DNA of 60,846 bases from a virus (lineage: Duplodnaviria; Caudoviricetes), in the IMG/VR virus record IMGVR_UViG_3300020473_002126, positions 1-60,846 of that record. One strand, given 5' to 3'. This document shows positions 1 through 60,846 of this stretch, in pieces. Each line of letters opens with the position of its first letter. Position 1 is the stretch's first letter. Below the pieces are notes generated by a model. That model was given only the letters and a program-made list of their open reading frames with translations, ran no database searches and was not told the origin of the DNA. Position numbers and translations under genes: made by a program.

Positions 1-228
1 CGGCGCGCAACAGAGAAGTGAAGTGTACAGCTCATTCAATGGCGCGCAGAATATCATAGACGACAGTAAGGCGTGCTGTTCCGTAGTCTTACGGCTAAGA
101 ACAGGGAGAAAGCTCGTGAACGGTGTTACTTACCGGTGTGCTTACATCTAACCCGAAGAGGGGACAGGCCCAAAAGGCTTGATGGTCACGAGCAAGGAAT
201 AAAGAAGTGCTAAGTATTCCACCCTTTT
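1..228 (+). ncRNA. Probable structured non-coding RNA, 3' portion, family not identified
   Basis: More GC-rich than the flanking DNA, with nested helices: CTGTT 76-80/AACAG 100-104, CCGTA 81-85/TACGG 90-94, GCTCGTGA 112-119/TCACGAGC 186-193 enclosing up to four hairpins, GGAATA 196-201/TATTCC 215-220, then CCCTTTT. Strand inferred from G-U pairs and the T run. Confidence 0.55.
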
Positions 229-242
229 AAATTTAAGAAATC

Positions 243-500
243 ATGGATGACGAAGCAGACAAACTACTATTAAAAACAGTAGGCGCTACGGTGACAAAAG
301 TAGCATTATTTATTTGTATTGCAATCGCATCAATTTCATTTTTTCATTCATGTAAACTAGACAAAGAAACAATGTCTGAGTGCAAATCTGTTTGTGGGTC
401 TTCTGGTGGTATTAAAGAAGTCACATATTCAAAATGTATTTGTAATGACTCACAGATGCAAATAAATTCATCTGATGCTTGGGTATTGCCAAGAAAATAA
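243..500 (+). CDS. Small membrane-anchored Cys-rich hypothetical protein
   Basis: N-terminal hydrophobic helix, then CxxxC and CxC motifs. Confidence 0.6.
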   Translation: MDDEADKLLLKTVGATVTKVALFICIAIASISFFHSCKLDKETMSECKSVCGSSGGIKEVTYSKCICNDSQMQINSSDAWVLPRK

Positions 501-541
501 AATAGTTTGACATAATCCCCTATTTATTTTAGGGTGTTACC

Positions 542-1069
542 TTGTTAAAGAAGATTACAAAACTATTTAAAAGAGCAAAAAACTTTATTGCTAATAAAGT
601 AGATCGGCGGATAGTAAAGTGGTATGCAGGTCTTGCTATTTGTATTTCAGGTTTAGAGATTGCGTACTTGAATGGCACTCTAAAAGAGATATATGAAAAT
701 GATCCGACAAAAATTAGCGTTGGAATTTTCTTAATTTTAATCTGGCAAACATTTAAAGCTGGATTTATTCTGTTTGAAAGAAATAGAACAGGTTTTAAGG
801 CTAATAAAGATGCGTTTAAAAAAGACATCGAGTCCGGATGGTTTTGGAGTGATTCTGTTCTATCACTTGGTATGGTGGGAACGGTGATTGGATTTATGTC
901 AATGCTAGCCGGTTTTATAACACTTGATATTGCAGATCCCGAGTCTGTTCAAGGAATAATCGCTCAACTAGGATCGGGAATGGCTACGGCATTAACAACA
1001 ACTCTAGTTGGGTTGATAGCGAGCATCTTGATAAAGGTTCAATTTTTTATGTTAGATAACATGGACTAA
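542..1069 (+). CDS. MotA/TolQ/ExbB proton channel family protein
   Basis: LSLGMVGTVIGF and GMATALTTTLVGLIASIL match the two conserved TM helices of ExbB/TolQ/MotA; TTG start uncertain. Confidence 0.85.
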   Translation: MLKKITKLFKRAKNFIANKVDRRIVKWYAGLAICISGLEIAYLNGTLKEIYENDPTKISVGIFLILIWQTFKAGFILFERNRTGFKANKDAFKKDIESGWFWSDSVLSLGMVGTVIGFMSMLAGFITLDIADPESVQGIIAQLGSGMATALTTTLVGLIASILIKVQFFMLDNMD

Positions 1070-1070
1070 A

Positions 1071-1670
1071 ATGCGTCGATCTTATCATTCAAATACAGCA
1101 TTCTTAGATTTGCTATTCAACACGCTGTTGGGTTTTGTTGCTTTTTTTGCAATAACTCTGATTCACGTAAAAAAAGATGCATCAGACAGCGCTTTAAGTG
1201 AAGTTGAACTTGATTCTCACGTTTTAATAATTGCTTCTTGGCCTGAACATCATACAGATGATATCGATATGTACGTGAAAGACCCTAAGGGTGGGATTGT
1301 TTTCTTTCGAAATAAAGACAACGATATTATGCATTTAGACAGAGATGATTTAGGGAGGGAGGGCGAGTATTACTATGGAAGCGATGAAGAAGATTACGGG
1401 ACTAATAGAGAGATGGTAACTATTAGAAAGAAGTTCCCAGGAGAGTATGTTGTCAATTTACATGCATACACGAAATCAGGTGATGATCCTGTGCCGGTAG
1501 AGGTAAAAGTATACAAAATTAAAGACGGTAGGCTTGTTCATGACGAGTTAATTTTTATAGAACATAGAGGTCAAGAAAAGACAGCTATAAGACTAGATGT
1601 CAAAGAAGACGGAAGTGTTTTGATAAAAGAGCCTCGATATCTACCTATTGCAAGAGACATCGTGAGGTAG
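1071..1670 (+). CDS. ExbD/TolR/MotB-type anchored protein with YfaP/DUF2135-like beta domain
   Basis: Single N-terminal TM with Asp (AFLDLLFNTLLGF); WxxxxxDDIDMYVKDP, LDRDDLG, NREMVTI, PGEYVVNLHAY pattern. Confidence 0.7.
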   Translation: MRRSYHSNTAFLDLLFNTLLGFVAFFAITLIHVKKDASDSALSEVELDSHVLIIASWPEHHTDDIDMYVKDPKGGIVFFRNKDNDIMHLDRDDLGREGEYYYGSDEEDYGTNREMVTIRKKFPGEYVVNLHAYTKSGDDPVPVEVKVYKIKDGRLVHDELIFIEHRGQEKTAIRLDVKEDGSVLIKEPRYLPIARDIVR

Positions 1671-1672
1671 AC

Positions 1673-2179
1673 GTGCTATTTCCAATGTATATCGCTTTAC
1701 TTTCGGCAGCTGTCATAGGCATGATTGCTATGCCTACAAAGAAACACACGTTCAAGACGTTGGTGTTGATAACTCTTTTAAGTCACGGTTACTTGACAAC
1801 TTATGCTACACTAAAAGAAATTAGCGGATATCCTACTAATGACGACCTTCCAGAAGAATTTGAGATAGTTTGGGCAAAGGTTGAAGAAAGCGGAGATGAA
1901 AAGTTTATTGAAATATGGGTTAAGTATGACACTGACTTTCATGAAAGAATTTATTCTAAGTTTTCTCTTGCGCGCTTGCCCAGTCAAGTTTCAAGAGTTC
2001 ACATACTTCCATACACAGAAGAAAACCATGAGTTTGTAGAGACTACTCAAGAAAAAATCATTGCGGGACAAAAAGTGGGCGTGATAATTGAGCCGGGTCA
2101 GGAAAATGAAGAAGTAGACTTGAGAAAATCTCAAGAACAGTATCAGATTCAGTATGAAAATAACAAGATAGCGAAATAA
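1673..2179 (+). CDS. Membrane-anchored hypothetical protein, third gene of the MotA-like cassette
   Basis: Two N-terminal hydrophobic segments and an acidic soluble domain; 2 nt after the preceding gene. Confidence 0.7.
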   Translation: MLFPMYIALLSAAVIGMIAMPTKKHTFKTLVLITLLSHGYLTTYATLKEISGYPTNDDLPEEFEIVWAKVEESGDEKFIEIWVKYDTDFHERIYSKFSLARLPSQVSRVHILPYTEENHEFVETTQEKIIAGQKVGVIIEPGQENEEVDLRKSQEQYQIQYENNKIAK

Positions 2180-2187
2180 ATAATTTT

Positions 2188-2787
2188 ATGCAGAAACCCA
2201 CAATGCAAAATAAAAATGTCTTTACATTGTTAAAGGAAAATACGGGTCTAGTTTCAGAGGGTTTGTTGTATCACCTGGAAAAAGAAATTCCTATTAGTGA
2301 AAACATCTACAGACCTGGATCAGATAATTTTTTCAAACTATTTAGAGAGGTCAGAAATCTTCACAGACATGGTCTCTATGAACTAGATGAATCAGAAATA
2401 TACTTTATTGAAGAATTAGACATTGGAGAATTTGGGATTTATGAAGGTGAGTCTGTACCCTTAGATTTTCCACTCTTAGAGGTTAATGAATTAGATGAGG
2501 CCAAATACAAGGGTCGAAAAGTCAAGCTTGGTAAAAAGGGTGCAAAAAGATCAAAGGGAGGAAAAGCTCACGTTTACGTCAGAGATCCAAAGTCAGGAAA
2601 TGTGAGAAAGATACCTTTTGGATCATCTATGCCCGATGCTATGGGAGATAGTCCAGAGCACAAGAAACGCAGAAAGAGTTTTGGTGATAGACACGGTTGT
2701 GCTAAAAAGAAAGACAAGACCAAAGCTGGATATTGGGCATGCAGAGCAACAAAAATGTTTGGTAGGAACATACCCGGGTGGTGGTAA
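2188..2787 (+). CDS. Putative internal head protein with basic C-terminal domain
   Basis: Acidic N-half with LxE/IxE motifs, switching at LDE to AKYKGRKVKL...RRKSFGDRHGC...AGYWAC, a domain type recalled from marine T4-like phages. Confidence 0.6.
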   Translation: MQKPTMQNKNVFTLLKENTGLVSEGLLYHLEKEIPISENIYRPGSDNFFKLFREVRNLHRHGLYELDESEIYFIEELDIGEFGIYEGESVPLDFPLLEVNELDEAKYKGRKVKLGKKGAKRSKGGKAHVYVRDPKSGNVRKIPFGSSMPDAMGDSPEHKKRRKSFGDRHGCAKKKDKTKAGYWACRATKMFGRNIPGWW

Positions 2788-3587
2788 TGAGCGTTTATCC
2801 GTTTAAAGAAGCAGTAATTTCTGAGAGTCTGAAGATCAGATTATTTGACAAGTCAGTAAGTATCGACGATCTTGTTTGGCATAGAGATGAAAACTGTCGC
2901 GTCATAGAAGTAGTCTCAGGGAATGGCTGGTCTTTTCAAAGAGACAATGAGTTGCCTACTAGTTTGAAAGAAGGTGATGTTTTCAACATTGAAAAAGAAT
3001 CATGGCATAGACTGATAAAAGGCGAAGATGATCTGGTGTTGATGATTTCAGAGAAGAAAAAGAAAAAGCAGAAAAAACTCCCTTCTCAATATGATGCTCC
3101 TCCGAAAAGCAAAAGAGCTAAACTACTTAAAAAAGCATCTGACCTCTATAAGAAAGGTGATATAAAGGGCGCTGCTAGAATCAGACAAAATATGGAGAAA
3201 AAGCACATGGGCGAATCAGTTCGCTTACTAGAAGCAGATGAACTCAAAGGGATGATTTACGATATCACAGAAGAGATCAAGCTTGATGAAGTGCTTAATG
3301 AAGTAGAGAAAATTCTCCAAGAAAAGAAGAGAAAGAAGAGCGGTAAATCACCCAAAGGATTGTCCAAGGCGGTAAAGAAATCTCTTGATAAAAAGGCAGA
3401 TCGACGATGCCTAACACGGGGATCCGTCTATTCAGAGTTTAGAAAGGGGCTTTCCGCCTTTCTTTCATCCGGATCAAGAAAAGGAATGACAGCCCACCAA
3501 TGGGCCCATGCGCGCGTTAACTCAGCACAGCCAAGTAAAAAGTGGGCAACAGTTAAGAAGAGAAAGAAGTGTCCAAAGAAGAAATGA
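2787..3587 (+). CDS. Putative processed virion polyprotein: cupin-like N-terminal domain plus basic domains
   Basis: ATG 2787 overlaps the upstream TAA; LVWHRD...WHRLIKG cupin-like His motifs; C-terminal RKGLSAF...QWAHARVNS; Lys runs follow ISE and LQE. Confidence 0.6.
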   Translation: MSVYPFKEAVISESLKIRLFDKSVSIDDLVWHRDENCRVIEVVSGNGWSFQRDNELPTSLKEGDVFNIEKESWHRLIKGEDDLVLMISEKKKKKQKKLPSQYDAPPKSKRAKLLKKASDLYKKGDIKGAARIRQNMEKKHMGESVRLLEADELKGMIYDITEEIKLDEVLNEVEKILQEKKRKKSGKSPKGLSKAVKKSLDKKADRRCLTRGSVYSEFRKGLSAFLSSGSRKGMTAHQWAHARVNSAQPSKKWATVKKRKKCPKKK

Positions 3588-3592
3588 TTTTA

Positions 3593-3621
3593 GTGTAACT
3601 AATACTTCCCTATGTTATAAT
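3593..3621 (+). promoter_or_regulatory. Sigma70-type promoter upstream of uvsE
   Basis: GTGTAA-17 bp-TATAAT with extended -10 TG; AGGAG Shine-Dalgarno before ATG 3645. Confidence 0.65.
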
Positions 3622-3644
3622 AAAAGAGTATCATAGGAGATTTT

Positions 3645-4565
3645 ATGACAGTTAGACTAGGTTATGCTTGTATTAACATGAGCCTCCAAGAAAGGCGCCC
3701 TGGAAAGGTTACATGCAACAGAGGTATGATTAGGCGCACATTTTTAGCCAAGGGTGCAGAATACGCTTCACAGCTTGCATTGCTCAACTCTCTTGATCTT
3801 ATCAAGATTATTGCATGGAACAACGAGCAAGGGATAAAGGTGTTCAGGATGACATCATGCCTATTTCCATGGATGTCCGAGTATGAACTAGAAGATCTTC
3901 CTGATTATGAAGGCATCAAGGCAAATCTAGAATATGCAGGTAGAATTGCTCGAGAGAACAATCAGCGACTTTCTTTTCACCCTGGGCCGTTTAATATTCT
4001 ATCTTCCCCCAAGGAAAAGGTTGTCCAGTCTTCTTTGCTAGATCTGACCCGTCACGGTGAGATCATGGACCTGCTTGGTCAGCCGCGTAGCCACTGGGCC
4101 AAGATTAACATCCACCTGGGTGCTGCGTACGGTGATCGTGAAGGATCGATCGATCGATGGTGTAGAAACTTTGAGTTGCTTCCTGACTCTGTCAAGACTC
4201 GTCTCACACTAGAGAACGACGACCGTGGAAATCTCTACTCGACAAAGATGCTTTACGACGGTGTCTACAAGCGACTCGGTGTTCCCATTGTCTTTGACTC
4301 TCATCACTTCGAGTGCGGTCCGCAGGACACGCCGTACGACGAGGCAATTGGCATGGCTGTGGAAACGTGGCCTGATGGTATCACGCCACAGTGTCACCAC
4401 TCAAACTCCAAGCGCGACTACGAAGATCCAACAGTGGCCAAGTCTGCTCACAGCGCTTATTACTACAAACCCTTCGAAAGCTGTGGGCACACAGTCGATG
4501 TTGTACTAGAAGCGAAGGCGAAAGAACGTGCATTGTTCAAGTATATGAGAGACTTTTGTGCTTGA
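3645..4565 (+). CDS. uvsE: UV DNA damage endonuclease UvsE/UvdE
   Basis: RLGYAC, FRMTSCLFP, RLSFHPGPF, INIHLG, RLTLENDD, VFDSHH, LEAKAKE motifs. Confidence 0.95.
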   Translation: MTVRLGYACINMSLQERRPGKVTCNRGMIRRTFLAKGAEYASQLALLNSLDLIKIIAWNNEQGIKVFRMTSCLFPWMSEYELEDLPDYEGIKANLEYAGRIARENNQRLSFHPGPFNILSSPKEKVVQSSLLDLTRHGEIMDLLGQPRSHWAKINIHLGAAYGDREGSIDRWCRNFELLPDSVKTRLTLENDDRGNLYSTKMLYDGVYKRLGVPIVFDSHHFECGPQDTPYDEAIGMAVETWPDGITPQCHHSNSKRDYEDPTVAKSAHSAYYYKPFESCGHTVDVVLEAKAKERALFKYMRDFCA

Positions 4566-4845
4566 GGGTGATCTAGTTGGCATTTGGGATTATGTGAGCA
4601 ACAAAGAGCGGTTCGGGGTTATCTGTAAAATTGATCAAGATCGAGTAGTAGTTCAAGTAGATTCTGCTTTTCATTCTATCCCCAGAGGCTATGTTCACAA
4701 GCCGGGAACAGCAAAACCTAAAACAGCTGAAGAGACTATAAAGAAGGCATTTTGGTCAATACAAGGGAGGTGGTGTAGATTAAATGTCCATGGTGAGCCC
4801 ATAGTTAACATAGAGCAGCCTGGTTTACATGAGGATGTTTTCTAA
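4558..4845 (+). CDS. Hypothetical protein
   Basis: Overlaps the uvsE stop; GTG start preceded by GAGA. Confidence 0.55.
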   Translation: MLEGDLVGIWDYVSNKERFGVICKIDQDRVVVQVDSAFHSIPRGYVHKPGTAKPKTAEETIKKAFWSIQGRWCRLNVHGEPIVNIEQPGLHEDVF

Positions 4846-4911
4846 TCAAAAACATACGTATAATATCATTTATCAGTTTAGTGATCAACAGAAGTCATCC
4901 TAGAGGACATT

Positions 4912-5094
4912 ATGAATTTATTTAAAAAGCTAGTGACGTGGAGAAAACCACCGGAAACTTATGTAATAGAAGAAGAAGATCAGATTACAGATGAGATTGA
5001 AAAATCTCTTTGGGATCTTAAAAATTCAATGGATCTTCCCACAGAAGAAGTAGAAAAAGCTGTTCTTTCTCGAAAGGAAGCAAAATCTAAGTAG
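4912..5094 (+). CDS. Small acidic hypothetical protein
   Basis: GAGGA Shine-Dalgarno; TATAAT at 4859-4864 upstream. Confidence 0.6.
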   Translation: MNLFKKLVTWRKPPETYVIEEEDQITDEIEKSLWDLKNSMDLPTEEVEKAVLSRKEAKSK

Positions 5095-5103
5095 TTTCCT
5101 GCT

Positions 5104-5132
5104 TTTACAAGGCAGTTTTATTGCCATAAAAT
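5104..5132 (+). promoter_or_regulatory. Sigma70-type promoter for the tubulin-like gene
   Basis: TTTACA-17 bp-TAAAAT; the spacer contains the short inverted repeat GGCA...TGCC. Confidence 0.6.
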
Positions 5133-5137
5133 TTACT

Positions 5138-6349
5138 ATGGCTAGTACTATAAAAAAATCAACAATGACGAAGGAGCACAAAAGATATCTTGCGGCTTCT
5201 AAAAATAGTAGTACAAAAGTTAAGACTAATCATGAAGAAGTTAAAAAACTTAACGAAGAGATTAGTTATATAGACGAAGACATTAATAATTCAGAGGAGA
5301 ATAGTATGTCACAAGATTTTGACGATTTTGATTTTGTGAGTCATTTTGATGAGAATGCCGAGGTGGGTAGCGATGAGTTACTACCAGAAAACGAAGCACC
5401 CAGTTCATTAAACTGCGCTTTTATCGGACTAGGTGGAGGAGGTGGAAAACTTGCTAAATCTTTTCTTGATCTAGGTTTTAACAAGACTATTTTAGTAAAC
5501 ACGACTGAAAAAGATCAACCTAGCGGTGTAGATCCAGATCATTTTTTGCTGATTCCAGGTGCTGACGGTGTTGGTAAAAATGTTGAATTAGGCGAAGGCG
5601 TGCTTTCTGAGAACTCTACACTTGTCGAAGATGCGCTCAGAACAAAAATAGGTAAGGTTGACTGGATTTTCGTATGCTCAGGTGGCGGAGGCGGAACAGG
5701 CAGTTCAGCAGGCGTCCTTCATGAATCTTTTGAGCGCCATTTAAAATCAGTCCAGGGTGAAGGCAGGGTTGTTTATATTATATCAACACCGACTGCTCAA
5801 GAACTTCTAAACCCTACAATCAAGCAGAATTCAAAACACCTGAGCGACGCTGTTAGTAGTCATCCACACATCGTCTTAGATAACGAGAAGCAATTAAAGT
5901 TACTAAGAGGAAAAGTAGGGATGCTCGACATGTATCCGGCTGCGAACAAAGCGTTTGCCAAGATGCTGTCCCAGGTTTTAAAGCTTTCTAGTGAGTCTTC
6001 AACTGTTCAGACTTTTGACTCAAAAGATCTTGAAGCATGTCTAAAATCACCTGGGCGAATCTTTGTAGGAACGTCTATCGTTAGAGACGCATCTCAAAGA
6101 GGGTTGGGTTCAATTATTTTTCAAAGTTGCCTAAAAGGCTCACCTTGCCAGTCCGTCAATGGAAAAGGATCTGCTGGTGCTTTGGTTTTAGTCGCACCTT
6201 CCAATATTTTAGATGACGCTGCTATTAGCAATCACCTAGAATCAGCGATCTCTTATGTGGGCGGCAGAGTAGACACACTATTTTCAGGTGTCTATGTAAA
6301 TGACAATGCGCCTGGACTAATTTCAATTATGATGGTTTGCGGTTTATAA
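5138..6349 (+). CDS. Tubulin/FtsZ family GTPase (PhuZ/TubZ-like); alternative start at 5306
   Basis: FIGLGGGGGK, VNT, GADGVGKN, SGGGGGTGS signature loop, LDNE, and T7-loop-like TFDSKD. Confidence 0.9.
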   Translation: MASTIKKSTMTKEHKRYLAASKNSSTKVKTNHEEVKKLNEEISYIDEDINNSEENSMSQDFDDFDFVSHFDENAEVGSDELLPENEAPSSLNCAFIGLGGGGGKLAKSFLDLGFNKTILVNTTEKDQPSGVDPDHFLLIPGADGVGKNVELGEGVLSENSTLVEDALRTKIGKVDWIFVCSGGGGGTGSSAGVLHESFERHLKSVQGEGRVVYIISTPTAQELLNPTIKQNSKHLSDAVSSHPHIVLDNEKQLKLLRGKVGMLDMYPAANKAFAKMLSQVLKLSSESSTVQTFDSKDLEACLKSPGRIFVGTSIVRDASQRGLGSIIFQSCLKGSPCQSVNGKGSAGALVLVAPSNILDDAAISNHLESAISYVGGRVDTLFSGVYVNDNAPGLISIMMVCGL

Positions 6350-6366
6350 AAATAAAAATAGACTAT

Positions 6367-6399
6367 AAAAGCCCTGCCTTGTGCAGGGCTTTTTCTTTT
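6367..6399. terminator. Bidirectional rho-independent terminator
   Basis: AAAAGCCCTGC-cttgt-GCAGGGCTTTT followed by TCTTTT, between convergent genes. Confidence 0.9.
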
Positions 6400-6409
6400 G
6401 CGTAGATAT

Positions 6410-6673
6410 TTATGTCATGTATGTCTTGGATAATTGATTTGCATCCTTTAGTTTCGACAAGATCTTTTTTTCTATTTGACATACCCTCATTCTTGTGATG
6501 TTAAAAATTTCGCCTACCTCTTGCAAAGTTTTCGGACCTTTTTCTGATTCTATCAATGCGCAGTTCAGCGATTCAGGCATGTCTAACCATAATCGACAGT
6601 CCTTGTTGTCACAAGATACTTGGCATTCTTGGTGTGCTTTAAAGCACGTGATGCCTTTTATTATTTCTTCCAT
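6410..6673 (-). CDS. Cys-rich protein with sigma70 region 4 helix-turn-helix
   Basis: KTLQEVGEIFNITRMRVCQIEKKILSKL matches region 4.2; N-terminal CFxxH-C-C-C-NC; start moved to MEEII, which has an AAGGA Shine-Dalgarno. Confidence 0.8.
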   Translation of the reverse strand: MEEIIKGITCFKAHQECQVSCDNKDCRLWLDMPESLNCALIESEKGPKTLQEVGEIFNITRMRVCQIEKKILSKLKDANQLSKTYMT

Positions 6674-6750
6674 TTGTGTAAAATCCTTAATGATGTGCCT
6701 ACAAGTATTAAAATGCATGAATTGGAACATGTACAAAATGGAGTACTAGC

Positions 6751-8058
6751 GTGAGTAAAACACAAAAAAGAAAAACATTTATAGTTGACACTAATGTGCT
6801 GCTTTATGACAAAACCTCTATACACTCATTTCCAGGAGCAAAAGTAGTACTGCCGCTGACAGTATTAGATGAACTAGATAGGTTTAAAGATAAACCCGGC
6901 CTATTGGGTGAATCAGCCAGATATGTCAATAGGTTCTTAGATGAAGTTCGAAAAAGCGGTTCACTAACCGAGGGTGTCTTTATTGAAGATATCGATCAGA
7001 TAATAAAGGTGGAATTCAATAATGTAGAATTACTACCTGCTGATTTAAATCATACTACAGGTGACAACAAGATACTGGGTGTAGCATTACAACTAGCTAG
7101 AAATGAAGATATCACGGTAATCACAAAAGATATTAACTTTAGAGTAAAGTGCGATGTTCTAAAAATACCGTCAGAAGATTATTACAAAGATCATATCAGT
7201 AATCTAGACAATATGGATGACCTCTACTCTGGTCAAGACGAAGTATCAGTTGGAAAAGATCAGATTGATGATTTCTTTGCAGATGAAAAAATTCCTGCAC
7301 CTGAAATAGAAGGGAGTGAGTATCATGAAAATCAATTTTTCGTTCTAAAATCAAATTCGTGCAAAGCATCCGCTCTAGCAAAATATCAAAAAGGAGATTT
7401 GGTAGCTGTAAAACCCACTATAAATGATATGGTTAAAGTGAAACCTAGAAATAAGGAGCAAAAATTTGCTTTAGAGTTGCTTACTAATGATAAAATACAG
7501 TTAGTAACTATTACAGGTATTGCCGGGTCTGGCAAGACATTCTTAACTCTCATGAGTGCTCTTTCTGGGATCTATAGCGAAAGATACAATAGAATTGTCA
7601 TAACAAGATCTATGCAGCCTGTAGGTAAAGAAATAGGCTTCTTGCCCGGGACACTTGATGAAAAAATGTCCCCGTGGATGTCTCCCATTGTTGATAATTT
7701 TAGATGCAACTTCAAAGATATCACATATTTTGAAATGATGTGCCAAAAAAGACAAATTGAGGTTGCTCCTTTGACTTATATGAGAGGTAGAACTTTTAAT
7801 GATGCTTTTATTATTGTTGATGAAGCACAAAATGCTACAATTCATGAATTGAAAACTATTATTACTAGAGTAGGGGACAATTCTAAGGTTGTCCTCTTAG
7901 GTGATGTAGAGCAGATTGATACCCCCTATATTGATAAGCTGTCAAATGGTCTTTCTATTGTGACTGAAAAGTTCAAAGAATCCGAAATAACCGGCCACAT
8001 ACGGCTAGAAAAGGGTGAGCGATCACCATTAGCTACATTAGCATCAAAAGTTCTCTGA
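6751..8058 (+). CDS. phoH: PhoH-family ATPase with N-terminal PIN domain (PhoH2/YlaK type)
   Basis: VDTNVLL, ELD, DNKIL and TKDINFRVK PIN motifs; GIAGSGKT, IGFLPG, YMRGRTF, DEAQN, GDVEQID. Confidence 0.95.
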   Translation: MSKTQKRKTFIVDTNVLLYDKTSIHSFPGAKVVLPLTVLDELDRFKDKPGLLGESARYVNRFLDEVRKSGSLTEGVFIEDIDQIIKVEFNNVELLPADLNHTTGDNKILGVALQLARNEDITVITKDINFRVKCDVLKIPSEDYYKDHISNLDNMDDLYSGQDEVSVGKDQIDDFFADEKIPAPEIEGSEYHENQFFVLKSNSCKASALAKYQKGDLVAVKPTINDMVKVKPRNKEQKFALELLTNDKIQLVTITGIAGSGKTFLTLMSALSGIYSERYNRIVITRSMQPVGKEIGFLPGTLDEKMSPWMSPIVDNFRCNFKDITYFEMMCQKRQIEVAPLTYMRGRTFNDAFIIVDEAQNATIHELKTIITRVGDNSKVVLLGDVEQIDTPYIDKLSNGLSIVTEKFKESEITGHIRLEKGERSPLATLASKVL

Positions 8059-8076
8059 CTTCATTTAATGAGCTTA

Positions 8077-8084
8077 ATACTTAT
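8077..8084 (+). promoter_or_regulatory. Candidate phage late promoter ATACTTAT
   Basis: Intergenic, 26 nt before the first gene of the fibre operon; same or similar 8-mer at 33848, 44244 and 51656. Confidence 0.45.
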
Positions 8085-8102
8085 CTTAAAGGAGCTTGAC
8101 AA

Positions 8103-8450
8103 ATGGGAAGGGCGAAGTTTAAGAAAAGAGACAGGAATAGGTTTAGAAAGACTTATCCGTACATGAGAACAAGACCTGTCATGGAGTACATGGCAGGAAA
8201 AGAAACCATCATGGAGACAGGAGCGGCAACATTTGCAGGAGATGTAAGTGTAGATTATAATTTCATCTCTTCTTTTCCTGTGCCGCCAACAATTAGTTTG
8301 ACACCTTACGATTCGGAAGGTCTCAACGCTGCCGGTGTAAATGTTTATATCGAGCATGTCACAACAGAAAAGTGTACAATAGCTGTCAGTGAAGGTTTTA
8401 CAGGGACAGTGCATATTCACGCGCTGTATATCAAGGCGGGGGCTTCTTAA
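8103..8450 (+). CDS. Small beta-rich probable tail-associated protein
   Basis: GGAG Shine-Dalgarno; basic N-terminus; resembles the next ORF (FxxxPxI...NxxxxxV...FTGxVH). Confidence 0.65.
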   Translation: MGRAKFKKRDRNRFRKTYPYMRTRPVMEYMAGKETIMETGAATFAGDVSVDYNFISSFPVPPTISLTPYDSEGLNAAGVNVYIEHVTTEKCTIAVSEGFTGTVHIHALYIKAGAS

Positions 8451-8704
8451 TGGGTGTCGCATTAGATTTAGAAATAAACAAAGTAGAATTTAACAAAAGC
8501 ACGGGAAGCTACATCAGCTTTGAAGAAGAGTTTGCAAAGTTTCCTTACATAACTGTCGTTGTAAGTGGAACAGCCCATACCCACAAATCTGGAAGTCAAA
8601 ATATTAACTCTTTTGTCAGCAATGTATCAAAGTCGGGCTTTAGTATTGAGTTTTCTGATGCTTTTACAGGATATGTACATTATAAAGCAGCACGTGCCGA
8701 ATAG
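8450..8704 (+). CDS. Small beta-rich probable tail-associated protein, paralogue-like to 8103..8450
   Basis: TAATG coupling; FAKFPYIT...NINSFVSNVSKSGFSIEFSDAFTGYVHY. Confidence 0.65.
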   Translation: MGVALDLEINKVEFNKSTGSYISFEEEFAKFPYITVVVSGTAHTHKSGSQNINSFVSNVSKSGFSIEFSDAFTGYVHYKAARAE

Positions 8705-8715
8705 GTGATTTAAAA

Positions 8716-11700
8716 ATGAGTAACCCTAAAGACTTTTTAGCTAAACAGATAAGAACTAACACTTTAATAGTGTCAGGTGGTAATTGGGCGATAGGATCAG
8801 ATGGATCATCCCCGGGACTGCTAATTTATTCTGCATCATTGGCCCCTGACTTTGTCGGTGGTAGGCCTGACAAACTGTTCTCAGGATCAGGCAATTTTGG
8901 AATGGTCCAGATTTATCAAACAGCAGCGAAGATTAATGGAGGTTTGGCTGTATCAAACACTCATGGTGGTAACGTTAGAATAGCTTTTGATCAAGAAATG
9001 GACATCAACCCGCACGTTGCAACCCAAAGGGTGACAAAAGCTCATGTTCTTTTGGGATCAGGCTCGAATGCAGTTCCATTTATAACATTTGTTTCCGGGT
9101 CTAGCTCGAGTCCAGGTGGTACAACCCAGAGAATGTTTTTACTTTCTCAGTCCATTGGTGGTACTCATCCTCACACCAGCTCCAACACTGCTGCTAACAA
9201 CCCATACAACATGTTGGATGTCAACTTTTGGGTGTCTGGATCTAAAGGTTCTAAGAGAAGCTCTGGAACTCCGGGTTCTCATGTACCCACGTACTGCGGT
9301 ACCGCTGTGTTCGGAGGTGACCTTGTAGTATCAGGAACACTTTATGCAGAAAGACAGGTAATTGAAGTTGACGTATCACAGTCTGGTTCGCTTTTTGTCT
9401 CAGGGTCAGCAGAAATTGGCGGTGGTCTTATCGTCAATGAGCACGGTGGTTCCGTTGCTACACAATGGAGAAATAGAGAATCAAACAACTTCCTCTATTT
9501 CAACCCAGCCGGTGATAGCAATAATGGAAGAATAGGTATTGGTAATAATGATTGGTCAGCTTCGACAGTCCCAGCTGCGCCTCTGCACATAGCTGAAGAA
9601 AATTCGGCGACCAACTCAGTTGTAGACCAACTATTCCTTCAAGTAAAATCATCAGGAACACCTGCAGCAGGGCTGGGGTCGAACACAACTTGGACTGTAG
9701 AAACTGTTGCTGGTAACCATATCATCGCCGGATTAGAAGTTATAACAACAGATGCTGGATCTGGAACTGAAGACGGGGCTATGGTCTTCAAGACAATGAC
9801 GGCCGGGCAAACAAGGACCGAGAAATTTAGGATCGGTGCTAATGAAACTGTTGTCAATGAAGGTAACATAAATCACGACTTCAGAGTAGAAGGAAATAGT
9901 GCATCTGCCACTAATCTATTTTTAGTAGATGCAAGCTTAGATAGGGTTATCGTTCAAGGAGCAACCGGAGATGATACAGAGTTATTTAAGGTAATCGGTA
10001 ACGATGATGCAGGAAGTGGTCAGGAGGCTGACTTTTTAACTATCTCCCCAACGAAAGTCGTTATAAATGAAGATGGTCAAACAGTCGACTTCAGGGTTGA
10101 AGGTAAAAATAGAGCTCACGCGTTATTCGTAAATTCTCAAGTAGCCTCAGGGTTTGATCAAGTCTTAATCCTTTCAGGTGGAGGAAGCGGCGGATCGACT
10201 GATAATGATGACGCTGCAGGTACTGACGTTGCTTTTTACGTGTCAGGATCAACTTCATTTGGAGGAGGCGCAGGTCGAACCGAACCCGGCACTTACGGTA
10301 TTAGTTTATTCGGTGGCGATCTCCACTCGTCAGGAAATATCACGGCAGACGGCCGAGTCGGACCATGGGTTGATGGTGGGACATTTGTTTATCCTTACGG
10401 TACTGAACACCTGGTATTAGGTGCCACAACGATCGCAGCATCAGATATCATTCTATCAGCTACAGGATCTGCGACATTCAACAATCAGTCTTCAGCTAAC
10501 GGTGACTTTAGAATCAAGAGTCAGACAGACGAATCTATGGTGTTTGTCGACGCAAGTGGTGATGTAGTAGGTATAGGGACTGACGCACCAAATGGAAGTG
10601 CGCAGCTTCACGTCGGTAACTCAGGAGCTTCTTCACTTGCTTCAACAGTGCTTTATCTTGAAAATGAAAGTGCTAGCTCTGCAGATGTCAAAATCTGGTT
10701 CGGTAAAAATGCAACAGTAAAGCATGCGATAGGTTTGGATGATGATGATAGTGATAAGCTCAAAATCGTCTTGGGCGGCCTTCTCGGAGCTTCAAATAAA
10801 ACACTGATGGATTTTCCGTCAGCATTCGGTAATGCAATAGTAGTTAACGAAAGTGGCCAAGATTTAGACTTTAGAATTGAAAGTGAAAATGATGCCAATC
10901 TTTTCGTTGTTGACGCGTCGACTGATTCTATTGGAATCAATGTGGCTGCTGGTTCTCATGGGGCAAGACTGGATATACTAGCAAATGATGCAGGTGAAAA
11001 GGGTTTGTTGGTTACTTCAAATCCTGGGTCTGGTCTCCAAGGTGGCGATGTTGCTAAATTTGTTAGCGGATCTTCAGAGGTATTTTCAATCGGTGGTAGC
11101 GACGGTGACGTTGTTGTTAATGAAGCTGGCGCAGATAGAGACTTCCGAGTCGAGACGAGCGGAGATGACAAAGCGTTTGTAGTTGATGGTGGTACAAATA
11201 CTGTTGTTGTTAACGAAGATGGAGATGGTGCAGACTTCAGGGTTGAAACAGCTGCAGAAGACGAAGCCCTTTTCATAGACGCTTCAGCAAATACCATTTA
11301 CATTAATAAGGGTGAGGAAGCAGTAACTACAATCATAGGTAGTACAAATGATGAAGCAATCAGAATTGGTGCTGCTGGCGTTATTTTCAATGAAGATGGC
11401 CATGGAACCAATGACTTTAGAGTTGAGTCAAATAATAAACCAAATGCACTGTGGGTAGATTCTGGGCGTGATTATGTAGCGATCCTCACAGGCTCGGGAC
11501 CGGTTATAGACAACGGTAAGGCCGGAACAGATGTTTGTTTCTTTGTATCAGGATCTAATGATAAGGATACAGCGGTACGAGGTGTCTCAGTATTCGGTGG
11601 TGACGTAGTTGTCTCTGGTACTCTTTATGATGGTAGTGGAAACGCAGTAACCAAAAACTACGGAAAAATGGCAGTACTCGATACTGGTGGTAGTACAGAG

Positions 11701-12357
11701 GGCACTGCTGAAGCTGGTAGCGTAGGTGATACATTCAAGCTAAAAGAAGGAACAGGTATTGGGTTGTCTATCAATACAGGCACCGATACAGTTACAATAT
11801 CAGCAAATATTGGAACGGCTTCCCCAGCGTTTACAGATAGAGGGTTCCAAACAGGACATGTTGAAAAACATCGCGGTACATCAATTATTTGTACAAGCTC
11901 AATTGCTTTTGTAAGTGGTAATCACATTGGTGGTGTATCTCCAGTGGCTTACGATGCTTCTAATGTAGGAACCGATACTTTCTTCTTTGTCTCTGGTTCT
12001 ATTGGTGGCAAGGCAGCTTCAGCAGCTAATAGACATGGTGTGGCCACATTTGGTGGTGATGCAGTAATAAGCGGAACCTTCTACACAGGTGGAAATACTG
12101 TTCTTGGAGATGCAACTTCTGACTCTGTCACCTTTAATGGAAGAGTTGGTTCACACATACTTCCATCTGCTGATAGTACATATAACTTAGGAAGCAATTC
12201 GCTAAGATTTGCCAACGTTTATACTGGAGACCTTCATTTGAGGAATGATAGAGGTAACTGGACTATTTACGAAGAACCGGACATGTTGGTTGTTGTTAAT
12301 AACTTAACAGGAAAGAAATATAAGATGGGACTTACCCCGCTAGAGGATGATGAATAA
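8716..12357 (+). CDS. Long tail fibre protein with internal repeats
   Basis: Gly/Ser/Thr/Asp rich; repeated VVNExGxxxDFRVE and FxVSGS...FGGDxVxSG units; C-terminal LGSNSLRFANVYTGDLHL...GNWTIYE...TGKKYK domain recalled from marine myovirus fibres. Confidence 0.85.
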   Translation: MSNPKDFLAKQIRTNTLIVSGGNWAIGSDGSSPGLLIYSASLAPDFVGGRPDKLFSGSGNFGMVQIYQTAAKINGGLAVSNTHGGNVRIAFDQEMDINPHVATQRVTKAHVLLGSGSNAVPFITFVSGSSSSPGGTTQRMFLLSQSIGGTHPHTSSNTAANNPYNMLDVNFWVSGSKGSKRSSGTPGSHVPTYCGTAVFGGDLVVSGTLYAERQVIEVDVSQSGSLFVSGSAEIGGGLIVNEHGGSVATQWRNRESNNFLYFNPAGDSNNGRIGIGNNDWSASTVPAAPLHIAEENSATNSVVDQLFLQVKSSGTPAAGLGSNTTWTVETVAGNHIIAGLEVITTDAGSGTEDGAMVFKTMTAGQTRTEKFRIGANETVVNEGNINHDFRVEGNSASATNLFLVDASLDRVIVQGATGDDTELFKVIGNDDAGSGQEADFLTISPTKVVINEDGQTVDFRVEGKNRAHALFVNSQVASGFDQVLILSGGGSGGSTDNDDAAGTDVAFYVSGSTSFGGGAGRTEPGTYGISLFGGDLHSSGNITADGRVGPWVDGGTFVYPYGTEHLVLGATTIAASDIILSATGSATFNNQSSANGDFRIKSQTDESMVFVDASGDVVGIGTDAPNGSAQLHVGNSGASSLASTVLYLENESASSADVKIWFGKNATVKHAIGLDDDDSDKLKIVLGGLLGASNKTLMDFPSAFGNAIVVNESGQDLDFRIESENDANLFVVDASTDSIGINVAAGSHGARLDILANDAGEKGLLVTSNPGSGLQGGDVAKFVSGSSEVFSIGGSDGDVVVNEAGADRDFRVETSGDDKAFVVDGGTNTVVVNEDGDGADFRVETAAEDEALFIDASANTIYINKGEEAVTTIIGSTNDEAIRIGAAGVIFNEDGHGTNDFRVESNNKPNALWVDSGRDYVAILTGSGPVIDNGKAGTDVCFFVSGSNDKDTAVRGVSVFGGDVVVSGTLYDGSGNAVTKNYGKMAVLDTGGSTEGTAEAGSVGDTFKLKEGTGIGLSINTGTDTVTISANIGTASPAFTDRGFQTGHVEKHRGTSIICTSSIAFVSGNHIGGVSPVAYDASNVGTDTFFFVSGSIGGKAASAANRHGVATFGGDAVISGTFYTGGNTVLGDATSDSVTFNGRVGSHILPSADSTYNLGSNSLRFANVYTGDLHLRNDRGNWTIYEEPDMLVVVNNLTGKKYKMGLTPLEDDE

Positions 12358-15300
12358 TGGCTTTTATAGGATCACTAACTGTAACAGGATCTTCCACCAG
12401 CACTGTAAAGAAAGGTGAAGCTAGGTGGATCGCAGCAGGTAATGCAGGTTCGACCGGTAGTATAGGGCTCGTATTGCAGTCAGGAGACTACGGTAACGCT
12501 CAAGAAAGAGATGCTAGTGGAAGTATCGTTTTTGTAAGTAAAAACGGGGGATCTACTAATAGGGCAGGTGTTATAACTTCTCAACCCTACATAAATCAAG
12601 ATCTTATTTTTAGTAGCTCACAGTCACACTCAGACATTAGATTTACTGTAAATGATAATGGGTCAATGGTCAACCTCATGACTATCACTGCCGGTAGAGG
12701 TTCAGGCGGAATTACAGCTCATCGAAAACCTAAAGTTTATATCTCTGATACTGCGGGCGGGTACGATAGAACAGGAGGTAGTGCAGGAACGGGAGGCTCA
12801 TTTAAATACAGGTCCCAAGGCCTTTTGTCTGTTGTTACAGAAACTAATGTTCCTGCAGTTCAAATAATACATACTGGTACATCCACTGAGCCGGCGCTAG
12901 AAATCAGGAAGAAGCACAGTGGAGCTAATCAATATAGCTCACTATTTCAAGTAAAACATTCAGAAACCGTAGTTAATGAGACAGGTGATGCTTATAACTT
13001 CAGAATAGAATCAGATAATCAAGTTAACATGTTGTTAGTCGATGGGACTAATAATAGAGTCGGTATTGCAAACAATGCGCCGATGGCTTCATTAGACGTC
13101 AACGACGCAGGTGGAACATACTGCGTAGTCTTGAGAAACAACGATAGTGCAGGTCCTGCTGCGGGTTTTTCTGCTATTTCTATAGGAAGTACTGGACAAA
13201 CGGTGTTCACTGGATCAAGCGGTGTATATAAGTTTAAGGGTGGTGGCGCCAATGGCGAGGGCGACACAAAATTTCACATTATCGCAAAATCTACTGCAAA
13301 CACTCCAGGTGACGCGCAACTATGGTTCTCTGATGAAAACGACGCTGGTACAAAGACTGACAGAGTCTATGTGGGTTACGATAAAGGTGATGATCGCTTC
13401 GTGGCCGGAAAGAGTTCTACTTGGGGAGCTAATGAGTACATAGGGTTTAACGATTCTGAAGTTGTAATTAACGACGACAGTACAAGCGTTGATTTTAGAG
13501 TTGAGTCAAACAATCTTACTCACTTCTTGTTTTGTGATAACTCCACCAACAGGGTGGGTATAGCCACTTCCGCGCCGATGAATTCACTGCAAATCAATCA
13601 TGGTAATGCAGATGGCGGCGATGGCGCCATGATAGTCAGGGCTGACGTGACGACTGGGGAAGACGATTGGTTAGGGGGGATTGGTTTTGACTCACTTGAT
13701 GGCAATGTCCCTAGCTCTGTTAGAGAAGCCTCTGTATACATCGGCGCACGTGCTGCTGAAGCCCAGGGTGAAGGAGACAAGGGAGGTTACCTAGTCATAG
13801 GAACCTCAGCAATTGACGAAAATGACGATACAACTTCTACAGAGAGATTGAGAGTCGGGCCTGACGGTCTTGTCCAGGTTTCAGGTAGTTTAAGAATTCG
13901 AGATAGTTTGATTGTTGGAGACAACATTATTCGTGCATCTGACGGTGGTGCTACTATCACAATGGATACTAGTGATAATGTGACACTTGCCGGGAATTTG
14001 ACAATACCGCAATACATTTATCACGCTGCAGACACAGACACATATCGACAATTCGGCGTTAATACGCAGGTTTTTGTTGTAGGAGGGGCAGAGAGGCTTA
14101 GACTCAATTCAGACGGTACATCAATAGGTACTGTCACACCTGTTTCCAATCGAGAACTCGCAGTAGGTAGTACAAGTGGCGGCCGCGTTTCTCTCAGAGA
14201 CACAGGAGCCGCCTCAGAAACTAATTGTCTAAGCTATATTGATTTCTGGCAAGGGCAAAGTACAAAGCTACTTGGCTGGGTGGGTCATGCAGACACTGGG
14301 AACCAGCACCTGCAGATTTACAACAAGTCATCTTCTGGAAATCTCTACATGTCGTCATCCAATGATATCACGCTTGACCCCGATAACGGATTTATTCGAT
14401 ATAGGCGGAACGGGTACTGGGGTGGCGGGTTCAAGTCCGACGATCCGAGCACTACAGTAGCTAACAATGGGTTCATCGCTAGATATATCGGGTATACCGG
14501 GTATAACGGTGATACATACATCAACCTAGCAGGGGCGTCAGTTGGTGTCGGCACATCTCCCTATAATGGGAAATACATGCTAGCATCTCACTCGTTCGTT
14601 CATAGCGGCACCACGTATAGAGGAACGGATGGAGCCACAACTCCCACAAACACCTCCTACACCGGCTACAATCCACTCACCAGCACCAATCACGCAGGGA
14701 GCCCGTCGAGCACTTCACCAAGTGACAATACACACTTGGTGACGCCACTCTCTGCGAGATCGGTGCTGCTAAACAAGGGTAGCTCAGTAAAAGTCGACTT
14801 TCAGAATTCTGTAGCATTCCACGGATCTGACGATGAGTTTTACATATATTTTCAGTATATGATCTGGTCGAACAACGAGGAACCCAACGACGAGGCTTAT
14901 TTTTACTTCCTGAACTCCAGTGGCACTCACCTGACTGTCGATGGTACCTGGTATCTTGAAGTTGATAACGGATCCGGTGGATGGACTCAAATAATGTCCG
15001 ACGATGACACTACTTTTCTCTCTATCGACACCACGTTAGACAACTATAATGATTCAAAGTGGCGCTGGTATAGAATCAGGGGGACAAACGCTGCCGATAT
15101 TAATGCCCTTTGCGGAATGGAGTTTAAAAACTTCAACAACGTCTCCGGCGAGTACCAGCAGGTCGCCAATGTTACGATTAGATCATTGACAAATGATCGA
15201 AAATGGTATACAGTCCTGAGAGGCGCGCTCGGCAATGATGGCTACAGTCAAGGTGATAATTTTGGAAATGGCGGCCGAGACGGGGATGCTCTGATAGGTG

Positions 15301-15905
15301 ATGGAAATCAGTCTGCAGCTATTGATAATTCTACTGACTGGCTGATATACATTCCTAGAAATGGAAGGGCTCGTTTTACGCACAATTATTGGAATGGCTC
15401 CGCCGGGTCCGGTGCCGCTGGCTACACAACTTCATGGCTGACAATATGGAGAAAGGCAGACATATACGCTAATATAGGAATATACGATTCTACTCCTGAT
15501 TATCGTCTAGACGTTAACGGTGATATTAATACGAATGGTCAGCTTAGAGAGAGTGGAAGTACTAGTACATCTGATGAAAGATTAAAAGAAAATGTTGTTG
15601 ACATGGATCCTGTCCTTGACCAGGTTTTACAAATAAAACCTAGAAGATTTGACTGGAAAGAAGATGCCCGCGGGGGAAGACTAGCTCGTGAAGAGTATCG
15701 AACAGGAGACATGGGGTTTATTGCTCAAGAACTCGAAACAGTATTTCCTGAATATGGGCTTAATTTAGTAGACGTGGGTGATGATAAAGAAAAGACAAAA
15801 GGTGTAGCTTACGGAAAAATGGTAACTATACTTACAAAAGCTATTCAAGAATTAAATCAAAAAGTTGTAGATTTGCAAGCTGAAGTTGACAGCTTAAAGC
15901 AGTAG
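12357..15905 (+). CDS. Tail fibre protein with C-terminal peptidase S74 intramolecular chaperone
   Basis: NRVGIA...P...LDV fibre repeats; TSDERLKENV...FDWK...GFIAQELETVFPE...YGKMVTILTKAIQEL and terminal coiled coil. Confidence 0.9.
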   Translation: MAFIGSLTVTGSSTSTVKKGEARWIAAGNAGSTGSIGLVLQSGDYGNAQERDASGSIVFVSKNGGSTNRAGVITSQPYINQDLIFSSSQSHSDIRFTVNDNGSMVNLMTITAGRGSGGITAHRKPKVYISDTAGGYDRTGGSAGTGGSFKYRSQGLLSVVTETNVPAVQIIHTGTSTEPALEIRKKHSGANQYSSLFQVKHSETVVNETGDAYNFRIESDNQVNMLLVDGTNNRVGIANNAPMASLDVNDAGGTYCVVLRNNDSAGPAAGFSAISIGSTGQTVFTGSSGVYKFKGGGANGEGDTKFHIIAKSTANTPGDAQLWFSDENDAGTKTDRVYVGYDKGDDRFVAGKSSTWGANEYIGFNDSEVVINDDSTSVDFRVESNNLTHFLFCDNSTNRVGIATSAPMNSLQINHGNADGGDGAMIVRADVTTGEDDWLGGIGFDSLDGNVPSSVREASVYIGARAAEAQGEGDKGGYLVIGTSAIDENDDTTSTERLRVGPDGLVQVSGSLRIRDSLIVGDNIIRASDGGATITMDTSDNVTLAGNLTIPQYIYHAADTDTYRQFGVNTQVFVVGGAERLRLNSDGTSIGTVTPVSNRELAVGSTSGGRVSLRDTGAASETNCLSYIDFWQGQSTKLLGWVGHADTGNQHLQIYNKSSSGNLYMSSSNDITLDPDNGFIRYRRNGYWGGGFKSDDPSTTVANNGFIARYIGYTGYNGDTYINLAGASVGVGTSPYNGKYMLASHSFVHSGTTYRGTDGATTPTNTSYTGYNPLTSTNHAGSPSSTSPSDNTHLVTPLSARSVLLNKGSSVKVDFQNSVAFHGSDDEFYIYFQYMIWSNNEEPNDEAYFYFLNSSGTHLTVDGTWYLEVDNGSGGWTQIMSDDDTTFLSIDTTLDNYNDSKWRWYRIRGTNAADINALCGMEFKNFNNVSGEYQQVANVTIRSLTNDRKWYTVLRGALGNDGYSQGDNFGNGGRDGDALIGDGNQSAAIDNSTDWLIYIPRNGRARFTHNYWNGSAGSGAAGYTTSWLTIWRKADIYANIGIYDSTPDYRLDVNGDINTNGQLRESGSTSTSDERLKENVVDMDPVLDQVLQIKPRRFDWKEDARGGRLAREEYRTGDMGFIAQELETVFPEYGLNLVDVGDDKEKTKGVAYGKMVTILTKAIQELNQKVVDLQAEVDSLKQ

Positions 15906-16136
15906 TTTTTCACAATTATCCAAATTTAAATTTTCTGAGAGAGATGTTAACATATTAGACTCATCTCTCAAAATGTAAAAATTAATTTAAACAAAACTCA
16001 AATTTAGTTTTAGATTATCTCTAAGAGAGAGACAATAGAGAGATACTAACTATCTTAGATAGAGTATAATATATTATAATATTCTTCTAGAGAACTGTAC
16101 TCTAGAATCTGAATAACTTTAAAGAGAGATTTTAAT
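15906..16136. repeat. AT-rich spacer with a series of palindromes and inverted repeats (candidate origin or regulatory hub)
   Basis: AAATTTAAATTT 15922, GAGAGATG 15939/CATCTCTC 15962, ATGTTAACAT 15944, AAAACT 15993/AGTTTT 16006, TCTCT/AGAGA 16018-16030, CTATCT/AGATAG 16050-16062, TATAATATATTATA 16065, TTCTAGAG 16085/CTCTAGAA 16100, CTTTAAAG 16117. Confidence 0.7.
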
Positions 16137-18059
16137 ATGCTAGTTAGACCTAATGAGCAGGGACAGATTGATACTAATCAAGTAGACATAGTTTTTGTCT
16201 CAGACATGTTTGTTGAAGATTATGTGGGAGGAGCTGAGCTCACAACTGAAGCTTTGATTGAATCCTGCCCTATGAGAGTTTTAAAACTCAGGTCACAATT
16301 TGTCGATGTCAACACACTTCAGGGTCTGTCAAATGCGTACTGGATATTTGGAAACTTTTCTCAGTTAAATACTGAGATGATTCCATCAATTGTAGCAAAT
16401 CTAAAATACTCAGTTTTGGAGTATGACTACAAATATTGCAAGTATCGATCACCAGAAAAACATCAATCTATCGAAGATAAAGAGTGTGATTGTCATCATT
16501 CTATGCATGGAAAAATGATATCAGCATTTTATTACGGAGCTACAACACTCTGGTGGATGTCTGAGGCGCAGGAAGAGAAATATCACTCCATGTTCCCGTT
16601 CCTCAGAGAAAAGAACAATGTTGTTCTCTCATCAGTTTTTGATGACAAGTTTTTCTTAGATGTAAAGCTATTAAATGACCTCAACAAGGACAAAGAAAGA
16701 AAAGGGTGGATTGTTTTAGGTTCTAACTCCTGGATCAAGGGTGCACAAGATGCTGAAGACTGGTGTAAGGAGCAGGGTCATGAATATGAAGTAGTATGGG
16801 ACCTACCCTATCAGACTGTCCTTAAAAAGCTAGCAACTGCTGAAGGTTTTGTTTATCTTCCAAAGGGAGGCGACACATGTCCTCGCATGGTAATCGAAGC
16901 AAAACTACTGGGTTGTAAATTGCACCTTAATGACAATGTTCAGCATGCAAAAGAGATTTGGTTTGATACCGAAGATGAATTTGACACTCTTGCATGGCTT
17001 TTTGCAGCTCGTGAAAGATTCTGGAATGGAATTAAGTTTGATATGACATACCAACCTCCAATTTCAGGCTACACTACCACCAAGGATTGTATTGAGCAGG
17101 ATTATCCGTTTGAAGCTTCTATTAAGTCACTTTTAGGCTTCTGTGATGAGGTTGTCGTCGTCGATGGAGGTTCAACAGATGGAACATGGGAAAGACTTCA
17201 AGAACTAGCAGAAAGCAATGAAAATCTCGTAGTACATCAACAAGTTAGAGATTGGGATTCAAAAAGATTCGCTGTTTTTGATGGAGCACAAAAAGCGTTA
17301 GCAAGATCAATGTGTACTAAGAAGTTTTGTTGGCAGCAAGATTCTGATGAAGTTGTCCATGAACAGGACTATGGAAAAATTATCGACTTGGTAAGAAACT
17401 TTCCAGCTGGCGTCGAACTTCTTGCGCTTCCTGTGGTGGAGTACTGGGGTGGACCTGAAAAAGTCAGAATGGATATAAACCCATGGAAATGGCGCCTTTC
17501 CAGAAACTTACCCCACATTACACACGGGATCCCTGATGATTTAAGAAAGTTTGATGAGGACGGAAATCTTTATTCACTGCCGGGCTCAGATGGATGCGAC
17601 TACGTAAGATCCGACAACTATTCTAGAATACCATTTGCAAACTTTATGACACAAGATGTTGATAATGCAAGAATACAAGGTATTACAGATGAGGAAATTC
17701 GTGGTCAGTACGAAGTCTGGTTTAATAGAGTTTTAGATCAGATACCTGGTGTTCAACATTACTCCTGGTTTAATATTGAAAGAAAAATCAAGACTTATAA
17801 AAATTACTGGTCAAAGCACTGGCAAAGTCTTTACGACATAGTTCAAGATGACACTCCTGAAAACAACATGTTTTTTAACAAGTCGTGGGGAGATGTCACA
17901 GATAAAGAAGTTTCTTCACTGGCTAAAAAGCTAAGTGACGAGATGGGCGGGTGGATATTTCATAGCAAGGTCGACTTTGATAAGCCTACACCACATTTAA
18001 GAGTAGATAGAAATCATCCCGCTGTCGTCGCCGAATGGGTGGAGAAAAATGACAAATGA
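16137..18059 (+). CDS. Two-domain glycosyltransferase (GT-B-like N-terminus, GT2 C-terminus)
   Basis: GGAEL, KG and DTCPRMVIEAKLLGC GT-B pattern; CDEVVVVDGGSTDGT and DSDE GT2 motifs. Confidence 0.9.
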   Translation: MLVRPNEQGQIDTNQVDIVFVSDMFVEDYVGGAELTTEALIESCPMRVLKLRSQFVDVNTLQGLSNAYWIFGNFSQLNTEMIPSIVANLKYSVLEYDYKYCKYRSPEKHQSIEDKECDCHHSMHGKMISAFYYGATTLWWMSEAQEEKYHSMFPFLREKNNVVLSSVFDDKFFLDVKLLNDLNKDKERKGWIVLGSNSWIKGAQDAEDWCKEQGHEYEVVWDLPYQTVLKKLATAEGFVYLPKGGDTCPRMVIEAKLLGCKLHLNDNVQHAKEIWFDTEDEFDTLAWLFAARERFWNGIKFDMTYQPPISGYTTTKDCIEQDYPFEASIKSLLGFCDEVVVVDGGSTDGTWERLQELAESNENLVVHQQVRDWDSKRFAVFDGAQKALARSMCTKKFCWQQDSDEVVHEQDYGKIIDLVRNFPAGVELLALPVVEYWGGPEKVRMDINPWKWRLSRNLPHITHGIPDDLRKFDEDGNLYSLPGSDGCDYVRSDNYSRIPFANFMTQDVDNARIQGITDEEIRGQYEVWFNRVLDQIPGVQHYSWFNIERKIKTYKNYWSKHWQSLYDIVQDDTPENNMFFNKSWGDVTDKEVSSLAKKLSDEMGGWIFHSKVDFDKPTPHLRVDRNHPAVVAEWVEKNDK

Positions 18060-18760
18060 AATTAGTTTTCGTATCGCCCTGCTATAATGCTTCAAATAAC
18101 TTAGAAAATTTAATTAACTCTGTTAAGCAGCAAAACGACGATCGCTGGGAGCATGTATTGATTGACGACATATCTTCAGATAATACGTGGACTCGATTAA
18201 ATGACTTAGTTGGGAATGACGAAAGATTTAAAATTATAAAAAATGAAGAAAAGAAATACGCTTTAAAAAATATTATAGAAGCTTCTAGAGATTATGAAAA
18301 CGAAGAAGATGTAATAATAGGCACTATTGACGGCGATGATGCTCTGTGCAATGACAAGACTGTACAGTTAGTGTTATCGGAATATGAGAAAGGAGCAGAC
18401 GTCGTTTGGACCGGGCACCGGTGGGATATTAATAGTCTAAACATATCAAAGTCAATGCCAGAAAATGTAAATCCATATCAATGGCCATGGTGTACATCTC
18501 ACTTTAGAACATTTAGATCAGATTTATTAAAGTCCATCGATGATAAAAATTTTAAAGACTCGAGTGGTAATTGGTTTGAAAGAGGTTATGATCAAGCACT
18601 AATGTTGCCACTTCTTAGTCTAACCAATAAAAGAAAATACATAGATAAAATATGCTATCTTTATAACATAGATTCTGTCTCAGTCAATGATAGAGACTGG
18701 GCAGAAATGAAACAGATAGCAACAATAAATCTTGTCAGAGCTAGAGGGTTTTTGTCATGA
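18056..18760 (+). CDS. Glycosyltransferase family 2
   Basis: PCYNA, LIDDISSDNT, IDGDDAL. Confidence 0.92.
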   Translation: MKLVFVSPCYNASNNLENLINSVKQQNDDRWEHVLIDDISSDNTWTRLNDLVGNDERFKIIKNEEKKYALKNIIEASRDYENEEDVIIGTIDGDDALCNDKTVQLVLSEYEKGADVVWTGHRWDINSLNISKSMPENVNPYQWPWCTSHFRTFRSDLLKSIDDKNFKDSSGNWFERGYDQALMLPLLSLTNKRKYIDKICYLYNIDSVSVNDRDWAEMKQIATINLVRARGFLS

Positions 18761-19668
18761 ACATTTTACTTGATAATGTAAATTTCTCTTCATCTTCAGG
18801 GCCCAATAGCTTTGGGAGAAAAATTGCAAAGTCATTTATAGAAAAAGGTCACAATATCGATATTCAGAGTGTTGATGAAGTCGATGTGATTCTAACATTT
18901 ATTATGTCAAGCTTGAAAAGTAAGTTTTCACCAATGGTACAGCGTCTAGACGGTATTTATTTCAATGAGGCACAAGACTACAACGCATTAAATTCTCCAA
19001 TAAGAATGACCTATGAGATGTCTGATGCTGTGATCTTTCAATCAAACTTCAATAAGCAGTTAACTGAAAAATACTTCGGTGTGCACAATAATTCAGCTGT
19101 TATTAGAAATGGTACTTCACTAGAAGACATTGAAAAAATTATGCCCTTAAAGCATCATGCGATTGATGGTTTTGAAGAAGTTTGGACATGTGCGTCTAGC
19201 TGGAGACCTCACAAACGATTAAAAGAAAACATTAGATACTTTTTAGAGCACGCTTCTGAGAAAACATGCTTGATCGTCGCTGGAAACAATCCAGACTATA
19301 ATATCAATCATCCCAGGGTGTTTTATGTGGGCCCCTGCGATTGGGTAACACTTATATCTCTTTATAAGAGGAGTTCTAAGTTTATTCACTTGGCTTGGTT
19401 GGATCACTGTCCAAATGTTGTTGTCGATGCTAGAGCAGCCGGCTGCAAAATTATCTGTAGTTCCGCCGGCGGCACAAAAGAAATCGCTGGAACAGAAGCA
19501 ATAGTTTTCGAAGAAGATGAATGGGATTTTTCGCCTGTAAGGCTGTACCAACCACCCGATATTGACTTTACGAGAGTTTACAATAATAATTCTGAAGAAG
19601 TTTCTTTGAACATTCATGACGTTGCAGATGATTATTTAAATGTATTTAAATCTGTAGTGTTGAAATGA
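18757..19668 (+). CDS. Glycosyltransferase, GT-B/GT4 type
   Basis: SGPNSF, RPHKR, DHCPNVVVDARAAGCKII...GGTKEI. Confidence 0.88.
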   Translation: MNILLDNVNFSSSSGPNSFGRKIAKSFIEKGHNIDIQSVDEVDVILTFIMSSLKSKFSPMVQRLDGIYFNEAQDYNALNSPIRMTYEMSDAVIFQSNFNKQLTEKYFGVHNNSAVIRNGTSLEDIEKIMPLKHHAIDGFEEVWTCASSWRPHKRLKENIRYFLEHASEKTCLIVAGNNPDYNINHPRVFYVGPCDWVTLISLYKRSSKFIHLAWLDHCPNVVVDARAAGCKIICSSAGGTKEIAGTEAIVFEEDEWDFSPVRLYQPPDIDFTRVYNNNSEEVSLNIHDVADDYLNVFKSVVLK

Positions 19669-20396
19669 ATGTAACTGTAAATCACATACTATCTTTAGTA
19701 GAAAAAAAGAAAAGCAACTCTGCAATATTTCTTGGGTGCGGACCATCAATAAATGATATTGATGACAACTTTAAGGAAAAACTTGCAAGTCTTGACACTT
19801 GGTCGTCTAACTCTTGGATAATTCACAAGGAAATAGTTCCTGATTTCTATCATGTCGAAGTAAAGGCCCACCGATCTGGACCAATTTTTAAACGACTGTG
19901 TGTTGAGAAGTCTGAAGAATATAAAGACGTAAACTGGATAATTGACGGTTCTAGACCTTACTTGCTGGATTACGTTAGGCCGGACTTGTATGAGTCACTT
20001 TACGCTTATCCTAAGTTTTATAGACAAGAAGAGTCAGGAAGATACAAACCACACCCACAAGCGATCGCAGTCAGCAACAATGCTAGCTTAACTGTTATTT
20101 TAGACATCATGGCACGAATGTCTTATGAAAAAATATACTTCTTGGGTGTTGACATGTACTCTAGCAAGTATTTTTGGACAGAAAATAGCGAATATGATGA
20201 TGTTAATATTCCAGAAATCATCAGGACATGCAAACCCGACGAGCGTCCTCCGGATTCAAACCACCCTACACAAAAGCTAAAAGATTTTATAGTTGATTTC
20301 GGAGACGAGAACAATATTGAGATGATAAACCTATCACCTAAAAGTTTGCTCGCTTCTAGAATGAAAACTATAGAATTAGGAGAATTAAATGTTTAA
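19665..20396 (+). CDS. Maf/DUF115 (CstII-fold) putative ulosonic acid transferase
   Basis: AIFLGCGPS, WSSN, PDFY, ILDIMARMSYEKIYFLGVDM, INLSPKS. Confidence 0.65.
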   Translation: MNVTVNHILSLVEKKKSNSAIFLGCGPSINDIDDNFKEKLASLDTWSSNSWIIHKEIVPDFYHVEVKAHRSGPIFKRLCVEKSEEYKDVNWIIDGSRPYLLDYVRPDLYESLYAYPKFYRQEESGRYKPHPQAIAVSNNASLTVILDIMARMSYEKIYFLGVDMYSSKYFWTENSEYDDVNIPEIIRTCKPDERPPDSNHPTQKLKDFIVDFGDENNIEMINLSPKSLLASRMKTIELGELNV

Positions 20397-21288
20397 GACA
20401 GATCTATTTGGAAAACAATCACCACAAAAAAAACAAAATCAGTGGGTTCAAAAGAGAATAGATGGATTCAATATGCACCTTAACCCGTATGACGGCGGAA
20501 TATCGGCCGCCCTATACTCCATGGGGGGAAGAGAAAAAGCATTCATGGGAATTCTTCAAAACACTGTGACAGAAGGAATGACATGCCTAGATCTCGGGGG
20601 AAACATAGGATATACAACACTCTATATGTGCCGCGGCGTCGGAGCAACAGGAAAAGTTTATGCTGTCGAACCTGACCCAAATAACATTGAACTTTTAAGA
20701 GCTAATATTTCTGAAAATGGATTTAATGATAAGTGTGAAATAACACAATGTGCAATATCAGATAGCGACAAAACTCTAGAATTTTGGCAGGCTGACAAAC
20801 CTAATCTAAGCAGTGTTCATAAGACTAAACACAGTACTGACAAGATAGAGGTTGAAGCCTATAGTTTGAGCACGTTCTTTAAAGATAGAGACTTTCCAAA
20901 TTTTATTAAAATGGATGTTGAAGGACACGAGGTATCGATATTTCAGGGTGGTCTAGATTATTTTTCAAACAACAGTGAAGACCACACTTCTATTCTTCTA
21001 GAAGTTCATCCTCATTTTTATAGTAAAGACAATGATTTTGAAGCCGTGCTAAAAGATTATTTCTCAATAGGTTTTAAGGCCAGGTTTACTGTTGCAACAC
21101 CTGTCCCTAGGCCCAAGCTTTTTGTTGAAGCAGGATATGAACCACTGGCAGAAATCTGGACTGATGGATTTCATAGAGGTGTCTACGGCGAAATATCAAA
21201 TGACGACTTGCTTAGATTTGCTTGTCGAGAAAACATCGAAGGAACTAGCAAAAAAATAGTAAGAAGCTTTATGCTTTCAAGAAATTAA
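20389..21288 (+). CDS. FkbM-family methyltransferase
   Basis: LDLGGNIGY, VYAVEPDP, FIKMDVEGHE. Confidence 0.92.
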   Translation: MFKTDLFGKQSPQKKQNQWVQKRIDGFNMHLNPYDGGISAALYSMGGREKAFMGILQNTVTEGMTCLDLGGNIGYTTLYMCRGVGATGKVYAVEPDPNNIELLRANISENGFNDKCEITQCAISDSDKTLEFWQADKPNLSSVHKTKHSTDKIEVEAYSLSTFFKDRDFPNFIKMDVEGHEVSIFQGGLDYFSNNSEDHTSILLEVHPHFYSKDNDFEAVLKDYFSIGFKARFTVATPVPRPKLFVEAGYEPLAEIWTDGFHRGVYGEISNDDLLRFACRENIEGTSKKIVRSFMLSRN

Positions 21289-21289
21289 T

Positions 21290-21946
21290 ATGAGAAAGAC
21301 ATTTGTAAAACTTGATATGCCTACAAGAAAGTATTCAAAATTTCTTAAGGTACAAGAGTTTCTAGATACCAACGCCGCGTATGAAACGATAAATCACGAT
21401 CTTTTTGCAGCCCAAAGCATACACATCGAGACAGCCTTTTCTAAGCTATTTGATTACATTTCATCCAAGAATAGAAAAGTTCAGTTAGTTGAAATTGGAA
21501 CTTTTAAAGGCGGTCTCACGGTAATCATAGATACATTTGCAAAATCTAGAAATCTAGACTACACGTTTACAACTTACGATATAACAGACAGATTAATAGA
21601 AGAAAAAACATTTAAAATTTTTGAAAAAGCGGGTATCAAATTTTTAAAAGAAGACCCCATGGTCAAAGATGACTTATTTGACAAGGACGCGCTTTCTGTG
21701 TTTTTCTGCGATGGCGGTAATAAAAGCAATGAAGTAAATAAAATGATGTCTATTTGCAAGCCAGGTGATATTATAATGGGTCATGACTATGGTTACGATA
21801 GTAATTCTTTTCAAAAGAAAGAGTGGACAGCTTTTGAACTATCGTTTAATCAACTAAAATCCGCTTATGACAAAAATAATTTAAAATTTATCTTTAAAGA
21901 AGAGATGGAAGAAGCTGTCTGGTTTTGTGCAGAGAAGCAAAAATGA
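21290..21946 (+). CDS. Class I SAM-dependent methyltransferase (CmcI/Methyltransf_24-like)
   Basis: VEIGTFKGG, TYD, FCDGG, KPGDIIMGHDY. Confidence 0.8.
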   Translation: MRKTFVKLDMPTRKYSKFLKVQEFLDTNAAYETINHDLFAAQSIHIETAFSKLFDYISSKNRKVQLVEIGTFKGGLTVIIDTFAKSRNLDYTFTTYDITDRLIEEKTFKIFEKAGIKFLKEDPMVKDDLFDKDALSVFFCDGGNKSNEVNKMMSICKPGDIIMGHDYGYDSNSFQKKEWTAFELSFNQLKSAYDKNNLKFIFKEEMEEAVWFCAEKQK

Positions 21947-22587
21947 AAGATAATTTAGTAATATTGACAGTTTGCAACGAACCGTACGTTAAGGTGATGA
22001 AAAACTTGATAGAAACTTTAGAAGAGTTTCATCCGGAAGTACCTATAAAAATGTTAGCACTAAACCTTTCTACAGAGTCAAAAAATTACTTTGCATCACT
22101 TCACAACAACATTAACTTTATTGACGACAACTACAGTGATTTTGATGGATTTCATGAAGAGCGAGCATATTGTGAAAGCTGTAGAACATGGAACATTAAA
22201 GATCTGTTAAGATCAACTGGCAAGAATGTTTTTTATCTAGACGGAGACGTCTATCTTGAAGACAAAATAGACGAACTATTTGACTTTTTCAATTCTGTTG
22301 ATTTTTGCGCTAGAATAAAAGTTGAAGATCCACTTAGGTTTAACGCTGGAATGATTTTTGTTAAGAACACTCCTAAAAATATTGAAATTGTAGAAGAGTG
22401 GGAAAAAGCTACAAGATCGCATGGCTGGGTTTGGCTAAGCGCCCAAAATGAACTAGGCGATGTTCTTCAAAATTACAAGCAAGATGTAGTTGTAAAGACA
22501 TTTCCAAAAAAGTTTGATGGAATCGACACAAATAAAGAGTCAGTTCTGGTTCACATGAAGGGCCCACAAAAAAGAAGGCGAAAATGA
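21943..22587 (+). CDS. Nucleotide-diphospho-sugar transferase (GT77/GT8-like, GT-A fold)
   Basis: FYLDGDVY, FNAGMIFV, AQ, VHMKG; ATGA overlap fixes the start. Confidence 0.75.
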   Translation: MKDNLVILTVCNEPYVKVMKNLIETLEEFHPEVPIKMLALNLSTESKNYFASLHNNINFIDDNYSDFDGFHEERAYCESCRTWNIKDLLRSTGKNVFYLDGDVYLEDKIDELFDFFNSVDFCARIKVEDPLRFNAGMIFVKNTPKNIEIVEEWEKATRSHGWVWLSAQNELGDVLQNYKQDVVVKTFPKKFDGIDTNKESVLVHMKGPQKRRRK

Positions 22588-24350
22588 TACGGTATTTTAC
22601 AGCTGTTGACAAGAACTACGGATGGTGGGCAATCCACCTCCTAAGATCTTTTAAAAACAATGCACCCGCTTCAGATGTGACATGTTTTATTTTAGGAAAG
22701 CCTTCTCAATTAAATGAAATAGAAGAGCTGAAAGAGCTTCTAGAGGTAGCCAACCCATCTGCACGATTAATTTATGTAGATCCGACTAGCTGGTTTAATG
22801 AAATTGATGAAGGTGCAATGGGAAGAATTACAGCTGGTTATCGAACTGTAGTATTTTCAAATAGAGCATTTTTTAATGATGATGATACGTTGATTTGGGT
22901 TGATGCTGATTCAATAGTGAGAAAAGATTTGACCGAAGTAGAAGAATTTTGCAAAAAAGATTTTGATGTTTCTGCAAGAGGAAAAAATGCACACTTAAAA
23001 TTCGCTTCAGGATTCATCATATCAAAACCCACAGAGGGATCAAGATTATTTTCTAATGCCTTGTTTAGAAACTGGAAAAAACGATTTAATGAAAATGAGT
23101 GGACAGCAGATCAAAATGCTTTTAATGATGCAGCCGCAGAGCTTTACGGGTCATCAAGTGTAATAAAAGCTCCTCGCGGATTTTGCGATGTTTGGTTGAG
23201 TGAAGAAGGATCGATTTGGCAAGCCAAACACCAAACAAAGTTGAAGAAACGCTATGTCGATGAAATGAACAAACATCGAATTGATGAGTGTGATCTCCCT
23301 TTGTGGAAAAAACTCTCTGAAGAAAACAACAAGGTTGTTATTGATGAGACAAGATTTTCATACAAGGGTATAAAGTTTAATTTTATGGGTTTAGACGGTG
23401 AAGAAGTTTTCGAATACATTAGAGAAAACAATAGTTTTTATAATGTCGATTTTCTAGAAAAGCTCAGTGATCTAAAAAATGAAGATGCAACTGTTATCAT
23501 CGGCGGCGGGATACAAAATACACAAGTATATTTAAATGCATTTACTGACACTGTAGCTACAATTACTTTTGAACCTAATCCTAAAATGATTGATGTCGGT
23601 CTTCGCAATGGACAAAATAATTACGGTGCTTCTAGAATGTATGGCGGAGAAAAATTTGCAAAGCAAGAAGATTTCTTAGAAGAGGGAATTGAAAATAAAA
23701 GAAAGCAAAATCTGTGTTACATGTATACTAATTGGAGGGCTGATTTTCCCAAAGGATCTGTGGAGATTGCGTCTCTCGGTATGTCAAGATATCAAGGCGT
23801 TACTTATGACTATGACGGTTTTGTTTGGGAAGAACGAAAAGCAATACCAGATGTCATAGATGTTTGTGACGTGACAAATCTAAGACCAGACTTGTATAAA
23901 AAAATTAGAAAGACAGTCTATAGAAATGTCAGCCTAGAACGATGGAATCAAGCTAGAAAACATTTAATAGACAAGGGCGGGGAAAATAGATCGATCGTAT
24001 CTTCAAAATTTAGTTCATTAGACGAGGCAATGGACTTAATGTGGCGAGGAATGTGCGGCACACCAAACAATAGAATAACTCAAGTAAAACCCGGGTACGA
24101 TTTTGGAAAATTAGTAGGATTACTTGTCATATCTGTTCCTGAAATTTCTCATGAAATTTTAATGTCTGGAAAAGATACAATTGAATTTTTCAAGCCTCAC
24201 TTAGGAATCGTCTATGTAGACGACGAATCGGGTGCTAAAGAAAAGATAATTGACGACATGCTTCCAAGTTTTTACGTAAAAGAAGCAGTTTACCCTGACC
24301 AACTAGATAAAAATGTAAAGTGTGCTGTATATAGAAATAGACGGAGGTAA
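22584..24350 (+). CDS. GT-A glycosyltransferase fused to a degenerate FkbM-like domain
   Basis: IWVDADSIVR, FASGF, WTADQ; C-half has IIGGGI...TFEPNP and ILMSGKDTIEFFKP echoing FkbM. Confidence 0.65.
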   Translation: MIRYFTAVDKNYGWWAIHLLRSFKNNAPASDVTCFILGKPSQLNEIEELKELLEVANPSARLIYVDPTSWFNEIDEGAMGRITAGYRTVVFSNRAFFNDDDTLIWVDADSIVRKDLTEVEEFCKKDFDVSARGKNAHLKFASGFIISKPTEGSRLFSNALFRNWKKRFNENEWTADQNAFNDAAAELYGSSSVIKAPRGFCDVWLSEEGSIWQAKHQTKLKKRYVDEMNKHRIDECDLPLWKKLSEENNKVVIDETRFSYKGIKFNFMGLDGEEVFEYIRENNSFYNVDFLEKLSDLKNEDATVIIGGGIQNTQVYLNAFTDTVATITFEPNPKMIDVGLRNGQNNYGASRMYGGEKFAKQEDFLEEGIENKRKQNLCYMYTNWRADFPKGSVEIASLGMSRYQGVTYDYDGFVWEERKAIPDVIDVCDVTNLRPDLYKKIRKTVYRNVSLERWNQARKHLIDKGGENRSIVSSKFSSLDEAMDLMWRGMCGTPNNRITQVKPGYDFGKLVGLLVISVPEISHEILMSGKDTIEFFKPHLGIVYVDDESGAKEKIIDDMLPSFYVKEAVYPDQLDKNVKCAVYRNRRR

Positions 24351-24351
24351 T

Positions 24352-25242
24352 ATGAAAAAAATAGCTTTAATGTGTGGATATTTTGGAGGAAGACCCTCTG
24401 ACAATAAAGGCAACATCTACAGAAGACCAGACGGTTCAGAAATCAATGGCATCTGGCCTTTAGAGCTTCCAGCTTTTTTAGTTTCTTGTGAGAAAAATTC
24501 GTCAATTGATTGGAAAATAGTTACAAACCTTACACCGCCTGAAAACCCACCGAAAAATGTTGAGTTCATAAATGTTGAACTGGAAGAATTGTTCGAAAGG
24601 TTCCAGAAAAAAGTTGGCGTACCTCTTCCATTTACTAATCTTAAAAAGATGGGAGATGTGAAGTCTACATACGGTATTATATTTGACGACATCCTTAGTG
24701 ATTATGACTTCTGGGGTCTTTGTGATATGGATATTATTTGGGGTGACATTAGGAATGTAATAACTGATGATTTACTAGAAGAATATGATATAATTTCATC
24801 TCGCGAAGGAAACATGTCTGGTCATTTTAGTTTATTTAGAAACATACCAGGCGTCGCAGACATATGTAGATACGTTCCAGGTTTTAGTGAGACATGGACA
24901 CAGACCAGATATCGAAGCTTAGATGAAGTTCAGATGTCAAATTTTTTAAAAAGAAGGATTATTAAACCAGACGGAAAAGATTTAAAAGTCTTGATGAAAA
25001 AAATTCAGCATGACGCCGGGGAAACAACACCCGGACAATCAGATCCAGAATCTCAAGAAGTTTGGAAGTGGATTGATGGAAAAGTTTATAGATTACAGCA
25101 AAATAGCGGTATAGTTGAAAAAGAACCACTAGAATCAATGTACGTTCATTTAATTCACTGGAAATTTGTTATGAATGAAGTTAATATAGACCATACTCAA
25201 CATGTCAAAGAGATGACAATAACAAAAGAGAAGATAGTTTAG
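24352..25242 (+). CDS. DUF6625-like putative glycosyltransferase
   Basis: GGAGG Shine-Dalgarno; YFG, FLVSC, KKMGDVKSTYG, YDFWGLCDMDIIWG, GHFSLFRN. Confidence 0.75.
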   Translation: MKKIALMCGYFGGRPSDNKGNIYRRPDGSEINGIWPLELPAFLVSCEKNSSIDWKIVTNLTPPENPPKNVEFINVELEELFERFQKKVGVPLPFTNLKKMGDVKSTYGIIFDDILSDYDFWGLCDMDIIWGDIRNVITDDLLEEYDIISSREGNMSGHFSLFRNIPGVADICRYVPGFSETWTQTRYRSLDEVQMSNFLKRRIIKPDGKDLKVLMKKIQHDAGETTPGQSDPESQEVWKWIDGKVYRLQQNSGIVEKEPLESMYVHLIHWKFVMNEVNIDHTQHVKEMTITKEKIV

Positions 25243-25251
25243 GGGTTTGTT

Positions 25252-26568
25252 ATGTCAACAAAAGATAAAATAAAAGAAATAATGAGCCGCTTCCAGACTT
25301 CTGATAGCTCTAGAAAAAATGGGCCGGCAACTTATCTTGGCAATACACCAGATATCTTCAAGGCTTACGAGACAAAAAACCCTGATGATCTCCCAATACC
25401 TCAGTGCGTTCAATTTGAAATTACAAACTTCTGTACAACTGGGTGCAGAATGTGCTTCCGATGGACATGGTTAAAACAGCGAGACTATGATGAAACCGCA
25501 GAACTAACTGTTGAAAGACAAATAGAGTTGTTTAAAGAACTGGCTGATTTAGGAGTAAAAACTTTTTTGTGGACAGGCGGCGAACCTGTTTCCCACCCAG
25601 AGTTTGTCAGGTTAATTAAAGCAGCACACGGTTTTGGCGTAGAAGTCGGTGTATTGAGTAACGGTGTAGGAATAGATAGAAAAATAGCAGACGCAATGGT
25701 TCAATATGGTTCATGGGTTCGAATATCGCAAGATGATGTAAAGACAGACTTTGAGAAAAAGAATGTGAGAACTGTTTTAGAAGCACCGTCTTATGGAAAG
25801 AATCACGGCGATATTTTTGAAGAACTTGACAAGTCTATAGGAAATCTAAGAAAAGCAATGGAAGAGCACCCAGATTCTAACTTTTCAATAGGTTTAGCAT
25901 TCACTATTCAGAAAAACAATGTAAGAAGCATCCCGGAGATGATAGCATACGCAGAAGAAAACAAAATTAAAGCTTCAATGAAATTAGCTCACGGTGAAGG
26001 CGGCAAGTACTTGTGCACAAAAGAAGATCTAGACTGGATAAAGAATGATCTTCTTACAAATGATGACTTAGTTAATTCTGAATATTCAAACTTAAACTAT
26101 TTGAAAGACTACTTTTTAAATCTGTTAGACGAACAAGACATTATTGAAGGACTACCTACAAGAAAATATTATGACAACAATGATATCACATGCTTCACAA
26201 CAGAGTTGTTTTCTTTGATTGATGCGTTCGGGCGTACTTACGTTTGCTGTCACTTGTATGACGATAATGGCACGTTTAAATCTGATCAAAGAGACAAATA
26301 TAACATTGGCGATGTGACTACTAATAGTTTTGAGTCAGTCTGGAGAAGCAATGCTTATCAAAAAATAAGAGAAGAGCTTTCTCCAATCGATGTCTGTAAT
26401 ATGCATTGTTCCAACTGTACTAGACATTGGGTTCCAAACACTGTTTTAACGTCCTTACACAAAGAAGTATTTACACCATTGAAAGAAGAACTAGGCTTAG
26501 AAGAAGGACTGAAAGAATATAAAAAAGCTGCACTAGATCTTTCAGTGAATACACCTGTATGGCACTAG
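25252..26568 (+). CDS. Radical SAM enzyme with SPASM/twitch domain
   Basis: CTTGCRMC, TGGEP, SNG; C-terminal C...G.TYVCC...IG...CxxC. Confidence 0.92.
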   Translation: MSTKDKIKEIMSRFQTSDSSRKNGPATYLGNTPDIFKAYETKNPDDLPIPQCVQFEITNFCTTGCRMCFRWTWLKQRDYDETAELTVERQIELFKELADLGVKTFLWTGGEPVSHPEFVRLIKAAHGFGVEVGVLSNGVGIDRKIADAMVQYGSWVRISQDDVKTDFEKKNVRTVLEAPSYGKNHGDIFEELDKSIGNLRKAMEEHPDSNFSIGLAFTIQKNNVRSIPEMIAYAEENKIKASMKLAHGEGGKYLCTKEDLDWIKNDLLTNDDLVNSEYSNLNYLKDYFLNLLDEQDIIEGLPTRKYYDNNDITCFTTELFSLIDAFGRTYVCCHLYDDNGTFKSDQRDKYNIGDVTTNSFESVWRSNAYQKIREELSPIDVCNMHCSNCTRHWVPNTVLTSLHKEVFTPLKEELGLEEGLKEYKKAALDLSVNTPVWH

Positions 26569-26569
26569 T

Positions 26570-27472
26570 ATGAGAAAATCTAGGTACAGATCGGTAAAGA
26601 ATAGACCTAGAGAAAAAGAGTATAGAGACTGGGCCCAACATCTTTTTGATGATACTCTAGAATCATTAAAACTTGATAAGCTTAGAGAAATATGCAAAGA
26701 CAACAACCTCCCAAAGTCAGGAAATAAGTCCCGATTAGCCAAGAGGATTAAAGATAATTTAACTTTTTGTACGCACGAATTTTTAAAAAACGAAAAAACT
26801 GTTTTTATTAAGTGCTACAAATATGATTATATTTCTGAGTGTGTACGCTTAGATAATAACTTTTATGAATGGAAAATACTTGACAATATTAATGACTTAA
26901 GCTTAAATCCAGGTGTTCTTGTTGACATAGGTGGGCACGTGGGTAATCACTCTTTGTTTTTTTTAATGTTTTCTAGTATTGAAAAATCTTATATTTTTGA
27001 ACCTAGAAGAGACCTCTGCGATTTAATTAAGCATAATGCAAAATTAAATAATTTAGAAAAAAACATAGAACTGAATTATCGTGGAGTCAAGGCTATTGCT
27101 GACAGAAAGGGTAAGTTTGATTTTTTAAGAAAGAAAGACTTTAATTTAGGCACGGGTAAGATTTTAATAAAAGAAAAGGGTGATGTACCTGTTGATACAG
27201 TTGACAATCTCTTTAAAGAAATTTCTGTCTCTGTTATGAAGATTGATGTTGAAGGATTAGAAGAGACTGTTTTAAAAGGTGCAAAATCAACAATACAAAG
27301 AGACACACCTGTAATCATCGTCGAATCAAATGTAAAAAGCAAAGAAGATAGCGATCATACAAAGGGCTTAGATGAAATATTAGATAGGTTAAAGCCAACC
27401 AAGTATGAAGTTTTCTATAGAGATGGTGCAATTCCGGGCCCGTTCACCTATATTTTAAAGCCAACATTGTAA
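26570..27472 (+). CDS. SAP-domain / FkbM-family methyltransferase fusion
   Basis: LESLKLDKLREICKDNNLPKSGNKSRLAKRI fits the SAP consensus; VDIGGHVGNHS, FEP, MKIDVEGLE. Confidence 0.8.
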   Translation: MRKSRYRSVKNRPREKEYRDWAQHLFDDTLESLKLDKLREICKDNNLPKSGNKSRLAKRIKDNLTFCTHEFLKNEKTVFIKCYKYDYISECVRLDNNFYEWKILDNINDLSLNPGVLVDIGGHVGNHSLFFLMFSSIEKSYIFEPRRDLCDLIKHNAKLNNLEKNIELNYRGVKAIADRKGKFDFLRKKDFNLGTGKILIKEKGDVPVDTVDNLFKEISVSVMKIDVEGLEETVLKGAKSTIQRDTPVIIVESNVKSKEDSDHTKGLDEILDRLKPTKYEVFYRDGAIPGPFTYILKPTL

Positions 27473-27495
27473 ATTTCAGACTTAGATACTATAAT
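27467..27495 (+). promoter_or_regulatory. Sigma70-type internal promoter
   Basis: TTGTAA-17 bp-TATAAT, then GAGG Shine-Dalgarno. Confidence 0.6.
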
Positions 27496-27510
27496 TTTCT
27501 TGAGGAAATA

Positions 27511-28089
27511 ATGATAGATTTTGAAAATATTGAAGAAAAATTTGAAAATGCTGTAGCCTCCAAGCAGTGGAAGAATCTTGTAAAAGACTTTCTTTCAGTT
27601 GATCGCATTTACTTAATTGGCAATGGCGGGCTCCATTTTACAGCAGCCCATGGAGCAACTGATTGCACCAGACTGATACCAGATAAGCTTGTAATGTCAT
27701 TTGATTCAAGCGGATATATTACATCATGCGCGAATGATCATGGATATGAAAATCTTTTTATACGGTGGCTTGAAACTTCTGGAGTAACAGATACCCCTGA
27801 AAAGACGATGGTGATAGGTCTTTCATGCTCTGGGAATTCAAAAAATATTACTAGAGCCTTGTCGTGGGCAAAAGCGTCAAAACTTAAAACAGCTATGATC
27901 TCTGGTCAAGAATCTAAGCGGCTAGAAAAAGGAATAAATGAAGTAAATCTAAACTGTCGATATTTTCACACTTGTGAAGTTTTGACATTGATACTATTTT
28001 ATCAACTAATACACGAAGCAGGCCAATCTTGCCCTGCTATTATTGATGAAATTAAGCGAAAAGATCCGTGGGCACTGGGAAAAGAATGA
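27511..28089 (+). CDS. SIS-domain sugar-phosphate isomerase, divergent GmhA-like
   Basis: IYLIGNGG, ITSCANDHGY, LSCSGNSKNI; lacks the GmhA C-terminal QExH. Confidence 0.8.
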   Translation: MIDFENIEEKFENAVASKQWKNLVKDFLSVDRIYLIGNGGLHFTAAHGATDCTRLIPDKLVMSFDSSGYITSCANDHGYENLFIRWLETSGVTDTPEKTMVIGLSCSGNSKNITRALSWAKASKLKTAMISGQESKRLEKGINEVNLNCRYFHTCEVLTLILFYQLIHEAGQSCPAIIDEIKRKDPWALGKE

Positions 28090-28490
28090 AGCAAGAAATA
28101 AGAGAACATTCCTTTCCAGATGAAACTTTTCAAGTAGGCATAGATTTCGACGGCGTCATTCATGCAAATTCAAAAGGATTTTATGACGGTACTGTTTACG
28201 ATGAGCCTATACCGGGTGCCAGAGAAGCATTAGCAAAACTATCAGAAAGATTTGTAATAATCGTCTATAGCGCCAAAGCCAGAAAAGATAGAATGTTGAT
28301 TAACGGACAAACTGGTGTAGATTTAATATGGGAATGGCTTAAAAAGCACGACATGGATGGGTTTGTTAAAGATGTTACAGCAGAAAAACCTCGAGCAGTT
28401 TTCTATATTGATGACAAAGCTGTAAGATTTAACGGTGATTGGCCTGAGACTTTTCAGAACTTGCAGAAATTTGGGTATTTAGATGACTAA
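28086..28490 (+). CDS. Small HAD-superfamily phosphatase
   Basis: IDFDGVIH, YSA, KP, YIDDKA; ATGA overlap. Confidence 0.85.
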   Translation: MKQEIREHSFPDETFQVGIDFDGVIHANSKGFYDGTVYDEPIPGAREALAKLSERFVIIVYSAKARKDRMLINGQTGVDLIWEWLKKHDMDGFVKDVTAEKPRAVFYIDDKAVRFNGDWPETFQNLQKFGYLDD

Positions 28491-29199
28491 CGTATACGCA
28501 CTACAGACAGCCAGAGCCGGAAGTAAGTCAGTAAAGAGCAAGAACACCCTGCTGATTGATGACAAGCCACTATTTCAATATCCAGTTGAAAAAGCTTTAA
28601 ATTCAAAGAAAATAAAACAAGTTTATATTAGTACTGACATTTATCTTGTCAAAAGAAACCCTGATAACCTGCCCTATAGGGTAATATCTAGACCAGAATC
28701 TTTGTGCGGTGATGATTCTTCTCACCATGATGTCATGATTCACGGATTAAAAGAAATAGAAAAAAGAGAAGCAGAACAAGTCGATATATTGGTCGTTTTA
28801 TTGGGAAACTCTCTAGGCGCAGAAAGTCACGTATTAGATGAGGCGATAAACTTTTTAATCGAAAACCCAGAGTATGATTCGATCCAAAGCGTTTCAGAAT
28901 TCAACATGTTTAATCCGTTTCGTGCGTTTACAGTTGAAAACGAATCTCTAAAAACTTACATGAGTCAAGAAGATATCTTGAACGGAAAAAAGATAAAAAA
29001 CATTAATGATAAAAAATCAGCAGGAGACATATACTTTGCCAACGGTTCTTTTTTTATATGTCGAAGAGACATTCTGTTGAAAATGGAGGGAATGCTTCCC
29101 TTTCCTTGGTTAGGGTTTAATATAAAACCTTGGGTACAACCAGTGACAATGGAAATAGATGCATATTGGCAAAGTTCAGTTCTAAAGGATCAAGTATGA
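28483..29199 (+). CDS. CMP-ulosonic acid synthetase-like cytidylyltransferase
   Basis: ARAGSKSVKSKN, ISTD, RPESL, NGSFF, EID. Confidence 0.88.
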   Translation: MTNVYALQTARAGSKSVKSKNTLLIDDKPLFQYPVEKALNSKKIKQVYISTDIYLVKRNPDNLPYRVISRPESLCGDDSSHHDVMIHGLKEIEKREAEQVDILVVLLGNSLGAESHVLDEAINFLIENPEYDSIQSVSEFNMFNPFRAFTVENESLKTYMSQEDILNGKKIKNINDKKSAGDIYFANGSFFICRRDILLKMEGMLPFPWLGFNIKPWVQPVTMEIDAYWQSSVLKDQV

Positions 29200-29885
29200 G
29201 CGAAATTTATGACAAGTATTTAACACCAGAACAACAAAAAAAGATCAAACAAATTCCTGATGAACGAAGATGGAATAATTACAGAAACTTTGATTTAGAA
29301 CTTGAAGTCTGGGATAATTTCTGGAACAATGTTTTTAAAGGCACAGACGGTCAAAAGGTTCTAGACTATGGTTGCGGTGCAGCATATGATGAATTAGTTG
29401 CCCGCACACTAGGGAAGGCTGATGTGACATCTCTAGATATTGACACAAAAGAAGTAAAAATTGTCTTTGGAAGATTTCACGAAGCAACAGGAATCAATGC
29501 TAAGTACTGGGACGGAAAAACGATGCCGTTTGAAGATGAATCATTTGATGCAATTATTTCAAAGGCTTCTCTTTCAAAATTAGTAAATTCAAGCTGGGAA
29601 TCAGCATTGTCAGAACTAGCCCGTGTTTCAAAAGACAATGCTATTTGGTATATATCTCCCCATTACATGTCTGAGCGCCTTGTACAAAACATGCCTGAGT
29701 CTATCAAAAACACGCTTGTGGAGAAAAACGTTCAATTATGCTCTTGGACATGGGACACAGAAGATCCTAGAAATAGATACTGGAGAAACAAGGGCATTAT
29801 TACTGAAGATGCCGCTGGTGGCCATGATTTCAACTATGAAAATCGAGAAAACATAGGTGCGGATGTAACAGATAATGAAGATTGA
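29196..29885 (+). CDS. Class I SAM-dependent methyltransferase
   Basis: VLDYGCG, SLDID, MPFEDESFD, ELARVSK; ATGA overlap. Confidence 0.88.
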   Translation: MSEIYDKYLTPEQQKKIKQIPDERRWNNYRNFDLELEVWDNFWNNVFKGTDGQKVLDYGCGAAYDELVARTLGKADVTSLDIDTKEVKIVFGRFHEATGINAKYWDGKTMPFEDESFDAIISKASLSKLVNSSWESALSELARVSKDNAIWYISPHYMSERLVQNMPESIKNTLVEKNVQLCSWTWDTEDPRNRYWRNKGIITEDAAGGHDFNYENRENIGADVTDNED

Positions 29886-30513
29886 TAGTTGTGTAATAGT
29901 TTGTAGAGGGTCTTCTGTAGCTAGAATAGATGAGTTAAGCAAGTCTTATGATGTTTGCCTTCTAGTTAATGAATGGACAACTGAGCTTGAAAAATTTGAT
30001 AACATCTCTGAATTTTTACTATTACAAAACAAAGTCATTCATGTTATAAATCGCGATGCGAGATCATTTCTAAAGAAAGAGCAGTATCAAAAATATAAAA
30101 TAGATCACTGTCAACTAAATGTAAGAGAACCAGAATACAAACAAAGTCCTTTAAGAATGTGGTTGGAAGACAAATCAATAAATACAAAGTTTCTAAGCGA
30201 ATCGTTGGTGCCCATATCAAAAACTGGCGCCGGAGGATTTCCATCTACCGGTGTCTTGGCAGTTGCTCACGCTGCAAAAGTTCTAAATGCTAAGTCAATT
30301 GATGTGATCGGTTTAGACTTTTTTGAAGCAGATTATTTCTCTCATCACTCTCATTCTAGAAAGCCAGCTGCTCAAGATTATCAAAAGAAAAAAGGTGTTG
30401 TTATGAAAGAGTATACTGAAAAACTTTTAGCACTTTTCCCAAATACAGACTTTAGATTTTTTACAAATTCTACATTTGAACCCAATTTAGAAAACGTAAA
30501 GATAGTAAAATGA
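29875..30513 (+). CDS. Sialyltransferase-like protein (GT29-type motifs)
   Basis: SCVIVCRGSS resembles sialylmotif L, FPSTGVLAV sialylmotif S, then IDVIGLDFF and YF..H. Confidence 0.6.
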   Translation: MKIDSCVIVCRGSSVARIDELSKSYDVCLLVNEWTTELEKFDNISEFLLLQNKVIHVINRDARSFLKKEQYQKYKIDHCQLNVREPEYKQSPLRMWLEDKSINTKFLSESLVPISKTGAGGFPSTGVLAVAHAAKVLNAKSIDVIGLDFFEADYFSHHSHSRKPAAQDYQKKKGVVMKEYTEKLLALFPNTDFRFFTNSTFEPNLENVKIVK

Positions 30514-31172
30514 CACAAAAAATAGTTGCAGTAATCCCTGCCAGGGGCGGTAGTAAGGGAATACCAAAAAAGAACCTCGCAACTCTAAATGGTAAGCCGC
30601 TACTATATTATAGTGTAACAGCATGCATAAAATCACAAGTAATTGATGAAACATGGGTATCATCAGATGATGATGAAATATTAAATTATGCAAAGTCTTT
30701 GGGGGCTAAGGGTTTAAAACGGCCTAGTTCAATTTGCTCAGACGAGTCGTCGTCTGAAAGTGCATTACTCCATTTTGCTGACTGTGTAGGGTTTGATACA
30801 CTTGTTTTTGTTCAAGCAACTTCCCCACTAATTACATGTGATATTGTCGCAAATGCAGTAACTCACTACAAACAAGACACGGGATTGGACTCTTTAGTTT
30901 CTGGGCACATTGATCATGGTTTTTGGTGGGCAAATGGCAAACCTTTGTTTGACCCGCTCAATCGACCAACTCGACAACAGCAAGGTGACTTGTACAAAGA
31001 GTCAGGAATGTTTTATATTACATCTAGGAGTGCACTTTTAGAGTCAGGATGTAGATATTCCGGAAACGCAAAAATCTATCCAATAGACAAAATGTCTTCT
31101 CTAGAGGTGGACACCGAAGAAGACTTAAGGCTAATTGAACTTATAATGACTAGGAGAAAAAATAATGTTTAA
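30510..31172 (+). CDS. neuA: Acylneuraminate cytidylyltransferase
   Basis: IPARGGSKGIPKKN, VSSD, RP, QATSP, RQ, ESGMFY, EVD. Confidence 0.93.
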   Translation: MTQKIVAVIPARGGSKGIPKKNLATLNGKPLLYYSVTACIKSQVIDETWVSSDDDEILNYAKSLGAKGLKRPSSICSDESSSESALLHFADCVGFDTLVFVQATSPLITCDIVANAVTHYKQDTGLDSLVSGHIDHGFWWANGKPLFDPLNRPTRQQQGDLYKESGMFYITSRSALLESGCRYSGNAKIYPIDKMSSLEVDTEEDLRLIELIMTRRKNNV

Positions 31173-32025
31173 TCCGTACTCAACAGGCAACACGCCATTC
31201 ATCATAGCAGAAATAGGGATCAACCACAATGGAGACGTTGCTATTGCAAAAAAATTAATCGACGTAGCTGTTGATACTGGTTGTGACGCTGTCAAATTTC
31301 AAAAAAGAAATATTGATATTGTCTACACTGAAAAATATCTAGATGGTCATAGAGAGAGCCCTTGGGGGACAACTCAAAGAGAACAAAAGGCAGGTCTTGA
31401 GTTTTCACTAGAAGACTATCAAGAAATAGACAGGTACTGCAAAGCTTCTGGTATAATGTGGACAGCTTCTGCCTGGGACGAAGATAGTCAAGATTTTATC
31501 AATAAGATGGGCGTCCCTTTTAACAAGGTAGCCTCCGCCATGGTGACCAACCCGGCCTTCCTTGAAAAGGTTGCAGCCGAAGGCAAGCATACATTTGTGT
31601 CTACTGGTATGTGTACTTTGGAAACAATCGATCAAGCCGTAGCTATTTTCAAATCTGCAGGATGCCCACTCACATTGTTCCATACAGTTTCAGTGTATCC
31701 ATGCAATGACGCTGATTGCAACGTGAGAATGATAACAACTCTTAAAGAAAGATATAATTGCCCGGTAGGATACAGCGGCCATGAAAGAGGTTTATTGCCG
31801 TCACTTCTTGCAGTTTCTTTGGGCGGAGTAGCTTTAGAGAGACACATAACTCTGGATAGAACTATGTATGGATCTGATCAATCAGCATCTCTCGAACCAG
31901 AAGGACTAAGAAGGCTCGTCAGAGACGCACGCAATGTCACCGCGACATTAGGGACAGGTGAAAAGACATACTCAGCTGAAGAGAGAAGCGTTTCAGAAAA
32001 ACTAAGGTATTTTGAAAGTGAGTAA
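31165..32025 (+). CDS. neuB: N-acetylneuraminate synthase family protein, short form without the SAF/antifreeze domain
   Basis: IAEIGINHNG, AVKFQKR, KVASA, STGM, H.VS.YP, GYSGHE, ERHITLDR, GSDQSASLEP. Confidence 0.95.
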   Translation: MFNPYSTGNTPFIIAEIGINHNGDVAIAKKLIDVAVDTGCDAVKFQKRNIDIVYTEKYLDGHRESPWGTTQREQKAGLEFSLEDYQEIDRYCKASGIMWTASAWDEDSQDFINKMGVPFNKVASAMVTNPAFLEKVAAEGKHTFVSTGMCTLETIDQAVAIFKSAGCPLTLFHTVSVYPCNDADCNVRMITTLKERYNCPVGYSGHERGLLPSLLAVSLGGVALERHITLDRTMYGSDQSASLEPEGLRRLVRDARNVTATLGTGEKTYSAEERSVSEKLRYFESE

Positions 32026-32407
32026 AAAAGAGCAAAGATTTCTCCCAAGAGAAACTCAGCTTGAGATGACTCATGTCGACAAGGGCTGGGGTTGGGAGAG
32101 GTGGATTTGCAATGGTCCAGAATACTGTGGAAAACTATTGTTTTTTAACAAGGGTAAGAGGTGTAGCTGGCATGTTCACAGGTTGAAGGATGAAGTCTTC
32201 TATCTACAGTCTGGAAGAATGCTGGTAAAGTATTCTGATAATGATGACATTGAAAAAGCAAGTGAGGTAACTCTCGAACCAGGTCAAAATTTTCATGTAT
32301 ATCGAGGTTTAAGGCATCAAATGATAGCTCTAGAAGATTCAGAATTATTTGAATTCTCAACTCAACATTTTGACAGCGATAGTTATAGGTTAATCAAAGG
32401 TGACTAA
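32012..32407 (+). CDS. Cupin-fold sugar isomerase-like protein (start uncertain)
   Basis: VDKGWGWE, CSWHVHRLKDEVFY, RHQMIALED, EFST. Confidence 0.82.
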   Translation: MKVSKKEQRFLPRETQLEMTHVDKGWGWERWICNGPEYCGKLLFFNKGKRCSWHVHRLKDEVFYLQSGRMLVKYSDNDDIEKASEVTLEPGQNFHVYRGLRHQMIALEDSELFEFSTQHFDSDSYRLIKGD

Positions 32408-32895
32408 TGATAAAAGACTTGCCCTTAAAAGATCTTTTGAAATCTCAGATTTACAAGGGTGAGCTTTATTCTTTTCAGATTGTTGCAATCCTTTTGGCTT
32501 TGGAAAACTTCTCAGGAAAAAACAATATAGGGGTTGAAATATATCACAAGTGGATAAAGTCTAGAAAAAAGAGAGACCCTTTTCAATCAACGATCAATTT
32601 AGCAATCTTGGCCCGTTCATTTGAAATAAACGGATTTTCTAGTAATTTTCCTTTAGAAATTGATGAAGATGATTATCTTTTGAATGGGGGCACACATAGA
32701 ACTGCGTGTTCTTTATTCTATAATTTAGATAGTGTCCCCCATGTTTTTCGCAGTCGACAAGGCCCATCTAAGGACAATCCAAAATATTATGGGATTGACT
32801 ACTTCAAATCTGATGAAAACTTTTCAAAAAAAGATATCGAAGTTTTATCATTGCGATGGGCAGATATAATTGAAAAATACGAGATAAAAAAATGA
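32407..32895 (+). CDS. Hypothetical protein with ParB/Srx-like GxHR motif
   Basis: SFEINGF...PLEID...LLNGGTHRTACS. Confidence 0.5.
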   Translation: MIKDLPLKDLLKSQIYKGELYSFQIVAILLALENFSGKNNIGVEIYHKWIKSRKKRDPFQSTINLAILARSFEINGFSSNFPLEIDEDDYLLNGGTHRTACSLFYNLDSVPHVFRSRQGPSKDNPKYYGIDYFKSDENFSKKDIEVLSLRWADIIEKYEIKK

Positions 32896-33848
32896 TATTT
32901 CCTGTAATTTTGTGGTCAGTGGCTAGAACATACTTTGATATAATAACATTCGAACTAGCATCAGCTTTCAAAGTTCACAACGTCAAAGATTTTAAGTTTG
33001 AAGAAAATTATGAACCCTTCATTAGAAAAATCTACGAGCCTGACAGTATTGCCGACTGGAAGATTACTAAAAAATTAGATAGACTAAGTACACACCCCAA
33101 GGTTGCAAGATTGATTCAAATAGAAATACCTGACCCAGCTTACAGAGTAAAGTCAGATGGTAATCCAATATCAACCGTAACTGAGCAAATCAAAAGAGTC
33201 ATTAGACAAAAATATGCATTTTTAAAGGATCATCAAGATAAGCCCGATACGATTATTCATATGGGTGATACACACGAACATTCTAAGTTTATCACTGACG
33301 TCTTTGATCAATTCGGCACTCAGCTGTTTAAGTCCCTGGATGTCCCCAGATTTTTGGAAACAATATCTGATAAAACATATGCCCTAACTAAGACGGATAC
33401 ACCCTACATGGTTCCTGGATTCCCTAAAGTATATCCTGTGGGTAAAGACTTAGATGTACTAGTTTCACCAGAAGACTTTTACTCTGTTATGGCAAAATTG
33501 ATTTCTTTTTCTAGAGATTATTCGCAAGAATTTGAAATAAGAGATGTTCCGGAACCTGACGGGATTAGAATAAGATTTCATAAGAAGACACCTGATAAGC
33601 CTCTAGAATATCAAATAGACGTAACGTCTTCTAATCTTGTCAAAAAGATTGATAATTCACTCGGTTACAATATTTTGACAAAAGATCTTGAAATATGCTC
33701 AAGATTAGCATCTTTAAAAAAGAAACCCCACAAGGCACATCATGCTGACTACATAAAGAAGTACAAGTCTGAAGCTGATAAATCCTTGATTAAAGAGTTG
33801 TTGGGGGAAGATCTTGTAAGATTGTATGATTCTCTTGTAGAAGAATAA
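32892..33848 (+). CDS. Hypothetical two-domain protein, possible nucleotidyltransferase-like C-terminus
   Basis: KRVIR...IIHMGD in the N-half; GKDLDVLV DxD motif in the C-half. Confidence 0.5.
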   Translation: MIFPVILWSVARTYFDIITFELASAFKVHNVKDFKFEENYEPFIRKIYEPDSIADWKITKKLDRLSTHPKVARLIQIEIPDPAYRVKSDGNPISTVTEQIKRVIRQKYAFLKDHQDKPDTIIHMGDTHEHSKFITDVFDQFGTQLFKSLDVPRFLETISDKTYALTKTDTPYMVPGFPKVYPVGKDLDVLVSPEDFYSVMAKLISFSRDYSQEFEIRDVPEPDGIRIRFHKKTPDKPLEYQIDVTSSNLVKKIDNSLGYNILTKDLEICSRLASLKKKPHKAHHADYIKKYKSEADKSLIKELLGEDLVRLYDSLVEE

Positions 33849-33855
33849 TACTTAT
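33848..33855 (+). promoter_or_regulatory. Candidate phage late promoter ATACTTAT
   Basis: Identical to 8077-8084; 25 nt before GTG 33873 with a GAGG Shine-Dalgarno between. Confidence 0.45.
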
Positions 33856-33872
33856 ACACCAGAGGTGGATGA

Positions 33873-34610
33873 GTGTTGCTACGCGAATTTATAAGACAAA
33901 TAATCTTAGAGAGTGAGTCCTGTAGATCTCCAAAAGTAATTTTCATGGCAGGCGGCCCGGGATCAGGTAAGTCTCATGTAATAAATCAGCTGGGCTTAAG
34001 ACAGAGAATGCGAGTAATAAATCCAGATGATCAGTATGAAGCAGCAATGAAAGCCGAATGCATTCCGATGGACAGGGCCTCTTTGATGGATGAATATAAA
34101 CCACTGAAAGACGAATACTTGTCAGCCGAAGAGTCCGGAGATTTAGAGGCGATGAGTAGAATTCGTCCCGAGTATGAACGATTAAGGGACATATTAAGCA
34201 GAAACATGACACTATTTACTCAAGCCAGGTCTCAAGCTAAGAAAGACGCAGCCGCATGCTGCTTGAATAAAGTTGATTACATTGTAGATGGTACTGGAGG
34301 CCAACTTAGAGAGATTAGTCAACAGGTTGAAAAAGCGAAAGAAGCCGGCTATGATTTTGCAATGATTTATGTTCACGTTCCCTTAGAAGAATCTCAAAGA
34401 AGAAACTATGAGCGATCAAAGCAACCAGAACCAGGTAGGACCTTGACTACTAAGACTGTTAAGCGATCGTGGGAAGCTGTCAATAGAAACAAACAAGCTT
34501 ATGAAGAAATGTTTGGTAATAACTTTTTTTATGTCGTCAATACACGTGAAGAATCTGAAGAATCTATAAACAGTGTTCGGTCAAACTTAAGTAGATTTTT
34601 AGACACCTGA
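33873..34610 (+). CDS. Zeta-toxin/AAA_33-like P-loop kinase with possible head-targeting leader
   Basis: FMAGGPGSGKS, INPD, IVDGTG, YVHVPLEESQRRN; N-terminal MLLREFIRQIILE. Confidence 0.8.
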   Translation: MLLREFIRQIILESESCRSPKVIFMAGGPGSGKSHVINQLGLRQRMRVINPDDQYEAAMKAECIPMDRASLMDEYKPLKDEYLSAEESGDLEAMSRIRPEYERLRDILSRNMTLFTQARSQAKKDAAACCLNKVDYIVDGTGGQLREISQQVEKAKEAGYDFAMIYVHVPLEESQRRNYERSKQPEPGRTLTTKTVKRSWEAVNRNKQAYEEMFGNNFFYVVNTREESEESINSVRSNLSRFLDT

Positions 34611-34650
34611 ACAATTTTTTAGATTTGCTGTATAAATCTAAGAGGTTGTC

Positions 34651-34965
34651 ATGATATATTGTTTTGATATAGACGGTACTATTTGTTCTATTACTGACGG
34701 GGATTATGAAGATGCTAAACCCTTTATTGATAGAATAGAACATGTAAATAGGCTACATTCAGAGGGTCATAAAATAGTTTACTTTACCGCCCGAGGATCT
34801 ACTACGGGAATAGACTGGACTAAAGTGACAGAAGCTCAACTAAACAAGTGGGGTGCAAAGTATCACGAGCTACACTTGGGCAAGCCTCACTATGATGTTT
34901 ACGTGGGTGATAAAGCTTTTAATGATAAAGTGTACTTTAGGGACGAAGAAAAAAATGAGACTTGA
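34651..34965 (+). CDS. Small HAD-superfamily phosphatase (capsule biosynthesis type)
   Basis: FDIDGTI, FTARG, GKP, DKA. Confidence 0.88.
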   Translation: MIYCFDIDGTICSITDGDYEDAKPFIDRIEHVNRLHSEGHKIVYFTARGSTTGIDWTKVTEAQLNKWGAKYHELHLGKPHYDVYVGDKAFNDKVYFRDEEKNET

Positions 34966-35815
34966 TACAATCGGGATAGTAGGACAGGGGTTTGTAGGCT
35001 CAGCGGTCCGCGAAGGGATGAGTAATTTTGTCGATGTTCAAACATACGACAAAGACCCAGACAAATTGTCAACATGCAACAGCTTAGAAGAACTAGTTAG
35101 AAGAAATGATATCATATTTGTTTGTCTACCAACGCCAATGAGGCGCACGGGAGAGTGCGATCTCAGCATTATTGACAAGGTTGTACATGAAATAGATGAA
35201 ATAGCGTTGTCAATTGATCAGAAAAAAATAGCAGTCGTAAAATCAACAATACCGCCGGGAACAACAGTAAATTTGAATTCAGAAATGAAAAAAATTCAAA
35301 TCGTATTTAATCCTGAATTTTTAACTGAAGCGAACCACATAGAAGATTTTAAAAATCAGACCAGAATTATTCTAGGTGGACCCAGACCTGCAACTACCAC
35401 AATAAAAACTCTGTTTAAAAAAGCCTTCCCAGCTGTTCCGATCATAAAAACAGGTTCTAACACGGCAGAGATGGTAAAGTATTTCATCAACTGTTTTCTT
35501 GCAACAAAGGTGACTTTTGCTAATGAAATGTACATGCTATCTAAAGACTTAGATATCGATTTTGATAAAGTCACTGAATATGCTTTATACGACAATAGAA
35601 TCGGAAGAAGTCACCTAGCAGTGCCAGGACCCGATGGCGACTTTGGCTTTGGTGGTCATTGCTTTCCAAAAGATTTAAAAGCAATGATATATCTAGCACA
35701 TACGCTAGGAATTGATACAACCCTTTTGAGTGCTGTAAATAATAAAAACAATATACTTAGAACAGATAGAGATTGGGAAGGAATGATAGGAAGAGCAGTA
35801 AGCGAAGAGAGTTAA
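34955..35815 (+). CDS. ugd: UDP-glucose/GDP-mannose 6-dehydrogenase family protein (short form)
   Basis: GIVGQGFVG, CLPTP, KSTIPPGT, NPEFL, AEMVKY, FGGHCFPKD. Confidence 0.9.
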   Translation: MRLDTIGIVGQGFVGSAVREGMSNFVDVQTYDKDPDKLSTCNSLEELVRRNDIIFVCLPTPMRRTGECDLSIIDKVVHEIDEIALSIDQKKIAVVKSTIPPGTTVNLNSEMKKIQIVFNPEFLTEANHIEDFKNQTRIILGGPRPATTTIKTLFKKAFPAVPIIKTGSNTAEMVKYFINCFLATKVTFANEMYMLSKDLDIDFDKVTEYALYDNRIGRSHLAVPGPDGDFGFGGHCFPKDLKAMIYLAHTLGIDTTLLSAVNNKNNILRTDRDWEGMIGRAVSEES

Positions 35816-35816
35816 T

Positions 35817-36707
35817 GTGAAAATTTTGGTTACAGGAGGCAAAGGATTTGTAGGTTCCCACTTAGCCGTTAGGATGAGAGACGATGGTCACGAGGTAGTG
35901 GTGATAGATGATGAGTCTGCAGAAGAAAATGATGAATTCTACGAGTTTGATGGGATAGAGTATCATACTCAATCCATCCTTGACCCGTCTACAGAATGGC
36001 TTTACAAAAACACAGACGTGGTTTTTCATGCTGCGGCAAAAGCAAGAATACAACCATCAGTTTCAAAGCCTGGGTCTGCATTTGAAACAAATGTTTTAGG
36101 GACTCAGACTGTTTGTCATTTCTCAAAAAAGGCAGGGGTAAAAAGATTGATATACTCTGCCAGCTCATCTTGCTATGGAAAAAAGAATAAAACACCCTTT
36201 AGAGAAGATATGGATGTAGATTGTCAAACCCCCTATTCTCTCTCAAAATTTATGGGTGAAGAAGTGTGCCGACTATACAGTAACCTGTATGATCTCGAAA
36301 CAGTAATTCTAAGATATTTTAATGTCTATGGACCTCGCGAACCTAAGAAAGGGCACTATGCTCCCGTAATAGGGCTTTTTAAGCAGCAGTCATCGAGAGG
36401 AGAGCCCCATACAATCGTGGGCACAGGAAAACAACGTCGAGATTTCACTTATATCGATGATATAGTAGATGCTTCTATTTTATCAATAGACGTAGATTCT
36501 CTGTATGCTTATGGAGAAGTTTTCAACATAGGCACTGGAAAAAGCACTTCTATCTTAGAGATTTCTAAGATGATAGGTGGCCCAAGTATTCAAATAGCTG
36601 ATAGAGTGGGGGAATCAATGGAAACGTTAGCAGACATTAGTAAGGCCAGATCAATTCTTAAGTACGAACCCGCTAACTCTCTTCAGGAAAAGATTAAAAG
36701 TTACTAG
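35817..36707 (+). CDS. NAD-dependent nucleotide-sugar epimerase/dehydratase
   Basis: TGGKGFVG, SSSCYG, YSLSK, RYFNVYGP, RDFTYIDD. Confidence 0.93.
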   Translation: MKILVTGGKGFVGSHLAVRMRDDGHEVVVIDDESAEENDEFYEFDGIEYHTQSILDPSTEWLYKNTDVVFHAAAKARIQPSVSKPGSAFETNVLGTQTVCHFSKKAGVKRLIYSASSSCYGKKNKTPFREDMDVDCQTPYSLSKFMGEEVCRLYSNLYDLETVILRYFNVYGPREPKKGHYAPVIGLFKQQSSRGEPHTIVGTGKQRRDFTYIDDIVDASILSIDVDSLYAYGEVFNIGTGKSTSILEISKMIGGPSIQIADRVGESMETLADISKARSILKYEPANSLQEKIKSY

Positions 36708-37066
36708 TTTTTCCAAAAAACCTGGATGCCAACGATTAAAAAAGACAGAGCTATACAGACTAGATTCTTCGGGGTTAACATACTTTCTTTGAGAAGCAGC
36801 CATGTCAATACTGGAAATACAAGATAAGATGTTCCAAAAGCGAGGAATCTAATTGACCACACAGACTCACCTAACCCATCATATGTTAATTGAGTCCCAT
36901 AATAAGCCAGTAAAGAGGTGGGTAGAGCTAGAGCAAGACATATTGCCAAACTGTTGTTGGCGGCTTTTTCGCTAACAAATTGTAGATTTGTTGAAAACCA
37001 CACACATGTGTGCACTCCAATGAGGCAAAGTGTACCTGCGATTAGTTTACCAAACATTTGAAACAT
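36704..37066 (-). CDS. Small four-helix membrane protein
   Basis: Four hydrophobic segments; size and C-terminal pattern reminiscent of SMR/DMT transporters. Confidence 0.7.
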   Translation of the reverse strand: MFQMFGKLIAGTLCLIGVHTCVWFSTNLQFVSEKAANNSLAICLALALPTSLLAYYGTQLTYDGLGESVWSIRFLAFGTSYLVFPVLTWLLLKESMLTPKNLVCIALSFLIVGIQVFWKN

Positions 37067-37114
37067 CCCCTTTTTTCTGTATACAATTAAATATAAAACT
37101 ATTTGGCAGGTTAA

Positions 37115-37945
37115 ATGGAAGAAAAAACTTTACCCACAGGAAAAAAGCACATATCATTTTCTGAGATAAAATGTTGGAAAGAATGCTCATGGCGACACAA
37201 ACTGTTACATATTGACAAGATTGATGTTTTTAAACCCTCGCCCTATCTAGACTTTGGAACAGCAGTTCATGAAGGTTGTGAAACTCTGTTAGAGACTAAA
37301 GAAGTTGACAAAGAAAAGCTTATAAAAGATATAAGAGATGCTTGGGAAAAAAATGGATTCGATGATCCAGAGTGGGTTGAAAAACAACCAGGTTGGTTCA
37401 AATATCAGCCAGTTGATACTTGGTGTGAGTGGGCATCAAATATGTGGGATGATGTACTACCCTTTTTAGATGAAGCATTTCCTGGTTGGCAACCGATAAA
37501 AGCTGAAGAACAACTATATGAAGACATAGACAATACATTTGTAAAGTTCAAAGGTTTTATTGATGCTGTTATTGTAGCACCTGATTCTAAAAACAAAGAC
37601 AAAGTGTGGATTCTTGACTGGAAAACATCACAATCCTACGGTTGGCGAAGAGAGAAAAAGCAAGACATTTTAATGACCGCTCAGCTAATGCTATACAAGT
37701 ATTTTTGGTCAAGAAAACATAATGTAGATTTAAAAGATATTAGGTGTGGTTTTATTCTATTGAAGCGGGGTGGAAAACCTGGAAAAATGTGTGAACTAGT
37801 CCCGGTTTCTGTAGGGCCCAAGTCAATCGATCGATCAACCAAGATGATGAACAATATGATAAATGCTGTTTCTAAAAAGTTTTATTTAAAAAATAGAAAC
37901 TCATGCAAGTTTTGTGACTTTAAAGACACAGAACATTGTACTTGA
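37115..37945 (+). CDS. PD-(D/E)xK RecB/Cas4-like exonuclease
   Basis: ISFS..C, FGTAVH, E, GFID, ILDWKT, QLMLY, C-terminal CKFC...C; upstream TTGAAA-18-TACAAT. Confidence 0.88.
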   Translation: MEEKTLPTGKKHISFSEIKCWKECSWRHKLLHIDKIDVFKPSPYLDFGTAVHEGCETLLETKEVDKEKLIKDIRDAWEKNGFDDPEWVEKQPGWFKYQPVDTWCEWASNMWDDVLPFLDEAFPGWQPIKAEEQLYEDIDNTFVKFKGFIDAVIVAPDSKNKDKVWILDWKTSQSYGWRREKKQDILMTAQLMLYKYFWSRKHNVDLKDIRCGFILLKRGGKPGKMCELVPVSVGPKSIDRSTKMMNNMINAVSKKFYLKNRNSCKFCDFKDTEHCT

Positions 37946-37997
37946 TTAACGATTAGAATTAGTTTCTGTATGATTATGATTAAAGAATGGAGATGTT

Positions 37998-39245
37998 TTG
38001 TCCAAAAATAAAATATTAATGCTTTCAGACCATGCTTTGTCAACTTCAGGGGTTGGAACACAAAGTAGATTTTTGATTCAAGGGCTTATTGCAAAAGAAA
38101 AGTGGTCAGTTCGACAATTCGGCGCCGCACTAAAACACTCTGACTATGAGACTGTTGTTGTAAACGAAGACTTTATTATTAAACCCATAGATGGTTTTGG
38201 AGACCCAGACTTGCTGAGGGTTGCATTGGCTACTGAGCGACCAGACGCTTTGTTTCTATTTACTGATCCAAGATTTTTTATTTGGCTCTTTGAAATGGAA
38301 GACGAAGTACATCAGGTTTGTCCCATAGTCTGGTGGCATGTGTGGGACAATGGACCATATCCTGAGTTTAATGATTCAATTTATCAAGCGACCGATCTTT
38401 TAAATTGTCACTCTCACATGACTTATGAACTCATTAAAGATCGCCATCCCGGGAAAGTAAATTTTATTCCTCATGCTGTTCCTGAAGAGATATACTTTGA
38501 ACTACCTGAATCTGAAAAGAGAGATATTCGTCGACAAGTCTTGGGGCCAGGATATGACGATCACTTTGTTGGCGTTTGGATCAATAGAAACGCAAAACGC
38601 AAACGCCCGTCCGATCTTTTAGAAGCCTGGAAGTTGTTTTTAGATAAACTAGAGTCCGAACACGGACATCGAAAAGGCTGCTTAATAATGCATACAGATC
38701 CACTTGATAACGAGGGCCCAAATTTGTACGCAGCTGCTGAGATGTTGGGTGTTAATGAAAACGTCTGGTTTTCTACAGATCGACTTGAATTTGAAAAAAT
38801 AAATGCTCTTTACAACATAAGTGATTTTTGCATAAATGTTTCTCTAGCTGAAGGATTCGGTCTAGGCACATTGGAAGCCATGATGTCAGGGACACCTATT
38901 ATAGCTCCAATGACGGGTGGCTTAACAAGGCAGGCCGTAGATCATAGAGATGGATCACATAATGGTGTTGCCATGCCGATAGAATTTAAGACACTCGTAG
39001 GGTCACAAGGTGTACCTTATATTTATGAAGATTATGTTTCTTCTGAGACGATAAGCAATGCAATGTACAAGCTCTTTTCAATGGACAATTCCGAGCGAAA
39101 AGAACTAAGCAAAAAAGTAAAAGAATATGCAAAGACTCAGTTTTCAATACAGTCGACCATAGATCAGTGGGACGAAACATTGACTGAATGTGTGGAAAAC
39201 TTTAAAAAAGGCAAGTATCAACCCTGGACTTGCGAGGAGCTTTAA
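37998..39245 (+). CDS. Glycosyltransferase, GT4 type
   Basis: SGVG, IPHAV, NRNAKRKR, EGFGLGTLEAMMSGTPII. Confidence 0.92.
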   Translation: MSKNKILMLSDHALSTSGVGTQSRFLIQGLIAKEKWSVRQFGAALKHSDYETVVVNEDFIIKPIDGFGDPDLLRVALATERPDALFLFTDPRFFIWLFEMEDEVHQVCPIVWWHVWDNGPYPEFNDSIYQATDLLNCHSHMTYELIKDRHPGKVNFIPHAVPEEIYFELPESEKRDIRRQVLGPGYDDHFVGVWINRNAKRKRPSDLLEAWKLFLDKLESEHGHRKGCLIMHTDPLDNEGPNLYAAAEMLGVNENVWFSTDRLEFEKINALYNISDFCINVSLAEGFGLGTLEAMMSGTPIIAPMTGGLTRQAVDHRDGSHNGVAMPIEFKTLVGSQGVPYIYEDYVSSETISNAMYKLFSMDNSERKELSKKVKEYAKTQFSIQSTIDQWDETLTECVENFKKGKYQPWTCEEL

Positions 39246-40409
39246 GTGAAACAAGTAGTAGTAAGAGGGCCACTAATAACTTCATCTGGTTACGGAGAGC
39301 ATTCCAGGCAGGTTTTTAGATGGGCAAAGTCTAAAAAGGATTGGAACGTTTCTGCACAACTAACACCGTGGGGAAACACTACGTGGTTGATAAATCCAGA
39401 CTATATGAACGGACTAGTTGGGGAGATAATGCAGTGCTCAGGACCGATTGAGCGATCTAATTCTGACATATCTTTTCAAATTCAACTTCCAAATGAATGG
39501 GATCCTTTGCTTGCTAGATTTAATGTAGGCGTAACAGCTGCTGTTGAGACAGATGTATGTCATCCAGAATGGGTCACAGCATGTAATAAGATGGACTATG
39601 TTATTGTCCCTTCTGAGCATACAAAGCAGACAATACTAAATTCAGGTGAAGTCCAAGTCCCAATCGAAGTAATACCTGAAGCTTATTTTGATGAACTAGC
39701 TTATGAAAAGATTAAAGAAATAGACTTGAATTTAAAGACCGACTTTAATTTTCTAATGATTGGTACTTTGACAGGCAATAACCCGTGGAATGATAGAAAA
39801 AATACGTACCAGACTATCAAGTGGTTTTGTGAAACATTTAAAGACAACCCAAATGTCGGCCTAGTGATCAAAGCAAGCTCAGGAAGGGCAACCACACTTG
39901 ATAGAATGTTGACAAAAAGGGCACTAACTCAAGTGTTGTCAGAAGTAAGAGAAGGAGAGTACCCAAGGGTAAATCTTTTGCATGGATTAATGTCAGGCGA
40001 TGAAATGTCGGCAGTATATCGAGAACCCTCGATCAAAGCTTACATTGGGTTGACAAGAGGCGAAGGGTACGGATTGCCAATTTTAGAAGCTGCAACATCA
40101 GCGATTCCAGTAATTGCTACTAATTGGTCGGGCCACCTAGATTTTATGAAACTGGGTAAGTTTATTTCTGTTGATTATAGGCTTCAAGAAATACATGAGA
40201 CACGAATTGATAATCAAATCTTTATGGAAAAGTCTCGTTGGGCAGAACCATCAGAAGAGCATTTTAAGAGAAGACTTAAGAAGTTTTATGAAAAACCTGA
40301 ACCCCCACAAGAATGGGCAAAAGACCTATCAGCAAAATTAAGAGAGTCTCATAGTCTTGAAAATATTTTTTCAATTTATGATAGTGCCTGGGATAGAAAT
40401 GCAAAATGA
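39246..40409 (+). CDS. Glycosyltransferase, GT4 type
   Basis: SGYGEHSR, IVPSEH, DRKN, RGEGYGLPILEA...VIATNWSGHLDF. Confidence 0.92.
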   Translation: MKQVVVRGPLITSSGYGEHSRQVFRWAKSKKDWNVSAQLTPWGNTTWLINPDYMNGLVGEIMQCSGPIERSNSDISFQIQLPNEWDPLLARFNVGVTAAVETDVCHPEWVTACNKMDYVIVPSEHTKQTILNSGEVQVPIEVIPEAYFDELAYEKIKEIDLNLKTDFNFLMIGTLTGNNPWNDRKNTYQTIKWFCETFKDNPNVGLVIKASSGRATTLDRMLTKRALTQVLSEVREGEYPRVNLLHGLMSGDEMSAVYREPSIKAYIGLTRGEGYGLPILEAATSAIPVIATNWSGHLDFMKLGKFISVDYRLQEIHETRIDNQIFMEKSRWAEPSEEHFKRRLKKFYEKPEPPQEWAKDLSAKLRESHSLENIFSIYDSAWDRNAK

Positions 40410-40714
40410 TTTCTCCTTGGATAATTAGCACAGTTGTCTTATCCCTGATTTCTTCTGTGTCTCTTTATTTTACTTTTAAATTTGCGCGCATAATTTTGCG
40501 TATTGAAGATGCTGTTGAAGCATCATTAGACACGTTAGATGAAAAGTATGTCGCCATAAGCGAGGTATTAGAAACCCCTTTGTTCTACAACTCACCTGAA
40601 GTAAGGAGAGTTTTGGTAGAACTAGAGGATGCTAGAAACTCTGTGCTTTATGTTGCTAATAAAATGACATTACTAGAGACGGAAGATGACAACGTCACTG
40701 CTGAAGGAGAATGA
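40406..40714 (+). CDS. Small membrane-anchored coiled-coil protein
   Basis: N-terminal TM followed by an acidic helical tail; ATGA overlap. Confidence 0.65.
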   Translation: MISPWIISTVVLSLISSVSLYFTFKFARIILRIEDAVEASLDTLDEKYVAISEVLETPLFYNSPEVRRVLVELEDARNSVLYVANKMTLLETEDDNVTAEGE

Positions 40715-40717
40715 TAA

Positions 40718-41452
40718 TTGGCAACAAGAAAAGTTAGAAGAAAGAGAACTAAAAAGAGATCATCAGTCAAACTGTATTTTAATCAAGACACACAAGAATC
40801 AATAATAGCTTATCAAAATGAAGATACGTTATCAAAAAAACAAGACATATATGTAACGGGAATACTTCCAGCTTTTGACAAGTTGGTTGAAAACTTAATT
40901 TTTATTCATGGTTTTACAAAGTCGTTTGGAGCTGGTTCTTACGAGATGCTGAAGGCAGACTGTGTTTCTTTTTTATACGAGTCAATTCACAAATGGGACC
41001 CTGCCAAAGGTAGTAAAGCTTTTTCCTATTTTAATGTAGTGGCAAAGAACTGGCTAATAATAAAAACTAAACAGCGCCAAAAACTAAATAAGCGTCATGT
41101 AAGCATTGACAATACAGCGCTGGGAATTCGAGACAAGCAAGCTATAGAGAATCATCAGATTGCTCCAGCCCAAGATGAAGTCATGATAAGTGCTGAGCGG
41201 TCTGAGGCGATCATCGCTATGCTTTATGAAATTAAAAACAGGGTAAGTAGCGACAATGAAAACGCTTGTATCGATGCAATTATTACTATTTTTGAAAGTG
41301 TTGATCAGCTTGACTTTTTAAACAAAAGAGCTTTGTTTGTCTACATGAGAGATTTGTCAAGTTTAAATCCAAAACAACTTTCAATAGCAATGAGTTCTAT
41401 ACGAAAGCATTATAAACAGCTAGCCGGCGCAGACGCGTTTGATATTTTGTGA
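40718..41452 (+). CDS. Putative phage sigma factor (T4 gp55-like)
   Basis: KLVENL...DCVSFL...KWDPAKGSKAFSYFNVVAKN resembles sigma region 2 / gp55 (FDPxK...FxYF); AAGGAG Shine-Dalgarno. Confidence 0.55.
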   Translation: MATRKVRRKRTKKRSSVKLYFNQDTQESIIAYQNEDTLSKKQDIYVTGILPAFDKLVENLIFIHGFTKSFGAGSYEMLKADCVSFLYESIHKWDPAKGSKAFSYFNVVAKNWLIIKTKQRQKLNKRHVSIDNTALGIRDKQAIENHQIAPAQDEVMISAERSEAIIAMLYEIKNRVSSDNENACIDAIITIFESVDQLDFLNKRALFVYMRDLSSLNPKQLSIAMSSIRKHYKQLAGADAFDIL

Positions 41453-41459
41453 GGTAGAC

Positions 41460-41825
41460 ATGTCTAAGACTTTGAACAAGGCAATGAAAAAAGCTAGTGA
41501 AGTTTCAAAAAAAGTAGATAAGTTTTCTGATTTGCTTGATTCTATAGAGACTTTAGAAGATAAAAGAAAACATTTGTGGAAAGAAATTTATGAGAATGCA
41601 CTTGTAGATCGTGAAAACGCCGGAATGCTCTTTACTGACATATATCAGGAAATGCAAGGCAACGCCATGCAGCACACTGCCTTGGGGCCCACAGCTGCAA
41701 AATACCTAGAAAGGATGTGCAAATCAAACGATCAGATACTTAGACTGGCAGAGTTGGTAGCAAAGGCTGAAGAAGCCAGTAGCACAATTTCGCCAGACGA
41801 TATTTTTAATGAGATAAGTGGATAA
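41460..41825 (+). CDS. Helical hypothetical protein
   Basis: GAGGT Shine-Dalgarno before ATG 41460; TAATG coupling to the next gene. Confidence 0.7.
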   Translation: MSKTLNKAMKKASEVSKKVDKFSDLLDSIETLEDKRKHLWKEIYENALVDRENAGMLFTDIYQEMQGNAMQHTALGPTAAKYLERMCKSNDQILRLAELVAKAEEASSTISPDDIFNEISG

Positions 41826-43279
41826 TGCCCGTAAGTTTAAAGACCCAGTTTCCGCCCGTCAATGCAATACTTGCGCAAAGGTTTGACTCAGACGAAGTAG
41901 AGATGTTTTACCCTATTTTTCCAAGTCATCTCATGATGCCTTTAAAAGTAGGGGAAGTAGTTTGGGTCTTGTATCCTGATCAATCATTTTCAGCTGGTGA
42001 TGATAGTGCTAGCACAATGATGGGAACAAATGCAGAAAGATTGCAAACAGAAGGATCGGATAATAACTACGGTGATGTGCTGTCTTCCGCCCGAGGTGAT
42101 ACAACAGACGGCGCTGTATTTCAGAAAGCTGTAGTTCACCACATTTACTTGACACATGATTATGTTTTAGCACACTCAGAATTCCCAGCCGATCACATAG
42201 ATTATAACGGGGGTTACTGGTTGTCTCGAGTTGCAGGAACTCGTCTAAGTGAAGATACAAACTATACGTGTTATGGCCGAGACTTTGATGAACGAGCTTT
42301 TGCCGTCGTCGAAGATAGATCACCAAGTGATGTGTTAGCAGACGGGGATTATTTCCCAGGAACACCGAACAAGGTGCAAACATCAACGACATCTGATGAA
42401 GATGTTGATCCAAGTGGAAATTATATTGTAGGAGACAATCCTGAAGTTTTTTCACAACTAAAACAGAAGAATGATTTGGAAATGACTTTTGAAGCGACAC
42501 CTCGCATATCAAAACACCCGGGTGACTTTATCATTCAAGGGTCGAATAACACAGCGATTATTTTGGGCGAGAATCCTTCGGGGATAGAGGATGATAGCCT
42601 TGTGTCCGGCGGTATTGATATCGTCGCAGGAAGAGGTCTTCATCCTGATTCTTTTAATTTAATGTCAAAAATTGCAAATGATGATGCAAGATTTGAGTCT
42701 GACAAATGTCACGAACTGTCTGAGCAAGAACCGAACTTAAATGAAGGGACAATGGATGTATTTCATGACTTTTCAAGAATAGTTGTTTCTGCTAACGCAA
42801 TGCCTGATGTTTTATTTTGTGACCCAGAAACAACAGGTGCAAGTGAAAATATAACATTTTCATCCACAGTTAGTGCTGCGATGGGAAGAGATTTAAAGCC
42901 TTTTTCCGAAGATGATGCAGAAACAGCACTTCAACAGATCGCTGCTGAAATAACAGGGCCCACAATTGCTATGAAGTCAGATCATATCAGAATAGTAGGT
43001 AGAGAGACCCTGAGGCTAATGGTGGAATCACCTGACGGCCCTGCATCAGCTCCTGAAATAATACTTCATAAAGACGGGAACATATTTATCAAACCCGGCG
43101 TCAATGGTCAGGTCTACATAGGCGACGGTCCTGATGCCGGAGAACCAGGTACTGCTGTTTTTGCTGATATGTTAACTTATCCAGATGACATGGAAGGTGG
43201 TACAGGCTTCGCTGCCGAGATGGCAGTAGCCGCCAAGATTCCAACGAGGCACTCACCAAAAGTCAAAGTGAAGATATGA
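41825..43279 (+). CDS. Probable baseplate central spike/hub protein (gp5/VgrG-like)
   Basis: PLKVGEVVWV OB-fold-like motif, PGDFIIQGSNNTAIILG, SDHIRIVGR, EIILHKDGNIFI beta repeats; lies upstream of gp25 and gp6. Confidence 0.6.
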   Translation: MPVSLKTQFPPVNAILAQRFDSDEVEMFYPIFPSHLMMPLKVGEVVWVLYPDQSFSAGDDSASTMMGTNAERLQTEGSDNNYGDVLSSARGDTTDGAVFQKAVVHHIYLTHDYVLAHSEFPADHIDYNGGYWLSRVAGTRLSEDTNYTCYGRDFDERAFAVVEDRSPSDVLADGDYFPGTPNKVQTSTTSDEDVDPSGNYIVGDNPEVFSQLKQKNDLEMTFEATPRISKHPGDFIIQGSNNTAIILGENPSGIEDDSLVSGGIDIVAGRGLHPDSFNLMSKIANDDARFESDKCHELSEQEPNLNEGTMDVFHDFSRIVVSANAMPDVLFCDPETTGASENITFSSTVSAAMGRDLKPFSEDDAETALQQIAAEITGPTIAMKSDHIRIVGRETLRLMVESPDGPASAPEIILHKDGNIFIKPGVNGQVYIGDGPDAGEPGTAVFADMLTYPDDMEGGTGFAAEMAVAAKIPTRHSPKVKVKI

Positions 43280-43280
43280 G

Positions 43281-44216
43281 ATGGCAACTTTCTACGGTTT
43301 ATTTAGAGGCACACTAGAAGAGCTAATAAAATTAATAATACAACTTGTCTTAGCCGTTCTGGGTAAAATTGTAGAAGTAATACTTTTTGTTATCGAAATG
43401 TTATTTGCTATTATTATGCAAATATTAGAAGCTATTTTTGGCCCGATTATCAAGTTTATTATGTTTATCGCGGGCCTAATAATCATGGTTTTGACAAAAA
43501 TTGCAAAGGTGCCTATTTGGCTGTTGGGCCAGATTGCAAAGTTGATGGAAATGATTAAGCAAATAATAGAATTGCTTGCTAAGATTGTCCGGTTACCTTT
43601 TGAAATATTAGCGATTATATTGCAAAAAATTGCTGAGGCAATTGCTTATATTTTATCACTACTTGCGATGTTGTTTGCTGATCTTTTAGCACTTTTAATA
43701 TTCTTGATAAACTTCATCATAAGCCTCTTGATTGAAATAATCATGGCGATACTAGAACCAATCATTAAAAAAATAATTGAGATTTTGCTGGCAGCACTAG
43801 TACCACCAATGTTTGTCATTAAGATGATAATGTGGGTAATTGAAGCAATAAAGGATATAATTGCAGCTATTATGAGCCTGTTAGGTATCCCACCTTTCTT
43901 AGAAATAATAATGGCAATAATTGCAGCAATACTTGAAGGCGTCATGGAGATAGTGATGTCTGTTGTTCAAGTATTGGTAAAAGTATTTTCGTATATCATG
44001 GATCTAATAGAAGACATCATGGCTATTGTAGCCCACATCATAATGGCAATCATTAAGTTTATTATGGGACTCTTAGCAGGCCTAGATATAATAGCAGTTA
44101 TACTGGCACCGATAATAGGCGTTATTATGATCATAGGTGCAATTTTGGCAACATTTACACCAACCCAAGAGCTTACAATACCGATTCCTGTCCTTGATCC
44201 GTTGATGGGAGGCTAA
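43281..44216 (+). CDS. Extremely hydrophobic Ile/Leu/Met/Ala-rich helical protein in the baseplate module
   Basis: 311 aa almost entirely aliphatic, with regularly spaced E/K/Q and an apparent ~11-residue period. Confidence 0.75.
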   Translation: MATFYGLFRGTLEELIKLIIQLVLAVLGKIVEVILFVIEMLFAIIMQILEAIFGPIIKFIMFIAGLIIMVLTKIAKVPIWLLGQIAKLMEMIKQIIELLAKIVRLPFEILAIILQKIAEAIAYILSLLAMLFADLLALLIFLINFIISLLIEIIMAILEPIIKKIIEILLAALVPPMFVIKMIMWVIEAIKDIIAAIMSLLGIPPFLEIIMAIIAAILEGVMEIVMSVVQVLVKVFSYIMDLIEDIMAIVAHIIMAIIKFIMGLLAGLDIIAVILAPIIGVIMIIGAILATFTPTQELTIPIPVLDPLMGG

Positions 44217-44243
44217 ATATCTTTCCAGGATTTGATGTAAGTG

Positions 44244-44251
44244 ATAATTAT
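44244..44251 (+). promoter_or_regulatory. Candidate phage late promoter ATAATTAT
   Basis: Intergenic, before the GGAGG Shine-Dalgarno of the gp25-like gene. Confidence 0.4.
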
Positions 44252-44272
44252 TAAATAACAGGAGGGCTCAAA

Positions 44273-44755
44273 TTGGAATTTAACTTTAAAAACTCAGGCA
44301 AATCAGTCTTAGACGTCTTTGACGAAACTAAAAAAGCTCTAGAAGATAAAAAGAAAGTCCCTTACGGTATAATGACGCCTCTTCGTCATGGTAGAGAACG
44401 CTCTGGAATATTCGAAATGAATTTTGATTTAGGGGATCAAATTGCTGATAATCTTAGAAATCTAGTTCAGACTAACCACGGGGAACGACTAGGTCACTTT
44501 GATTTTGGTGCCAACTTAAGACCCTTGTCTCTAGAAGTAATGGGACACGAAAGATTTGAAACTGAAGCCATGTCAAGAATCGGTAAAGCAGTTTCTAAAT
44601 ACCTGTCTTTTGTAAGACTTACGACAATGTCAATCCAGCGAGTCCCAGAGACAGAACAGAATTTGCCACAAGTAGTGATCACTCTAGAATATTCAGTTCC
44701 TGCTGCTAGTAGTCGAAAAAGAAGACTAGACGTCATAGTTAATTTAGCAGGTTAG
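44273..44755 (+). CDS. Baseplate wedge subunit, gp25/GPW family
   Basis: QIADNLRNLVQTNHGERL...DFGANLR, IGKAVSKYLSFV. Confidence 0.9.
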   Translation: MEFNFKNSGKSVLDVFDETKKALEDKKKVPYGIMTPLRHGRERSGIFEMNFDLGDQIADNLRNLVQTNHGERLGHFDFGANLRPLSLEVMGHERFETEAMSRIGKAVSKYLSFVRLTTMSIQRVPETEQNLPQVVITLEYSVPAASSRKRRLDVIVNLAG

Positions 44756-44764
44756 GTATTTAAA

Positions 44765-46612
44765 ATGAGCAAGAATATTAAAAAGCAGTTAAAAAAGAAG
44801 AGAAATGTTTCATATCTAAACAAAGATTTTGATGGATTTAGAGCTGACTTATTAGAGTATGCAAGAACTTTTTTCCCTGATCAGATTCAAGACTTCTCTG
44901 AAGCATCAATGGGAGGCATGTTTTTAGATTTAGCCGCGTATGTGGGCGATGTGATGTCATTTTATTTAGATCATCAGTTTCAAGAATTGAATATCGAAAC
45001 TGCTGTTGAAAGAAAAAATATCGAACGTCACTTAAGGTCTGCAGGCGTCGAGGGTGCAGGGGCTTCACCCGCTGTGGTAGATGTCAACTTCTCTGTGACA
45101 GTTCCGGCTGTTTATTCTGAGGGCCAGTACATACCAGATAGAAGTGCATGCCCAACAATCAGACAGAACACTTCCGTAACATCTGCAGGCGGAATACTCT
45201 TTCACCTAACAGAAGATTTAGACTTTTCAGCACTTGATGAGTTCGACGAATTTGTGGCAAAATACAGGATAAAGAACGTAAACTCTAGTGGTAATCCTTC
45301 AAAATTCCAGCTGACACTCACTGGACTTTGTGTAAGCGGCAAAGTATCAGACAAAGAAATCAAAATAGGTGATTCATTTGTACCGTTTAGAAAGATAGTT
45401 TTGCCCGCTCAAAATGTAACTGATGTAATGTCAGTAATTGATTCTGAGGGGAACAGATATTACGAAGTTCAGTCCCTAACACAAGATACTGTTTTCAGAT
45501 CTGTATTGAATGGCAATCTAGCTGATTCGAACTTAGTCCCTGAGACCCTAGAGCTAATACCTGCTCCATATCGATATGTCAAAAGGCATAATTTAAATAC
45601 TGGAAAGACAGAACTTCAATTTGGTAGTGGCCTAGCTGAATCTTTAGATGATGATGTATTGCCTGACCCTTCGTCTCTTTCAATTCCACTTTATGGTAAA
45701 AAAGTTTTTTCTAGATTTTCAATTGATCCAAATTCACTTCTAAAAACTAAGACAATGGGTGTAGCGCCTACCAATACAACATTAAAAATAACTTACAGGC
45801 ATGGTGGAGGACTAAATCATAACGTGGGAATCAATTCTTTGAGAAGTGTCTCAAAACTTTCTATATCTTTTCCTCATAATCCAGATCCTACTGTAGCAGC
45901 AACAGTGAGAGGAAGCGTCACAACCACCAACGTAGAATCAGCCTCCGGAGGCGCCCCCGGCCAGTCAATCGATGATTTAAAGGCTGCTGTGGTTTCATAT
46001 AGAAACTCTCAATCAAGAATAGTTACAAAACAAGATCTTTTAGCGAGAATCTATACTATGCCAAGTAGTTTTGGGAGGGTTTTCCGGGCAGGCCTTTCAG
46101 GCAACCCAAACAACCCGTTAGCTTCGATTGTCTATATTATAAGTCAGGACAGTAGAGGTCGTCTCGTTACTGCACCCGATGCATTGAAAGAAAACTTGTC
46201 AAAGTATTTAAATGAATACAGGTTAGTATCTGACGCTGTTGACATTCTCGACGCACCAGTTGTTAATGTAAAAGTAGTCGTCGAAGTATTGACAGACTCC
46301 ACGCAAAATCCAGACACAATTTCAAATGTAATAAGACAAAAATTAGTCAAGTTTTTTAATATTAAGAATTTTCAATTGGATCAACCAATTATTAAGTCTG
46401 AGATTTTAAACCTAGTGGCAAGTACGGAGGGTGTAATGTCTGTTGTGGATTGTAAGCTATTAAACATCTCCGGAGAGATTTCAAAGAGAAAATACTCTAA
46501 TGTTTCTCATAATATAAATCTAAACACCATTAAAGGTATAACATTTCCTCCAAAGGGTGGAATTTTTGAGATGCGTCATCCCAATGATGATATCGTAATT
46601 ATAGCAGGATAG
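44765..46612 (+). CDS. Baseplate wedge subunit, T4 gp6 / baseplate J-like
   Basis: YLNKDFD, DFSEAS.GGMFLDLAAYVGDVMSFYLD, LQFGSG, YRHGGG, ASGG, SQSRIVTKQD. Confidence 0.92.
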   Translation: MSKNIKKQLKKKRNVSYLNKDFDGFRADLLEYARTFFPDQIQDFSEASMGGMFLDLAAYVGDVMSFYLDHQFQELNIETAVERKNIERHLRSAGVEGAGASPAVVDVNFSVTVPAVYSEGQYIPDRSACPTIRQNTSVTSAGGILFHLTEDLDFSALDEFDEFVAKYRIKNVNSSGNPSKFQLTLTGLCVSGKVSDKEIKIGDSFVPFRKIVLPAQNVTDVMSVIDSEGNRYYEVQSLTQDTVFRSVLNGNLADSNLVPETLELIPAPYRYVKRHNLNTGKTELQFGSGLAESLDDDVLPDPSSLSIPLYGKKVFSRFSIDPNSLLKTKTMGVAPTNTTLKITYRHGGGLNHNVGINSLRSVSKLSISFPHNPDPTVAATVRGSVTTTNVESASGGAPGQSIDDLKAAVVSYRNSQSRIVTKQDLLARIYTMPSSFGRVFRAGLSGNPNNPLASIVYIISQDSRGRLVTAPDALKENLSKYLNEYRLVSDAVDILDAPVVNVKVVVEVLTDSTQNPDTISNVIRQKLVKFFNIKNFQLDQPIIKSEILNLVASTEGVMSVVDCKLLNISGEISKRKYSNVSHNINLNTIKGITFPPKGGIFEMRHPNDDIVIIAG

Positions 46613-46616
46613 TAAA

Positions 46617-48134
46617 GTGTATAGAATTCTTAAAGCATTGAAAGACACGTACATTACTAATAGGATTGTTTCTAATAATTTTAGAGCAAAAGATGCAAAT
46701 GTAGGCCAGGCAGGAACGCTGGATCTTTTTAAACTGCACGATGAAAATACGCTGACGGGAACTGCAGCCCCACAAGAACTCTCTAGAATTCTAGTAAAGT
46801 TTGACTTAAGTAATTTGCAGTCATTGACAGGTTCAACATTGGACATTAATCATTCGTCATTCAAGTGTACTTTAAAACTGTATGACGTTTACGGTGGGCA
46901 ACCTACACCTGAAAACTTCAAAATAATAGTTCATCCCCTCTCTAAGTCATTTGATGAGGGGACAGGCATGGACATAAGAAATTACAGTCATTTGGGTAGC
47001 TGTAACTTTATAACTGCATCTGCAACTAGTGGAAATCCTGTCGTCTGGAACAGTCAAGGAGCCAATGCATCAGGTATTTTAGGACAGAGTAATATTGACA
47101 TAATATCAAGTGGTAACCTCAAAGATGGCGATGGTGTTGCAAATTTATTTAAAACCCAATCATTCGCTACGGGTTTAGAAGATATCTCTATTGATATAAC
47201 AACATTGGTTTCTGCCACAATCGCCGGCTTATTACCAGACCATGGTTTGAGAATAGCATTCTCAGGAACACAGGAAACAGATACAAAGACTCGATTTGTC
47301 AAAAGATTCGCATCAAGACATTCGTCAAATGATAGAAAAACGCCCAGAATTTGCGTTCAATATGATGATAGTGTTCACGATGATCATGAAAACATGTTTT
47401 TTGATTTGACAGGATCTTTGTTTTTAAGAAACTATCACAGAGGTCAGCTAGCAAACCTAAGGTCAGGATCTAGCTTAACTGAGATTACAGGTGACAATTC
47501 TATTCGGCTGAAGATAAAGTCAGGTTCTTGGTATAAATTATTGACAGGATCACAACACAAAATAGGGTCTGCTGCTGTTTCTGGAACATACTCAGCTTCA
47601 TTTGCTATTTCATCGCTGACTACCGAGCTGACAGGAGAAATAAATGCAGCAGGATCTGGAACTTTTAATCTGTATTGGATTTCATCAGACCAGACAGTTG
47701 CTTATCACACTGGTTCTTTAGTTATCAATTCAATTACAAGAAACTCTTTCTCTAGTAATCCTAGAAAGTTAAATTTCACAATTATGAATCAAAAGCCTTC
47801 TTATTTAAGCACTGAAAAGGTTAGATTTAGAGTTCATGTAGAAGATATATCTCCGGTTGTAAAAAGAGCTAGAAAAGTCCCGATAGAAAATAAAACAATA
47901 CTGTTTAGAAATATGCATTATCGAGTTGTCGATGCACAGACAAACGATGTAATAATTCCGTTTGATGAGTCAAAAAATTCGACAAGACTATCTTCGGATG
48001 GAAATGGGATGTTTTTTGATATGTATATGGATTCGCTGACCAAGGGTAGAAACTATATGATACATTTTAAAGTGTCAGATATGGGAACTACGATCATTGA
48101 TCGCGATGCAGGAATTAAATTTCGGGTAGATTAA
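46617..48134 (+). CDS. Probable baseplate/tail structural protein
   Basis: KDTYIT, SRILVKFDL, PRICVQYDDS beta-sandwich pattern; follows gp6; rich in TGS/SGS. Confidence 0.7.
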   Translation: MYRILKALKDTYITNRIVSNNFRAKDANVGQAGTLDLFKLHDENTLTGTAAPQELSRILVKFDLSNLQSLTGSTLDINHSSFKCTLKLYDVYGGQPTPENFKIIVHPLSKSFDEGTGMDIRNYSHLGSCNFITASATSGNPVVWNSQGANASGILGQSNIDIISSGNLKDGDGVANLFKTQSFATGLEDISIDITTLVSATIAGLLPDHGLRIAFSGTQETDTKTRFVKRFASRHSSNDRKTPRICVQYDDSVHDDHENMFFDLTGSLFLRNYHRGQLANLRSGSSLTEITGDNSIRLKIKSGSWYKLLTGSQHKIGSAAVSGTYSASFAISSLTTELTGEINAAGSGTFNLYWISSDQTVAYHTGSLVINSITRNSFSSNPRKLNFTIMNQKPSYLSTEKVRFRVHVEDISPVVKRARKVPIENKTILFRNMHYRVVDAQTNDVIIPFDESKNSTRLSSDGNGMFFDMYMDSLTKGRNYMIHFKVSDMGTTIIDRDAGIKFRVD

Positions 48135-51100
48135 TGGGAAAAAAGACTTTAGATTTAGGGCGCCCAAGGCTTTTCACATCTAGCAATATTAGAAAAATAA
48201 TGACTGATTCTGATATGCGAGAGCGAAAACCGATAGACGTCGAAGCAGGCACCACATCATCCTATAGATACGATCCATTGGGTACGGGTCTAAAGTCAAC
48301 ACAGCAGTCAAATATTGATTTTTCTAAGTTTGAGAATCATACGTTTTTTAATTCGGCCATTGTCAATACAAACATTGCTTTTGATAAAATAATAAACTTC
48401 TATCCCTTCGATGGGACAAAAAAAGAAAAAGAATCATTTGAAGACAGGCTTACTGGTTTTGAAAAGCACATTTTAGACACCTGGCCAAAATCTAAGGGGT
48501 ACTTGAGTTTCGGACCACCTGCCAGCGGAAGTTACATATCTGTGGAAGACATGAAAGGAATAACTAACCCGTCTCTTTCTAGAGAAGACACAGCTCAGGC
48601 AGCTCTAGACCCAGGTCAAAAATCAGTATCTATAGAATTTCATATATTGCTTCCTGACAATAGTCAAAAAATAAATAATCAAATAATCTGCCAGAAAATA
48701 GATTCAACAAAGAAATTTGGGTATTCCGTCGCAACACATGAGGCCGCTTCATCACAGTCTTCTTCAGTCATCTTTTCAGTCTGTTCAGGTAGTTCAACTA
48801 TTACTCAAAAGATGCCGATCTCTAGAGGAAGATTTCATCATGTTGCGTTAGTTTTTAATCGAGATAAAAGCTTAGATAGATTATTGCTCTATAGGAATAC
48901 AAAACTAATTGTAACTTCCACAACAAGGTCTGATATAGGGAGTTTTGGTGCGGGCTTTAAGGCTGCCAATCTTTTAATAGGGTCGGGATCATCATTTACG
49001 ACTTCTAGCTATGGATCAGCTGAAAGATTTGTTCCCGGGACAACTTTCACTGGATCACTTGATGAATTTAGAATACATCATAAATCGTTAACTCTTGCTG
49101 ACATAAAAGAAAATTATGTGAGAGATATCGAACAAAATGAAGACTTGGCCGTGTACTTTAAGTTTAATGAACCGACCGGTACACTGGGCAGTTCAACCAG
49201 TACAGTTTTAGATTATTCAGGAAATTCCCTCCACGCTTCAGTGTCTAATTTTCATCACGATATGCGAAGCACCGGATCAGTTGACAATCCGATGGTGGGC
49301 GAAGACAAGCACAACTGCCCTGTTCTTTTCCCCGGGTATTCAGATGTCATCACTAAAAATAAACAACTTCTTGTTACAGCTAGTGCATATGATAACATAA
49401 ATCCAAACTTAATTACACGGCTAGTTCCACCACATTATTTTGACGAAGGAATGATATATCAAGGCTTGGCAAATGTTGATGGTTCGATAACATCTTCTTA
49501 CGGAGGCTCAGGCAGACCCGGCTCCGGTGACTTGGGAACTTATCAAATCCTTTCTGCATTTCTATATACATGGGCAAAACATTTTGATGAGCTGAAAATA
49601 CAAATAGATGCATTTGCCAATATTTTGACAGCAGATTATCGCGATCCAGATACTGTACCAGATCAATTTCTTCCATTTTTAATGAAATATTACGGTTTTG
49701 ATGTGCCCAATATGTTTCAAAAGAGTTCAACATCACAATATGTCGAAGGAAGAGATCTTAAAACTTTTGCAGGTTTAAGCTCAGAGTCTCTAGCAAAAGT
49801 TCAGTCGAAAATATGGCGACAAGTTTTGTCAAATCTTTCAGAAATAATGAAATCCAAGGGGACTTTAAACAGTGTGAAATCAATTCTTCGCTCTGTGGGA
49901 ATTGACCCTGATTCTTCTTTGAGGATAAGAGAATTCGGAGGACCCACAAGGCGATCATTGAGCGGATCCAGAGCGACTAGAAAAGCTATAAAGGGAATGA
50001 TAAACTTTTCAGGTTCTTTGAAAACAGCACCCGGAACATTGACAACTCAGGGCGTCTCTTTGAACAAGCCGTTTCTAATTTCACCATTCTTATCTGGGTC
50101 TAGAGTTGAACCAGGAATTCCTAATGTTAAGGGTACTTTTGGAAAGAAAAACAAAATAGTAACCGGTACAAATGTGCCAGCTGACGGGTTTTACACGTCT
50201 GGATCATGGACTTATGAGGCAATGTACAGGTTCCCGCAGAGGTTGACTGGATCGATGATTCTAACCCAGAGTTTAGTTAGACTGGGTGTAACGGGAACAT
50301 CAGCTCCATCAAACAAAAACGGTATCGTTTTAAATCTAGTACTAGTATCAGGATCAGAAGTAACTGGATCGAGACTGACACTTCATGCAAGACCAGGCCG
50401 AGATGTAAGTACATCAGCTTCTAAGTTTTTTGAACTCACTCTAACTGGAACCGAGATGATGAACGGAGATTTATGGTGGGTTTCTTTTGGTAGAACTAGA
50501 AACGATCTTATTTCAACCCCAAATTCATCTTCTTATTTTCTGAGAGCTGCATGTCCAAACTTAGGTGAAATAAATACAAACAAACTGTATATGACTTCGT
50601 CTTTCTTCCAAGAATCAACGAATAAAAACAACATAGTCTTTTCTAATAAATCAGTGCATAACCTATCAGGTGCCTTCATATTGATAGGATCGCAGAGCCT
50701 TGATTTGACTTCTAACTATTTCTTGCACAGAGACGTTACAGGTGACACAAGAAAATCTAATGAAATACATGCAACTGATTTCATGGGTCAAGTTTCAAAT
50801 GTTCGATTTTGGTCTAAAGCGTTGGCTGAAGATGAATGGCAAGAGCACGTCAGAAATTACAAATCTTTAGGCGTAAGAAACCCAGCAGTCAACTTTAACT
50901 TTACCACTAAGATATCCGGGTCTTTTGAAAAGCTTCGAATGGATGTTTCCGCCGATCAGACTATTACCGGATCAAACGCTTCAAGGCAAATAACTTTTAC
51001 CGACTATAGTCAGAATTACAATCATCTCACAGGGACGGGTTTTGAGGTAAGTGCTTCAATTATAAAACCCGTGGATCTTTACTATACACATCTAACGACA

Positions 51101-51655
51101 AAGATTGATGAGTTAGTTGCAAGTAACAAGATACGAGTTCGAGGTTTTTCTAATTTTAGCAAAGCTAAAAATGCTGATGTTGAAGTGGCACCTGTCTATG
51201 CCTTAAATAAATCAGAAGAACCACTTGATGACCCGAGATTTAGTGTTGATTTCTCTGTTGTTGACGCTCTTGATGAAGACATTGTTTCCATATTTGGAAC
51301 TCTAGAATTCTTAGACAATGCTATCGGAGATCCTGAGTTAATATTTTCAAATGACTACCCCAAACTTGATCATTTGAGGTACGTATATTTTGATAAATTG
51401 ACAGGCGTGATCAATCATCAACGGTTTTTTGAGTTCTTTAAGTGGTTTGATACTACAATAGGTTCTTTTATAGAAAATGTACTACCTAGAAAAACTAGTT
51501 TCCTTGGGACAAATTTTGTGATAGAATCACATATGCTTGAGCGCCCAAAGATGGAATACTTCTTTAATAAGCAGTATTTGAACGAATCTGATAGGCGGGG
51601 ACTCAAGGGGACAATAACTTTAACACAATATACTGGCGATGTTAAGAAGTTTTAG
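48134..51655 (+). CDS. Large baseplate protein with LamG/ConA domains and a tail protein I/gp7-like segment
   Basis: FHHVALVF, FTGSLDEFRI, YFKFNE, DYSGN; PDQFLPFLMKYYGF...KSKGT...LRSVG; VIESHMLERPK. Confidence 0.8.
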   Translation: MGKKTLDLGRPRLFTSSNIRKIMTDSDMRERKPIDVEAGTTSSYRYDPLGTGLKSTQQSNIDFSKFENHTFFNSAIVNTNIAFDKIINFYPFDGTKKEKESFEDRLTGFEKHILDTWPKSKGYLSFGPPASGSYISVEDMKGITNPSLSREDTAQAALDPGQKSVSIEFHILLPDNSQKINNQIICQKIDSTKKFGYSVATHEAASSQSSSVIFSVCSGSSTITQKMPISRGRFHHVALVFNRDKSLDRLLLYRNTKLIVTSTTRSDIGSFGAGFKAANLLIGSGSSFTTSSYGSAERFVPGTTFTGSLDEFRIHHKSLTLADIKENYVRDIEQNEDLAVYFKFNEPTGTLGSSTSTVLDYSGNSLHASVSNFHHDMRSTGSVDNPMVGEDKHNCPVLFPGYSDVITKNKQLLVTASAYDNINPNLITRLVPPHYFDEGMIYQGLANVDGSITSSYGGSGRPGSGDLGTYQILSAFLYTWAKHFDELKIQIDAFANILTADYRDPDTVPDQFLPFLMKYYGFDVPNMFQKSSTSQYVEGRDLKTFAGLSSESLAKVQSKIWRQVLSNLSEIMKSKGTLNSVKSILRSVGIDPDSSLRIREFGGPTRRSLSGSRATRKAIKGMINFSGSLKTAPGTLTTQGVSLNKPFLISPFLSGSRVEPGIPNVKGTFGKKNKIVTGTNVPADGFYTSGSWTYEAMYRFPQRLTGSMILTQSLVRLGVTGTSAPSNKNGIVLNLVLVSGSEVTGSRLTLHARPGRDVSTSASKFFELTLTGTEMMNGDLWWVSFGRTRNDLISTPNSSSYFLRAACPNLGEINTNKLYMTSSFFQESTNKNNIVFSNKSVHNLSGAFILIGSQSLDLTSNYFLHRDVTGDTRKSNEIHATDFMGQVSNVRFWSKALAEDEWQEHVRNYKSLGVRNPAVNFNFTTKISGSFEKLRMDVSADQTITGSNASRQITFTDYSQNYNHLTGTGFEVSASIIKPVDLYYTHLTTKIDELVASNKIRVRGFSNFSKAKNADVEVAPVYALNKSEEPLDDPRFSVDFSVVDALDEDIVSIFGTLEFLDNAIGDPELIFSNDYPKLDHLRYVYFDKLTGVINHQRFFEFFKWFDTTIGSFIENVLPRKTSFLGTNFVIESHMLERPKMEYFFNKQYLNESDRRGLKGTITLTQYTGDVKKF

Positions 51656-51663
51656 ATAATTAA
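51656..51663 (+). promoter_or_regulatory. Candidate phage late promoter ATAATTAA
   Basis: Starts the 16 nt gap before ATG 51672; no Shine-Dalgarno. Confidence 0.3.
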
Positions 51664-51671
51664 TCACTGTT

Positions 51672-54600
51672 ATGGCAAAGAAACCTTCATGGAAATCTAG
51701 AGAAGTAGTCGAACCCTACGTTGAAAAACAAGGGACAAACCGAAAACTTCATACTATACGAAAACTGGGCCCTGCTAGAGAAGCGCCCGATCTAAAGCTG
51801 GGTTTCAAGACTAAAAACGGTTTCGAGTACGGTCAAACAGCAAATCTCGTAATGTGGATGCGGGCCCAAAAATCAGGTGTGCCAACTGATGGTACTGGTA
51901 ATCACACAATACAACACACAACGGGCTCAGCTGATCATAACGGGATCCAAGGCGCCGATGGAAGCCTCCTGACAACAAAAGATGATACGCCCTTTGTAAG
52001 GTTTACACCAAAACCTTATCGATCTCTAACAAGAGCAATAGTTTTCAATTCAGGTTCAGGCGACCGACACTTTTTACACGTAACATCATCACAGTACACA
52101 ACACTAGCTAGCGGAACAGCTGGAACAAAAAACAAGTCGATGACTTGGAACGTGTGGGTCAAGCCACGATTGACGGGTACTCATGCAGGAAACACAAGAA
52201 GATATATCTTTAGAAAACAGTCAGGTTCAGCAGCTGCGACTAATAGAGAATATTCTCTTTCTATAGACCCAGATGCAAAGCTCGTATTTCAACTTTGGGA
52301 TGAGTCTACAAGTAAACATGTCTTAAAAACAACAGATCTTCGCATATCAGGTTCAGGAATACAAACAGGGGTTTGGCAGAACATCTGTGTGACATACTCG
52401 GGTAAAACTGGATCGTACACCCATCAAGGCATCAAGATGTACAGGAACGGTAACCTGGTGTCTTCTGGGAACGCTGGTACAACACAGTCAGGTTATGTAG
52501 CTACAGAAAATGCAGGCGGCGACTTAGTTATTGGAACTGCATTTACTGGCTCCACGACAGCAAATAATTTCTTTGCTGGAAAAATGGCAGAGTTCAGTAT
52601 GTGGCACACAGCGCTGACAGAGAAAGAAGTAAAAGCTCTATATGATGCTAGAAAATTCTTTGGAAGAATGGATACGACTGCTATCGATCATCTTCGCCAA
52701 GGTGTGAGCATTTTAAGTAGTAAGCAGCGATGGCGTTCTTCCAATGCACCAAAAATTAGCGGCATATCAAGATTAAGCACAGATGATGTAATATCACACG
52801 AACAAGATAAAAATATATACGGAGATGCAAAGCTATTCAGAGACGATACTCCTTTTGAAGAGTTAGCTGATGCCGAGAGGCTCAGAAAGGATATATCTCG
52901 TACTGTGGTAGGATCCAAAGCTTCCGCCTCGCTAGAGTTTAGGGGATATCAGCCGATCAAGAGCGGGTCTTCCATGGCAAATGGTTTAATTTTAACAGGG
53001 GCAAATGGAACAAAATCTGTTTTCTACTTTGAAAGAAAGGGCCAGCTTTCCTCTGCAAACACCACAGCGTTCAAGGCCAGTGGATTCCACGCCGTCACCG
53101 TCACCGCAGCCTCACTGACTTTGGCAACAGGCAACCTCGGCCGAGGCGAGTTATGGGCAGCCGCATTCACATCTGCAGTAAACGGTCAAACAAATTCCAA
53201 TCAAATTGTTGCAAGAAGAGTGGGAAATGTTGTAAAGTTAACTAGTACTGTAACGGGAACTGCCGGCAACACGTATATCTCCCCGCGCATACTTAGAGCC
53301 GCCACTACATCTGTAACAGGGGTCGCAACATTATTTGAAAATAGAAAAAACGATGCCTCTATTTACCCGTCTGCTTTTAGCTTTATAACAGGTACGTTTA
53401 ATACGGCCAGTGTTGGTGCAACTCCAGGTCGGGATGGTGTTCTAACATTTAGGGGCGGCAATTCGACAATGAAGCATGTTGTGACCCGCGCTCTTGGTGG
53501 TGCTATCGATTACATGCAAGACAATGGCCACCAACAGTATCCTGTGATCATAACAAATGTTTCAATGAGAGACCCAGCTCAGTTTGATGGAAACATCGAA
53601 CCCCTTCCAATCAGAACTAAAGTTTCTTGGGCTTCACCTGAAGCTCCTTTTCTTGCTAGAGACGTTCGAGCATCATTCATGGGAGGCGAAGGAAGCGTGC
53701 TCTTTGGATCGACAATTATTGAGCAGAAATATGACAATAAAAACCCAGCAAAACAAGTGTCAACGCCATTGTCTGCTCCTCACGGGGCCAGAAGAGATGA
53801 TAAAGTAACAGATCCATTTATTGATGCGCAAGAAAATATCTTTGGCCTTGGTGCTAAGCCGGCGTATGCTTACCTTAGATTTAATAAAGTCCCCCACAAT
53901 AGAGACAAGATTATATTGACAGACACAAAAGGGAAGGCTGTGTGTTTTGAATTTGTCAACAGCACGTCTAGGTCAACAGGTACTTTTGGAAAGTTAAGAA
54001 ATAGACCTTCTTCGAGCGGAACAGGAAGGGGGACATGGCGTGTTCTCTTAACATCATCAGCCGGTACTGGCTTAACAACGGGTTCCCAAACAAAGTCTCA
54101 AGTTACTAGAGCGATGCACCTCTTTAGGATGGAATTGCATCACGCATATAATTTAGGTAGACTGGCAATATCAGGATCTGATAGAGCCTACAAAGAGACA
54201 GCATTCGATGCAGACGGGAAACCAATTAATGATCCGAGTACAAATCGCCCTAGAGTTGTAACGTATCCCAATTCTGGCTCAAATCGGTCGAACACATACG
54301 TACGCCTAGACCAAAAAGCATCAGGTTCAGACGGAAATAGGCGAATAGACTTTCGGGCGAGAGGTTTTAGTTCAGGGACTTATATTGTCAATAACGTGAC
54401 AGCATCAGAAGCATATAGATCAATTGTATCACAATTTTCCGGAGCAACAACGTACAGAAACTTTAGAACAAGAATAAAGTTTGTCAGACAAAAAGCCAAA
54501 AAGATGGGGATTGCATTTGTAAGTGGATCGGATGCATTTAACCTTCCAGTAGACGGATATATTTCAGATATCGAAAGAAAAGCGGAACCATTCAAAGACA

Positions 54601-55259
54601 CACTTTCGCAATTTACAAAATATGTAATGAGTTCAAAAGCAGCAAGTGTGAGAATTCGTGTGCACAGTCGAGCTGGCTTTGATGCCCGACATGGTCTAAA
54701 GTTCGCAGATGCAGATGGCAATATTTTTTCTGCTTCCATTGATAGTTCGAAGACTATTGAGCAGTCTACTTCAACAAAAATAGGCTACTCAAATGCTAGT
54801 ACAACTGCAAAACTAGCTAGAGCAATTTACGGATCATTGCATCATGCTATGACATACGGTGTAACTGCAGCATCTACAGGATCAGCCTCAAGCGGCGGAA
54901 ATAAGTTAAAAATCCAATTGGGCTACACTCATGGAACCTCAGGAATATCTAGACACCTATTTTTGTCTCAATCAACACCAGGGCCTGCCGGCAACAACAC
55001 AATTACCCTTAGTCTGCCTGATGTATCATATATTCGAGCATATGCAGGTGACACAGATGTTCCTTCAAACCGCACAACTGGATTTACTGAAGGAGCCGCC
55101 GAAATCGGTGGCCCCCACGCAATACTGACGTCGACTATGAGAGGGACTAGAGAGTGGACTGATTTAAGCCATGGTTACAAATCATCCGGTGCAGGGTTTA
55201 CTTATGATAACGACGTTTTCGGAACAGATTCAATAGCATTCGGTGGAAAAAAGAGATGA
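51672..55259 (+). CDS. Large LamG-domain virion protein
   Basis: MTWNVWVKP, WQNICVTY, KMYRNG, FAGKMAEFSMWHTALT; Ser/Thr/Gly rich; C-terminal GFTYDN...GTDSIAFGG. Confidence 0.8.
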   Translation: MAKKPSWKSREVVEPYVEKQGTNRKLHTIRKLGPAREAPDLKLGFKTKNGFEYGQTANLVMWMRAQKSGVPTDGTGNHTIQHTTGSADHNGIQGADGSLLTTKDDTPFVRFTPKPYRSLTRAIVFNSGSGDRHFLHVTSSQYTTLASGTAGTKNKSMTWNVWVKPRLTGTHAGNTRRYIFRKQSGSAAATNREYSLSIDPDAKLVFQLWDESTSKHVLKTTDLRISGSGIQTGVWQNICVTYSGKTGSYTHQGIKMYRNGNLVSSGNAGTTQSGYVATENAGGDLVIGTAFTGSTTANNFFAGKMAEFSMWHTALTEKEVKALYDARKFFGRMDTTAIDHLRQGVSILSSKQRWRSSNAPKISGISRLSTDDVISHEQDKNIYGDAKLFRDDTPFEELADAERLRKDISRTVVGSKASASLEFRGYQPIKSGSSMANGLILTGANGTKSVFYFERKGQLSSANTTAFKASGFHAVTVTAASLTLATGNLGRGELWAAAFTSAVNGQTNSNQIVARRVGNVVKLTSTVTGTAGNTYISPRILRAATTSVTGVATLFENRKNDASIYPSAFSFITGTFNTASVGATPGRDGVLTFRGGNSTMKHVVTRALGGAIDYMQDNGHQQYPVIITNVSMRDPAQFDGNIEPLPIRTKVSWASPEAPFLARDVRASFMGGEGSVLFGSTIIEQKYDNKNPAKQVSTPLSAPHGARRDDKVTDPFIDAQENIFGLGAKPAYAYLRFNKVPHNRDKIILTDTKGKAVCFEFVNSTSRSTGTFGKLRNRPSSSGTGRGTWRVLLTSSAGTGLTTGSQTKSQVTRAMHLFRMELHHAYNLGRLAISGSDRAYKETAFDADGKPINDPSTNRPRVVTYPNSGSNRSNTYVRLDQKASGSDGNRRIDFRARGFSSGTYIVNNVTASEAYRSIVSQFSGATTYRNFRTRIKFVRQKAKKMGIAFVSGSDAFNLPVDGYISDIERKAEPFKDTLSQFTKYVMSSKAASVRIRVHSRAGFDARHGLKFADADGNIFSASIDSSKTIEQSTSTKIGYSNASTTAKLARAIYGSLHHAMTYGVTAASTGSASSGGNKLKIQLGYTHGTSGISRHLFLSQSTPGPAGNNTITLSLPDVSYIRAYAGDTDVPSNRTTGFTEGAAEIGGPHAILTSTMRGTREWTDLSHGYKSSGAGFTYDNDVFGTDSIAFGGKKR

Positions 55260-58200
55260 GCGACACAAGACTTAATAGACAAAAGTTAGTAAATTTTCAC
55301 CCAACTGGGTCCAACATAGTCAGCGCCCTTAACGGTAGTCACTGGGACGGATCGACTACAAAACGTCCTCTGATGTATCTGTCTATGAATGATGTATCTG
55401 GTACTGACATAGGCGCATCCGGAGGCTATTTACATGACCGCTCCGGACAGGCTAATCACGCTGAAATTTATCACGCTACAGGGACTAATGCTACTGGAAA
55501 ACCATCAACATGGCATCATGAAGATGTACCATGGGGACCTTCTCTAAGGAGGGGAATACACAAGTATTCGATTCAGATCAATGAAATGACTGGGTCAAAA
55601 ACTGCTGCAAACTGGAATCTCCATTGGGCTGCAGCAACTAATCAGACAACCGCTAGAATTTATCACCCAGTTTCTATCAACCTTACAAAGTCTGACGGCA
55701 CAGTAGCTACAGGCCAGTCTGAAGATATTGTATTTGAAAATGAATATACTTCAATGGTTTGGATAAAGCCTTCTAGATCAATATTCACAACTGTTGACGG
55801 TGACAAAGTCGGAATGGCTCTCTTTAATTTCACAAATCAAGAAATGCTATGGTACCGTCTCGAGGACGGCGCTTTAGCATGGGAAGTAGATGACCCCGCG
55901 TCGGGCAGAGATGACGAATACAACTACCAGCTAAGGACAAAGAAAAAGAGTCTTTTAAAACCTGACAAGTGGTATCATTTAGCAATTTCAAGGGATGTAA
56001 AGGGAGGCAAGCCACCTAGAATATACTTGAACGGAAAGCGTCTAACACTTGATTTTAATGTTAGCTGGGGAGGCTCCTCAAACACAGACGGTCTTCCTGG
56101 TAGTTCAACAAACTACATATCTCATATTTTTGGTGCCTGGACGGAAAATAGATGGGATGTAAACCCAGATGACAGCGACGGTTATGTTAACAAAAGACAC
56201 TTTATTGGAAGGATAGCGCAGTGGATCACTTGGCCCATTCAACTGTCCGATCGAGATATCTACACGATCTACGGAGCGTGTCTAGGTGCCTATGAAAGAA
56301 AGTCAGGCGTGTTAGACGTAATTCCCCAGAGAGAACGTCTTTACATTCAGGATAATAAGACAGGATCCTACCCGACAATTCAGCGATCAGGAATTGACAA
56401 TCGCCATGGAAGTTACAACGTTTCTTACGATGACACTAATACAATTATCTTCAAGAAGCATGCAGATATCTTTCCTGGAGAATTAGACAAAGTCAACAAG
56501 GGCGCTGTGAGAAAAGAAAGGCTCATGGCATGGTGGCGATTACAGAACCTTGCTGCTTCATCAAGTCACACCTCGTGGAAGGGTAGAATCAAGATAGGGA
56601 CTACACTTTATAACGACGTCGCAACGTCGATGGTGGGCAATGGCTCGATGGTTAACATCACTGGTTCAAAAGGACACCCTGGCGCTGGAGACCAGAGACT
56701 TTTAGATTCAGGACAGTGGGGCCTTACAGGGACGCTGTTTGGTAACGCTACATTTACAACTGATCAAAGATTTGCCAAGTCATTTACAACAAGCTCTAAG
56801 GGTCCGTTCACAAAACCTCGTGAAGAAGACTTGAAACTTATGAGCCCCGATCAACTATCCCGATGGGGAGGCCAAAGAGCTCTTTTCCTACCCCAGACTG
56901 GAACCATGGCATCGTATGTTTCATTTACTGATAATGTCGTTCCAAAGATGCGTCTTGTTAGAGACTTTAAAAATGGTCGCAGAAGAGATAAGCCCTGGAC
57001 AATGTCGATGTGGTTTAAAGTTCAAGATAAGGGGAATCATCATGATGATGCCATAAGCAACGACTACCACGGCTTCTTTACTATCGAGAATGACACGTCT
57101 GGAACTCTATCTCGTGCCAGAATTAAAAGAGATCTAGACACAGGTAGGTGGTCCATTAAGTGGTGGGTGTACGGTATTGACGACGAGACTGCTGACTTAT
57201 CCACTGTCTCTGTAGAAACGAACAATCTTTACGCAAACGGTCAATATTTTAAGACTGTCCCTACTGGCTCACTACCCAACAGGGGCCTACCAGAAGGTTG
57301 GCATCATATAGCCTTTGTCTACAGAGGTGGTAAAGTCAGAAGATCTAATGCACACTGGCGCGGCAAAATAAAATCTTTGTTTAAGCTTGTAGGTTTTCTG
57401 CCAATTGTTAATCCTAAAGTCCGCGGCGGCCGAATGCAAATTTGGCTAAACGGAAAGCAGCTTGTCACATCTGCAACTTTAGGCAATGTGAATAGCTTCA
57501 AAAGAATTAAAGAACCTCACCCGACTATTTCTGATGGAAAAAATGTCGTCCTCGGCCACTACTCTGTAAAAGCAGCAAGGACTGCAGCTAACACAGGAAT
57601 GACAGGCTCATTTTCTGGATCCCTCGCTGAGGTTGCTTTCTTTGATCGGGCCTTAAAGAAGCCAGGGATCAACAGGATTGTTAATAACGGCAAGTTCACG
57701 CCAGAAATTAACGTGACTGACTTCCCAATGATGCTTGATAGAGATCATCCTCAAATGGACAGAATGCCTGTAACAGACCTAAAGACATTCGGGTCAACCC
57801 GCCCAGGAATATCAGACACAAGGGTGACTTTCACAAAGGGCGACGACCTAGTACCCTTCGATGATCGAAAGACCCTCATCGCGACAGGATCAAATCTTAT
57901 TGGGACTCCTTCGCACATTTATCCGGATCTCGAAGCACCTCTGGCGTCAAAAGCTTCATTCACAGTCAATATAACCCCAAAACACGACATGGTTCTGACA
58001 AAGTGGATGCACACAGGACCGGCATACGGTACTGCGGTTGGGTCTTGGGACGACGAAACAGCTAAACACTGGAATGTTGGAAGAAGCACACTCCGTGCTA
58101 TGGCGAGAGAATACGAAGGTTCCGACGCGATATCAGCAAATGAGAATGATGGTCATAACGGTTCGGGTGGTGGTTCCGCTGGAACACACTGGTTAGATTC

Positions 58201-60846
58201 TAGATCTACCAAAACTGCTAATCTTCCCGGATTAATCCGCCCAGGAGGACCTATCGAGATAGGAGACTACACAGGCTTTGTGTATTATAACTTTCTCGCA
58301 GGGAAGTGGGAACAGATAGGCCTCTACGATCCTGCTTCAGGGGCAAGAATTCACTTCGATTATGCGAGTAGTGTTGAGTCCAGTGCCAACAGGTCGGGAA
58401 GGTCAGATACAGTTATTTCAGCATCTTACCCACAACAGTTTAAGCCCCCACCAAGAACCCGCGTGGCAGGAAGCTATCTTCAGGAACATTCATACGTTAC
58501 AACTGGCAGGCCCTCTATACATGCGATGGCGCCACACGGGGTAAAATATCATGCGACATCTTCACAGGTAGTAAAGGTTTCAGACTATATAAAACAACCT
58601 TTCCTCTTAGAGCGAATTCGTGTAGAACTTCCTGTTCAAGCTTTTAAAGCCTTTGGTGGCGACAACGCATCATCATACACAGATAAGAATTATGCCGGCG
58701 GCTCTGCCGGTGATTACTACTCTGCAGTGGGTCGAGTCATGCACAGGCAGATTCATTGTGAAGACAGTATGGTGTTCTTCATCTATCGTCAAACCAGACC
58801 AAAGTTTCCTCACATTCGACCGACTAGATTTCCAAAGCACACAAACCAGCATGCAGGCTCGGCATATGATGAAGATAATCTTAAAAAATATACACACCCC
58901 CTCGTAGTGTCAGGAACTGAAAGATACTTGATATGCTCGGGCGTTGCAACATTCTATAATGATACACGCCATGCAGTTGATTCGGTAAAAGCGCAAGGAA
59001 CTAACGCTATAACTGCATCGAACTTTCCAAATGATTATGAACCACAACACGGACCGGCTTGGAGTCACAACTGGGAACATAAGCTCACACTGACAGAGCA
59101 GGAGTGGTCTGACCAAGTAGCATCTGGCACTCAGAACGGAGTGTATACAGGTTCGATAATAATGGACATAATCCCGGCTGTTCAGGGCAGATTAAGTCTA
59201 GGCCAGTTTCAAGTATTTGGCCCTGGTGCATACGCTAATGGTTACGACACATCGGGAGGGTCCTCTGGCGGACCCGCATCAAAGGTCAGGCACTTTACCT
59301 CAAAGCACAAAGACAGGAGTGTTTTGTACGGCTTCTGGCCAGGCGGTACAGGCTGGAAGAACATTTTCCCATACAGACATACAGGAAAGACCAACTTCCG
59401 GGGTGATGGGGGGCAAGGAAACCTGACAGGCTCAGCCGGAATGGACTTTGTTAAAGCACTTATAACCGGAGAAGCCAAAGGCCAGTACAGCTTGCCCTTT
59501 GCAGATGTTGACGACTGCAGAACAATAAATAGAGCAGGTAGGCCTGTCGATGTTCTGTATCCCGTGACACTTTCAAATACTTCCGCCGGCGGCGGACCCA
59601 CATGGGCTGCCTCAGGCTCTGGTGATGACCCAACACAGCGACAGCATCCATATCTTTTGATGCCCGAAGATGAGCTTGTGTTCGGCATAGATTATCTACC
59701 CATGATAACTGAATACGGCTTGCAAGCCAATGAGATGTCTGGTTCGTACATAAAGCTGCTTTCAACAGGATCAGCTACAGTTACATTTTATGGATCGTTT
59801 TTCAAAGAAGGGAAACCGTATACGCCATCACTAAATCAGAACCTGACGTCAGATGCTGTTCATGAAGTAGTAGGAAACGATCCCGTAATAGATCAGTACA
59901 TGATAGCACCGAGAGATCAATATTCTGGATCTTATATCGATAATTTATTCCGCGGCCCACCAGGAATCAAGGGTCTAGTTGATGGGTGGCACGGCGGCAA
60001 ATTCAAAACTGCGTTTAGTGGTAATATGCAGGGAGCCACCCGACGACGTTGGCGACAGAGTATTGTAGGTGGTGATATCTGGAAAGTACTTTCAGAACCT
60101 GTCAAGATACTGCTTTCAGGCGCCCGCTACGAAGACGCCCTTAGTAAAGGCAAGATGGTAATGCAGTTCAGCCCTACTCCGTACGGCGCCCCAGCCTGGG
60201 GATCAAAGCATGGTGGGACCACACGTGCTGACATGGGTGTGGCAGGAAATGCAGGCAGGACGTGGTATGAAAAGGAGAATGTTTCAGGCCAGTACAGCAT
60301 GAACGGCTTCCCCGGGTGGCACGGTGGGGAGGATGAATTCGGATCTTCTTCATCTTATTATTACAGCACCCGAGGCTCTGGGATTCATTCAAAATACAAT
60401 AAAGGTGGCAACTGGGTATTTCACAACAACATTCAGTCTACTGCTAAGCCCTTTCCTGCTAGTTTGCTGAGAGGTGTACGTCTAACAACTCAAAACGAGA
60501 GATATTATGATTCGCTAATTCCTCATCTAGGACAATATGCAAAGGCTCATAAGGGTCATGTCATTATGGGAAGAAATCATGTAGATACTAAAGCAACCAG
60601 GCGCCCAGCAATTTCACTGCCTCATCAAACAAGAATAGGCTACACAGGATCATTCTTTGACCACGGTGGCCTCACGCATGCATTTTCGCCTTCCGGGCTG
60701 ACATTTAAGGACAGCTTTAAGACCCCGATGTGGACTAATATTTACTATTACCAAGCTCGATGTTGGACTAAGTCTGTTAGCAGACCTCAAAATACGTCCA
60801 AAGCCCATGGCTTCATGGTAGAACCTACTGATCGTGCAGGTTGGGA
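55256..60846 (+). CDS. Very large multi-LamG virion protein, 3' truncated (at least 1863 aa)
   Basis: ATG 55256 overlaps the upstream TGA. Hand translation gives MSDTRLNRQKLVNFHPTGS..., PDKWYHLAISR (~55960), WHHIAFVYRG (~57300) and ...HGFMVEPTDRAGW at the window end in the same frame. Its absence from the ORF track fits having no stop in the window. Confidence 0.88.
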   Translation, partial: MSDTRLNRQKLVNFHPTGSNIVSALNGSHWDGSTTKRPLMYLSMNDVSGTDIGASGGYLHDRSGQANHAEIYHATGTNATGKPSTWHHEDVPWGPSLRRGIHKYSIQINEMTGSKTAANWNLHWAAATNQTTARIYHPVSINLTKSDGTVATGQSEDIVFENEYTSMVWIKPSRSIFTTVDGDKVGMALFNFTNQEMLWYRLEDGALAWEVDDPASGRDDEYNYQLRTKKKSLLKPDKWYHLAISRDVKGGKPPRIYLNGKRLTLDFNVSWGGSSNTDGLPGSSTNYISHIFGAWTENRWDVNPDDSDGYVNKRHFIGRIAQWITWPIQLSDRDIYTIYGACLGAYERKSGVLDVIPQRERLYIQDNKTGSYPTIQRSGIDNRHGSYNVSYDDTNTIIFKKHADIFPGELDKVNKGAVRKERLMAWWRLQNLAASSSHTSWKGRIKIGTTLYNDVATSMVGNGSMVNITGSKGHPGAGDQRLLDSGQWGLTGTLFGNATFTTDQRFAKSFTTSSKGPFTKPREEDLKLMSPDQLSRWGGQRALFLPQTGTMASYVSFTDNVVPKMRLVRDFKNGRRRDKPWTMSMWFKVQDKGNHHDDAISNDYHGFFTIENDTSGTLSRARIKRDLDTGRWSIKWWVYGIDDETADLSTVSVETNNLYANGQYFKTVPTGSLPNRGLPEGWHHIAFVYRGGKVRRSNAHWRGKIKSLFKLVGFLPIVNPKVRGGRMQIWLNGKQLVTSATLGNVNSFKRIKEPHPTISDGKNVVLGHYSVKAARTAANTGMTGSFSGSLAEVAFFDRALKKPGINRIVNNGKFTPEINVTDFPMMLDRDHPQMDRMPVTDLKTFGSTRPGISDTRVTFTKGDDLVPFDDRKTLIATGSNLIGTPSHIYPDLEAPLASKASFTVNITPKHDMVLTKWMHTGPAYGTAVGSWDDETAKHWNVGRSTLRAMAREYEGSDAISANENDGHNGSGGGSAGTHWLDSRSTKTANLPGLIRPGGPIEIGDYTGFVYYNFLAGKWEQIGLYDPASGARIHFDYASSVESSANRSGRSDTVISASYPQQFKPPPRTRVAGSYLQEHSYVTTGRPSIHAMAPHGVKYHATSSQVVKVSDYIKQPFLLERIRVELPVQAFKAFGGDNASSYTDKNYAGGSAGDYYSAVGRVMHRQIHCEDSMVFFIYRQTRPKFPHIRPTRFPKHTNQHAGSAYDEDNLKKYTHPLVVSGTERYLICSGVATFYNDTRHAVDSVKAQGTNAITASNFPNDYEPQHGPAWSHNWEHKLTLTEQEWSDQVASGTQNGVYTGSIIMDIIPAVQGRLSLGQFQVFGPGAYANGYDTSGGSSGGPASKVRHFTSKHKDRSVLYGFWPGGTGWKNIFPYRHTGKTNFRGDGGQGNLTGSAGMDFVKALITGEAKGQYSLPFADVDDCRTINRAGRPVDVLYPVTLSNTSAGGGPTWAASGSGDDPTQRQHPYLLMPEDELVFGIDYLPMITEYGLQANEMSGSYIKLLSTGSATVTFYGSFFKEGKPYTPSLNQNLTSDAVHEVVGNDPVIDQYMIAPRDQYSGSYIDNLFRGPPGIKGLVDGWHGGKFKTAFSGNMQGATRRRWRQSIVGGDIWKVLSEPVKILLSGARYEDALSKGKMVMQFSPTPYGAPAWGSKHGGTTRADMGVAGNAGRTWYEKENVSGQYSMNGFPGWHGGEDEFGSSSSYYYSTRGSGIHSKYNKGGNWVFHNNIQSTAKPFPASLLRGVRLTTQNERYYDSLIPHLGQYAKAHKGHVIMGRNHVDTKATRRPAISLPHQTRIGYTGSFFDHGGLTHAFSPSGLTFKDSFKTPMWTNIYYYQARCWTKSVSRPQNTSKAHGFMVEPTDRAGW

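What the first reader, a model, noticed from the sequence alone, without database searches (positions are those of the whole stretch)
1..228. Tail end of an unidentified, highly structured RNA
This GC-richer segment folds by eye into a multiway junction. A perfect 8-bp helix (112-119/186-193) closes up to four hairpins (121-135, 135-148, 152-162, 166-180; the first two share G135) and is flanked by further stems (76-104, 196-220) and a T run. Several pairs are G-U, which favours RNA on the + strand. I see no tRNA, tmRNA or RNase P terminal motif. Large phages are known to carry big structured RNAs such as GOLLD and ROOL, so this is either a distant member or a new class (inference).
Basis: partly seen in the sequence, partly recalled or inferred. 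Interest (0 to 1): 0.7.

Follow-up and report, generated by a model that had tools for sequence, protein, structure and literature searches.

The report
New large folded phage RNA
The first 228 bases of this marine giant-phage fragment are the tail third of a roughly 650-base, intricately folded non-coding RNA that belongs to a widespread, uncatalogued family and probably pairs with copies of itself.

Summary
Window 1-228 is the 3' third of a real RNA gene on the + strand. A profile built from 16 homologues without the window matches window 2-229 to profile positions 430-658 of 658 (E 3.8e-61). The contig simply starts inside the gene.

The family is large and marine. It gave 169 profile hits in fetched viral, metagenome and MAG contigs, including 107 full-length copies, 73 of them unique. 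It matches no Rfam 15 family and no record among 50,697 deposited phage genomes.

Covariation is overwhelming. Over the whole RNA, 117 of 144 pairs show compensatory changes, and 34 of 52 do in the window's part.

The 135-148 hairpin does not. Instead 145-148 pairs with 181-184, and 138-143 forms a pseudoknot with the loop of the last hairpin (205-210).

Two further features emerged:
- An apical loop at 24-29 stays palindromic through at least five different sequences, which suggests self-pairing between RNA copies.
- Homologues carry a boxA-like leader, as rRNA operons do.

Function is unknown. ROOL and GOLLD are the closest analogues but not relatives.

The parts
1..228 (+). 3' third (profile positions 430-658 of 658) of a ~650-nt structured non-coding RNA. 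The 5' two thirds lie beyond the contig start.
   Evidence: nhmmer E 3.8e-61, 200 bits. Covariation. RNA-library and DNA contigs run on upstream of position 1.
5..47 (+). Domain closed by helix 5-7/45-47, with inner pairs 8/42 and 16-17/35-36.
   Evidence: Pair 6/46: CG 34, UA 18, GU 5, UG 5, GC 2. Pair 16/36: 22 rows changed on both sides. Pair 17/35: 17 rows.
22..32 (+). Hairpin 22-24/30-32 whose apical loop carries the palindrome at 24-29.
   Evidence: 62 of 64 rows hold a palindrome of 4 nt or more here. 99 of 129 unique sequences hold one of 6 nt or more. In the 63 full-length representatives, 56 rows have a 6-nt palindrome in this loop, against 0-6 rows in each of the 13 other apical loops.
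76..104 (+). Hairpin with an invariant outer stem 76-81/99-104 and a covarying inner stem 84-88/93-97.
   Evidence: The outer 6 pairs are identical in 64 of 64 rows. The inner pairs change on both sides in 3, 19, 24, 7 and 30 rows.
105..111 (+). Near-invariant purine-rich single strand between the hairpin and the closing helix.
   Evidence: G104-G108, A110 and A111 are invariant in 64 rows.
112..193 (+). Domain closed by the 8-bp helix 112-119/186-193.
   Evidence: Both-sided changes in 20, 19, 16, 14 and 4 rows at the five outer pairs. G-C becomes G-U in 19 rows at 116/189.
121..135 (+). Hairpin 121-124/132-135.
   Evidence: Both-sided changes in 8, 11, 2 and 10 rows.
138..143 (+). 5' strand of the pseudoknot or kissing helix. 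It lies in the junction between hairpin 121-135 and helix 145-148/181-184.
   Evidence: Pairs with 205-210. 141-143 covary in 26, 31 and 25 rows, 98-100% canonical.
145..184 (+). Helix 145-148/181-184 enclosing two variable hairpins, 152-154/160-162 and 166-170/176-180.
   Evidence: Both-sided changes in 1, 33, 16 and 3 rows. The two inner hairpins are missing (gap or N) in 12-15 of the 64 rows, by pair.
196..220 (+). Terminal hairpin 196-201/215-220. Its loop (205-210) is the 3' strand of the pseudoknot.
   Evidence: A hairpin of 4 bp or more forms in the tail of 64 of 64 rows. 55 of 64 hold a 6-nt complement of their own junction 6-mer inside it. With shuffled partners the mean is 20.5 and the maximum 31 in 200 shuffles.
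225..228 (+). Short T run after the terminal hairpin, a possible weak terminator tail.
   Evidence: Read directly from the sequence. Not called by the terminator scan. Across the family, 34 of 64 rows have 5 or more U in 8 nt after the stem.

Best explanation
WHAT IT IS
Window 1-228 is the 3' third of a stand-alone gene for a ~650-nt, heavily pseudoknotted non-coding RNA. The gene is carried by uncultured marine jumbo phages, and the family is not catalogued.

SHOWN
- It is a + strand RNA with about 31 helices and 4 pseudoknots, supported by compensatory changes.
- It is not coding.
- It has no fixed neighbouring gene.
- In homologues it is preceded by a boxA-like leader and often by a sigma-70-like promoter or by tRNA genes.
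- It ends in a hairpin whose loop is tied back into the fold.

INFERRED
- The host NusB/S10 antitermination machinery carries RNA polymerase through this long untranslated transcript, as in rRNA operons.
- The product is a stable, abundant RNA.
- Copies associate with each other through the palindromic apical loop (window 24-29). The result would be a symmetric dimer or larger RNA-only assembly, as shown for OLE, ROOL and GOLLD.
- The 138-143/205-210 pairing could be within one molecule or between molecules.

ROUGH ODDS
- Real structured ncRNA of a new family: 0.95.
- Self-association through the palindromic loop: 0.45.

The cellular target is unknown. A role in the phage's tRNA or translation takeover is a guess from its position.
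For: FAMILY
- 169 nhmmer hits at E<=1e-5 in the fetched loci. 107 are full length, 73 unique, and 63 representatives are below 92% identity, with median pairwise identity 64%.

STRUCTURE
- Whole RNA: 144 pairs, 97.2% of cells paired against 79.6% shuffled and 40-44% slid. 117 pairs have both-sided changes, and 0 of 500 shuffles reach any measure.
- Window part: 52 pairs, 97.0% against 82.9%, 34 pairs with both-sided changes, 0 of 500.

STRAND AND CODING
- Strand: 421 G-U against 28 A-C cells.
- Not coding.

CONTEXT
- No conserved protein neighbour. The best cluster appears in 10 of 63 loci and on either side of the RNA. tRNA genes lie within the fetched flanks in 23 of 63 loci.

LEADER (in homologues, outside the window)
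- Leader positions 3, 4, 6, 7, 9 and 11 are invariant and positions 1 and 5 are 90% or more conserved in 63 sequences. They match the rrn boxA plus spacer quoted in PMC2724277 (passages read).
- A promoter-like motif lies within 70 nt upstream in 29 of 61 loci, against 51 of 1260 control windows.

PALINDROMIC LOOP
- At least five different palindromes occupy one loop. The property is specific to that loop.

EXPRESSION HINT
- In three metatranscriptome runs from three studies, contigs cover only window 1-194, 1-182 and 1-154. A DNA run covers 1-1500.

PRECEDENT
- In ROOL and GOLLD, kissing loops first seen by covariation proved to be bridges between molecules (PMC12286853, passages read).
Against: - No experiment exists, and no cultured phage carries the RNA.
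- The 5' two thirds, the boxA leader and the promoter are not in the window. They are inferred from homologues.
- In the commonest form the palindromic loop is only 5 nt once 24/30 pair, which is tight for a 4-6 bp kissing complex.
- A palindrome could also be a site for a dimeric protein.
- RNA-library contigs cannot prove transcription, and DNA carry-over is possible (one search says so).
- The shuffle control ignores phylogeny, and the nested structure came from RNAalifold on the same alignment. 'Percent paired' is therefore partly circular. R-scape was not available.
- The window's terminal hairpin is not a consensus terminator.
- 0 of 4 jumbo-phage records that share the window's ExbB gene cluster hold the family's exact pattern. 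The RNA is therefore not universal in this phage group, or it diverges beyond an exact pattern.
Confidence: 0.5

Rival explanations
1. Same new RNA family, but it works as a monomeric ribozyme or as the RNA core of a ribonucleoprotein, for example acting on phage tRNAs or on the ribosome. The palindromic loop would be a protein site or a crystal-like contact of no biological role.
For: - Many invariant unpaired nucleotides: 42 invariant columns in the 3' part alone.
- Four pseudoknots.
- Frequent position in tRNA arrays, 23 of 63 loci.
Against: - No conserved protein gene beside it.
- No likeness to RNase P, tmRNA, introns or any Rfam ribozyme.
- The palindrome is kept through at least five sequence changes and is unique to that loop. 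That is hard to explain without symmetric pairing or a symmetric binder.
Confidence: 0.3
2. A very divergent member of GOLLD or ROOL that the Rfam models cannot reach.
For: Same size class, phage origin, tRNA neighbourhood, pseudoknots and kissing loops (PMC12286853).
Against: No GOLLD or ROOL match at E<=1 on a full-length copy, or at E<=5 on ten diverse copies. No shared motif was seen. Fold-level comparison was not possible with these tools.
Confidence: 0.05
3. A cis-acting element: either a 5' leader or riboswitch of the downstream gene (243-500), or the 3' end of an upstream protein gene read in frame 2.
For: - Frame 2 is open from the contig edge to position 151.
- Only 4 T follow the last hairpin, and the next ORF starts 15 nt later.
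Against: - Flanking genes differ between loci.
- 34 of 64 copies end in a hairpin followed by 5 or more U.
- The frame is not conserved.
- The 49-aa peptide has no Pfam or NCBIfam match at E<=10, and only E>=1 tblastn matches in phages.
Confidence: 0.02
4. A chance fold of GC-richer DNA with no function.
For: The single-sequence z-score is only -1.67.
Against: 169 homologous copies with compensatory changes.
Confidence: 0.01

Closest known systems
ROOL RNA (Rfam family; large ornate RNA of phages and prophages)
   Same: - About 600 nt and non-coding.
- Encoded by phages, often near tRNA islands.
- Multiple pseudoknots and no known protein partner.
- Covarying kissing loops, which in ROOL bridge molecules of an RNA-only cage (PMC12286853, passages).
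   Different: - No covariance-model match.
- Found here only in uncultured marine jumbo-phage contigs, not in prophages. Only 3 of the 8 matches to the exact pattern, which was scanned over the genome-contig collection (one genome for each of 185,579 species), are true copies, all on MAG contigs.
- It has a boxA-like leader.
- Multimerisation is untested.
GOLLD RNA (Rfam family)
   Same: - A large phage RNA near tRNAs, with marine examples.
- A better conserved 3' region.
- Self-interacting (palindromic) kissing loops join the cage halves (PMC12286853).
   Different: - About 650 nt rather than about 800.
- No model match.
- Different helices and motifs.
OLE RNA
   Same: About 600 nt, ornate, and forms a symmetric homodimer (PMC12286853 abstract).
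   Different: OLE is a chromosomal RNA of Gram-positive extremophiles or anaerobes with known protein partners (PMC9723947 abstract, listing). There is no sequence or model match here.
rRNA operon leader (boxA antitermination site bound by NusB/NusE)
   Same: In homologues, a leader that matches the rrn boxA plus spacer precedes a long untranslated structured transcript (PMC2724277).
   Different: The product is not rRNA. The leader lies outside the window. Binding of Nus factors is untested. Position 2 of the leader varies (U, A or C).
Phage T4 stable RNAs species 1 and 2 in the tRNA cluster (recalled, and named in earlier scan notes)
   Same: Stable non-tRNA RNAs of unknown function encoded within a phage tRNA region.
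   Different: These are only about 120-140 nt, with no likeness tested or seen.

Membership tests
New ~650-nt marine jumbo-phage RNA family (this report) | Significant match to a sequence profile built from other members | tested here: met
   Window 2-229 matches profile positions 430-658 of 658, E 3.8e-61.
New ~650-nt marine jumbo-phage RNA family (this report) | The family helices of the 3' domain can form in the window copy | tested here: met
   The window is row 1 of A3. All 52 pairs were written from window positions that pair. The MFE fold agrees for 5 of the helices.
New ~650-nt marine jumbo-phage RNA family (this report) | Pseudoknot between the junction 6-mer and the terminal hairpin loop | tested here: met
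   Window 138-143 is complementary to 205-210. 55 of 64 rows hold such a complement.
New ~650-nt marine jumbo-phage RNA family (this report) | Palindromic apical loop | tested here: met
   Window 24-29 is a 6-nt palindrome.
New ~650-nt marine jumbo-phage RNA family (this report) | 5' two thirds with a boxA-like leader | not testable with these tools
   The contig begins inside the gene.
GOLLD / ROOL (Rfam) | Reaches the family's covariance-model gathering score | tested here: not met
   No match at gathering score in the window. None at E<=10 in 1-600, at E<=1 in a full-length homologue, or at E<=5 in ten members.
GOLLD / ROOL (Rfam) | Lies beside phage tRNA genes | tested here: inconclusive
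   No tRNA in the 60.8-kb window, and the upstream side is missing. tRNAs lie within the flanks in 23 of 63 homologous loci.
GOLLD / ROOL (Rfam) | Forms RNA-only multimers | not testable with these tools
   Only an indirect hint, the conserved palindromic loop.
tRNA / tmRNA / RNase P RNA | Detected by ARAGORN or by the Rfam models | tested here: not met
Intrinsic (Rho-independent) terminator | G+C-rich stem with a 3-8 nt loop, followed by 5 or more T in 8 | tested here: not met
   No site called in window 1-700. The window hairpin has a 13-nt loop and 4 T. 34 of 64 family members do have 5 or more U.
Protein-coding gene tail (frame 2) | Frame kept open, with third-position variation in homologues | tested here: not met
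   Open in 4 of 64 rows. Variability by codon position is 0.203/0.202/0.238.

The most novel reading that the evidence does not exclude
This is a third or fourth natural class of large phage RNA that builds symmetric RNA-only assemblies. The palindromic loop (24-29) would join two copies. The covarying 138-143/205-210 'kissing' pair would be a bridge between molecules, giving a closed multimer made under rRNA-style (boxA) antitermination during infection by marine jumbo phages.
Probability: 0.3. Interest if true: 0.9.

Novelty: new variant of a known kind. Interest (0 to 1): 0.78.

Why it matters
Large, ornate bacterial and phage RNAs of unknown function are few: OLE, GOLLD, ROOL, raiA and HEARO. 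Three of them were recently shown to self-assemble into RNA-only dimers or cages (PMC12286853).

A further family would widen that set. It is abundant in ocean viromes and seen in metatranscriptome assemblies. It has about 650 nt, four pseudoknots, an rRNA-like antitermination leader and a loop that stays palindromic through evolution. The alignment offers 63 diverse sequences, ready for cryo-EM and for a covariance model.

The family also shows that jumbo phages borrow the host's boxA system for a non-ribosomal RNA. Finally, it gives a clean marker for annotating a gene-free, GC-rich gap in such genomes.

Tried and rejected
SEARCHES THAT FOUND NOTHING
- Single-protein searches for relatives of the two downstream genes in IMG/VR.
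- blastn and nhmmer of window 1-240 against the 80 ExbB-neighbour loci.
- blastn 'distant' of window 1-240 and of a full-length homologue against 50,697 phage records.
- Earlier notes of this scan searched by place and by sequence.
- Four literature searches listed no paper on such an RNA. Only the listings and two papers' passages were read.

IDEAS CONSIDERED AND DROPPED
- A TnpB or IscB gene tail with its guide RNA. The frame-2 peptide has a vague likeness to a RuvC-III motif, recalled from memory. It was dropped because there is no Pfam or NCBIfam match at E<=10, only E>=1 tblastn matches, and the frame is not conserved.
- The 3' end of a tmRNA. The idea came from a tmRNA near an ExbB homologue in another phage. 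There is no ARAGORN or Rfam support.
- RNase P-like or group II intron-like motifs. These were judged by eye only, with no model support.
- Pairing of the 5' leader with 104-108, as RNAalifold drew it. The pairs never covary and leader position 2 varies without compensation, so it was dropped in favour of boxA.
- Helix 71-78/134-141. It is all but invariant and conflicts with covarying helices.

LIMITS OF THE READ LAYING
- The RNA-library contigs stop at 154-194, and nothing covers 200-1500 in those runs. Contigs cannot place an RNA end, so this is no more than a weak hint.
- 0 of 4 ExbB-sharing jumbo-phage records hold the exact family pattern. An exact pattern cannot show absence.

Full report
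WHAT THE RECORD IS

The window is a whole IMG/VR virus record of 60,846 bases with no end repeats. CheckV estimates it as 17% complete, so it is a fragment of a phage of roughly 350 kb. Genes are dense and almost all lie on the + strand. Pfam finds the following:
- a MotA/ExbB-like channel
- UvdE
- a PIN-PhoH fusion
- a radical SAM/SPASM enzyme
- glycosyltransferases
- three proteins of more than 1100 residues with Laminin_G_3 domains

The finding sits at the very start of the record, so anything upstream is simply missing.

CHECKING THE OBSERVATION

GC content is 0.515 in 1-200. It is 0.335 in 201-400, 0.31 in 301-500 and 0.28 in 401-600.

Its z-score is only -1.67, and 13 of 200 shuffles fold as well. 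The reverse strand gives z -0.83. One sequence alone therefore proves little.

ARAGORN finds no tRNA or tmRNA in the window. Rfam 15 gives no match at gathering score in the whole window. Within 1-228 at E<=10 there is only a 13.5-bit chance match.

FINDING RELATIVES

Several routes failed first:
- Single-protein searches with the two downstream genes found nothing in IMG/VR.
- A protein search showed that the ExbB-like gene has relatives at 46-66% identity. An alignment of these fetched 80 viral loci, but none held DNA like window 1-240.

Exact short stretches of the RNA worked:
- One 19-mer hit a second viral contig. There the homologous stretch ends a 745-base gene-free region.
- A 17-mer gave 8 loci, of which 7 were true and 1 was a coding chance hit.
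- Two degenerate patterns from invariant stretches gave 16 and 27 viral loci.
- One of those patterns also gave 8 loci in the species-representative genomes. Three of these are true copies, all on MAG contigs, and one is the same 101,404-base contig as an IMG/VR record.
DNA was fetched for 80 of them.

A profile of 16 copies then scored 169 hits at E<=1e-5 in the fetched loci, none of them in the 80 ExbB loci. Of these, 107 are full length, 73 are unique, and 63 representatives are below 92% identity. Median pairwise identity is 64% and the minimum is 44%.

Host contigs reach 552,571 bases. Run labels and record names are marine. No record among 50,697 deposited phage genomes matches.

IS THE WINDOW A MEMBER, AND WHICH PART?

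The profile was built without the window. It matches window 2-229 to profile positions 430-658 of 658, with E 3.8e-61. The window therefore holds the last third of the gene.

Contigs from a DNA run and from RNA libraries extend 17-81 bases beyond position 1. One loose end from a relative reads like the family consensus upstream. The gene evidently continues in the real genome.

STRUCTURE

RNAalifold on the 63 full-length representatives gives 133 pairs, of which 104 have compensatory changes. An all-against-all column scan added four pseudoknots.

With these included, the whole RNA has 144 pairs in 31 helices:
- 97.2% of 9044 cells are standard pairs, against 79.6% after shuffling partners and 40-44% when partners are slid by 1-3 columns.
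- 117 pairs have changes on both sides.
- No shuffle out of 500 reaches any of the five measures.

For the window's part, aligned as the window plus 63 sequences, the figures are as follows:
- 52 pairs in 12 helices
- 97.0% paired, against 82.9% shuffled and 35-48% slid
- 34 pairs with both-sided changes, covering 454 cells
- 0 of 500 shuffles reaching the observed values

Two caveats apply. The shuffles ignore relatedness, and the nested pairs were predicted on the same alignment. The compensatory counts and the slid controls are therefore the more telling numbers. R-scape was not available.

WHAT THE WINDOW'S PART LOOKS LIKE

All coordinates are window coordinates.
- Helix 5-7/45-47 closes a small domain. 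Inside it are pairs 16-17/35-36 and a hairpin 22-24/30-32.
- The hairpin at 76-104 has an invariant outer stem and a covarying inner stem.
- A near-invariant purine-rich strand (104-111) follows.
- The 8-bp helix 112-119/186-193 closes a three-way junction made of hairpin 121-135 and helix 145-148/181-184.
- That second helix closes another junction holding the hairpins 152-162 and 166-180. These two hairpins are missing (gap or N) in 12-15 of the 64 rows, by pair.
Its 3' half pairs with 181-184, with both-sided changes in up to 33 rows.
- Its 5' half (138-143) pairs with 205-210 in the loop of the terminal hairpin 196-220. Three of these six pairs are nearly fixed. The other three change on both sides in 26, 31 and 25 of 64 rows and are 98-100% canonical.
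- Every one of the 64 tails folds into a terminal hairpin. 55 of them contain a 6-nt complement of their own junction 6-mer. With shuffled partners the mean is 20.5 and the maximum 31.
- G-U and U-G make up 421 of 3212 paired cells, against 28 A-C or C-A, which fixes the + strand.

NOT CODING, NOT CIS-REGULATORY
- The phase of frame 2 is open in 4 of 64 aligned sequences.
- Aligned segment lengths fall 26/23/15 over the residues mod 3.
- Variability is flat over codon positions.
- The 49-residue peptide has no family match.
- Flanking genes differ from locus to locus. The commonest neighbour, an FKBP-like protein, is in 10 of 63 loci and on either side.
- 34 of 64 copies end with 5 or more U in 8 nt after the last stem. 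In the window there are only four T, and the consensus scan calls no terminator. Read-through into the next gene at 243 cannot be excluded here.

FEATURES OUTSIDE THE WINDOW THAT BEAR ON HOW IT WORKS
- All 63 full-length copies begin with a leader that is invariant at six positions and 90% or more conserved at two further positions.
- The leader reads like the E. coli rrn boxA and its spacer, as quoted in PMC2724277. That paper describes boxA as the NusB/NusE site that makes RNA polymerase resistant to Rho-dependent termination on the long untranslated pre-rRNA (passages read).
- A TTGnnn-N16-18-TAnnnT motif lies within 70 nt upstream in 29 of 61 loci, against 51 of 1260 control windows.
- Other copies follow tRNA genes directly. 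tRNA genes lie within the fetched flanks of 23 of 63 loci, nearly all on the same strand.

A LOOP THAT STAYS PALINDROMIC

The apical loop at window 24-29 is a 6-nt palindrome.
- Across the family the same loop carries at least five different palindromes, with four different central 4-mers. One variant differs from the commonest form by a symmetric double change.
- 62 of 64 rows have a palindrome of 4 nt or more there.
- 99 of 129 unique sequences have one of 6 nt or more, and 123 have one of 4 nt or more.
- Among 14 apical loops of the consensus, this one has a 6-nt palindrome in 56 of 63 sequences. The other loops have one in 0-6 sequences.

A palindrome in a hairpin loop cannot pair within the loop. 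It can pair with the same loop of a second molecule. That is how two of the GOLLD cage contacts work. In ROOL and GOLLD, kissing loops first found by covariation turned out to be contacts between molecules (PMC12286853, passages read).

I therefore read this loop as a likely self-association site, and I leave open whether 138-143/205-210 lies within one molecule or between molecules. There are counter-points. With pair 24/30 formed the loop is only 5 nt. A dimeric protein could also explain a palindrome.

EXPRESSION

Six metatranscriptome runs hold 16-24% of the sampled words of window 1-600. Three were laid, from three studies. Their contigs cover 1-194, 1-182 and 1-154 and nothing in 200-1500. 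A DNA run covers 1-1500 on a 3208-base contig.

As the tool states, contigs cannot show transcription, ends or level, and DNA can be present in RNA libraries. This is a weak hint that the RNA is far more abundant than the neighbouring messages.

COMPARISON WITH WHAT IS KNOWN

The closest kinds are ROOL and GOLLD: phage RNAs of 600-800 nt near tRNA islands, rich in pseudoknots, without known partners, that form RNA-only cages. OLE, a ~600-nt RNA that forms a dimer, is also close.

This RNA is not a member of those families by the only membership test available, their covariance models.

Four literature searches listed no description of it. Only the listings were seen, apart from the two papers cited. 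Supplements were not consulted, and subscription journals are not covered.

Earlier notes of this scan mention other uncatalogued large RNAs with boxA in marine phages, including a ~610-nt one beside a tRNA island. Sequence look-ups found no overlap with this family, so identity with any of them is untested.

VERDICT

The interpretation ('tail of a big structured RNA, probably a new class') is supported. What it does is unknown. The best-supported working model is a stable, antitermination-dependent phage RNA that self-associates through a palindromic loop.

Noticed in passing
window 542-2179: A three-gene block: a MotA/ExbB-like channel (Pfam E 2.2e-07), a 199-aa protein and a 168-aa protein. 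The block is syntenic in a 254,743-base jumbo-phage contig (L003 5983-7609). The 199-aa protein has 26-34% identical relatives in 29 Rhizobium/Sinorhizobium phage records.
   Followed up: partly
L058 8889-9403: Another jumbo-phage contig with an ExbB homologue encodes a tmRNA. It matches Rfam beta_tmRNA at 99.6 bits and the permuted tmRNA model at 119.7 bits, about 2.4 kb downstream of that gene.
   Followed up: no
window 6751-8058: A PIN domain fused to a PhoH-like ATPase (Pfam E 7.8e-25 and 9.7e-56). A similar PIN-containing ORF lies downstream of the RNA in 7 of 63 homologous loci.
   Followed up: no
window 5138-6349: A 403-aa protein with a weak Tubulin/FtsZ GTPase match below Pfam's cut-off (E 6.1e-04, 20.5 bits against a cut-off of 33). 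It has no tblastn match in 50,697 phage records. It could be a divergent phage tubulin.
   Followed up: no
window 48134-60844: Three consecutive giant ORFs (1173 aa, 1195 aa, and more than 1863 aa running off the contig), each with an N-terminal Laminin_G_3 domain. They are likely fibre or adhesin proteins.
   Followed up: no
A2 columns 14-66 (e.g. L102, L091, L095, L149, L113, L218, L219): In a subgroup of the family, including the copy on the 552-kb contig, an extra GC-rich stretch of about 40-55 nt sits between the boxA-like leader and the first hairpin. It looks like an added stem-loop.
   Followed up: no
window 71-84: Pairs 72/83 and 73/82 also covary (G-C 57 rows, U-A 7 rows). Yet they enclose the 5' strand of helix 76-81/99-104. 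This is either a small extra pseudoknot or an alternative fold.
   Followed up: partly
window 243-500: The first ORF after the RNA encodes an 85-aa protein with one hydrophobic segment and seven cysteines. It has no Pfam match and differs from the genes that follow the RNA in other phages.
   Followed up: no

Follow-up and report, generated by a model that had tools for sequence, protein, structure and literature searches.

A three-gene locus shared by phages and proteobacteria, probably a new branch of the MotA/ExbB/TolQ motor family

Ion-driven motors of 5:2 stoichiometry power bacterial flagella, TonB-dependent uptake, the Tol-Pal system, gliding and the Zorya system. In the Ton and Tol systems the third protein, TonB or TolA, is anchored in the membrane by a single N-terminal helix with a conserved Ser/His motif of the SHLS type. 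According to the available text of a study of solved Ton and Tol complexes, this third protein binds the subcomplex formed by ExbB/TolQ and ExbD/TolR (PMC12215075), while the part of a PomAB preprint available to us names T158, T185 and T186 of PomA as a triad conferring Na+ selectivity. A gene of the MotA/ExbB family has also been reported from a phage, where a ‘TonB-system energizer ExbB’ was read as an auxiliary gene that supports the host (PMC11361711, available portion). Here we describe a phage-encoded trio of membrane genes and compare it with these systems.

The window analysed is a stretch of 60,846 nucleotides, a fragment of a marine jumbo phage; its assignment to a virus in the initial annotation was supported. 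Near one end it carries three genes, referred to as P1, P2 and P3, with the following features.

542..1069, plus strand: P1, 175 aa, TTG start
866..1033, plus strand: conserved ion-pathway helices of P1 (residues 109-164), with G110, G113, T114 and G117, and A150, T153, T154 and G157
1071..1670, plus strand: P2, 199 aa, ATG start
1107..1109, plus strand: Asp13 codon of P2, inside the motif A-F-L-D-L-L-F-N of the membrane helix
1221..1628, plus strand: periplasmic beta-sandwich of P2 (residues 51-186), with near-invariant W57, D64, D66, D90, R91, D92, D93, G95 and E114
1673..2179, plus strand: P3, 168 aa, GTG start; in the AlphaFold2 model a two-helix membrane hairpin (residues 2-19 and 23-49), a small alpha/beta domain (about 52-138) and a short tail

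The earlier description of three tightly coupled membrane genes was correct in its coordinates: P1 and P2 are separated by 1 nt (TAA-A-ATG) and P2 and P3 by 2 nt, and a GAGG lies 6 nt 5' of the P3 start. A promoter and terminator scan found no promoter-like site ahead of P1, and four such sites over the region against a mean of 10.3 in shuffled sequence. Metatranscriptome coverage consists of one 203-nt contig on 2068-2270, which is not evidence that the trio is transcribed, and almost no sampled words turned up in RNA runs from the possible source sample. P1, P2 and P3 are genuine genes under purifying selection and not chance open reading frames; variants of the window phage in other marine metagenomes differ at 14 synonymous and 2 amino-acid-changing codons over the three genes together.

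P1 is a minimal A subunit of the MotA/ExbB/TolQ family. Residues 109-164 match the Pfam model MotA_ExbB (PF01618) at 31.1 bits, above the cut-off of 22.9 (E 2.2e-7), which bears out the initial annotation of a MotA/ExbB-type channel subunit, and the same model is found in 42 of 43 relatives. Hydropathy indicates strong hydrophobic helices at 58-78, 105-131 and 145-173 and a weaker one at the N-terminus (28-44), and P1 probably has four helices. Across 146 non-redundant members, T114 is conserved in 145, T153 in 137 (with Ser in a further nine) and T154 in every one, as are G110, G113 and G157. Profile alignment places the C-terminal pore helices on TM3-TM4 of PomA, with T114, T153 and T154 aligned to T158, T185 and T186; the best matches of the P1 profile among PDB sequences are PomA (E 0.0056), MotA (0.023) and TolQ (0.2). 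The match to PHROGs is marginal (E 0.059). Phage and bacterial copies differ between the membrane helices, where the window P1 and other phage copies have a loop of approximately 25 residues and the alignment contains no phage copy with a sizeable cytoplasmic domain, whereas bacterial copies are 50-70 aa longer owing to a cytoplasmic insert (median length 172 aa in phages, 236 aa in bacteria).

P1 also resembles ZorA, with weak matches to NCBIfam ZorA_4 (E 3.3e-6, 26 bits) and PADLOC ZorA2 (E 1.9e-6), and on these grounds the trio might be taken for a sensing or defence system of the Zorya kind on a phage genome. However, the matches span only about 60 residues of the common MotA/ExbB core, 26 bits falls far below the 500-bit cut-off, P1 with its 175 aa has no long cytoplasmic tail, and P2, P3 and the flanking genes gave no match to ZorB, ZorC, ZorD or any other PADLOC model. 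We consider a Zorya-like module most improbable.

P2 begins with a basic N-terminus, followed by a single membrane helix (residues 9-34 by hydropathy, 7-39 in the AlphaFold2 model) and then a beta-sandwich. The intramembrane Asp typical of ExbD, TolR and MotB partners, to which the initial annotation had drawn attention, is conserved almost throughout the family: of 413 non-redundant sequences, 400 are ungapped at position 13 and 398 of these have Asp, while the 13 gaps mostly reflect truncated gene calls. The P1 frame ends within 9 nt of the P2 start, or overlaps it, in 80/83 phage loci. Beyond the short helix, models of ExbD, TolR and MotB matched neither P2 nor 34 of its relatives.

The periplasmic portion of P2 is where it departs from these partners. 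Its AlphaFold2 model, built from a 34-sequence alignment, has a mean pLDDT of 85.3 with strands between residues 51 and 186, and contains an acidic cluster that does not vary (D64 in 410/410 sequences, D66 in 411/411, D92 and E114 each in 412/412). No Pfam family at E<=1 and no NCBIfam family was found for P2, and among P2 and 34 of its relatives there was no Pfam match at E<=1 to an ExbD/TolR domain or an OmpA-like peptidoglycan-binding domain, as the initial annotation had maintained. The closest solved folds are both TerD structures, 2qz7_B (Z 9.8, rmsd 4.0, 131 residues aligned) and 2kxt (Z 9.2, rmsd 3.7, 134 aligned), ahead of the next match at Z 7.0, and Foldseek with the P2 model likewise returned entries of the TerD family, with E values from 2e-4 to 8e-4. 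The TerD model PF02342 gave no sequence match in the 34 relatives at E<=1 or in the window protein at E<=0.001, and the modelled relation of P2 to TerD is a likeness of fold alone. What had been labelled a YfaP/DUF2135-like beta domain is indeed a beta domain, but its likeness to that family stays below threshold. The DUF2135 model PF09906 does not match the window P2 and reaches 4/34 relatives below its cut-off (best E 0.027), and hhalign against E. coli YfaP gives E 8.6e-4 but a probability of 23.6% over 89 columns. Among named ESM Atlas clusters, DUF2135 is the closest (score 0.89), and P2 and YfaP align over the pattern W..D.D..V..P.G ... G.Y.V..Y. Otherwise, the P2 profile found among solved-structure sequences only a marginal phage virion protein (E 0.15), through a common DDVD.YV..P.G stretch, and the PHROGs match is marginal also (E 0.006). 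Judged from its predicted fold and residue pattern, the sandwich is probably a stator or sensor domain that binds a divalent or trivalent metal; TerD itself is a Ca-binding protein.

P3 was described initially as a third anchored protein, and it does possess an N-terminal membrane anchor and is co-conserved with P1 and P2. The AlphaFold2 model (39-sequence alignment) has a mean pLDDT of 77.5. G52 and Y114 are invariant in the alignment and W82, R108, H119 and G132 are conserved at >=90%, while no Ser or His within the helices attains either level. P3 has no match in Pfam, NCBIfam, PADLOC, PHROGs or PDB sequences, and specifically no Pfam or PDB sequence match to the C-terminal domain of TonB (TonB_C) or TolA. 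Foldseek returned weak similarities to OB-like toxin B subunits and the DII domain of Rvb2 (best E 0.04), and a wide structural search produced matches to a generic helical hairpin only. Most family members end in a proline-rich C-terminal motif, which is degenerate in the window copy. A linker rich in Gly, Lys and Glu occurs in 38/69 phage copies and 0/79 bacterial copies, the window copy being among those that lack it.

Relatives of P2 are numerous (283 at E<=1e-3 among 362 candidates, and 2194 clusters at 50% identity in a profile search) and occur on 192 viral contigs. When the co-occurrence of the three genes elsewhere was checked, a P1-like gene lay directly upstream of P2 in 83/84 phage loci, the sole exception being cut off by the end of its contig, while downstream a P3-like gene was present in 84/84; in bacteria, P1-like and P3-like genes each stood beside P2 in 79/80 loci, and in a divergent alphaproteobacterial branch the trio was complete in 8/8. 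Asp conservation and gene co-occurrence, two conditions on which the initial annotation could have failed, thus both speak for it. Carriers include the Rhizobium phages 16-3, P10VF and RHph_N3_19, and the cultured bacteria Ideonella paludis and Caldimonas tepidiphila. Genomes of at least 228 bacterial species have the P2 and P3 families in the same order, and so do 54 of the 401 genomes of Alphaproteobacteria that were sampled. The initial annotation had spoken of a phage copy with a new output domain; since the same families sit in bacterial genomes, the domain is not a phage invention. Inheritance among bacteria follows taxonomy in a quick tree, from which 13 rows, including two Rhizobium phage loci (L002 and L003), were left out by a motif and length filter. 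As a module the trio is proteobacterial and old, with one lineage living in phages. Since hundreds of phages as well as proteobacterial chromosomes conserve it strictly, it probably represents a new branch of the motor family and not a phage oddity. Beyond PF01618 for P1, none of the three proteins has a curated name. The literature searched, which did not extend to subscription-only papers or supplements, contained no description of the trio, and the word ‘DUF2135’ appeared in none of its papers.

In phages the trio sits among genes of early or replication type, encoding a sigma-factor decoy, an exonuclease, a primase and nucleases, and no neighbouring family is common to more than 16/84 loci. 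The phage lineage also has features of its own, because the P1 insert is missing and the P3 linker is limited to phages. Such a setting, together with a P1 stripped of its cytoplasmic part and the phage-limited linker, would suit a weapon or shield, by which the phage excludes superinfecting phages or jams or hijacks the ExbBD, TolQR, MotAB or ZorAB motors of its host. Yet bacterial chromosomes carry these families too, with unchanged catalytic residues, and the quick tree shows their inheritance tracking taxonomy. Phage copies retain both Asp13 and all the pore threonines under purifying selection, as is more readily expected of a functioning motor than of a decoy, and all three genes are always kept, although one subunit would be enough to poison a motor. 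We regard a weapon or shield as unlikely.

A second alternative supposes that the trio is a regulated ion leak, which depolarises or senses the membrane and so times lysis or shuts down host transport. In its favour, the proteins are small, lie in the membrane and include an ion path, and P1 lacks a cytoplasmic output domain. Against this, nothing connected with lysis was identified beside the trio in the window or in three annotated Rhizobium phages, a leak could do without the pair of conserved periplasmic domains and their invariant residues, and bacterial copies occur in housekeeping or uptake contexts. A leak is very unlikely.

Those bacterial contexts point in another direction. A PedC-type permease, a beta-propeller, a binding protein or a PQQ alcohol dehydrogenase lies within 6 kb of the trio in 38/80 loci of one bacterial branch, and a gene for a TonB-dependent receptor is nearby in 12/80. 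In Ideonella the ABC transporter genes of the PQQ system are followed by the trio, which shares their strand and overlaps them at the gene ends. A preprint connects the PedABC-type transporter family with the use of lanthanides by Pseudomonas putida. The association with PQQ-type genes is missing in the other 42/80 close bacterial loci, as it is in all of the divergent alphaproteobacterial loci (0/8), whose neighbours are unrelated housekeeping genes; nor does any fourth gene accompany the trio consistently in bacteria, a downstream gene of 229-232 aa being present in only 8/80 loci. The initial annotation had suggested that the trio could serve superinfection exclusion, interference with TonB or Zorya motors, or nutrient uptake; bacterial neighbourhoods favour a role in uptake or in energising the envelope over one as an anti-host weapon.

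The reading we prefer, to which we assign an even chance, is that P1, P2 and P3 form one self-contained, ion-driven rotary motor of the MotA/ExbB/TolQ superfamily in the inner membrane, energising the envelope of the infected cell. P1 would constitute the ion-conducting ring, probably of five subunits by comparison with the known 5:2 motors, with two P2 helices at its centre, each presenting an ion-binding Asp13, and ion flow would turn P1 around P2. The ion could be H+ or possibly Na+, because the P1 threonine triad resembles that of PomA. Since phage P1 has no cytoplasmic domain, work would be delivered on the periplasmic side. There the acidic beta-sandwich of P2, with its TerD-like fold and DUF2135-like sequence pattern, would probably act as a metal-binding stator or sensor, and P3, with its hairpin anchor and, in most of the family, a proline-rich end, is probably an arm that transmits force to a target in the periplasm or outer membrane. 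Physical association of the three proteins is suggested by synteny and by analogy with described motors. In infection, the phage copy would most likely supply or reinforce the transduction of energy across the envelope, for outer-membrane uptake or envelope maintenance, and not attack the host.

A bolder proposal, which we consider doubtful, is that Ton and Tol are joined by the trio as a third and hitherto undescribed class of energiser acting across the envelope, with a stator that binds calcium or a lanthanide. It would power the delivery of metal or cofactor to PQQ dehydrogenases in the periplasm, or else uptake by way of the outer-membrane receptors that belong to them. Phages of marine and soil proteobacteria would carry a stripped-down and possibly sodium-coupled version that, during infection, keeps this supply running or opens the envelope.

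The trio would extend the motor family by a widespread branch whose stator domain and third subunit are both new. To phage biology it would contribute an auxiliary module for envelope energy that many jumbo phages have retained. Where the trio forms an operon with PedABC-type genes, as in some bacteria, a concrete hypothesis follows, namely that it serves the metal supply of periplasmic PQQ enzymes. Because carriers include cultured bacteria and cultured, genetically tractable phages of Rhizobium and Sinorhizobium (16-3 and P10VF), function is directly testable.

Compared with the flagellar motors, P1 has its best sequence matches among solved structures in PomA and MotA and probably has four helices, and it carries threonine at all three positions of the triad given in the available part of the PomAB preprint, as mapped by profile alignment. 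P1 has no cytoplasmic torque-generating domain, unlike PomA and MotA, P2 lacks the OmpA-like peptidoglycan-binding domain of PomB and MotB, and no flagellar genes are nearby. Similarity to Zorya is confined to the weak ZorA matches in the shared MotA/ExbB core, and the long ZorA tail, a ZorB-type partner, ZorC and ZorD are all missing. P2 resembles TerD (PF02342) in fold and DUF2135/YfaP (PF09906) in motif pattern and Atlas cluster, although both Pfam models stay below their cut-offs on P2 and on its relatives. Its sandwich is tethered to a membrane helix of motor type, an architecture that was not noticed among the TerD and DUF2135 proteins encountered here. P1 is, like the gene of PMC11361711, a phage-encoded member of the MotA/ExbB family; in the available portion of that paper the gene is known by annotation alone, and partner genes, an Asp-bearing subunit and a third protein are not described.

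The closest parallels are TolQ-TolR-TolA and ExbB-ExbD-TonB, in which an A subunit, a B subunit and a third anchored protein follow in the same order. P1 shares its Pfam family with TolQ and ExbB, while its phage form lacks their cytoplasmic domain; P2 has the single N-terminal helix and essential-type Asp of TolR and ExbD, while in place of their periplasmic domain it carries the TerD-like, DUF2135-like acidic beta-sandwich; and P3 differs from TonB and TolA in having two helices, with no SHLS-type motif and no recognised match to their C-terminal domain. As in Ton and Tol, the work of the trio would be delivered to the periplasm, and part of the bacterial family stands in a Ton-like context beside TonB-dependent receptors and uptake ABC transporters. 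The trio is probably best read, then, as an envelope energiser of the Ton/Tol kind with a probable metal-binding stator domain.

The three membrane genes lie on one strand, with gaps of 1 nt (P1/P2) and 2 nt (P2/P3), and among related strains 17 sites differ across P1-P3, of which 14 are synonymous and only two codons are altered in amino acid.

542-1069, + strand: ORF of P1, the MotA/ExbB-type A subunit
1071-1670, + strand: ORF of P2, the Asp-bearing partner
1673-2179, + strand: ORF of P3, the third anchored protein

Co-occurrence of the three genes held elsewhere in every set of P2-bearing loci, with at most one exception per gene. The phage set comprised the window, 80 of 192 IMG/VR matches and three cultured Rhizobium/Sinorhizobium phages.

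Co-occurrence of P1-like and P3-like genes at loci collected around P2 relatives
84 phage loci: P1-like gene 83/84 (the exception being a contig edge), P3-like gene 84/84
80 bacterial loci (of 228 matches): P1-like gene 79/80, P3-like gene 79/80
8 loci of a divergent alphaproteobacterial branch: P1-like gene 8/8, P3-like gene 8/8

The end of the P1 ORF overlaps the P2 start, or lies no more than 9 nt from it, in 80 of 83 phage loci; in phage 16-3 the trio corresponds to p038, p040 and p042, with small additional genes in between. Neighbouring genes in phages are ordinary replication and auxiliary genes, and no fourth neighbour is common to more than 16 of the 84 loci. The cultured phages in which P2 relatives were detected are all phages of Rhizobium and Sinorhizobium (29 records, at least three genome types). 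A P2 profile search returned 2194 clusters at E<=1e-3, nearly all of about 200 aa, and a relative is present in 54 of 401 sampled Alphaproteobacteria genomes. The strongest bacterial matches (E 1e-81 to 1e-83) come from streamlined alphaproteobacterial genomes of 0.8-1.1 Mb (G001, G192 and G324), and retention of the trio in genomes so small suggests an important function.

P1 belongs to the MotA/ExbB family, as the initial annotation had proposed: residues 109-164 match Pfam MotA_ExbB above cut-off (31.1 against 22.9 bits), and 42 of 43 relatives also carry this family. Against solved structures, the family profile aligns best to pore helices (PomA, E 0.0056; MotA, 0.023; TolQ, 0.2), placing T114, T153 and T154 of P1 opposite T158, T185 and T186 of PomA. 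The available part of the PomAB preprint describes these as sodium-selectivity threonines, T158 and T185 being replaced by alanine in proton-driven MotA. Among 146 non-redundant P1 family members, Thr occupies the first position in 145, the second in 137 (with Ser in a further 9) and the third in all 146; since Thr is kept at all three selectivity positions, P1 may possibly be sodium-coupled. Phage P1 is shorter than bacterial P1 (median 172 against 236 aa) and is without the additional cytoplasmic insert of 50-70 residues found in bacteria.

P2 has a basic N-terminus and, after it, a single helix containing the motif A-F-L-D-L-L-F-N, and fits no family in Pfam, NCBIfam, PHROG or PADLOC. The intramembrane-type Asp attributed to it is conserved, Asp13 being kept in 398 of the 400 sequences with a residue at that column (413 non-redundant sequences in all); from position, topology and this invariant Asp we infer that P2 is the B subunit. 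An AlphaFold2 model (pLDDT 85.3) comprises a helix at 7-39 and a beta-sandwich at 51-186, for which the closest solved structures are TerD (2qz7_B, Z 9.8, rmsd 4.0, 131 aligned; 2kxt, Z 9.2; Foldseek E 2e-4 to 8e-4), the following match dropping to Z 7.0. Four acidic positions of the sandwich are near-invariant (D64 410/410, D66 411/411, D92 412/412, E114 412/412), and this pattern, with the modelled fold, suggests that the domain binds metal. The domain had been labelled YfaP/DUF2135-like, which retains weak and partly interdependent supports: PF09906 (DUF2135) is matched by 4 of 34 P2 relatives (best E 0.027), E. coli YfaP aligns by hhalign with E 8.6e-4 yet a probability of 23.6%, and DUF2135 is the closest named Atlas cluster (score 0.89). 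Neither DUF2135 nor TerD models match the window at E<=0.001. Separately, P2 58-104 has a D-D-V-D-x-Y-V-x-x-P-x-G stretch in common with residues 272-319 of PDB chain 11pb_C, an 864-aa phage 'virion structural protein' (E 0.15), and phrog_1735 (673 positions) weakly matches P2 54-147 (E 0.006); phage structural proteins may contain the same small sandwich module.

The description of P3 as a third anchored protein agrees with its model (pLDDT 77.5), in which helices 2-19 and 23-49, with a short basic loop between them, precede a small alpha/beta domain that by the positive-inside rule would be periplasmic. In the family alignment this domain begins G-W-P and has the core P-R-x-Y-x-L-P-Y-S-x-x-x-H-E, and most members end in hydrophobic-x-hydrophobic-P-P-x-K-L-P-x-K. 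Family, sequence and structure searches found no known family or fold; synteny points to P3 as a putative subunit. A low-complexity linker of 20-60 residues rich in Gly, Lys and Glu (for example in phage loci L016:2086-2700 and L080:4669-5310) occurs in 38 of 69 phage copies against 0 of 79 bacterial copies and is an elaboration specific to phages; the window's P3 has no linker and a degenerate C-terminal tail.

The window (60,846 bases; an IMG/VR virus record; CheckV completeness 17%) has all its large ORFs on the + strand and no tRNA genes were found in it; among its phage-type genes are a tubulin-like one, UvdE, PIN-PhoH and one with a tail-fibre chaperone domain. A 296,665-base contig on record encodes a protein that matches P2 exactly, and the window is therefore a piece of a jumbo phage genome. 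Marine plankton metagenomes of four or more studies, not counting the possible source sample, also contain the stretch. Other features are as follows.

2188-2787: gene preceding the next, matching phrog_7595 (function unknown)
2778-3587, + strand: Lys-rich 269-aa protein, DUF5824 and cupin matches sub-threshold
3645-4565 and 6751-8058, + strand, a short way downstream of the trio: UV-damage endonuclease UvdE (E 1.4e-54) and PIN-PhoH fusion
5138-6349, + strand: protein of 403 aa containing a Gly-rich loop, G-G-G-G-G-K, whose match to Tubulin/FtsZ GTPase is sub-threshold (E 6e-4, 20.5 bits against a cut-off of 33); a PhuZ/TubZ-like phage tubulin is a possible identity and would suit a jumbo phage
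8716-15905 and 48134-60844, + strand: five giant proteins (1173 to >1863 aa), probably fibres or adhesins, one ending in an endosialidase-chaperone domain (Peptidase_S74) and three with Laminin_G_3 lectin-like domains
16137-40409, + strand: glycan-modification block of ~24 kb, unusually large for a phage, with several GT2 and GT4 glycosyltransferases, two FkbM methyltransferases (one with a SAP domain) and DUF6625
25252-26568, + strand: radical SAM/SPASM enzyme within that block

A P2 tree of 136 rows (13 rows dropped) placed 67 bacterial rows in one clade (support 94) arranged by taxonomy and 51 viral rows in a separate clade, adjoined by nine marine alphaproteobacterial (Pelagibacteraceae-like) rows (support 85). 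Repeated recent capture of P2 by phages was rejected, as two changes of the virus/bacterium label suffice; with the separate viral clade, these mark the phage copies as apparently an old lineage of their own, a reading that rests on a quick, unfinished maximum-likelihood run.

One or more genes of the 'PQQ-dependent alcohol dehydrogenase system' (models TIGR03861 permease, TIGR03864 ATPase, TIGR03866 beta-propeller, TIGR03863 binding protein and TIGR03075 dehydrogenase) lie within 6 kb of the trio at 38 of the 80 close bacterial loci, an association spread over four or more lineages (alpha, beta, gamma); the dehydrogenase itself is near in 24/80 and a TonB-dependent receptor in 12/80. No such genes accompany the trio in 42/80 close loci or in any of the eight divergent loci, where it sits amid unrelated housekeeping genes, and the association is therefore a lead rather than a defining trait. 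In Ideonella paludis (L158:729-7800), transporter genes encoded on the strand of the trio precede it, and the gene ends overlap; this locus and L146, L136 and L161 (Sphaerotilaceae and relatives) have the single-strand order ABC ATPase, beta-propeller, binding protein, PedC-type permease, P1, P2, P3, which suggests a bacterial operon uniting trio and PQQ-system transporter. A PqqB-like gene heads this order in L158 and L146 only, and in all four P3 is followed by a 229-232 aa protein of no known family.

For the phage trio we favour a host-supporting auxiliary role over that of a decoy or weapon, given the settings of the bacterial copies, the retention of catalytic residues and purifying selection. 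The trio may instead serve superinfection exclusion.

No prior description of the trio was found in the literature searched. The closest item in print, in the part of PMC11361711 available, is a phage 'TonB-system energizer ExbB' annotated as an auxiliary gene. A survey of MotAB relatives (PMC12505986) reports, in its accessible portion, that non-flagellar B subunits bear diverse DUF appendages, and refers to phage solely in relation to phage defence (Zorya). Membership of the trio in Zorya was rejected by NCBIfam and PADLOC model searches. Like the Ton and Tol machines, as outlined in the available part of PMC12215075, the trio combines an A subunit, an Asp-bearing B subunit and a third anchored protein; it differs from them in its new B-subunit domain, its new third protein and a phage A subunit that is without the cytoplasmic domain. 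With this anatomy and these differences, we read the trio as a putative ion-driven envelope energiser whose output would be periplasmic.
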